DNA of 28,328 nucleotides, from NCBI GenBank assembly GCA_038825625.1, contig JAWBOZ010000002.1:1-28328 (forward strand), written 5' to 3'. The stretch's first letter is position 1, and each line of letters begins with the position of its first letter. Positions 1 to 28,328 of this stretch are shown in pieces. The translations under genes were made by a program, and so were the position numbers. This DNA is from Candidatus Methanomethylicia archaeon (GTDB lineage: Archaea; Thermoproteota; Methanomethylicia; Culexarchaeales; Culexarchaeaceae). The notes under the pieces are model-generated. The model was given only the letters and a program-made list of their open reading frames with translations. It was not told where the DNA came from and did not search any database.

Positions 1-1
1 A

Positions 2-316
2 AAACTGGACCTATGGAAGGTAATAAACTTTGTTAGAAATGAGCTTGACGTACAGTACGCCATAATCCATCCGCAGCTCTGTGTCACGGATGGAGACAAC
101 TTTCTCAGGGATTATCTGAAGGAGACAGATAAGGATAAAATATACATTGTAGGTGGATGCGACCCGAGGATGCAGAGGAAGATGCTCAAGGATGTTTTCG
201 CTGAGAAGGGCTTAGACTTTGATAAGCAAGTGGTTTCCTTAGATTTGAGGAATATGGAAACGGCAGAAGCCATGAAGAAGGTTGAGAACGCTGTTAGAAA
301 TGTGATTGGTGCTTAG
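2..316 (+). CDS. 5'-truncated small protein resembling the N-terminal Fe-S domain of heterodisulfide reductase subunit A (HdrA-like)
   Basis: Absent from the ORF track because it has no start in the window. The open frame from nt 2 to TAG 314-316 reads KLDLWKVINFVRNELDVQYAIIHPQLCVTDGDNFLRDYLKETDKDKIYIVGGCDPRMQRKMLKDVFAEKGLDFDKQVVSLDLRNMETAEAMKKVENAVRNVIGA*. QLC...G and IVGGCDPRMQ...F...GL...LDLR parallel the HdrA N-terminal pattern (xCS..GQ; VVAACSPRxH..F...GL...NIRE). Confidence 0.6.
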   Translation, partial: KLDLWKVINFVRNELDVQYAIIHPQLCVTDGDNFLRDYLKETDKDKIYIVGGCDPRMQRKMLKDVFAEKGLDFDKQVVSLDLRNMETAEAMKKVENAVRNVIGA

Positions 317-337
317 GATGAGCAAGGAGAAAGGAAT

Positions 338-634
338 ATGAGTTCAGAGGAAAAACATGTGTCAATTCCACGTGAGGAAATCCCATGGTTTCCTACAATT
401 GATTATGAGAAATGCACTGGATGCCTTACATGTGTGAAGATTGATAAAGAAGCAGGTCATTATGTCTATGAGGTTGAAGGAAATCCACCTCGTCCAGTGG
501 TAAAGAATCCTTATTCATGTGTTGTGGGCTGCCAGATGTGCGCAAAAATGTGTCCAAACAATGCAATTACGTTTCCATCAATGGATGAGTTAAGGAAGAT
601 TTTGAAGAAATTGAGACTGAAGTACCCTCAATAA
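338..634 (+). CDS. 4Fe-4S dicluster-type ferredoxin family protein
   Basis: WFPTIDYEKCTGCLTCVKID and CVVGCQMCAKMCPNNAI motifs; AAGGA RBS upstream of the ATG. Confidence 0.85.
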   Translation: MSSEEKHVSIPREEIPWFPTIDYEKCTGCLTCVKIDKEAGHYVYEVEGNPPRPVVKNPYSCVVGCQMCAKMCPNNAITFPSMDELRKILKKLRLKYPQ

Positions 635-766
635 AATTATATAATCTCATTTATCAAATTTTTTATAAAGTTGTGGAAATTGAGTAATTCAAATAAATGG
701 AAAAAATAAACCTATAAATAAAAGGAAGGGCATCAGAACTAGATGTAGATGTTCAGATTTGGCGGT

Positions 767-785
767 TGTATAAACTTCTTATACA
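767..785. promoter_or_regulatory. Perfect 7-bp inverted repeat, candidate operator upstream of prs
   Basis: TGTATAA-ACTTC-TTATACA, about 25 nt upstream of a TATA-like TTTATTAA (811-818). Confidence 0.25.
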
Positions 786-856
786 TGTTTCCATCAATCT
801 ATGCTGAACTTTTATTAATTTGGCAATAATATTTATTATTGTTTATGGTGGTTTAA

Positions 857-1738
857 TTGAAATTGATTGCAGGCCCCTCATCATATGGTTTAGGTATATA
901 TATATCTAAATTACTATCGTTGGATATGATTAATTTAGAATGGAAAATTTTTCCTGATGGTGAAAGTTATTTTAGATTTCCATCAAAGATTGATGACGTT
1001 GTTATTTTGGTACATTCATTGTCTCCTCCTCAAGATAAGAGGATTGTGGAATTATTCTTTTTGATAAAGGGTTTACGTAGTTATGGTGCCAATGATATAA
1101 TACTGGTTTTGCCATATCTTGCATATATGCGTCAAGATAAGAAGTTTCTTGATGGAGAAATAATTAGCATTGAAGTTCTTGGGGAATTATTGAGTTTTTA
1201 TGGTGTTAATAAATACGTATTTGTTGATGTTCACAGCAGTGAAGTACTAAAATTTTTTAAGGGAGAAATCATTGAGGTTTCTGCATTCCCACTTTTTCGT
1301 GATATACTCTTAACATATGATCTTGTGAATCCACTTATTTTAGCTCCTGACGTTAAAGCTTTTAAATATGCTGAAGTTGTAGCCCGTAACATCGGTGCTG
1401 AATGCGATTACATTGTTAAAAGGAGGGATAGGAGTACTGGGGAAATTGAATCTTATGCTAAGGATCTGAATGTCAATGGTAGGGATGTAGTTTTAGTTGA
1501 TGACATTATTACTACTGGAGGGACTATTGTTAATGCTGCAAAACTTTTAAAAGGTTATGGTGTAAATAGGATTTTTGCATGTTGTTCTCATGGCGTTTTT
1601 GTGGGTAATGCTATAACTAATATGCATAATGCTGGTGTTTACGAAATAATATCCACAGATACAATCGAATCTTATTATAGTCGTGTCTCTGTAGCTCCCG
1701 CTATAATTCCTGCAATAAAATCTTTGGTTGAGAAATAA
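857..1738 (+). CDS. prs: Ribose-phosphate pyrophosphokinase
   Basis: FPDGESY, PYLAYMRQDKKF..GE, VDVHS, APD and the PRPP-binding VLVDDIITTGGT motif; TTG start with GGTGG RBS. Confidence 0.97.
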   Translation: MKLIAGPSSYGLGIYISKLLSLDMINLEWKIFPDGESYFRFPSKIDDVVILVHSLSPPQDKRIVELFFLIKGLRSYGANDIILVLPYLAYMRQDKKFLDGEIISIEVLGELLSFYGVNKYVFVDVHSSEVLKFFKGEIIEVSAFPLFRDILLTYDLVNPLILAPDVKAFKYAEVVARNIGAECDYIVKRRDRSTGEIESYAKDLNVNGRDVVLVDDIITTGGTIVNAAKLLKGYGVNRIFACCSHGVFVGNAITNMHNAGVYEIISTDTIESYYSRVSVAPAIIPAIKSLVEK

Positions 1739-1740
1739 TT

Positions 1741-2772
1741 ATGGAAAATATATTTTTCAGATTATCCTGTGAACATTCATCTCTTCCGATAGCTGAAATT
1801 AAAGCTATTATGGAAGCTGAGAATATACCATATAAACATAAGTTCTCGCCTCCATGTACATTAAGGGTTTCAATGCCTCTAAATTATGTTGATGTGGTTC
1901 TTAAAAGGTCTAGTATGACTTTATTTTGTGCAAAAGAACTTGTATTTTGTGATGCTGAATATAAGAGCATAATAAAATCTTGTAGGGATGTTGATTGGTC
2001 CTTTCTTTCCGGTAAATCTTTCTATGTAAGAGTTAAAAGGGTATTATCTTCTTCAATGATGCTCTCAACGAGGATTTTAGAATTAGAAATTGGGAGGATA
2101 ATTAATGATAGTTTACATGGTTGTGCTCATGTAAATTTTAAATCTCAAGATATAACTATTATTGGGATTTTAAGTGGTGATAACTTTATTTTGGGTATTT
2201 TTTTAGGTGAATCTTCTAGAAGTGTTTTTCATTCAAGGTGGGTTGGTTATCGACCATTTATACATCCAAGTTCTTTAGATCCCATTACTTCTAGGCTATT
2301 TGTAAATTTATGTAGGGTTAGACGTGGAAATGTTTTTCTTGATCCATTCTGTGGGTTTGGTGGATTACTTATTGAAGCTGCATTAATTGGTTGTGAAGTT
2401 ATAGGTTTAGATGTTGATGAAAAGATGATTCGTGGATGTAAATCTAACATGGAATTTTTGGGAATTAATAGATTTCATTTGATTTTGGGAGATGCTAGAA
2501 GTCTTCCACTTAAATCTATAAATTACGTTGCAACTGATCCTCCATATGGGAGAACGGCATCTACTAAAGGTATGAATTTAAAAATTTTATTATTAAATTT
2601 TCTTGAAGAAATGAAAGTTTTATTATCAAAAAATGGATATGTATGTTTAGCAGCTCCAATCAATATTGGTTTGAGCTATCTTGGTTTAAATGCTGGTTTT
2701 AATCTTGTTGAATCACATTTGATGAAAGTTCATAAAAGCTTGATTAGAGAGATTTGTGTTTTTAAATTGTAG
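1741..2772 (+). CDS. trm11: THUMP-domain tRNA (guanine(10)-N2)-methyltransferase (Trm11/TrmG10 family)
   Basis: N-terminal FRLSCEHSSLPIAEI, THUMP-like SFYVRVKR, SAM motif LDPFCGFGGLLIEA and catalytic ATDPPYGR. Confidence 0.85.
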   Translation: MENIFFRLSCEHSSLPIAEIKAIMEAENIPYKHKFSPPCTLRVSMPLNYVDVVLKRSSMTLFCAKELVFCDAEYKSIIKSCRDVDWSFLSGKSFYVRVKRVLSSSMMLSTRILELEIGRIINDSLHGCAHVNFKSQDITIIGILSGDNFILGIFLGESSRSVFHSRWVGYRPFIHPSSLDPITSRLFVNLCRVRRGNVFLDPFCGFGGLLIEAALIGCEVIGLDVDEKMIRGCKSNMEFLGINRFHLILGDARSLPLKSINYVATDPPYGRTASTKGMNLKILLLNFLEEMKVLLSKNGYVCLAAPINIGLSYLGLNAGFNLVESHLMKVHKSLIREICVFKL

Positions 2773-2781
2773 GTGATCAAT

Positions 2782-3723
2782 ATGAGTGTGAAACTAGTAT
2801 TTTTGGGAACAAGTGCTGGTTTACCGACTATAAAGCGTGGTTTATCTTGTATTGCACTTAAGTATTGTGGTGATTTATTGATATTTGATTGTGGTGAAGG
2901 TGCTCAGAGAAGTATGATTATGGCTGGTTTAGGTTTCCCTCAAAATTTTAAAATCTTTATTACACATATGCATGGTGACCATGTTCTGGGAATTTTAGGT
3001 TTGATTCAAACATTATCTTTGATGGATAGATCTTTTGATGTACATATTTATGGTCCTGCTGGTATTGCAGATTTTGTTAACTATAATAAGAAGATCTTGA
3101 ATTTTCATTTATCATATAAATTATATTTGCATGAAATTAGTTCTGGCATAATACTTGATGATAAGAATTACATTATTAGAGCTGTGGAATCTGAGCATGT
3201 TAAACCCAGTTATGCATATTCGTTTGAGGAAAAACTTAAACCAGGTAAATTTTACCCTGAAAAAGCTTTAGCACTTGGTGTTCCTAGAGGTCCTTTATGG
3301 AAGAAGCTGCAGGAAGGGGCTCCCGTTCACAACATTTTTGGAAATTTAGTGTTTCCAGAACAAGTTATGGATCCTCCAAGGGCTGGTTTAAAAATTGTTT
3401 ATTCTGGGGATACACGTCCATGTGAAAATGTTTTAAATTTAAGTAAAGGTGCTGACATTTTAATTTATGATTCAACTTTTGATGATTCTCTCGTTGATAA
3501 AGCTTTTTTAGATATGCATTCAACTGCTAGTGAAGCTGCTGAAATAGCAGCTAAAGCTAATGTGAAACTACTTGTTTTAACGCATATTAGTGCTAGATAT
3601 GACTCTTCACATGAGATTCTACTTAAGCAAGCTAAAGAAAAGTTTAATAATGTTATTGTAGCCGAAGATTTTCTTGAAATATCCATTTCTAAGGATATGA
3701 TTAGCTCAAAGCGATTAATTTAG
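2782..3723 (+). CDS. rnz: Ribonuclease Z (tRNA 3' endonuclease)
   Basis: FLGTSAGLPT, FDCGEGAQR, ITHMHGDHVLG, exosite ALALGVPRGPLW, YSGDTRP, HST, LTHISARY. Start moved from GTG 2773 to ATG 2782 because AGGTGA (2771-2776) reads as its RBS. Confidence 0.97.
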   Translation: MSVKLVFLGTSAGLPTIKRGLSCIALKYCGDLLIFDCGEGAQRSMIMAGLGFPQNFKIFITHMHGDHVLGILGLIQTLSLMDRSFDVHIYGPAGIADFVNYNKKILNFHLSYKLYLHEISSGIILDDKNYIIRAVESEHVKPSYAYSFEEKLKPGKFYPEKALALGVPRGPLWKKLQEGAPVHNIFGNLVFPEQVMDPPRAGLKIVYSGDTRPCENVLNLSKGADILIYDSTFDDSLVDKAFLDMHSTASEAAEIAAKANVKLLVLTHISARYDSSHEILLKQAKEKFNNVIVAEDFLEISISKDMISSKRLI

Positions 3724-4109
3724 TTTTCAGAAGTAAGCCAATCTATTACCTCATTAATTTTTTCACATACTATTTCCACAGTTATTGGCCCAAGTGGGGA
3801 TTCCCCCTCCTTTTCACAAAATGATATTTGCCCCATATATGCTGCTTGTTTATTAAGATAAAACACCATCCTATCTTCAGTAATTGATCGTTTTAATACA
3901 GCTTTTGCAGCACTCAGTATTCTCCTCTTCCTCAGCATTTCACGTAGTTTTGATAGAGATTCTATATTCTTCTCTTCACTTACTAAAATCCTTTTGCCGT
4001 CCTCCTCTATTAACTCAACTTTTTCTGAGACAAAAATGTTTAATAATGCTTTTTTCACTTTATTTTCATCTTCTGTTGGTCTTACTTCAGTTTTAACTCT
4101 TATTTTCAT
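3720..4109 (-). CDS. UPF0201 (DUF54) archaeal protein
   Basis: MKIRVKTEVRPTEDENKVKKALLNIF, LRKRRILSAA, LNKQAAYMGQISF, ESPLGPI are typical of the family. 4-nt ATGA overlap with the upstream UPF0200 gene. Confidence 0.85.
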   Translation of the reverse strand: MKIRVKTEVRPTEDENKVKKALLNIFVSEKVELIEEDGKRILVSEEKNIESLSKLREMLRKRRILSAAKAVLKRSITEDRMVFYLNKQAAYMGQISFCEKEGESPLGPITVEIVCEKINEVIDWLTSEN

Positions 4110-4654
4110 AAATTGTCCATCATCTCCTCTAAAATTTTCAAAGTATTTTCTTCTAATTCCTCCTTTGTTCCTTCATTTATGATCACTTTATCTGCTAAAG
4201 CTATTACTTTACCTATCCCAATTTCTAATTCTTTAAAGTCTCTTTCTTGAAATTCTTCCCACGTTTTCGGGTCATCACTTCTCCCTCTATCTACAAGTCT
4301 TCTAAATCTAGTTTTTGGAGATGCATGTACAGCAACTATTACTACATTTCCAATTTTTCTAAATTCCTCAACTTCTTCTAAATTTCTAACACCTTCTATC
4401 AAAATTTTGTTTGAATCTATTTTCTTAATTTTCTCTATACATTTTAAAGCTATTATGTTTGCACCCATAGTTTTTCTCATTTCCATCATTAACCATCCCA
4501 GATTATTTAAAGTCGGCTCTATATTCCTATTTTTTGCTTCTTCTCTAATAACATCTCCCATAGTTATCGTAGTTATACCCATTCTTTTTGCAATTTCACT
4601 TATCATCGATTTTCCAGATCCCGGCATTCCTGTAAGGCATATTATGATTCTAAT
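4106..4654 (-). CDS. UPF0200 P-loop nucleotide kinase (CoaE/adenylate-kinase-like), probable ATT start
   Basis: GMPGSGKS P-loop, MGDVIREEA, IEGVRNLEEV, VHASPKTRFRRL..RGRSDDP, ADKVIINEG. The track start (4627) cuts off the beta-strand preceding the P-loop. ATT at 4654 gives MRIIICLTGMPGSGKS with GGGGA 6 nt upstream; an in-frame TAA lies at 4669-4667. Confidence 0.85.
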   Translation of the reverse strand: MRIIICLTGMPGSGKSMISEIAKRMGITTITMGDVIREEAKNRNIEPTLNNLGWLMMEMRKTMGANIIALKCIEKIKKIDSNKILIEGVRNLEEVEEFRKIGNVVIVAVHASPKTRFRRLVDRGRSDDPKTWEEFQERDFKELEIGIGKVIALADKVIINEGTKEELEENTLKILEEMMDNL

Positions 4655-4723
4655 AGTACATCCCCTTTAAATATTTATTAAAGTTTATTTAGTTTTTCTC
4701 CTTATTTATTTGAGGTGTTTATT

Positions 4724-5284
4724 TTGGATCTTATTAGGGTTTTTATAGCAATTGATGTTGACGATAATATTTTAAACTCTTTAGTTAAGGTTCAGGAGGA
4801 AATGGCTTCTCTAAATTGTGACATTAAATTTGTGGAGAGGGAGAATATTCATTTAACATTAAAATTCCTAGGTGAGATTCCTCTAAGTAAAGTTAATGAA
4901 GTTTGTAATGTTATGAATAACATAAATTTTCCTCGTTTTATACTTGAGGTTAAAGGATTGGGTGTTTTTCCAAATCTTAATAGGCCTAGGGTTATTTGGG
5001 CTGGTGTTAGCGAAGGTTATCAAAAGGTTTTAGAAATCTTTAAATTTTTAGATTTTAATCTGAGAAAGTTAAATTTTAAATCTGAAATTGAAGAATTCAC
5101 CCCACATATAACTATTGGAAGGTTTAGAAGTAGTAGAAATATTAATACATTTGTAGATTTCATTAAAAATTATAGAAATATTGTTTTTGGAAGGTTCAAC
5201 GTTACTTCCGTGCGTTTAAAGAAAAGTGTATTAACTCCTAAGGGTCCTATATACTCAAATCTACATGAGGTTATGCTGGTGTAG
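4724..5284 (+). CDS. thpR: RNA 2',3'-cyclic phosphodiesterase (2H family, ThpR/LigT)
   Basis: RVFIAID, two HxT motifs (HLTLKFLGE, PHITIGR), PRVIWAGV, S.LTPKGPIY. TTG 4724 preferred over GTG 4715 because GAGGTG (4712-4717) reads as the RBS. Confidence 0.93.
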   Translation: MDLIRVFIAIDVDDNILNSLVKVQEEMASLNCDIKFVERENIHLTLKFLGEIPLSKVNEVCNVMNNINFPRFILEVKGLGVFPNLNRPRVIWAGVSEGYQKVLEIFKFLDFNLRKLNFKSEIEEFTPHITIGRFRSSRNINTFVDFIKNYRNIVFGRFNVTSVRLKKSVLTPKGPIYSNLHEVMLV

Positions 5285-5289
5285 TTCAT

Positions 5290-6726
5290 ATGAGCTTAAA
5301 TGAAATTCTGTCTAAGGCTTTAAGTAGTCTTAAACCTAGTGAGGAAGAGCGATTAAAAATTGAAAATTTACTGTATGAATTTTTGAGTTATTTACAAGAT
5401 TGTATTAAAAAACTTAATTTGAATATAGAAGTTGAAGTTGAAGGATCTATTGCAAAAGATACTTGGTTATCTAAGGAACAGGACATAGATGTCTTTCTAA
5501 TCTTTCCTAAAAATTTTAATAAAAGTGATTTTAGGAAGGTAATTATAAGTTTAGCGAAATGTGTCGTTGGAGATAAATTTGTTGAAGCTTATGCTGAGCA
5601 TCCATATGTAGAATTAAACTACAATAGTGTTAGGATAGACATGGTTCCATGCATTAAATTATCCTCTATTGATGAAGCCAAAACTGCTGTTGATAGAACG
5701 CCTTTTCATACAGCATACGTAAAAGCCAATTTAAATGAGAATCTTAAAGATGAGATTAGATTACTTAAAGGGTTTATGAAGGGTATAGGATGCTATGGTG
5801 CTGAAACAAAAATCAAAGGATTTTCTGGCTATTTATGTGAACTCCTAGTCTTATATTATAGGTCATTTTTAAATGTTTTAAATAACTCAATTAAATGGAA
5901 ACCTTACCATACACTAATAGATATTGCGCATTATTATGATGATGCTGAAAAAGCTATTAAATTATTTAATGCTCCTTTAGTGGTTATAGATCCTGTAGAT
6001 AAAAATAGAAATGTTGCTGCAGCATTATCAATGGAATCTATGTCAAAATTTATTTCTGCTGCAAGATTATTTCTAGAATCACCAGATTTAAATTTCTTTT
6101 ACCCTGAATCAGTAAAACCTATGCCGAGGGATGAACTCATAAGGGAAATTAAGAATAGAGGGGATAGCCTAATATTCATAATTACGAAATGCCCAAAAGT
6201 TCATAGCGAAGTTCTTTGGGGTCAGTTATATCGCTCTCTTGAAGGATTAAAGAAGCTTATATTAAATTTTGATTTCCACATAATCAATTATGATGTTTGG
6301 TCTGATGAAAAAGGATTGGTCATCTTCATTTTTGAATTAGAGTCTTCAATACTACCAAATATAAAGAGACATGTGGGTCCACCAATTTACATACAAAATG
6401 AGGTTAAAAGCTTTTTAAACAAATATTTAAATTCACCCATGATCTTTTCAGGCCCTAAAATCGAAGGTTATAGATGGATTGTTTACATTAAGCGTAAATA
6501 CGCAAACATTAAACAACTATTATCTGAGAAAATATTTACTGCAAAATTAGGCGATTTGATAAAATCTTCACTAAAAGAAAAATGTACGATTCTAGAAAAT
6601 GAGGAAATAGTTGAATTATATTCTAGTAATAATGATTTTTCAACTTTCTTAACAAATTACCTTAAGGGAGTATATCCTTGGTTGATTAAAAATAACTATA
6701 TATCTTCATCCAACTTCATAATATAG
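5290..6726 (+). CDS. cca: CCA-adding enzyme (archaeal class I tRNA nucleotidyltransferase)
   Basis: EGSIAKDTWL...DIDVF, YAEHPY, AVDRTPFHT, GFSGYLCELL, DPVDKNRNVAAALS. Confidence 0.97.
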   Translation: MSLNEILSKALSSLKPSEEERLKIENLLYEFLSYLQDCIKKLNLNIEVEVEGSIAKDTWLSKEQDIDVFLIFPKNFNKSDFRKVIISLAKCVVGDKFVEAYAEHPYVELNYNSVRIDMVPCIKLSSIDEAKTAVDRTPFHTAYVKANLNENLKDEIRLLKGFMKGIGCYGAETKIKGFSGYLCELLVLYYRSFLNVLNNSIKWKPYHTLIDIAHYYDDAEKAIKLFNAPLVVIDPVDKNRNVAAALSMESMSKFISAARLFLESPDLNFFYPESVKPMPRDELIREIKNRGDSLIFIITKCPKVHSEVLWGQLYRSLEGLKKLILNFDFHIINYDVWSDEKGLVIFIFELESSILPNIKRHVGPPIYIQNEVKSFLNKYLNSPMIFSGPKIEGYRWIVYIKRKYANIKQLLSEKIFTAKLGDLIKSSLKEKCTILENEEIVELYSSNNDFSTFLTNYLKGVYPWLIKNNYISSSNFII

Positions 6727-6752
6727 TTCTAAATTAAAACCAAAACGATGAT

Positions 6753-6787
6753 GGGAGGAGCCTTTTCCACAAAGCTTCCTTTCTTTT
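6753..6787 (+). terminator. Stem-loop followed by a T-tract downstream of cca (candidate terminator or structured RNA)
   Basis: GGGAGGAGCCTTT-TCCAC-AAAGCTTCCTTTC pairs at 12 of 13 positions (3 G-U, 1 C-C mismatch) and is followed by TTTT. Confidence 0.3.
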
Positions 6788-6888
6788 CATAGTACAAACG
6801 AGACGTAAGTCATTAATTTGAAGTCCCTTGATTTTTACAATAATTTTATCTTAATTACTAATATGGGTGAGGATGAGCTTAGATGTGA

Positions 6889-6964
6889 TGGGGCCGCTGG
6901 GATTTGAACCCAGGACCACCAGCGCCCCAGGCTGGCATCCTAATCCAAGCTAGACGACGGCCCC
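6889..6964 (-). tRNA. tRNA-Pro(GGG), intronless, CCA not encoded
   Basis: Reverse complement GGGGCCGTCGTCTAGCTTGGATTAGGATGCCAGCCTGGGGCGCTGGTGGTCCTGGGTTCAAATCCCAGCGGCCCCA. Acceptor stem GGGGCCG/CGGCCCC, anticodon arm CCAGC-CT-GGG-GC-GCTGG, T arm CTGGG-TTCAAAT-CCCAG; followed by TCA. Confidence 0.98.
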
Positions 6965-6976
6965 ATAATTTTGCTC

Positions 6977-8203
6977 TCACAATCTATTAAATTGTTTATT
7001 TATGTTAATTAATTTCTCTACATGTTTTAATACTTCCTCTCTTATTTCTTTTGGTTTTGGCATATCAAAAACTATTTTACCATTACTTATCATTTTTTGC
7101 AGCATGGGTTTCATATTTCTACTACCACATTTAACGCATTCTGTTACTTTCTCATCTACTGGTAATGCTATATCTGTTAAGCATTCTTGGCATCTCCACA
7201 CTTGTTTTCTGCCACTTGTTTTTCCTCTTTTAGCTAATGGTTTACCTTCAACTTCAACTATATCTAATGCAAAATCTATTGTTTTTGCGCTAGATATTGA
7301 TGTTCCCACACCATATGCATCCACCCCTGCATTATTTAATTCTTTTATACTTTCTTCATCTAAGCCTCCTGAAACCATTATTTTCACATGTTTATATCCT
7401 CTTATATTTAATTCCCATCTAATCTCTCTAACTATTGCTGCCATATCTCCCCTCCTAGAGCTTGGGGTATCTAATCTTACGCCATATAGCTTCTTCCCAA
7501 GAGCTTCTGCGGCCATTATTGCTTCAGCTTTCTCATCATAGAATGTATCTATTAATGCTATTCTAGGTACATTTTCATCAATAATTTCATCAAATCTTTT
7601 CCAAGCCTCCTTTTGATCACCAATTATTATAATTAAAGCGTGAGGCATAGTCCCCACAGGAGATATTTCAATCAATTTTGCTCCCATAACTCCTGAGACT
7701 CCGTCTGCTCCACCTATGTATGCTGCTCTATCTATCATTGGTGAAATTGCCGGATGCATTCTTCTAATACCAAAGGAATATATCGGTTTAAATTCCGCTG
7801 CCACTTTCATATGAGCGGTCGCTGTTGCTATTCCTGAAGCTTGGCAAAGCAATCCAAGTATAGTAGTTTCTAAATGTCCAAAACTTCCATACTCTCCCTC
7901 TATGATCATTACTGGCTCTCTTATACCATTATATGTTGTCGAATAAAATATGCTTCCCTCAGGCATTGCATATAAATTTATTGGATACCCCTCAAGTAGG
8001 TGCAATTCTTCCTCTATTCCACATAAAATTCCCCAATCCCAATTTTTAGGGAGTCTCCCCGTGGTAACTTCTGCTACAACTTTAACTCTTTCTTTTCCTA
8101 TCTTCTTTAGAATTTCCATCGTTCTTTCAAAATATATGTCTACAACCTTTCCACCTTTTATCTCCTCTTCAGAAGCTATATGAAACTTTTTCATACTTCT
8201 CAT
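6977..8203 (-). CDS. pncB: Nicotinate phosphoribosyltransferase
   Basis: DIYFERT, ETTILGLL..ASGIAT, FGIRRMHPAI, GTMPHAL, LIDTFYDEK, GVRLDTPSSRRG, VSGGLDE, GVGTSIS, KRGK, and a C-terminal Cys pair region (CQEC...CVKC). Confidence 0.95.
   Translation of the reverse strand: MRSMKKFHIASEEEIKGGKVVDIYFERTMEILKKIGKERVKVVAEVTTGRLPKNWDWGILCGIEEELHLLEGYPINLYAMPEGSIFYSTTYNGIREPVMIIEGEYGSFGHLETTILGLLCQASGIATATAHMKVAAEFKPIYSFGIRRMHPAISPMIDRAAYIGGADGVSGVMGAKLIEISPVGTMPHALIIIIGDQKEAWKRFDEIIDENVPRIALIDTFYDEKAEAIMAAEALGKKLYGVRLDTPSSRRGDMAAIVREIRWELNIRGYKHVKIMVSGGLDEESIKELNNAGVDAYGVGTSISSAKTIDFALDIVEVEGKPLAKRGKTSGRKQVWRCQECLTDIALPVDEKVTECVKCGSRNMKPMLQKMISNGKIVFDMPKPKEIREEVLKHVEKLININKQFNRL
6986..6992 (-). promoter_or_regulatory. 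Candidate TATA box of tRNA-Pro, inside the 3' end of pncB
   Basis: TTTAATA on the minus strand 22-28 nt upstream of the mature tRNA 5' end, preceded by A-rich AATAAACAA. Confidence 0.45.
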
Positions 8204-8207
8204 CTCA

Positions 8208-9248
8208 TCAAATTTTCCAATATCTTGATAAAATCTTCTTCAATTTCTTTATTAATATTTCCACAAATCTCTTTTCAATAGTATTCATCTTTAATTCCCT
8301 TTCTATGGGATCTCCCTCCCAACTGCACATGGCTTCTAAAGTTCTTATAACTGAGTACGGCATGTATTTCAAATCGTATCCCCCTTCTAACATCGCTATT
8401 ATCTTAGTATTATTATCCACTACATCATTAATGATTGTCTTGGTGAAATTATAGTATGTCTCTGTTGTATATCTAAGATCTGATACATTATCAGACCAAT
8501 GTCCATCATACCCCGCTGAAATCAATATAATCTCCGGTTTAAACTGTTTAATTATTGGAACAGCTACCTCTATGAAGCACTTCTGCGCCATAGAGCCCGT
8601 GGAATTTGGTGGAAGTGGAATATTAATCTTTGTTCCTTCCCCCTCTCTAGCTCCAACTTCATCTATATTTCCACTTCTAGGATACAATGTTCTTCCATCC
8701 TGGTGAATTGAAATGTACATTACATTGGGTTCTTCATAAAAAATCTTTTGAGTACCATCACCATGATGTGAATCCCAATCAAATATACAAACTCTATCAT
8801 ACCCCATTTCTAAAGCCCTTTTAGCTACGATTGCTATATTATTTAATAAGCAAAACCCTTTAGCCCTATCTCTCTCAGCATGATGTCCAGGAGGCCTACA
8901 TAAGACAAATGTTCTTTCCAAATCTTCTTCTAAAGCTTTTAAACCTCCTCCAGCAGCCAATAATGCTGCATAATACGAGTTCTCCGAAACCATAGTATCT
9001 GGAGCTATTCTTCCACCGCCATGAGACGCTAAATTTTTTATCTTGAGAATAAGCTCCTCTGAATGTACCTTCTTAACCTCTTCTTCGGAGGCTAATCTTG
9101 GCTCTACTAATCTAACAATTCCTTCCTTATAAATTCGTGAACTACTTAAAGCATCCCAAATCTTTATAATCCGCAATGGATTTTCCAGATGTCTCTTAAC
9201 TTTATGGCTTAAATAATCCTTCGAATATACGACAGCTACCTCTTCCAC
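8208..9248 (-). CDS. Zn-dependent histone deacetylase family amidohydrolase
   Basis: HLENPLRI, RPPGHHA, GFCLLNN, DWDSHHGDGTQ, SAGYDGH..D, LEGGY: all metal and catalytic motifs present. GTG start. Confidence 0.93.
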   Translation of the reverse strand: MEEVAVVYSKDYLSHKVKRHLENPLRIIKIWDALSSSRIYKEGIVRLVEPRLASEEEVKKVHSEELILKIKNLASHGGGRIAPDTMVSENSYYAALLAAGGGLKALEEDLERTFVLCRPPGHHAERDRAKGFCLLNNIAIVAKRALEMGYDRVCIFDWDSHHGDGTQKIFYEEPNVMYISIHQDGRTLYPRSGNIDEVGAREGEGTKINIPLPPNSTGSMAQKCFIEVAVPIIKQFKPEIILISAGYDGHWSDNVSDLRYTTETYYNFTKTIINDVVDNNTKIIAMLEGGYDLKYMPYSVIRTLEAMCSWEGDPIERELKMNTIEKRFVEILIKKLKKILSRYWKI

Positions 9249-9349
9249 AAATATAACTCAGTAACAAAACTATTTGAAAAATATGTTGATAGCTATTACT
9301 TAAGGTTTGAAATACTATATTATAAATCAATATTTTGGTGAATTATATT

Positions 9350-9580
9350 TTGGGCGATAAAGATATCCTTCTAAAACTATCAAAACTAGAAAGTTATATG
9401 GAAGAGATCAGAATCGATATCGGATACCTAAAAAACATTATAAACAATCTTGTAGACTCTTTAAGCTCAAATAACCTTAGAAACGAAATGCTGCAAAGAG
9501 ATATGATCATTTATGAGGCATTAAATGAAATGAAAATAGCTGTAAACGAGATCTTGAACATATTATATGAAAAAAGGTAA
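9350..9580 (+). CDS. Small helical/coiled-coil hypothetical protein (76 aa)
   Basis: Non-overlapping ORF between the deacetylase gene and the pilin. GGTGA RBS (9337-9341) favours TTG 9350 over the track start 9335. Heptad-like LSKLESYMEEIRIDIGYLKNIINNL. Confidence 0.65.
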   Translation: MGDKDILLKLSKLESYMEEIRIDIGYLKNIINNLVDSLSSNNLRNEMLQRDMIIYEALNEMKIAVNEILNILYEKR

Positions 9581-9604
9581 AAATATAGTTTTATTTATGC
9601 TTGT

Positions 9605-10111
9605 TTAATAGATCACGCTTATCTTAAAATCTGTAATTCCACCATCATAGAATATTGTTCCCCTATATGTATTTCCTAATTTCCATGGGCTTGCAGATAC
9701 ATCTTCCTCAGCATATATTGTTGCTATACAACCTTGTGGTATCAACAAACATCCACTTGAAATTATGACATCTTTTGATGATCCATAAACACTTCCAAAT
9801 AACCCAATACCATTTATTTCTACATTATTATTGCCACTAAATGTTACGTTCACCTTTTGATTTTCCGTATCTATACTCACGCTTTTTATCTTTATTGTTG
9901 TGGTCCCCATATTTCTAATCACTATTTGTATTCTTATATGATTTGTTGATGGGTTTAGTATTATCTTTGAGTCTGATGTATCGATTTTCACTATGTTTAT
10001 TGCCCCACCGAACCATCCCATCATTGTTGATGCATATGCTACTGCCATTCCCAGCGATACTGCTAATAGTATTAATGAGACCATTATTGCACTTATTCCC
10101 TTATTACTCAT
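9605..10111 (-). CDS. Archaeal type IV pilin with a canonical class III signal peptide (candidate major pilin)
   Basis: MSNKG|ISAIMVSLILLAVSLGMAVAY: K-G|I-S cleavage site plus hydrophobic helix, followed by a beta-rich domain (IQIVIRNMGTTTIKIKSVSID). Confidence 0.85.
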   Translation of the reverse strand: MSNKGISAIMVSLILLAVSLGMAVAYASTMMGWFGGAINIVKIDTSDSKIILNPSTNHIRIQIVIRNMGTTTIKIKSVSIDTENQKVNVTFSGNNNVEINGIGLFGSVYGSSKDVIISSGCLLIPQGCIATIYAEEDVSASPWKLGNTYRGTIFYDGGITDFKISVIY

Positions 10112-10134
10112 TTTATCCCTCTAGACTTTTATGG

Positions 10135-10141
10135 TTTATAA
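10135..10141 (-). promoter_or_regulatory. Candidate TATA box giving the pilin gene its own promoter
   Basis: TTATAAA 24-30 nt upstream of ATG 10111, preceded by purine-rich AAAATAAG. Confidence 0.45.
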
Positions 10142-10187
10142 CTTATTTTACCTAGACCCATTTGTGCAGTGACTTTTTATATGTTTT

Positions 10188-10916
10188 TCACAATATTACA
10201 TCAAGTTGTTTTATTGCAAATAATGCTACTGACAGTGGGATACTTACTCCCTCCAACTCTCTTTCATATGTAAATATTGCTTTTTCAAAGCCGTATCCCC
10301 TCATATATGCTATTTTAATGTCTCCTTTATATGTGATCATGATTTCTCTACCCCATCTTCTTTTTATGAATAATCTTTTATCTCCATATATTGCTTCCAT
10401 CGGTCTCATAAACCCCATCCTATATGCTTCAAAAATCTTTTCCTCTCCCCTTTTTATAATGAATCCAGCGATCTTGTAATTTTGGAATATTATTGTATAT
10501 TCTTCCGGATCCTTTATTTGGTATATGGGTTTTAGAATTCCTATTCTCTTAGCTTGTGCTATTAATTTTCTTTCGTCGTTTATAATTTTGTAAATATTTA
10601 TTGGCGGTTCTATATTTTCTAAAGGTTTATGATATGATAGTATTAATGTATTTTTCAATTTATTTTCGTAGTTAATTATTTTTTGCATTTTCTCTATTGA
10701 TATGGAATATTGTTTTGAATTTTTATTGTATTCAATAATATTTTCATGTATGAAGTTTTTCATAATTGCACTTACTCTTCTTAAATCCGTCTTCTTCCCT
10801 AATTTTCTTGCAATATCTTTTGATGTAAATTTATGTATAGTTTTGCTTCTGCTGTTTTCAGCTTCCATTTTAATTATTTTTATTATCTTATATGTTAATT
10901 CTGGATCTGGATTCAA
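10188..10916 (-). CDS. Hypothetical protein: N-terminal winged helix-turn-helix plus C-terminal beta-rich domain resembling the tubby/LURP-one/scramblase fold
   Basis: FTSKDIARKLGKKTDLRRVSAIMKNFIHENIIEYNKNSKQYSI resembles a wHTH. The C-terminal half has repeated short strands (IYKI, IAQAKR, IYQI, FIIK, IFEAYR, LFIKRR, IAYMR) ending in one hydrophobic helix (SIPLSVALFAI). TTG start with GGTGG RBS. The fold call is by eye. Confidence 0.55.
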   Translation of the reverse strand: MNPDPELTYKIIKIIKMEAENSRSKTIHKFTSKDIARKLGKKTDLRRVSAIMKNFIHENIIEYNKNSKQYSISIEKMQKIINYENKLKNTLILSYHKPLENIEPPINIYKIINDERKLIAQAKRIGILKPIYQIKDPEEYTIIFQNYKIAGFIIKRGEEKIFEAYRMGFMRPMEAIYGDKRLFIKRRWGREIMITYKGDIKIAYMRGYGFEKAIFTYERELEGVSIPLSVALFAIKQLDVIL

Positions 10917-11901
10917 CTTTCATTGCCACCATAATATTTCTTAATTCTTTCTCCAATTCACTCTTCTTTTCATTAAGTCTACAAACTTCTTCTTGTAAGT
11001 TTTCTCTTCTTCCTGTTAACATTTTAACCTCCTTCTCCAATCTGTCCTTCTCATTTTTAAGTTCCATTACTCCTTTTTCTAGATCTTTACTTTTCTCTTC
11101 CAGTATTTTTAGGTAGGAAATTCTTAAATTTGTATTCTTAAGTATCTCTTCATATTCCTTAACTTTTTCAATTAATGTATTTGCTATGCTTGATATCATT
11201 CTTTCTCTCTCTTCAATCCCCTTTTCCCTTTTTTGTAATTCTTCTTCATACATTAATAATTCTTCCATTCTCCTTTTAGTTTCCATATCTCTTCTCTCAA
11301 TTTCTTCTATTACACTTTTTATCTCCATCTTTGTTGATGTTATTTGGTCTATTATTCCTTTATATTCTTCTATTAACTTTTTTAAATTTGATGCTGTCTC
11401 AACGGTCTCCTTCTGTACTGATGTTGTGGTGGCTATATTTTTCATTGCATTTATTTCTAAATCTTTTATATTGATTATGTTCTTCATGGTTTCTTGATGT
11501 ATTGCATATACGTTACCTATTTTTTCTGCTATATTATTTATGTTTTTATCAATTGCTTCCTTTAATTGTATCAATGTTTGTGTTGCATTTTCCATCCTTT
11601 TATTTAAATCATCTATTATAGTTATCCTTTTCAAAACTTCTTTTTCAAAATCTCTCTCTGTAATTTTCTCAGTTAATTCTTTAATTTTATCAATTTCATG
11701 AGTTAATTCCTCAAATTTCTTACTTGAAGTTATAATTTTTCCTACAGATTCTTCAATTTCGTTGGGTTGAATCTTTTCCAGCTCTGCTTCTATTTTCATA
11801 ACTCTTGTAGTTGTATCGTTTAATTTGTCGTTTAACATATTTAGTGTTTGCATGATCCATTCCAGTTTTTCCTTTAATTCTTTTGCATTAAATTTGAACA
11901 T
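10888..11901 (-). CDS. Soluble long coiled-coil protein (337 aa)
   Basis: E/K/I/L-rich heptad pattern along the whole length, no TM segment or ATPase motif; GAGAGGA RBS; overlaps the wHTH gene by 29 nt. Confidence 0.8.
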   Translation of the reverse strand: MFKFNAKELKEKLEWIMQTLNMLNDKLNDTTTRVMKIEAELEKIQPNEIEESVGKIITSSKKFEELTHEIDKIKELTEKITERDFEKEVLKRITIIDDLNKRMENATQTLIQLKEAIDKNINNIAEKIGNVYAIHQETMKNIINIKDLEINAMKNIATTTSVQKETVETASNLKKLIEEYKGIIDQITSTKMEIKSVIEEIERRDMETKRRMEELLMYEEELQKREKGIEERERMISSIANTLIEKVKEYEEILKNTNLRISYLKILEEKSKDLEKGVMELKNEKDRLEKEVKMLTGRRENLQEEVCRLNEKKSELEKELRNIMVAMKVESRSRINI

Positions 11902-12006
11902 TCCTCTCTTTCTAGAATTTGAATTTTGATATTAAAATCATATTATGCTTAATTTTTGGTTTTAAATACGATTTTATGTTTTAAAATTTTGGGTTTGTAG
12001 TATATA
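11902..12006. promoter_or_regulatory. Divergent promoter region between the coiled-coil arm and the T4P operon
   Basis: Very AT-rich 105-nt gap. TTTTAAAA (11979-11986) lies 21-28 nt upstream of ATG 12007, which has no RBS and may be leaderless. TTTTAATA on the minus strand lies about 30 nt upstream of ATG 11901. Confidence 0.45.
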
Positions 12007-13563
12007 ATGATTTTACATAGAATCATTAAGAGTCCAAAGATAAATTATGACAACTTTAATCTTATAATATTTAAGCCTAGAATACATAAGGATGCATCCA
12101 TCTTAGCTTCATATAAAATTTGCAACGACCAGGTTCACGTCATTGTAGCTGAACATAATGGTGAAGGCTTATACATGATATCTGAACCTGACCTCATAGA
12201 TATTGAATTAAAAGTTTATAGTGAGCTCTCAAAAATATTGAAATTTGAATTAAACCTTCCATTTATTAGGTCTCATACAGATTTATCCATGCATGTTCGT
12301 AATCAAGTTTTAAGGATAGCCCAGGATTATGGCTTTAAAGACTTATATGAATTAAGTTTAGATCGTATCATATATTATATTTCCAGGGATATTGGTTATG
12401 GGTATATAGATCCTCTAATACGTGATGCAGATATTGAAGATATTAAGTGTGTTGGTCATGATACCCCATTCCTTATTTGGCATAGAAGATTTGGTCATCT
12501 TGATTGGCTTACCACAAATATTATTCTAAATGAATATGAATTAAATTCATTAGCTTCTAAACTTGCTCATATGTGTGGTAAACATGTTTCTATAGCCTTC
12601 CCCATCGTGGATGCCATTTTACCTGATAAGCATAGGCTTTCCATATGTTATGGTAGGGAGATAAGTTCCAAATCAACTAATATTTGTATTAGAAAATTTA
12701 GAGAGAAACCATTTACTATTATGCATTTAATTTATGATTTCTCGACTTTAAGTCCGCTTATGGCATGTTACTTATGGCTTTTAATTGAAAATAAGCGGAA
12801 CATATTCATCATTGGCGGTACTGCCAGTGGTAAAACTACACTTTTATGTGCTTTAGGTGCATTGTTTAAGCCGGGGTGGTCTGTTGACTCCATAGAGGAT
12901 GTTCCTGAAATAAAGATTCCAGTCCATGGCTGGGAACCTCTTGTAGCTAGACATGTTTATTCATTGGATAGTAAACAGTTTGAAATCTCCCTTTTTGATT
13001 TAGTTAAAGTTGCTATGCGTAAACGTCCAGACTATATTGTTGTTGGTGAGATTCGTGGTGAAGAAGCTTATGTATTATTTCAGGCTGCTGCAACTGGGCA
13101 TGGTTGTATGTGCACTATGCATGCTGACTCTTTGGAGTCAGCAATTAAGCGTCTCTCCTCTCCACCAATGAATGTTTCCACAACCTATATTCCACTTATG
13201 AATTGTGCCATTGTATTGAGAAGCATTGATATTGGTAAGAGTATTAGAAGGAGGGTTGTTGGTATTTATGAGATGAAATCCTTCAATGATTATCATGAGA
13301 TTTTCAAATGGGTTCCAGTAAATGATAGTTTTGCACCGTTTTCAATTGATTCAATAGTATCCTCCAGTATTCTTTTGAATAAAATTGCTGAAGAGCGTGG
13401 ATGGTCTTCTAGGGATTTGGTTAATGAGATGAAAGTTAGGGTGGCTTTTCTTGAAGATTTGAATAAACGTGGTGTAAGGGAGTATGATGATTTTGTTTCT
13501 TACCTCAGATTATTCAATTATTCTAGAAGTTCAAAGGTGATTGAAGTTGTCCATGGAACCTAG
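12007..13563 (+). CDS. Type IV pilus / type II secretion assembly ATPase (VirB11/TadA/ArlI superfamily)
   Basis: DPLIRDADIEDI, Walker A GGTASGKTT, Asp box SIEDVPEI, Walker B MRKRPDYIVVGEIRGEEA, His box TGHGCMCTMHA, SPPMNV. Confidence 0.95.
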   Translation: MILHRIIKSPKINYDNFNLIIFKPRIHKDASILASYKICNDQVHVIVAEHNGEGLYMISEPDLIDIELKVYSELSKILKFELNLPFIRSHTDLSMHVRNQVLRIAQDYGFKDLYELSLDRIIYYISRDIGYGYIDPLIRDADIEDIKCVGHDTPFLIWHRRFGHLDWLTTNIILNEYELNSLASKLAHMCGKHVSIAFPIVDAILPDKHRLSICYGREISSKSTNICIRKFREKPFTIMHLIYDFSTLSPLMACYLWLLIENKRNIFIIGGTASGKTTLLCALGALFKPGWSVDSIEDVPEIKIPVHGWEPLVARHVYSLDSKQFEISLFDLVKVAMRKRPDYIVVGEIRGEEAYVLFQAAATGHGCMCTMHADSLESAIKRLSSPPMNVSTTYIPLMNCAIVLRSIDIGKSIRRRVVGIYEMKSFNDYHEIFKWVPVNDSFAPFSIDSIVSSSILLNKIAEERGWSSRDLVNEMKVRVAFLEDLNKRGVREYDDFVSYLRLFNYSRSSKVIEVVHGT

Positions 13564-15241
13564 AAAATTATTTCTTATTCCATTGGGTTTTGCTTATAGA
13601 ATTTTTGGTGGTATGGCCAACAGTTTTTCAAAAAAGTTTGGTTTAAATGATGCTATTCTCCGTTCTGGACTGAGGATTAGCCCACAAGGTTATTGTTCAA
13701 TATTCCTCTTCATAATATCCTTCATAATCTTACCCGTTTCAATAATTTTTTCATGTATAATTTTCCTATGTAATTTATCCTTACTTCTATTTATTGTCCC
13801 AATACTTCTTATCCTTATTAGTATTATATTTCTCTATGTTTTCCCATTGATTAAATCATCTATGCGCAGTAATGGTGTATGGTCCGAGCTTCCCATAATA
13901 TCCACATATTTTAGTATACTGGGTTTATCTCATGTACCAATTTATAGGGGGTTTGAAAAGCTAGTCTCTCAAAACATATTTCCTTGGTTTAAATTTGAAA
14001 GCGAATTATTCTTTATAGATTATATGTTTTTCAGTAGGGATCCATTAGTTTCCATAAAGAATCTGATTTCCAATCATCCTTGTAAAGATTTTAGGGATTA
14101 TCTAGATTCATATGTTAGGTATGTGGAGAGTGGAGGTTATCCCGCGGATTTTCTATTGGATTATAGTTCAAAGTTGAGTGATCGCTTCTCACATGAATTT
14201 AAACGTTTTTCTGAGGATGCTAGTTTATTCGGCGACATAATAATATCATTATTCGTTTTTCTACCTTTAGGTCTAATTAGCATGTTTATAATAATGAATC
14301 CCATAAGTTCATTATCATGGTTGAGATTATATGGTTTTATTCTCTCACCAATTATAACCATCTTAATTTTCGTAGTTGTTGACTCAAATCAATTGAAGTT
14401 TCCATTTAATTTTGGTAGATATAAACGTTTATTCCTCATATCATTCTTAGGCTCTATACTTATTACAACTATTTGTAATATTTTTAGTTTGGATTTTCCA
14501 TCATTATTTACTCTCTCTGTTACTTCATTACTAGCTCCACCATGTTTGCTTTATGAGTTCGACATTAGAAAGGCGAAATTATTGGAATTGAATTTACCGA
14601 AATTTGTTAGAGATATTTCTGAATCAATAAAGGTGGGTTTAAGTATTGAGGATGCTATGGTTCTCATGGAAAAGAATTCATATGGTTCCACTTTAAATGG
14701 AATTATTAGGAAAATTAATCGTTCTCTCTCTTTTTCTTTAACTAGTGTTAGTGAAATATTTAATGAAATAATTTCTGGGATAAATTCATGGTTTGCAAAA
14801 GCAACATTTTGGCTTATTGGTGAAGCCATATCTACGGGTGGTGGACGTTCTGAAGTTTTTTCACATCTTTCTAAGTTTTGTGAAGATTATTATTACTTTA
14901 AACATAAAGTTGAGAGTGAACTTAGAATATATACTTTGATAGGTTATTCTTCTTCAATAATGTTACTTTTCGTAGTTTCTCAACTCATCAAATTCTTAAA
15001 CATTTCATTATTTGGCTGGTCTGTACCATTCAATATCGTCCCAAACATAACTTCATTTGATAAAGAGTTGAGCTCAATTTTGGTAGATACAATTTATTCT
15101 GTGATTACTTTCTTATCCTTTTTGATCGGTATTTTGGTGGGTAAAGTGTCTGGTGGGACCATTTTCAGCGGGTTTAAACATGCACTAATTTGCTGTTATA
15201 TATGCATTTTAGGCATTTATGGGGTGTCTTCCTTATGGTGA
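13541..15241 (+). CDS. Type IV pilus membrane platform protein (TadC/ArlJ-like, two T2SSF domains)
   Basis: Many TM segments flanking two cytoplasmic domains (ELPIISTYFSILGLS; NLPKFVRDISESIKVGLSIEDAM; EAISTGGG). Directly downstream of and overlapping the ATPase. ATG 13553 is an alternative start. Confidence 0.9.
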   Translation: MKLSMEPRKLFLIPLGFAYRIFGGMANSFSKKFGLNDAILRSGLRISPQGYCSIFLFIISFIILPVSIIFSCIIFLCNLSLLLFIVPILLILISIIFLYVFPLIKSSMRSNGVWSELPIISTYFSILGLSHVPIYRGFEKLVSQNIFPWFKFESELFFIDYMFFSRDPLVSIKNLISNHPCKDFRDYLDSYVRYVESGGYPADFLLDYSSKLSDRFSHEFKRFSEDASLFGDIIISLFVFLPLGLISMFIIMNPISSLSWLRLYGFILSPIITILIFVVVDSNQLKFPFNFGRYKRLFLISFLGSILITTICNIFSLDFPSLFTLSVTSLLAPPCLLYEFDIRKAKLLELNLPKFVRDISESIKVGLSIEDAMVLMEKNSYGSTLNGIIRKINRSLSFSLTSVSEIFNEIISGINSWFAKATFWLIGEAISTGGGRSEVFSHLSKFCEDYYYFKHKVESELRIYTLIGYSSSIMLLFVVSQLIKFLNISLFGWSVPFNIVPNITSFDKELSSILVDTIYSVITFLSFLIGILVGKVSGGTIFSGFKHALICCYICILGIYGVSSLW

Positions 15242-18200
15242 ATAAAGAGGCATTAATTCTTCCTTTAGCTATACTTTTCCTATTACTTATAACTCCATGC
15301 TCAATTTGCCAATTGTATTATCCTCTTGCTCCACCATTTAATGAGTTTCAATATTTATGCCATTCCCGTGGGACAGGGTATTACTCTTACTCTTATGATA
15401 TATATCGTGGTATGCTGAAGGGTTATTGCACATCCACTAAAAATATTGGTTCATTACTGGATGAGGCTGATTTAACTCTTTTCCTAAATGGTGTTTTTTC
15501 ATCCCCATTTAATGGTTTTATTAAAAGTTTACGTATAAGATACACATTTAAAGGTAAATTGTATGTTAAATCTATCTGTTTACCCAATACGTTTTCAGCT
15601 ATGGCTGAAGTTGGATTGTATGTAGATTTTACCAATTTAAGAGTAACTTTGACTTCTAAAACTTTAACCCTGTACTACTCTGGTGAAGATGAATACATTT
15701 TCTATGATGTGGGTAAGAGGGTGTTTAAAGATGTGAATCTAAAGGTTAGTAAAGGTGATCTTGTAGCTTTTTCAGTTATTTTATCTATACGTAGCATATC
15801 CACTGGAGCCTTAGAAGATTACGCATATTCTCTAGCGGACTTTATGAGTGGAGATTATGGTTTACTAATTTCCTTATCAATAGAATACCTAGAAGATTCA
15901 TATATTATTGGGTCAATAAATGCATCTAAGGCATATGTGAGTGATAATATTTTAATAGATGGATACTTGGTGAATAGTAACGGAAACGGTATAGCTCAAT
16001 CCACAATTAAACTATATATCGATGATAATTATATTTCATCAACATATACTGATAGCAATGGTCATTTTACTTTTTCATATACGATACCAATAGATATTGC
16101 CTCAGGGGAGAGAAAGTTTAAAGTTCTTTTTGAAGGAAATAACTATTACTCATCATCTGCAAAGGAGTTCACCGTGATCATACCGTCCTTTTCATTAAGT
16201 GCTTCAAAGTATAGTTTAAGAATACCTGTGGGATCCATTAGATATATAGATCTATACATTAACGATCTTTACGGTTATGATCTTCCGGTTGAAATAAATG
16301 TTGCTGCTCCACCAGATTGGTTGGATTACGGTCTTTTAGGAAATAATCCATCGGATCCTCCATTCCAGCTTTATTTGTATTTTATTGCTCGTGATGTAGG
16401 CGAAGCTGAAATAGAGATTTCTGCTAATGGTCCTGACGGTCAAGCTAAGAGAATAATTCTTCATATAGAAGGTTTCATGGAGCCAACATATACAATTTCA
16501 GTTACACCGGAGATTAATGAGGTTTTTCAAAGTTCATCAATACAATATAGCGTTGTAATAACTCCAATAAATGGTTATGAAGGTAATATAAACTTATATC
16601 TTGAACATGGAGGATTAATATGTTCATCATTTTTCTCTACAAATCCAGTGATGATCTCTTACTATGAAAAAACCGTCACTTTAACCATCACTGTAAATTC
16701 ATCTTCAAATGTGGGATTATATGATTTGATCGTTAAGGGTGTTGATAATAATGGCTTAACTATTTATAGTAATCCATTTAAACTTAATGTTAAAAGAGCT
16801 CCATATTTTAAAGTTTTTGTACAACCGAATTTCACATCGATATTTAATGATGAGTGGGCATTATTCCATGTTAATGTAACTGGATACAATAACTTTAATG
16901 GTATGGTGAATCTTGAAGTTTTATCTACTGAAAAATACTTTAAATACAATTTTTCGAAGAATCCTATATTTATATCCCCCTCAACTCCAACAGATGTTGT
17001 TAAGCTTAATGTATCATTAATAACTGATGTTAATGGATTGTTCCATTTAACTCTTCATGCATATTCAGATACTTATGAAGATTTCTATTCATTTACTATT
17101 GAAGTTAAATGTCGACCATTAATTAAATTACATTATATTAATTGGGTTTATGGTTCTTGGCATTATGAGAATAAGTTTTTACCTTATGAGGCTATGGGTA
17201 TCATAGTTAAATATGATCCCCTGAAAAACTGCTCCCTAATTTTGCCTCAAAGAGTGTTTGGAGAATTTAATTCCTCCAAAATAGATTTTACCACAGATAA
17301 TAATGGTTCACGCAGTTTTATAGTATTCTTAAATGGTTTGAATTGTCCCATTGGTTTATATGAAATACTCCTTTTGGATGATTCAAACAATATTATTGGT
17401 AAAAGCCACTTTCATGTTGATGGATTAAAATTGAGTTACTCAACTTATAACGATTATAGTCATAATGACATTAATTTTTATCTCCATTGGAATGTTGATA
17501 ATACTCCCTTGAGATTTAGAAATAGAACTCTTGAGGCTGTTTTAAACTCCTCAATTGGTGTTTTTAGAGGATACTTCATTGATGATTATGGAGTTATAAA
17601 GGTAAAAGTCCCACCATTAAAATTTAGTGAAGATTTAAATTATTCAATATATTATGCAAATTCATCATTTAAAGTTAAATCCACAAATTCAACTTTCCTC
17701 TTCACAATCATACCATTCAAGAATATCTTGTGTGATCTCTATAGTTTTGTTTCCAAAGACTTCAATTTTAATTTGAAAATGAGATTTTACTATTCCTCTG
17801 GGGATCCGGCAAAGGTTGAGATTTTAACTTTAATTTATTATGGAAATGTTGTTAATACTATTAGATCCACAAGTGATGATTATGGTTTTTCATCCATAAC
17901 CTTCAATACAAGTTTCTCCCGAAATATCACTATTAAATTAATGTTTAGAGATGTCAACACAGCTTTTGTTTCAAGGATTGGTGATTCCTGCAATTTAGTT
18001 TGGAATGAGATTATAGGTGTCTTATGTAATGTTAACTTTTATGACAATTATGTTGAATTTGCCTTGATCTCATCGTCAAAATTCATGGACTTGAGCTGCA
18101 TCCTTTACGTTACTTTTTATGATAATTTTGATAATGTTTATTACTCGTATTCCATGCCTGTCTCTTTGATTCATGGATCTATATCATATATTCCATTTCC

Positions 18201-18306
18201 ACTCTCAAAAGCTACTTCAAAAATTTATTTCAGCATTTTCTCCCATGGCAACAAACTTTTTGAAGGGTATTGGGTTAGGGGTGAATTTTCATGGAAGATG
18301 TTGTAG
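15238..18306 (+). CDS. Large secreted Ig-like repeat protein (~1022 aa), candidate pilus adhesin or S-layer-like component
   Basis: Start GTG 15238 (GTGA overlap with the TadC stop; ATG 15235 possible) gives a Sec-type signal VNKEALILPLAILFLLLITPCSIC. One Big-like domain, three tandem ~100-aa beta repeats, many N-x-S/T sequons, no C-terminal TM anchor. Confidence 0.75.
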   Translation: MNKEALILPLAILFLLLITPCSICQLYYPLAPPFNEFQYLCHSRGTGYYSYSYDIYRGMLKGYCTSTKNIGSLLDEADLTLFLNGVFSSPFNGFIKSLRIRYTFKGKLYVKSICLPNTFSAMAEVGLYVDFTNLRVTLTSKTLTLYYSGEDEYIFYDVGKRVFKDVNLKVSKGDLVAFSVILSIRSISTGALEDYAYSLADFMSGDYGLLISLSIEYLEDSYIIGSINASKAYVSDNILIDGYLVNSNGNGIAQSTIKLYIDDNYISSTYTDSNGHFTFSYTIPIDIASGERKFKVLFEGNNYYSSSAKEFTVIIPSFSLSASKYSLRIPVGSIRYIDLYINDLYGYDLPVEINVAAPPDWLDYGLLGNNPSDPPFQLYLYFIARDVGEAEIEISANGPDGQAKRIILHIEGFMEPTYTISVTPEINEVFQSSSIQYSVVITPINGYEGNINLYLEHGGLICSSFFSTNPVMISYYEKTVTLTITVNSSSNVGLYDLIVKGVDNNGLTIYSNPFKLNVKRAPYFKVFVQPNFTSIFNDEWALFHVNVTGYNNFNGMVNLEVLSTEKYFKYNFSKNPIFISPSTPTDVVKLNVSLITDVNGLFHLTLHAYSDTYEDFYSFTIEVKCRPLIKLHYINWVYGSWHYENKFLPYEAMGIIVKYDPLKNCSLILPQRVFGEFNSSKIDFTTDNNGSRSFIVFLNGLNCPIGLYEILLLDDSNNIIGKSHFHVDGLKLSYSTYNDYSHNDINFYLHWNVDNTPLRFRNRTLEAVLNSSIGVFRGYFIDDYGVIKVKVPPLKFSEDLNYSIYYANSSFKVKSTNSTFLFTIIPFKNILCDLYSFVSKDFNFNLKMRFYYSSGDPAKVEILTLIYYGNVVNTIRSTSDDYGFSSITFNTSFSRNITIKLMFRDVNTAFVSRIGDSCNLVWNEIIGVLCNVNFYDNYVEFALISSSKFMDLSCILYVTFYDNFDNVYYSYSMPVSLIHGSISYIPFPLSKATSKIYFSIFSHGNKLFEGYWVRGEFSWKML
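16189..17109 (+). repeat. Three tandem ~100-aa Ig-like protein repeats within the large secreted protein
   Basis: Repeats begin at 16189 (FSLSASKYSLRIPVGSIRYIDLYINDLYGYDLPVEINV), 16489 (YTISVTPEINEVFQSSSIQYSVVITPINGYEGNINLYL) and 16807 (FKVFVQPNFTSIFNDEWALFHVNVTGYNNFNGMVNLEV). Similarity is at protein level only. Confidence 0.7.
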
Positions 18307-19652
18307 AATATGTTTTTGTCGCTTTCATGTTTTTTCTATTAATATCCTCCAGCACCATCTTTATTGGATTCTTGGCTAAAAATTATATAATTAGATCAAA
18401 ACCAGATATTGAGCTTATATTTGATACTATTACTTCCATCTTAGCTCCTGAGAACTGTCTAGACCCAATTTTAATGCAATCATTATGTAAAAATTACTCT
18501 CTTACTTTTGGATATTACTTGGGTTATGATGAATTTAGAGATTTGATTAATTTTGAGGATTTCTCTTTCTCAATATTAATTACACCACCATTACACGTGG
18601 ATATTTCTTTCAAAGACGGTTTTATAATAATTAATTCATTTAATGTTTTTAATGATGTTCCTTGTGGAGATATTGCTTATATTCATATATTCCATAACAA
18701 TAATTTTAATCAAAGTTTTCATATACACTTAGATAGTGGTGTGGGAGGCTTATTCTTAGGGTTTAAGCCAGAACTAGCCGTGGTCTTTGTTGAATATGGT
18801 CCATTATTTGGTGTCGGAGTTTTTGGAGATTATAGAGTTTCTTATGGGTCATTTTTAAATGGTTTCATATTTCTATCATCTTTAGAGAGGAATTTAGGGT
18901 ATAGTCTAATGGATGGTGTTATTGGTGGAAGCATATACACAAATATTACGGATGAGGGTTTAATCTTTTATACTAGGGAATTCAGTCATGATTTTAACAT
19001 TTTTCATGGATACTTAAATGTATCCACATTTTTCAGAGGGTTTGGAAGTATCAGGGTTGATTTTGGGGTTTGTTCAAAAGATTATGATAACTTCACAATA
19101 ATAATCAGTGATTATTTTTCAATAAGCTCCATTAATATTGAAAGATATGATTTAAGGATTCCAATACACAGTAATTTTCATGGAAGCAATCTTAGGATGT
19201 TTTTAAAGTTTACTCGTATTGATGGTGAAATATACATATACTTTGGAGGATGGTCTGCTCAATCAAATTTCACACTAAATTGTGATATACCTTTATTTTC
19301 TAAAAATATCCTAATTCCAACACCACTATCACATAATTTATGGTCTTTATGGTTTGATCATTTTAAAAATCTTAATGATTATTATGAGATTCAAATGCCT
19401 TGTATACTTGTATATACTTTTAACTCAACATATCACATAATGTTTCTACCATACCTGAACATTTCCATAGGTTTCATGATAGGTAAAGGGGAATACTTTA
19501 GATTTTTAACTTTTGATAAACATGTCATTCTATGTATAATGAGTACTTACTCCAATACTTTAGGATTTAATTGTAAGTTAATTGAAAATTTCCTTCCCCT
19601 CCTCATGGAAATTTATAAAGCTGTTAATATTGGGTGGATTGCTCATGAATAA
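18291..19652 (+). CDS. Large pilin-like/minor pilin protein (453 aa) with an N-terminal membrane helix
   Basis: MEDVVEYVFVAFMFFLLISSSTIFIGFL has an EY motif before a hydrophobic helix, as in TadE/G-type pilins, but no basic leader. GGGGTGA RBS; beta-rich body with sequons. Confidence 0.6.
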   Translation: MEDVVEYVFVAFMFFLLISSSTIFIGFLAKNYIIRSKPDIELIFDTITSILAPENCLDPILMQSLCKNYSLTFGYYLGYDEFRDLINFEDFSFSILITPPLHVDISFKDGFIIINSFNVFNDVPCGDIAYIHIFHNNNFNQSFHIHLDSGVGGLFLGFKPELAVVFVEYGPLFGVGVFGDYRVSYGSFLNGFIFLSSLERNLGYSLMDGVIGGSIYTNITDEGLIFYTREFSHDFNIFHGYLNVSTFFRGFGSIRVDFGVCSKDYDNFTIIISDYFSISSINIERYDLRIPIHSNFHGSNLRMFLKFTRIDGEIYIYFGGWSAQSNFTLNCDIPLFSKNILIPTPLSHNLWSLWFDHFKNLNDYYEIQMPCILVYTFNSTYHIMFLPYLNISIGFMIGKGEYFRFLTFDKHVILCIMSTYSNTLGFNCKLIENFLPLLMEIYKAVNIGWIAHE

Positions 19653-20034
19653 TTTTGGGATTTCAAAGATAACTGAACTTTTGTTAGCTATGGTTATAAT
19701 TTCTTCCACTTCCACCCTACTAACTTCTTTTAGTTATAATATGGTGGGAGGTGAAGATCTTTACTCAATAACTTTTAGATTATTTTCAACATTAGAGAGT
19801 CATGGATATCTAACCATATTAGTATTCTCAAATAATTGGGATGACCTTGTGAACTATATAAAACCTTTACTGCCCAGCAACATATATTTCAAAATTTCTG
19901 TCTACGATGAAGACTTAAACGAAATCTTTTCTTATGGAGTAACTCCTTACAATTTTACTCAAGTAGTCTCTGTGCCATTTTTATTGAGTTATAGGGGGGT
20001 GACTAGAATAATTGTTCTCCAAATTTGGAGATAA
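19645..20034 (+). CDS. Minor pilin-like protein (129 aa)
   Basis: Start moved from 19582 to ATG 19645 (RBS GGGTGGA): MNNFG|ISKITELLLAMVII. Body has LESHGYL...WDDL..YIKPLLPSN and ends in VLQIWR. Confidence 0.7.
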   Translation: MNNFGISKITELLLAMVIISSTSTLLTSFSYNMVGGEDLYSITFRLFSTLESHGYLTILVFSNNWDDLVNYIKPLLPSNIYFKISVYDEDLNEIFSYGVTPYNFTQVVSVPFLLSYRGVTRIIVLQIWR

Positions 20035-20677
20035 AGGGCAAATAATAATCATTTTTTCAATTTTATACGTTGTTTTACTCTATCAGTTATCATATTCAAT
20101 TCCACATTATTCCCCCAATGTTTATTTCTCAAAAGATTATATTGATATGATAAATATCATGATAAAGAGATCTGCATGTGAAGCCTTCGTTTTTTCCATT
20201 AATGGTGGAAATTTTTCTGAACGATTATCATTGAATTTTAAGGTGTTGGAACATTTTTATCCATTATTAATAGATGTGCTTTCATACAAACTAACCTTTA
20301 AGGAGGATTTGGTGTATGCTGAAATAAACTTCTATGTATATGACTTTAAATTTAATTGCAAATATTATTTTAATTGCAATTTTTGTCTCGGTTTAGTAAT
20401 AAATAGTATTGAGCCATTCACTTCACCATTACCATCTATGAGAGGATTGAAAATTAATGTTAAAATTTTTGGTGATGATGAAATCTTTAATTATCCATTA
20501 AACTTCACAGTTTCTTATTCCTACAATCAATACCCTCTAACTATATATCCGCAGGTGCAATACTTGCAGGATCAAACCTATGCACTTATCTTCGTAATTC
20601 CCATAAATATTGACGTTTTCACCTTAAATATTTCTGATTGGAGGGGGGTGCACATTAATGTTAAAATCAAATACTAA
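20012..20677 (+). CDS. Minor pilin with class III signal peptide
   Basis: DKG|QIIIIFSILYVVLLY: canonical K-G|Q followed by a hydrophobic helix. Confidence 0.75.
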   Translation: MFSKFGDKGQIIIIFSILYVVLLYQLSYSIPHYSPNVYFSKDYIDMINIMIKRSACEAFVFSINGGNFSERLSLNFKVLEHFYPLLIDVLSYKLTFKEDLVYAEINFYVYDFKFNCKYYFNCNFCLGLVINSIEPFTSPLPSMRGLKINVKIFGDDEIFNYPLNFTVSYSYNQYPLTIYPQVQYLQDQTYALIFVIPINIDVFTLNISDWRGVHINVKIKY

Positions 20678-21329
20678 TGGACTCTCAAATATAATCTCCA
20701 GTTTAATAATATGTTCAACATTTCTGTTTCTCTCATTAACCATGTTCTATTTTGGGTCTTCTTATATAGGTGTATTGCAATCCAATTTGAAAATGGAATC
20801 TTCCATAAACTTTTTACGTAATGTTAGATTGCAAATGAATAGATTGTCATTCATTAATGATTCCATAACCATTTTCAATTCTAACTACATAATTCATTTC
20901 CTTGAACAAGGAAACATAACCATATTTATCAATGATATCTGTATTGGTGTTTTCCCATATGGCTCCATGGCGATCTATACCTATTATTCTTCATCACCAA
21001 TACATATTAATGATTTTATAAGGTTTAATGATACTTGTGGCTTAATATTTAAGTCTGATAATAAGATAGGTTTTGCACCATCCATTTCAATAGTTAATTT
21101 TGGCTCTAATTTTTACATGAAATTCTTCATAATTAGGGATTTTAAATGTATTAATAGATCATTCCATATACTTATCAAAAATATTTCTAAGAATCGCTAC
21201 ATTATTCAATGTAATGGATTTTTGAATGTAAGTGTTACTGGTTTCTATAATATTTCTAAGAATCTAAATGTTTATGGCACCATAAATCTCCTTTTTGAAT
21301 TAGTTTTCTTTGAGGTGATTCCCATATGA
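20658..21329 (+). CDS. Minor pilin-like protein
   Basis: MLKSNTNG|LSNIISSLIICSTFLFLSLTMFYF; 7 N-x-S/T sequons (NDS, NIT, NDT, NRS, NIS, NVS, NIS). Confidence 0.7.
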   Translation: MLKSNTNGLSNIISSLIICSTFLFLSLTMFYFGSSYIGVLQSNLKMESSINFLRNVRLQMNRLSFINDSITIFNSNYIIHFLEQGNITIFINDICIGVFPYGSMAIYTYYSSSPIHINDFIRFNDTCGLIFKSDNKIGFAPSISIVNFGSNFYMKFFIIRDFKCINRSFHILIKNISKNRYIIQCNGFLNVSVTGFYNISKNLNVYGTINLLFELVFFEVIPI

Positions 21330-21997
21330 TCTCTTCAGAAGTTTTTTCATCCATAATTTTGGTTAGCGTCATTTTAGTTGTTGGCATTTTAGGTGCTCAG
21401 ATATATACTTCATATCATAATGCCACTATGATCTCTTTTGAATTGAAGGATGTTGAATCCTTTTTTAGAGCTTTGGTATATAATTTAAATTCCCTAACGC
21501 CTATGGTTTATGAATTCTCCCTTAAACATGGAATCATAGAATTCTATGCGAATGGTTTCCAATATTTATTTTTTAATAATGAGACTATTTTTGCATCCTA
21601 TGTATTTATTATAAGATATAATTGTATACATAGGATTTATCCATCTCAAAAGCTAATTATTCATAGTGGGAATCTAACATACCTATCATATTCAATAATT
21701 GGTTATGATAATCACCTCGAATTACATTTATACCCAATTTTTATGAGTGAAAATGATTCAATTATTGTTTATACAATAGTCTTTAATGTTAATTCTTCTT
21801 TAAAAATTGTTGAAGGTGCATTTAGTTTCACACCAAAATTATCTATAATTAAACGTTCATGTAGTTTTCTTGAACCTAGATGGGTTTACACATTTCTCCA
21901 ATATAAAAATGATTCTTTTCAAAGATATTATCTTGCTCACATATTTCATCCATTGATTTTATATTGTGGAGTGATTTTGGTGGATGTTAAAGGGTGA
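21326..21997 (+). CDS. Minor pilin-like protein without a leader peptide
   Basis: MISSEVFSSIILVSVILVVGILGAQIY resembles the pilin 'SEV..IILVSI' helix. GAGGTGA RBS; ATGA overlap with the upstream gene; 6 sequons. Confidence 0.7.
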   Translation: MISSEVFSSIILVSVILVVGILGAQIYTSYHNATMISFELKDVESFFRALVYNLNSLTPMVYEFSLKHGIIEFYANGFQYLFFNNETIFASYVFIIRYNCIHRIYPSQKLIIHSGNLTYLSYSIIGYDNHLELHLYPIFMSENDSIIVYTIVFNVNSSLKIVEGAFSFTPKLSIIKRSCSFLEPRWVYTFLQYKNDSFQRYYLAHIFHPLILYCGVILVDVKG

Positions 21998-22002
21998 CAA
22001 TT

Positions 22003-22425
22003 ATGAGCAATATTATTTCCAATTGTATTTTAACATGTAGTTTTATTTTATCCATCTTCTTTGCTCTATCTTCCATAAACGTTTATTGTAGCAATATTTT
22101 ATACGGAGACCAAGTATATTATTTGACGTTATATTTCATTAGGGAATCAATTAAGTGTAACGTTTATAATTGCAGGAATTTAGGTTTTCAATCGTTTATG
22201 CTTTTAAGGATAAATATTTATCCTAAACTTATTGGGTTTACAATTTCAATAGATAATTATACATTACTCTTATCTAATGAAAATAAAAATATGCTTTTTA
22301 AAGTTCAATTATATCATATTAGCAACGTAATATATGTTCACTCTGAAGTATTGATATTCAATGAATATCTTTTTATCTCCATAACGAATAATGATGGTTT
22401 AATATTTATTGAACTTAAGGGTTAA
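22003..22425 (+). CDS. Minor pilin-like protein without a leader peptide (140 aa)
   Basis: GGGTGA RBS (21992-21997) favours ATG 22003 over GTG 21994. MSNIISNCILTCSFILSIFFAL parallels LSNIISSLIICSTFLFL of the 20658 gene. Confidence 0.6.
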   Translation: MSNIISNCILTCSFILSIFFALSSINVYCSNILYGDQVYYLTLYFIRESIKCNVYNCRNLGFQSFMLLRINIYPKLIGFTISIDNYTLLLSNENKNMLFKVQLYHISNVIYVHSEVLIFNEYLFISITNNDGLIFIELKG

Positions 22426-22460
22426 TCATTTACTACATGAATCTTCCATGTCTCAGTCCT

Positions 22461-24608
22461 CTAGATCGCCTTATCCTCCTCTATTTGGCTTTTTATTTTC
22501 TTTATTGTTTCTTCACCCATTAATGGTATCCTTCTTAAATCTTCAATTTTTGCTCTTCTTAAGTCTTCTATGCCTCTGTATCCTGCTCTATATAGCATTC
22601 TTGCTCTAATTCTCCCTATACCTCTTAATTGCACAAGTTCAAGTAGTTCTGTTTTGCAGCCATATTCTAATCTCATGGTTATCTCCTCAAGTTTCCCCAC
22701 ATGCGCTTTTAACCCTAAAACTTTACATATTTCTGCCGCTGAATACATTAGCCATTGTGCTGTACTTGCAAGCATATATATGTCGCCTGAGCCTACATCA
22801 TACTTCTCTATGATCACATCTTCCTTCTCTTCATTTATCCAGTCATTTAGCATCATTGCGGTCTTTAACGCTTCTAAATATGATGTTTCGCTTTCATCCA
22901 TAATCTTTAAAACATCTATAAGCAACTCATCTTTCTTATCCAGGGCCTTTGACAAGAGATCTCTTCTATCCCTTCTTGTTAAATACAATCTTGGTACATC
23001 TGGAGTTGTTGATATCAAATGTAGGTATGCCAATTCCTTAGCAGCTGTACTTCTTCTCTTCAATCCATCTATGATATATACTGCTGATAATGGGTCTATG
23101 TATAATTCTGACACCCTTAACCCAAGTTTTGTGGAATATATGTATTCGCCATCAAATCTTATCATGCCATTTTCCAATAGGAATTTCAATACATTTTTAA
23201 GGGTATTCCTTATATGGATTCCACTTCCATATTGATGATAATAAAATGTTCTTTCTAGAAATTTAATTATTCCCTCCTCTGTTTTCACAAAGTCCGTGGC
23301 TATTATTGCCAATATATGTGATCTTAAAGCTGGTTCAGAAGCTAGTCTTGACCATATTCTCTCAGGTGGTGCTTTCACGTAATTTTCAAAAAGAAAATCC
23401 TTTTCCTCCTCTGTTCTCGCTATTAATATGGCGTCACCATTTTCATCGTATTTAGGTCTTCCAGCTCTACCAGACATTTGATGGTATTCAAGAATAGGTA
23501 TTATTTGGCTTCCTATACTACTATCATATCTATGATACCTCTTTATTATTACTCTTCTGGCTGGAAGATTTACTCCTGCGGCAAGTGTTGGTGTTGCGCA
23601 TATGGCTTTTATATTAAATTCTCTAAATGCTTTTTCAATGGTATTTCGTTGGTGGCTTGATAGTCCTGCATGATGGAAGGCAACACCACTCTTTATACAT
23701 GTGGCTAATTGTTCACTTATTCTTGTGGTTTCCTCTGAAGTAATTATTTCATCAGCTATTTCCATTAATTTCCTTTTCTCATCTGATTTTATATATCTAG
23801 ATACTAATGGTATTAGTTTTAATGCTGTTTCCTTAGCATCATTCCTAGTATTTGTAAATATAAGTACTTGTCCACCCTCCTCTAGGGTTTGTCTTGTCAA
23901 TGCATGGCATGGATCCATCTTCTCCTTTGAAACTTCTACAACACTTTGATCTTCATATATTATTTTTTGGTCCATATATACTCCCTTCTTTAAAGATACC
24001 GGTCTCCAATCACTCCTCACTAATTCCGCTTTCAACCATTCTGCTATTTCTTCCGAATTCCTTATTGTTGCACTTAATCCTATTAATTGGGCTCTTGGAT
24101 TTATTAATTGTAATCTTGATAATACAACTTCCAGTGTTGGGCCTCTATCAGGGTCGTTTAGAAGATGTATTTCATCTGCTATTACAACCTTTATCTCGTT
24201 TATCCATGAAGGTTTACTTCTAAGTATACTATCCGCCTTCTCATTGGTCATGACAATTATATCATAATTTTTAAGCCATGGTTCTGTACTGTCATAATCT
24301 CCAGTACTTATTGTTATTTTTATTCCTATTTCGCTGTATTTTTGCAGGTCTTCATATTTTTCTGAGGCTAATGCCTTTAACGGTGTTAAATATATTGCTT
24401 TCCCTCCATCCTCAGTTAACTTCTTCGTAATAGCTAATTCTGCTATTAAAGTTTTTCCGGAGGCTGTGGGTGCTTCTATGATTAAATTTTTACCGTTAAA
24501 TAAACCACATTCTATAGCTTTTATCTGTGGTGGGTACAGTTCATTTATACCACTTTTTAATAATACCCTTTTTATATTGTTTGATATTGGCAGATCATTT
24601 ATTTTAAT
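22461..24608 (-). CDS. hel308: Ski2-like SF2 DNA helicase Hel308/Hjm (715 aa), probable ATT start
   Basis: The track ORF (start 24251) lacks motif I. The frame stays open upstream through ELYPPQIKAI, EAPTASGKTLIAEL and YLTPLKALASEK to ATT 24608 (MKINDLPIS; GGAGGG RBS 6 nt upstream). DEIH, GLSAT, FHHAGL, TPTLAAGVNLPA, QMSGRAGRP and a C-terminal HhH (RGIGRIRAR) follow. Confidence 0.95.
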   Translation of the reverse strand: MKINDLPISNNIKRVLLKSGINELYPPQIKAIECGLFNGKNLIIEAPTASGKTLIAELAITKKLTEDGGKAIYLTPLKALASEKYEDLQKYSEIGIKITISTGDYDSTEPWLKNYDIIVMTNEKADSILRSKPSWINEIKVVIADEIHLLNDPDRGPTLEVVLSRLQLINPRAQLIGLSATIRNSEEIAEWLKAELVRSDWRPVSLKKGVYMDQKIIYEDQSVVEVSKEKMDPCHALTRQTLEEGGQVLIFTNTRNDAKETALKLIPLVSRYIKSDEKRKLMEIADEIITSEETTRISEQLATCIKSGVAFHHAGLSSHQRNTIEKAFREFNIKAICATPTLAAGVNLPARRVIIKRYHRYDSSIGSQIIPILEYHQMSGRAGRPKYDENGDAILIARTEEEKDFLFENYVKAPPERIWSRLASEPALRSHILAIIATDFVKTEEGIIKFLERTFYYHQYGSGIHIRNTLKNVLKFLLENGMIRFDGEYIYSTKLGLRVSELYIDPLSAVYIIDGLKRRSTAAKELAYLHLISTTPDVPRLYLTRRDRRDLLSKALDKKDELLIDVLKIMDESETSYLEALKTAMMLNDWINEEKEDVIIEKYDVGSGDIYMLASTAQWLMYSAAEICKVLGLKAHVGKLEEITMRLEYGCKTELLELVQLRGIGRIRARMLYRAGYRGIEDLRRAKIEDLRRIPLMGEETIKKIKSQIEEDKAI

Positions 24609-24622
24609 CCTCTTCCCTCCAT

Positions 24623-26683
24623 CTAAGTTGGCATTACGTATCCCGGTCTTGCCTCAAATAGTATTCCTTCCTTTAGTAATTTTTCAATTATTTCCAGTGT
24701 TGTATTTTTTGGTATTTCTTGTTCTCTCTCTATATCTTCTGCAATGAAATCCTTTCTTAAAGGTCCGCCCACCTCTTTAACTTTACTTCTAATATATTCC
24801 ATTATTATATTCATTCTATCTCTTTGAGACTTCGGTTTTCCTGGGAGTAGTGTATCTAGGTCTATGGTCTTTGTTTCCACATCATATGCAGTTGTTTCTA
24901 AAACGTAGTTCATTAATTTTATTGCAGCATCAGCATCTTCCTCGGTTGCTACGTCTTTTAGGGACATTTTGGCTCTTGCTTCCGTCATTCTAACTAGGGC
25001 CTCCAATTGCCTTGGTGTTATTGGTATACTTCCTGATTCTTTGCCATACTTTCTCATTTCAACGTAATATCTCTTTATCCTTTCCAGAGCTTCATCAGAT
25101 ATCCTTGGTTTAACATTTTTCCTCATATATGCTATATATTTTCTCAGCAATTCTGGTTCTATTGGTGGTGCTGTCACATAACCTTTTATTTGATGTAATT
25201 TTAATATGTGTTCACTCATCTTACTATCTCTCTCCTCATCCGGTAAATCCTTTATTGGGAAAACTAAATCAAATCTTGAGAGTATAGTTATTGGTAAATT
25301 CACATTTTCAGTTATTGATTTTTGTTCCACAAATCTTCCAAGTGTTGGGTTTGCAGAAGCAAGTATTGATGCTCTTGCATTTAACGTTGCAACTATTCCT
25401 GCCTTAGCTATACTTACCGTTTGTTGCTCCATAACTTCATGCATAGCAACTCTATCTTCACTCCTCATTTTATCTATTTCATCCACGCAGGCTATTCCTC
25501 CATCCGCTAATACCAATGCCCCCGCTTCTAAATACCAATCTCCTGTGGATCTATCCTTTACAACAGCAGCTGTTAATCCAGCTGCTGTAGAACCTTTTCC
25601 AGATGTATATATCCCCCTTGGCGCTATTCTTGCTACATATTGTAATAATTGGCTTTTAGCAGTTCCTGGATCTCCAACCAATAGTATATTCATGTCTCCC
25701 CTTATTCTAACACCATCTGGAAGTATTTTCGGTACCCCCCCAAAAAGTAGGTATGCTATCCCCTCCTTTATCTCCCTATAACCATATATTGATGGTGCTA
25801 TGGACTGTATGATCTTTTCATGTATCATAGGGTCCTTAGCCATCTTCTTTATCTTCTCTTCATCTTCTGATGTTATTTCTATTTCTTCCAATCCCTTTTC
25901 GGATAGTTCTATATTATTTACTTCCATTTCCGGTCTAAACGTTGTAGTTAATCCAGTGGCTGAGTACTCTCTAACTGACCTTACCACCCCTACCAATATT
26001 ACTCTATCACCAGGTCTCGCTATATCCACAAGGTCTTCTCTTGCTATTGCTTCTATGGATCTTGGAAGTTGTGCTGGAGGTAATTCCTCAGGTCTTTCTT
26101 GCACTGTTAATCTCTGCCAATCTATAAATTCCGATTCCTCTGGAATTAATCTAAATGATGCTTTCCCTCTACAATGTGAACATTTCTCTGGTGGGTTTAT
26201 TCTCTCATTAGGGCTGCTTGCCTCTACATATGTTATGCCAGCACATTTTTCACATCTATATGCTCCCCTTATTATTTGTTGTTTTATTGATGAAACTCTT
26301 GTTAGGATACCCTCAATCATTATTAATTTGCCTATCTTATCAGATTTTATCCTTCTTATTGGAGTTACCTCCGGCAATTTCCTGAACCTTGCTGAAAATC
26401 TTTTAATTTTCCTAGCATAACTTATGTTTATTGTGCTTAATGCATCTTTTATAGCATTTGAAGCTGCTTCAATAACTTTTAATGGTTGTTCAATCAATTG
26501 TTCTGCAAGTTGAGGGTCGTATTCCATTAGATCATCAAAATTTATTGTTATATATTTTTGTCCTGTAACAACCATTTGACTCAACATCTTTCTATAATAA
26601 TAGTCTCCGGTAACTGTTTTGAATGATTTAAAGAAGTCCACGAATCTTTCTCTTAGGTCTGCTTCCAATAACTCTATACTCAT
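24623..26683 (-). CDS. mcm: Replicative helicase MCM
   Basis: C4 Zn finger (CEKC...CSHC), FIDWQRLTVQERPEE, Walker A GDPGTAKSQLL, SGKGSTAAGLTAAV, LEAGALVLAD, DEIDKM, arginine finger ILSRFDL, TPRQLEALVR. 686 aa, no intein. Confidence 0.99.
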   Translation of the reverse strand: MSIELLEADLRERFVDFFKSFKTVTGDYYYRKMLSQMVVTGQKYITINFDDLMEYDPQLAEQLIEQPLKVIEAASNAIKDALSTINISYARKIKRFSARFRKLPEVTPIRRIKSDKIGKLIMIEGILTRVSSIKQQIIRGAYRCEKCAGITYVEASSPNERINPPEKCSHCRGKASFRLIPEESEFIDWQRLTVQERPEELPPAQLPRSIEAIAREDLVDIARPGDRVILVGVVRSVREYSATGLTTTFRPEMEVNNIELSEKGLEEIEITSEDEEKIKKMAKDPMIHEKIIQSIAPSIYGYREIKEGIAYLLFGGVPKILPDGVRIRGDMNILLVGDPGTAKSQLLQYVARIAPRGIYTSGKGSTAAGLTAAVVKDRSTGDWYLEAGALVLADGGIACVDEIDKMRSEDRVAMHEVMEQQTVSIAKAGIVATLNARASILASANPTLGRFVEQKSITENVNLPITILSRFDLVFPIKDLPDEERDSKMSEHILKLHQIKGYVTAPPIEPELLRKYIAYMRKNVKPRISDEALERIKRYYVEMRKYGKESGSIPITPRQLEALVRMTEARAKMSLKDVATEEDADAAIKLMNYVLETTAYDVETKTIDLDTLLPGKPKSQRDRMNIIMEYIRSKVKEVGGPLRKDFIAEDIEREQEIPKNTTLEIIEKLLKEGILFEARPGYVMPT

Positions 26684-27237
26684 ACTTCCTCATCCCAGCT
26701 AGTCATCTGCTCTCTCCAAGTTAACAATATCCATTTAATTTCCTTAAGTAATATTCTTTCCTCTACAGTTATATTTTCCATTATTGTTGGCGGTATAGAT
26801 TCTGTTAATGCTAATTGTATTATCTTCTGCATTCTACAATTTATTATATCTGTCAATGTATCTTCATATCTTTTCTTATCTTGAAGTTTTTCCGGTGTAG
26901 GTGACTTCTTTATCTCTTCATTTATTTTTTGCATTATCCTTTTTGCTTTTGCATAAAATTGAGGGTCCATTTTTGTTAGACTTGTCTCTCTAGATTCCTT
27001 CCAAAGTATCTTTCTAAGATCCTTTACACTTATATCTTCAACCCCTTTCACCTCTATAACACCTTGCTCTAACATTTTATTTGAAAGCCATCTAGGTATT
27101 TGTATTTCCATTCCTTCGCTATCTAATCCAATCTTTATGCCTCCAACCTCTATTGGTGGTTTAACCTTCTTCACAGTAGCTTTTACAAAATCTATTTCTG
27201 ACATTAATTGCGATATCTTTGATAAAATCTTAAGCAT
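26680..27237 (-). CDS. gins23: GINS complex subunit (Gins23/Psf2-like)
   Basis: B-domain-first layout (IQIPRWLS..ML..GVIE) then a helical A domain (DPQFY; INCRMQKIIQLA; TVEERILL). 4-nt overlap with mcm, matching the known gins23-mcm synteny. GGTGA RBS. Confidence 0.85.
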   Translation of the reverse strand: MLKILSKISQLMSEIDFVKATVKKVKPPIEVGGIKIGLDSEGMEIQIPRWLSNKMLEQGVIEVKGVEDISVKDLRKILWKESRETSLTKMDPQFYAKAKRIMQKINEEIKKSPTPEKLQDKKRYEDTLTDIINCRMQKIIQLALTESIPPTIMENITVEERILLKEIKWILLTWREQMTSWDEEV

Positions 27238-27296
27238 TAAATTTCACCAACACTTTCCTTTTTGTTTTCCTACATATTATTTTTTCCCATCCTGTT

Positions 27297-27334
27297 AAGT
27301 TATAATTAACTTTAATATTTACCCTTAAATATTA
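27297..27334. promoter_or_regulatory. Divergent gins23/rfcS promoter containing two abutting inverted repeats
   Basis: AAGTTA-TAAT-TAACTT (27297-27312) and TAATATTTA-CCCT-TAAATATTA (27313-27334). The second contains TATA-like TTAAATA 21-27 nt upstream of the rfcS ATG. Confidence 0.4.
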
Positions 27335-27351
27335 TGATTTTGGTGCTATAG

Positions 27352-28328
27352 ATGTGCTCTGAATTGTTCATGTTGTGGACCGAGAAATATAGACCTAAAA
27401 CTTTAGATGAAGTTGTAAATCAAGGGGATATTGTACCAAGATTAAAGAGCTTTGTTTATAGTAAAAATGTTCCCCACATGTTGTTTGCAGGCCCTCCTGG
27501 TAGTGGTAAAACCACTGTGGCTTTGGCTTTAGCCCACGATCTATATGGAACTAACTGGAGGCAAAATGTTTTAGAACTTAATGCTTCTGATGAACGTGGC
27601 ATTCAGACTGTTAGAGAAAGGGTTAAGGACTATGCCAGAACCATGCCTATTGGCGATGTTCCATTTAAAATAATTATCTTAGATGAAGCTGATAATATGA
27701 CTGCTGATGCTCAACAAGCATTAAGGAGAATAATGGAACTTTACACTAGAACTTGCAGATTCATCCTAATAGCCAATTATTCTAGTAAAATTATTGAACC
27801 TATACAATCTAGATGTGCAGTTTTTAGATTTCAACCTTTATCTGATGAGGATATTGCCGCCAGATTAAAATATATTGCCAAATATGAAAATGTTAATTTA
27901 ACCTCTGAGGGTCTTGAAGCCATATTATATGTGGCTGAGGGTGACATGAGGAGAGCTATAAATACTTTACAAGCTGCAGCTGCATTAGGAACGGTTGATG
28001 AAGCCTCAGTTTATAGAGTTGTAGGTAAAGCCAGCCCTGTGGAGATTAAGGAGTTGATGGCTATGGCATTAAAGGGAGACTTCATTAATGCTAGAAATAA
28101 GCTTAGGGAATTGATGATAAATTATGGTTTATCAGGTGTAGATATTATTAAGCAGATGCATAGGGAAGTATTCACTTTAGATATCCCGGAGAAGATTAAA
28201 GTATCTTTAGCTGACAAGATCGGGGAAGTTAATTTTAGAATGGTTGAAGGTGGCGATGAGGAAATACAATTAAGCTATCTATTAGCATGCTTTTCAATGT
28301 ATGGAGGAGAGTTGAGGGGTAACAAATG
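27352..28328 (+). CDS. rfcS: Replication factor C small subunit (stop codon just beyond the window edge)
   Basis: Absent from the ORF track because it has no stop in the window. [92 protein letters not shown]; ends ...GELRGNK-TG. No intein. Confidence 0.97.

Follow-up and report, generated by a model that had tools for sequence, protein, structure and literature searches.

A predicted non-archaellum type IV pilus locus of the Culexarchaeales whose minor pilins belong to families common to other Thermoproteota loci

Complex type IV filament clusters of the Thermoproteota are on record (Makarova, Koonin and Albers, 2016; Sivabalasarma and Albers, 2026). They carry accessory genes behind the platform gene, large 'adhesins' of Ig fold, and minor pilins that are untraceable. 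In bacteria, there is a precedent for a Sec-exported, anchor-less tip protein that docks by strand addition (Ellison et al., 2026, PMC13533445). The locus described here lies in a window of 28,328 nt, the whole stretch of DNA that was analysed, from a genome of the Culexarchaeales, an order of uncultured archaea from hot springs (GenBank assembly GCA_038825625.1, contig JAWBOZ010000002.1). The main new result is that the six small proteins encoded after its platform gene are not orphans: five belong to families common to other Thermoproteota loci, and the sixth has a weak link to them. An earlier sequence-only reading had suspected that related loci were already catalogued without functional study, and this is right in kind (Makarova et al., 2016; Sivabalasarma and Albers, 2026).

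Layout and conservation of the locus

The locus consists of a plus-strand operon of nine overlapping genes (12007-22425) and a minus-strand arm of three genes (9605-11901), separated by a divergent gap (Table 1). This was also the arrangement described in the sequence-only reading, and all twelve ORFs and the 105-nt gap are confirmed at the positions it gave. The overlaps along the plus strand are, in order, 23, 7, 16, 8, 23, 20, 4, and 4 nt, and the gene for the large Ig-repeat protein overlaps both the TadC and the p453 genes. In the gap, TTTTAAAA is found about 28 nt upstream of the ATPase ATG, and AGAGAGG is found on the other strand, 7 nt upstream of the ATG of the coiled-coil gene. The gap probably functions as a promoter region. 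TTATAAA, a TATA-like box, and GAGGG also precede the pilin168 gene.

Table 1. Features of the pilus locus, with positions in the window.
Feature	Position	Strand	Characteristics
Candidate major pilin (pilin168), 168 aa	9605..10111	-	Class III signal peptide; PilA/UpsA-like N-terminal half
Conserved cytoplasmic protein, 242 aa	10188..10916	-	Fold without match; no transmembrane stretch
Coiled-coil cytoplasmic protein, 337 aa	10888..11901	-	Heptad-like windows, charged composition
Divergent intergenic region	11902..12006	.	105 nt, AT-rich, TATA-like boxes in both directions (read directly)
Secretion (VirB11-type) ATPase, 518 aa	12007..13563	+	PF00437, 93 bits
TadC/platform protein, 566 aa	13541..15241	+	PF00482, 31.6 bits, two T2SSF stretches (25.2, 21.6 bits)
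Sec-exported anchor-less Ig-repeat protein, 1,023 aa	15235..18306	+	True ATG 15235; Sec-type signal peptide; no C-terminal anchor
p453, leaderless pilin-like protein, 453 aa	18291..19652	+	N-terminal helix; Ig-like sandwich (98-180); CBM-like jelly roll (190-334)
p129, small class III minor pilin, 129 aa	19645..20034	+	ATG 19645; leader ends in G
p221, class III minor pilin, 221 aa	20012..20677	+	Leader ends [KR]-G; mature end begins with Q
p223a, class III minor pilin, 223 aa	20658..21329	+	Leader ends [KR]-G, then [ILV]-S
p223b, leaderless p223a paralogue, 223 aa	21326..21997	+	Begins M-x-S-S-E-I-F
p143, small protein, 143/140 aa	21994..22425	+	N-terminal hydrophobic helix; no class III motif

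The genes are real. A strain variant is 95.3% identical across 8,359 nt without an indel, and in-frame dN/dS ratios are low, 0.085 to 0.22, as under purifying selection, whereas wrong frames give about 1.0. In a strain variant, p143 has lost 6 nt without a change of frame. The locus is found in 10 of 12 Culexarchaeales genomes, and synteny is kept across five related Culexarchaeia genomes (L004-L008), where it is flanked by NAPRT/HDAC genes and by Hel308, the latter seen in L004-L006 only. In the window, Hel308, MCM, GINS and RFC genes adjoin the locus; these serve replication as housekeeping genes and are encoded on the other strand. In the sole library with a metatranscriptomic label, which may be DNA, five short identical contigs cover the pilin, 242-aa, coiled-coil, ATPase and TadC genes.

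As the sequence-only reading had noted, genes for ArlH, ArlF/G, chemotaxis proteins and prepilin peptidase are not detected among the window ORFs of at least 80 aa, and neither is MinD. An A24 prepilin peptidase is encoded elsewhere in the genome, on contig C20 (49.7 bits).

The pilus machine and the minus-strand arm

As components of archaeal type IV filaments, the ATPase and the platform are both ordinary. The Walker A motif (GGTASGKTT), DYIVVGEIRGEEA and GHGCMCTMHAD are readable in the ATPase, and the nearest solved structures are afGspE (2OAP, 265 bits) and FlaI (4II7, 220 bits). Among NCBIfam models, the best match of the ATPase is FlaI, with 327 bits (cut-off 550), and the BasE model gives 300 bits (cut-off 1000). 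The platform scores 139 bits with UpsF (cut-off 400), 107 with BasF (cut-off 1300), and 32 with ArlJ (cut-off 550). The ATPase has the lowest dN/dS, 0.085, and its identity among orthologues is 62 to 77%, then falls to 47% or less. In phylogenetic trees, it belongs to a Culexarchaeales-specific clade (SH-aLRT 99-100) that is excluded from the reference clades of experimentally studied systems, Sulfolobaceae FlaI, Ups/Bas and Aap-type (SH-aLRT 100). In one of two trees, this clade adjoins a group containing the Ups/Bas clade, a grouping that is absent in the second. The ATPase is nearer to Nezhaarchaeota/Methanomethylicia loci without a minor-pilin module, and the closest platform relatives are also found in loci of these groups.

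The combination of a VirB11-type ATPase, a double-T2SSF platform and a canonical class III pilin strongly supports the conclusion that a non-motility type IV pilus machine is encoded. Every curated equivalog cut-off tested was missed, in agreement with the non-archaellum pilus proposed earlier, and sequence comparison assigns this predicted pilus to an experimentally unstudied clade. Identities as archaellum, Ups, Bas or Aap systems were rejected on the basis of the missed cut-offs, the position of the ATPase outside the reference clades and the failure to detect an archaellin in the genome, which is 75% complete.

The canonical pilin reported in the minus-strand arm is upheld. The pilin168 leader ends in K-G, followed by ISAIMVSLILLAV, and the motif is conserved in six orthologues. 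These are 51 to 68% identical, a conservation second to that of the ATPase alone. The UpsA model matches residues 3-89 with 29 bits (cut-off 130), and hhalign gives 98% with the L040 pilin and 88% with the pilin of contig C15. The coiled-coil assignment of the 337-aa protein also stands, with 171 of 310 windows being heptad-like compared with 49 +/- 20 in shuffles. This protein contains 40% charged residues, 2% Pro+Gly and no hydrophobic stretch, gives only weak matches to coiled-coil families in Pfam, and is syntenic at 25 to 50% identity (dN/dS 0.17). Its gene overlaps that of the 242-aa protein by 29 nt. The latter protein is syntenic in L004-L008, with 37 to 52% identity and 39 invariant columns, but its earlier label as a wHTH fusion could not be confirmed: no Pfam HTH family matches any of six orthologues, and a PDB profile search returned no relative. 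Among the loci compared, the coiled-coil and 242-aa proteins are seen only in those of Culexarchaeia.

The minor-pilin module and the large Ig-repeat protein

The proteins encoded after the platform gene had been read as six pilin-like proteins and a large secreted Ig-repeat protein. The pilin-like N-terminal helices of the six are confirmed, but the class III cleavage motif is kept in the orthologues of only three, p129, p221 and p223a (motifs compared in six genomes). Instead, p453, p223b and p143 begin directly with a hydrophobic helix, and the motif is missing from all of their orthologues. The mature end of p129 is F-S-R-I-(I/F/L)-E in five orthologues and I-S-K-I-T-E in the window. The AF2 model of p453 (pLDDT 85.8, pTM 0.77) includes a helix at residues 2-36, and VIA-align gives a Z of 15.6 to a CocE-family jelly-roll domain and of 9-10 to MG/Ig domains; its dN/dS is 0.22. 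None of the accessory proteins of the locus matches a Pfam or NCBIfam family.

A module of five minor-pilin families follows TadC in the Thermoproteota loci L040, L054 and L056-L061 and on contig C15 of the window's own genome, where a second pilus locus maps onto the module one-to-one (E 1e-7 to 1e-22). The profile of the p453 N-domain likewise finds post-TadC proteins in L040 and 24 other Thermoproteota genomes. Profile comparisons strongly support the assignment of five of the six small proteins, p453, p129, p221 and p223a/p223b, to four of these families. For p129, hhalign gives 92% with C15_156 and 93% with L040_8928, which represent the module's 'GQ then x-R-I-I-E' small pilins. The p221 family profile matches the third module member in L056-L058 over both halves (E 1e-8). 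Against aligned p221-like proteins of the module, with L054 as the first row, hhalign reaches 89% across the 59 N-terminal columns. The paralogues p223a and p223b match each other (86%, 207 columns) and the class III component of the module, which is about 256 aa long (94.6%, and 93.1% over 163 columns, respectively). The match of p143 to the leaderless component of about 180 aa is weak (11%), and p143 may represent the fifth family; it is conserved at 31 to 38% in L004-L006, and the same position is occupied in L007/L008. The module was found in none of 15 Sulfolobaceae genomes searched. Elsewhere, it occurs without the large Ig-repeat protein, and some of its members carry large extensions, such as the p221-like proteins of 768-795 aa in L055/L061 and 772-aa p453 orthologues with three extra Ig domains. 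Because five small proteins belong to a recurrent module that is also present in the second pilus locus of this genome, the gene set is less singular than the sequence-only reading implied.

The large protein has the predicted secretion signal and Ig-like chain, although its length is 1,023 rather than about 1022 aa. Its AF2 model is all-beta, with beta-sandwich/Ig-like domains in a chain (pLDDT 81). Foldseek returned only generic multi-Ig proteins with TM <0.2, including SbsC and MG-domain chains, and no PilY1-like beta-propeller; no S-layer family was detected. Behind the signal peptide lies an invariant L-A-P-P-F/Y segment. The N-terminal two thirds are better conserved, the C-terminal third is the most variable, and the extreme C-terminus is not conserved between the two Culexarchaeales families. 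Full-length relatives are restricted to the Culexarchaeales (10 of 12 genomes). The dN/dS of 0.175 is close to that of TadC and not hypervariable, and thus fits a structural collar equally well as an adhesin. Lineage-specific additions of the Culexarchaeales are this protein and the two cytoplasmic proteins of the minus-strand arm.

Proposed function and relation to known systems

With moderate confidence, we favour an adhesion pilus in which the module would prime the filament and form its tip, with the large protein attached, the machine being a core, vertically inherited trait of the Culexarchaeales. A prepilin peptidase would trim pilin168, p129, p221 and p223a, and the ATPase and platform would polymerise pilin168 into a filament. 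The module, that is the conserved trio p453-p129-p221 with p223a/p223b and p143, would form the initiation complex and end up at the tip, where p453 would display its Ig domain and CBM-like jelly roll. The 1,023-aa protein would be exported separately by Sec and, since it has no anchor of its own, be held by the tip complex, most likely through the invariant L-A-P-P-F segment and the better conserved N-terminal two thirds. Its seat on the minor pilins would be analogous, not homologous, to that of bacterial PilY1/MshQ on PilK-type minor pilins. The output would be attachment to surfaces, polysaccharide or other cells, while the coiled-coil and 242-aa proteins may serve in cytoplasmic positioning or regulation. 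Some observations run against this explanation: the three small proteins without a cleavage site might stay membrane-bound as ArlF/ArlG do, the large protein shows no hypervariability, and its extreme C-terminus, which in bacteria is the part that docks, is not conserved between the two Culexarchaeales families. The weak match of p143 to the module also counts against it.

In an unlikely alternative, the leaderless p453, p223b and p143 form a membrane-anchored pseudo-periplasmic scaffold like ArlF/ArlG and the large protein is an S-layer-like collar for passage of the filament through the envelope, not a tip adhesin. The cleavage motif is missing in all orthologues of these three proteins, the large protein evolves no faster than TadC and resembles S-layer proteins in build (SbsC and MG-domain chains in Foldseek), and S-layer-like proteins encoded with type IV filaments have been proposed to play such a role (Sivabalasarma and Albers, 2026). 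However, the large protein is anchor-less, no S-layer family was detected in it, and it is confined to the Culexarchaeales, while elsewhere the module works in its absence. The CBM-like jelly roll of p453 and the long, variable C-terminal extensions of module members in other lineages, typical of exposed parts, also argue against a scaffold.

That jelly roll would also fit a short, bindosome-like pseudopilus, on which it and the large protein would be displayed to capture polymers or nutrients, and no long adhesive pilus would be made. The best NCBIfam matches include BasE and BasF, and the ATPase clade adjoins the Ups/Bas-containing group in one tree. We nevertheless consider this reading doubtful: scores fall far short of the BasE and BasF cut-offs, the grouping is gone in the second tree, and the locus has its own dedicated pilin gene, of PilA type and well conserved. 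A crude genome scan found no class III signal on a substrate-binding protein, and no ABC transporter lies in the window. A Ups-like pilus for cell-cell contact and DNA exchange is highly improbable. Although the N-terminal half of pilin168 weakly resembles UpsA and Hel308, MCM, GINS and RFC genes adjoin the locus, the UpsA and UpsF cut-offs are not reached, the ATPase lies outside the UpsE clade, and the module is absent from Ups loci (0/15 Sulfolobaceae). Moreover, these neighbours are housekeeping genes encoded on the other strand, and no gene resembling Ced was detected in the window.

The locus shares features with several known systems. The archaellum (ArlB/F/G/H/I/J/X) has in common with it a TadC/ArlJ-like platform and an ATPase whose best NCBIfam match is FlaI, and the leaderless proteins with N-terminal helices recall ArlF/ArlG. 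In contrast, the FlaI and ArlJ scores are 327 and 32 against cut-offs of 550, the ATPase is outside the FlaI clade, ArlH/F/G/X are not found in the window, and no archaellin is found in the 75%-complete genome. The Ups pili and bindosome of the Sulfolobales (subsystem 4I) likewise possess an ATPase-plus-TadC core and PilA-type pilins; UpsF and BasF are the best NCBIfam matches of the platform, and the pilin N-terminus is weakly UpsA-like. Nevertheless, scores here are far under the cut-offs, the ATPase is outside the Ups/Bas clade, UpsX, BasABC and class III sugar-binding proteins are missing, and a search of 15 Sulfolobaceae genomes did not find the module.

The bacterial PilC/PilY1 and MshQ complexes (PMC13533445) also combine several minor pilins with a co-encoded large, anchor-less protein exported by Sec and signal peptidase I. 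The proposed logic of filament priming and tip riding is the same. There is no homology in sequence or fold and no C-terminal beta-propeller here, three members lack a leader, and the large protein is conserved at its N-terminal rather than its C-terminal end. Clade 4A of the Desulfurococcales (Makarova et al., 2016), or 'subsystem 4A' (Sivabalasarma and Albers, 2026), shares the ATPase, the platform and a PilA-family pilin. Behind the platform it likewise has at least three pilin-like proteins described as 'untraceable', and in many cases there is also a large 'adhesin' of Ig fold. Compared with the 4A loci, the large protein here is a separate Sec-exported Ig chain without a PilY-like propeller, the platform is one gene instead of two, and the gene order is permuted, with the trio first and then the duplicated class III member. 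Additionally, the ATPase here is nearer to the module-less Nezhaarchaeota/Methanomethylicia loci, and the coiled-coil and 242-aa proteins belong to the compared Culexarchaeia loci only.

Gene arrangement, flanks and conservation

Listing and translation of open reading frames reproduced the gene set described in the sequence-only reading, and the two divergent arms of the locus are separated by a 105-nt AT-rich gap. Successive genes of the plus-strand arm overlap by 23, 7, 16, 8, 23, 20, 4 and 4 nt. The coding sequence of the 1,023-aa large protein begins with the ATG at position 15235. Housekeeping genes lie on both sides, with PRPP synthase, tRNA methyltransferase, LigT, CCA enzyme, tRNA-Pro, NAPRT and HDAC on one flank and Hel308, MCM, GINS and RFC on the other. 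Searches of the window for KaiC/ArlH, Che, peptidase and MinD were all without a match, in agreement with that reading, which had noted the absence of ArlH, chemotaxis and prepilin peptidase genes.

Coordinates of the pilus loci and neighboring features
Feature	Sequence	Coordinates	Strand	Source
Plus-strand arm, nine genes	Window	12007-22425 (10.4 kb)	+	ORF listing, translation
Minus-strand arm, three genes	Window	9605-11901	-	ORF listing, translation
p221	Window	20012-20677	+	
p223a	Window	20658-21329	+	
Small helical ORF	Window	9350-9580	+	
Hel308 ORF, from first ATG	Window	22461-24251	-	
Hel308-to-MCM spacing	Window	24252-24622		
Ferredoxin-like gene	Window	338-634	+	
Second complete pilus locus	C15, same genome	2947-10706		
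Third divergent pilin-ATPase pair	C22, same genome	7330-9320		
Nezhaarchaeota/Methanomethylicia loci	L016	5544-13930		
	L015	8493-13929		
	L017	1-5884		
Module alone	L055	5839-11456		

Several features of the flanks were also recorded. Flanked by HDAC and the 3' end of the pilin gene is the small helical ORF, about 76 aa long, which occupies the same position in three other Culexarchaeia loci (L004-L006) with 47-55% amino-acid identity and was not found in L007/L008. No family in Pfam matches it, and it may represent a thirteenth gene, so far unannotated, adjoining the locus. The Hel308 ORF, when read from its first ATG, is missing about 100 N-terminal residues, the DEAD match starts at profile position 100, and the spacing to MCM is just about 370 nt. 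The 98-aa 2x[4Fe-4S] ferredoxin-like gene, close to the left end of the window, has no relation to the pilus locus.

The genes of the locus are real and under constraint. Against a strain variant that is 95.3% identical across 8,359 nt with zero indels, the dN/dS values are 0.17 for the coiled-coil protein, 0.085 for the ATPase, 0.15 for TadC, 0.175 for the large protein and 0.22 for p453, and the control in wrong frames gives about 1.0. The only metatranscriptomic-labelled library, which is probably DNA, contains just five identical contigs of 150-266 nt covering the locus.

The genome of the window (0.98 Mb, 75% complete), in which the window is contig C2, comes from hot-spring metagenomes. 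All close relatives of the ATPase, at 62-77% identity, belong to Culexarchaeia or 'Methanomethylicia' MAGs, and the next ones are at 47% or below. All twelve genes are syntenic in five of these Culexarchaeia/'Methanomethylicia' genomes, where orthologue identity is 62-75% for the ATPase, 51-68% for pilin168, 33-62% for TadC, 28-52% for the large protein and 21-49% for the small proteins. A gradient of this kind is typical for pilus loci. Full-length orthologues of the large protein and p453 are present in 10 of 12 Culexarchaeales genomes; the remaining two also lack the orthologous ATPase.

In the minus-strand arm, pilin168 is a canonical pilin, with a K-G then I-S-A motif and a hydrophobic helix kept in six genomes and a weakly UpsA-like N-terminus, while no Pfam pilin model matches it. 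Its gene has its own TATA-like box and Shine-Dalgarno sequence. The 337-aa protein is a coiled coil of the cytoplasm. The 242-aa protein is conserved, yet both a PDB profile search and a Pfam scan were empty. Its earlier label as a winged-helix (wHTH) fusion remains a guess because it matches no HTH family in Pfam.

Core machinery and pilus class

Type IV filaments are built from class III pilins, which are trimmed by a peptidase and then extracted from the membrane and polymerised by an ATPase and a platform protein. All of these generic marks of an archaeal type IV filament are present. The ATPase matches PF00437 at 93.4 bits (cut-off 24.9) with Walker A and the other nucleotide-binding motifs intact, and its best solved relatives are Archaeoglobus GspE2 and FlaI. 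The platform has two T2SSF stretches and matches PF00482 at 31.6 bits (cut-off 25.2). A class III signal peptidase is encoded elsewhere in the genome, by a 271-aa frame on contig C20 (PF01478, 49.7 bits).

The locus departs from each of the studied systems with which it was compared. In contrast to an archaellum, it has no ArlI-type ATPase, since its ATPase scores 327 bits against the FlaI model (ArlI, NF058587; cut-off 550) and falls outside the FlaI clade. The ArlJ model is also missed (32 bits, cut-off 550), family searches found no ArlF/G/H/X or ArlCDE among the window ORFs, and no archaellin (PF01917) was matched in the genome, which is 75% complete. The Ups pilus differs as well, with UpsF at 139 bits (cut-off 400), UpsA at 29 bits (cut-off 130) and the ATPase outside the UpsE clade. 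For the bindosome, the ATPase reaches 300 bits on the BasE model (cut-off 1000), on which reference BasE scores 990, and the BasF model gives 107 bits (cut-off 1300); a crude motif scan found none of the sugar-binding proteins with class III signals that are a feature of Bas. The ATPase likewise lies outside the Sulfolobaceae clade labelled Aap-type by elimination; the other Sulfolobaceae references were labelled by model score (FlaI 681-697 bits; BasE 990 bits) or UpsF adjacency. Besides AapA/B pilins, an Fe-S protein is a component of Aap loci (AapX), and none was found within or adjoining the locus. Lastly, subsystem 4G of Pyrobaculum/Thermoproteus has a diverged ATPase (arCOG05609) and carries a MinD/FleN-like ATPase, and the latter has no counterpart in the window.

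Phylogenetic analysis of the ATPase leads to the same class assignment. Both of two IQ-TREE runs recover the Culexarchaeales ATPases as one clade with support of 99-100. This clade is nearest to a Nezhaarchaeota/Methanomethylicia group and falls outside those of FlaI, Ups/Bas and the Aap type, each of which has support of 100 (SH-aLRT in the case of FlaI). The position of Ups/Bas relative to this clade differs between the two trees, in which the deeper nodes are unstable, and the row mod_L061 of the second tree is not an ATPase and is to be disregarded. Overall, the models, the ATPase trees and the archaellin search bear out the original view of a non-archaellum pilus, and the locus is a real, conserved system of this kind.

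The nearest ATPases from outside Culexarchaeales, in the Nezhaarchaeota and Methanomethylicia, belong to loci with another conserved arrangement. The upstream part of L016 encodes a coiled-coil protein of 175 aa, three pilins and a pilin-like protein of 850 aa; downstream come the genes for the ATPase, TadC, a 241-aa protein and DNA ligase. L015 and L017 are shorter versions, and in L017 a 548-aa protein replaces the 850-aa one. By hhalign, the Culexarchaeales proteins have no match to these accessory proteins (175-aa coiled-coil, 548-850-aa and 241-aa), and the loci compared have no counterpart of the 337-aa and 242-aa proteins.

The minor-pilin module

The six small proteins of the plus-strand arm had all been described as pilin-like. 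The class III motif is conserved in p129, p221 and p223a and absent from p453, p223b and p143. Specifically, p129 has G followed by F-S-R-I-(I/F/L)-E in five orthologues and by I-S-K-I-T-E in the window, and in the orthologue alignments p221 has [KR]-G then Q and p223a has [KR]-G then [ILV]-S. The other three, including p453 (M-E-x-V-V-E-Y-V-F), begin right from the start with a hydrophobic helix. Among 42 orthologues of pilin168 and the six small proteins there was no recurrent Pfam family, and NCBIfam gave none. In the ESM Atlas gene records, p223a is begun at internal Met 40 and p221 at Met 50; because the public calls start at an internal Met, the pilin nature of both is hidden by automatic annotation.

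An exhaustive HMMER search with the p453 profile retrieved seven Culexarchaeales representatives and weak matches to the N-terminal domain in proteins of about 280-307 aa. One of the latter is encoded directly after ATPase and TadC genes on an 88-kb contig (L040; hhalign 92% to the p453 N-domain). Genes for a p129-like pilin (hhalign 93%) and a '[KR]-G then Q' pilin come next, and a pilin168-like pilin (98%) is encoded farther along. Among 401 sampled Thermoproteota genomes, the N-domain profile matches 32, eight from Culexarchaeales and 24 from nine other families; the 15 Sulfolobaceae in the sample all lack a match. Against the p453-like proteins of the other Thermoproteota loci (L054-L061), the E-values range from 7e-14 to 5e-7.

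The eight contexts fetched around a p453-like match contain a fixed series of five genes. The first encodes a class III protein (about 256 aa) and the second a leaderless one (about 180 aa). The product of the third is p453-like, leaderless and pilin-like (300-450 aa), that of the fourth is a small pilin with 'G(Q) then x-R-I-I-E' and conserved Arg3/Glu6 in its mature end, and that of the fifth, at 260-800 aa, is a '[KR]-G then Q' pilin in which Gln begins the mature end. TadC adjoins the series in seven of the eight contexts, in three of which (L056-L058) the first two genes are placed before the ATPase instead. The order p453-p129-p221 is identical everywhere, the three genes being consecutive. 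The same module is present in complete, single-contig genomes of other Thermoproteota. In one of these (1.6 Mb), L055 carries the five genes alone, with ATPase and TadC not adjacent and a 795-aa pilin-like protein as the last member. The profile of the large protein has no homology to the p221-like proteins of 768-795 aa.

Judged by their profile matches to the module families, the six small proteins appear to be a permuted copy of the module with one duplication rather than orphans. p129 matches the fourth family at 92-93% and p221 the fifth with an E-value of 1e-8, while the paralogues p223a and p223b (86% to each other) match the first at 94.6 and 93.1%, respectively. The match of p143 to the second family is weak (11%). 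The gene set fits none of the studied systems compared here, as had been claimed, but the families of five of its six small proteins recur elsewhere in Thermoproteota. The module is probably the 'minor pilin set' of clade 4A.

The window's own genome (roughly 1.3 Mb) contains a second complete pilus locus, on C15, consisting of a pilin, ATPase, TadC and a five-gene module (257, 172, 388, 156 and 275 aa) that maps one-to-one onto the series with E-values of 1e-7 to 1e-22. The third pilin-ATPase pair, on C22, is interrupted by the contig end. The locus studied here looks like a hybrid, with a core nearest to module-less loci that have upstream accessory genes and a module like that of the C15-type loci. 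The Culexarchaeia are small-genome anaerobes known solely via metagenomes, and the paper describing them does not mention pili or archaella. The presence of two complete pilus loci and a third ATPase-pilin pair in a genome without a detected archaellin suggests that their lifestyle is attached or cell-associated.

Proposed working and comparison with known systems

In bacteria, minor-pilin complexes prime assembly and remain at the tip, and PilC/PilY1 or MshQ, which are Sec-exported and anchor-less, are docked on minor pilins via strand addition (PMC13533445). By analogy, we propose that the module primes and caps a filament of pilin168 and holds the large protein, which would make the system an adhesion pilus. 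In favour of this proposal are gene order and translational coupling, the exposed domains of binding type in p453 and the long extensions that module members carry elsewhere. In the AF2 model of p453 (pLDDT 85.8, pTM 0.77), an N-terminal helix of residues 2-36 and a short helical region precede an Ig/MG-like sandwich (98-180, Z 9-10) and a CBM-like jelly roll (190-334, Z 15.6), with more beta structure beyond. In one Culexarchaeales family, the p453 orthologue has three extra Ig domains and totals 772 aa. The AlphaFold DB model A3DPK4, an uncharacterised protein of 381 aa presumably from a cultured Desulfurococcales species given its accession range, aligns across the entire p453 and is a lead only.

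The main rival explanation holds that the leaderless members, like ArlF/ArlG, are retained in the membrane and that an S-layer collar is formed by the large protein. The large protein is anchor-less and carries a Sec-type signal peptide; in its AF2 model (pLDDT 81), beta-sandwich domains follow one another in a chain, with generic fold matches only (TM below 0.2). Directly after the signal peptide is an invariant L-A-P-P-F/Y segment. The N-terminal two thirds are more conserved than the C-terminal third, and the extreme C-terminus is unlike between two Culexarchaeales families. A role as the main S-layer protein appears unlikely because the gene is internal to an operon with translational coupling and is found in one order only. 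A complex prediction of p453, mature p129, mature p221 and residues 24-233 of the large protein scored 0.00 and counts neither way. A more specific form of the capping proposal, which we regard as a rather doubtful prospect, makes the large protein the first archaeal case of a tip protein provided in trans. As an Ig chain exported by Sec and lacking an anchor, it would dock on p453 or the p453-p129-p221 trio through the L-A-P-P-F segment and the N-terminal domain. The module would then correspond, in archaea, to the bacterial PilIJK(H) initiation complex and would regularly include leaderless pilins. A PilY1-like identity of the large protein was rejected on fold, with no propeller among the matches; PilC/PilY1 tip adhesins possess a C-terminal beta-propeller and a conserved extreme C-terminal strand, whereas the large protein has neither.

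To our knowledge, few or no minor-pilin complexes have been defined in the studied archaeal systems, namely the archaellum, Aap, Ups, Bas, Epd and Haloferax PilB/C. The sequence-only reading had anticipated that related loci might already be catalogued, and two censuses do describe complex Thermoproteota loci with post-platform accessory genes, untraceable 'minor pilins' and Ig-fold 'adhesins' (Makarova 2016; Sivabalasarma & Albers 2026). Neither main text names the Culexarchaeia. Some of the complete module-bearing genomes may be from cultured strains, which would allow tests. While the kind of locus is already catalogued, the useful addition is the five-family module shared across lineages and its leaderless members. 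In other Thermoproteota this module follows the platform gene in a constant order, and the accessory genes of Culexarchaeales appear to be a divergent version of it. For archaeal type IV pili, the module offers a concrete set of candidates for initiation or tip proteins that can be compared between lineages.
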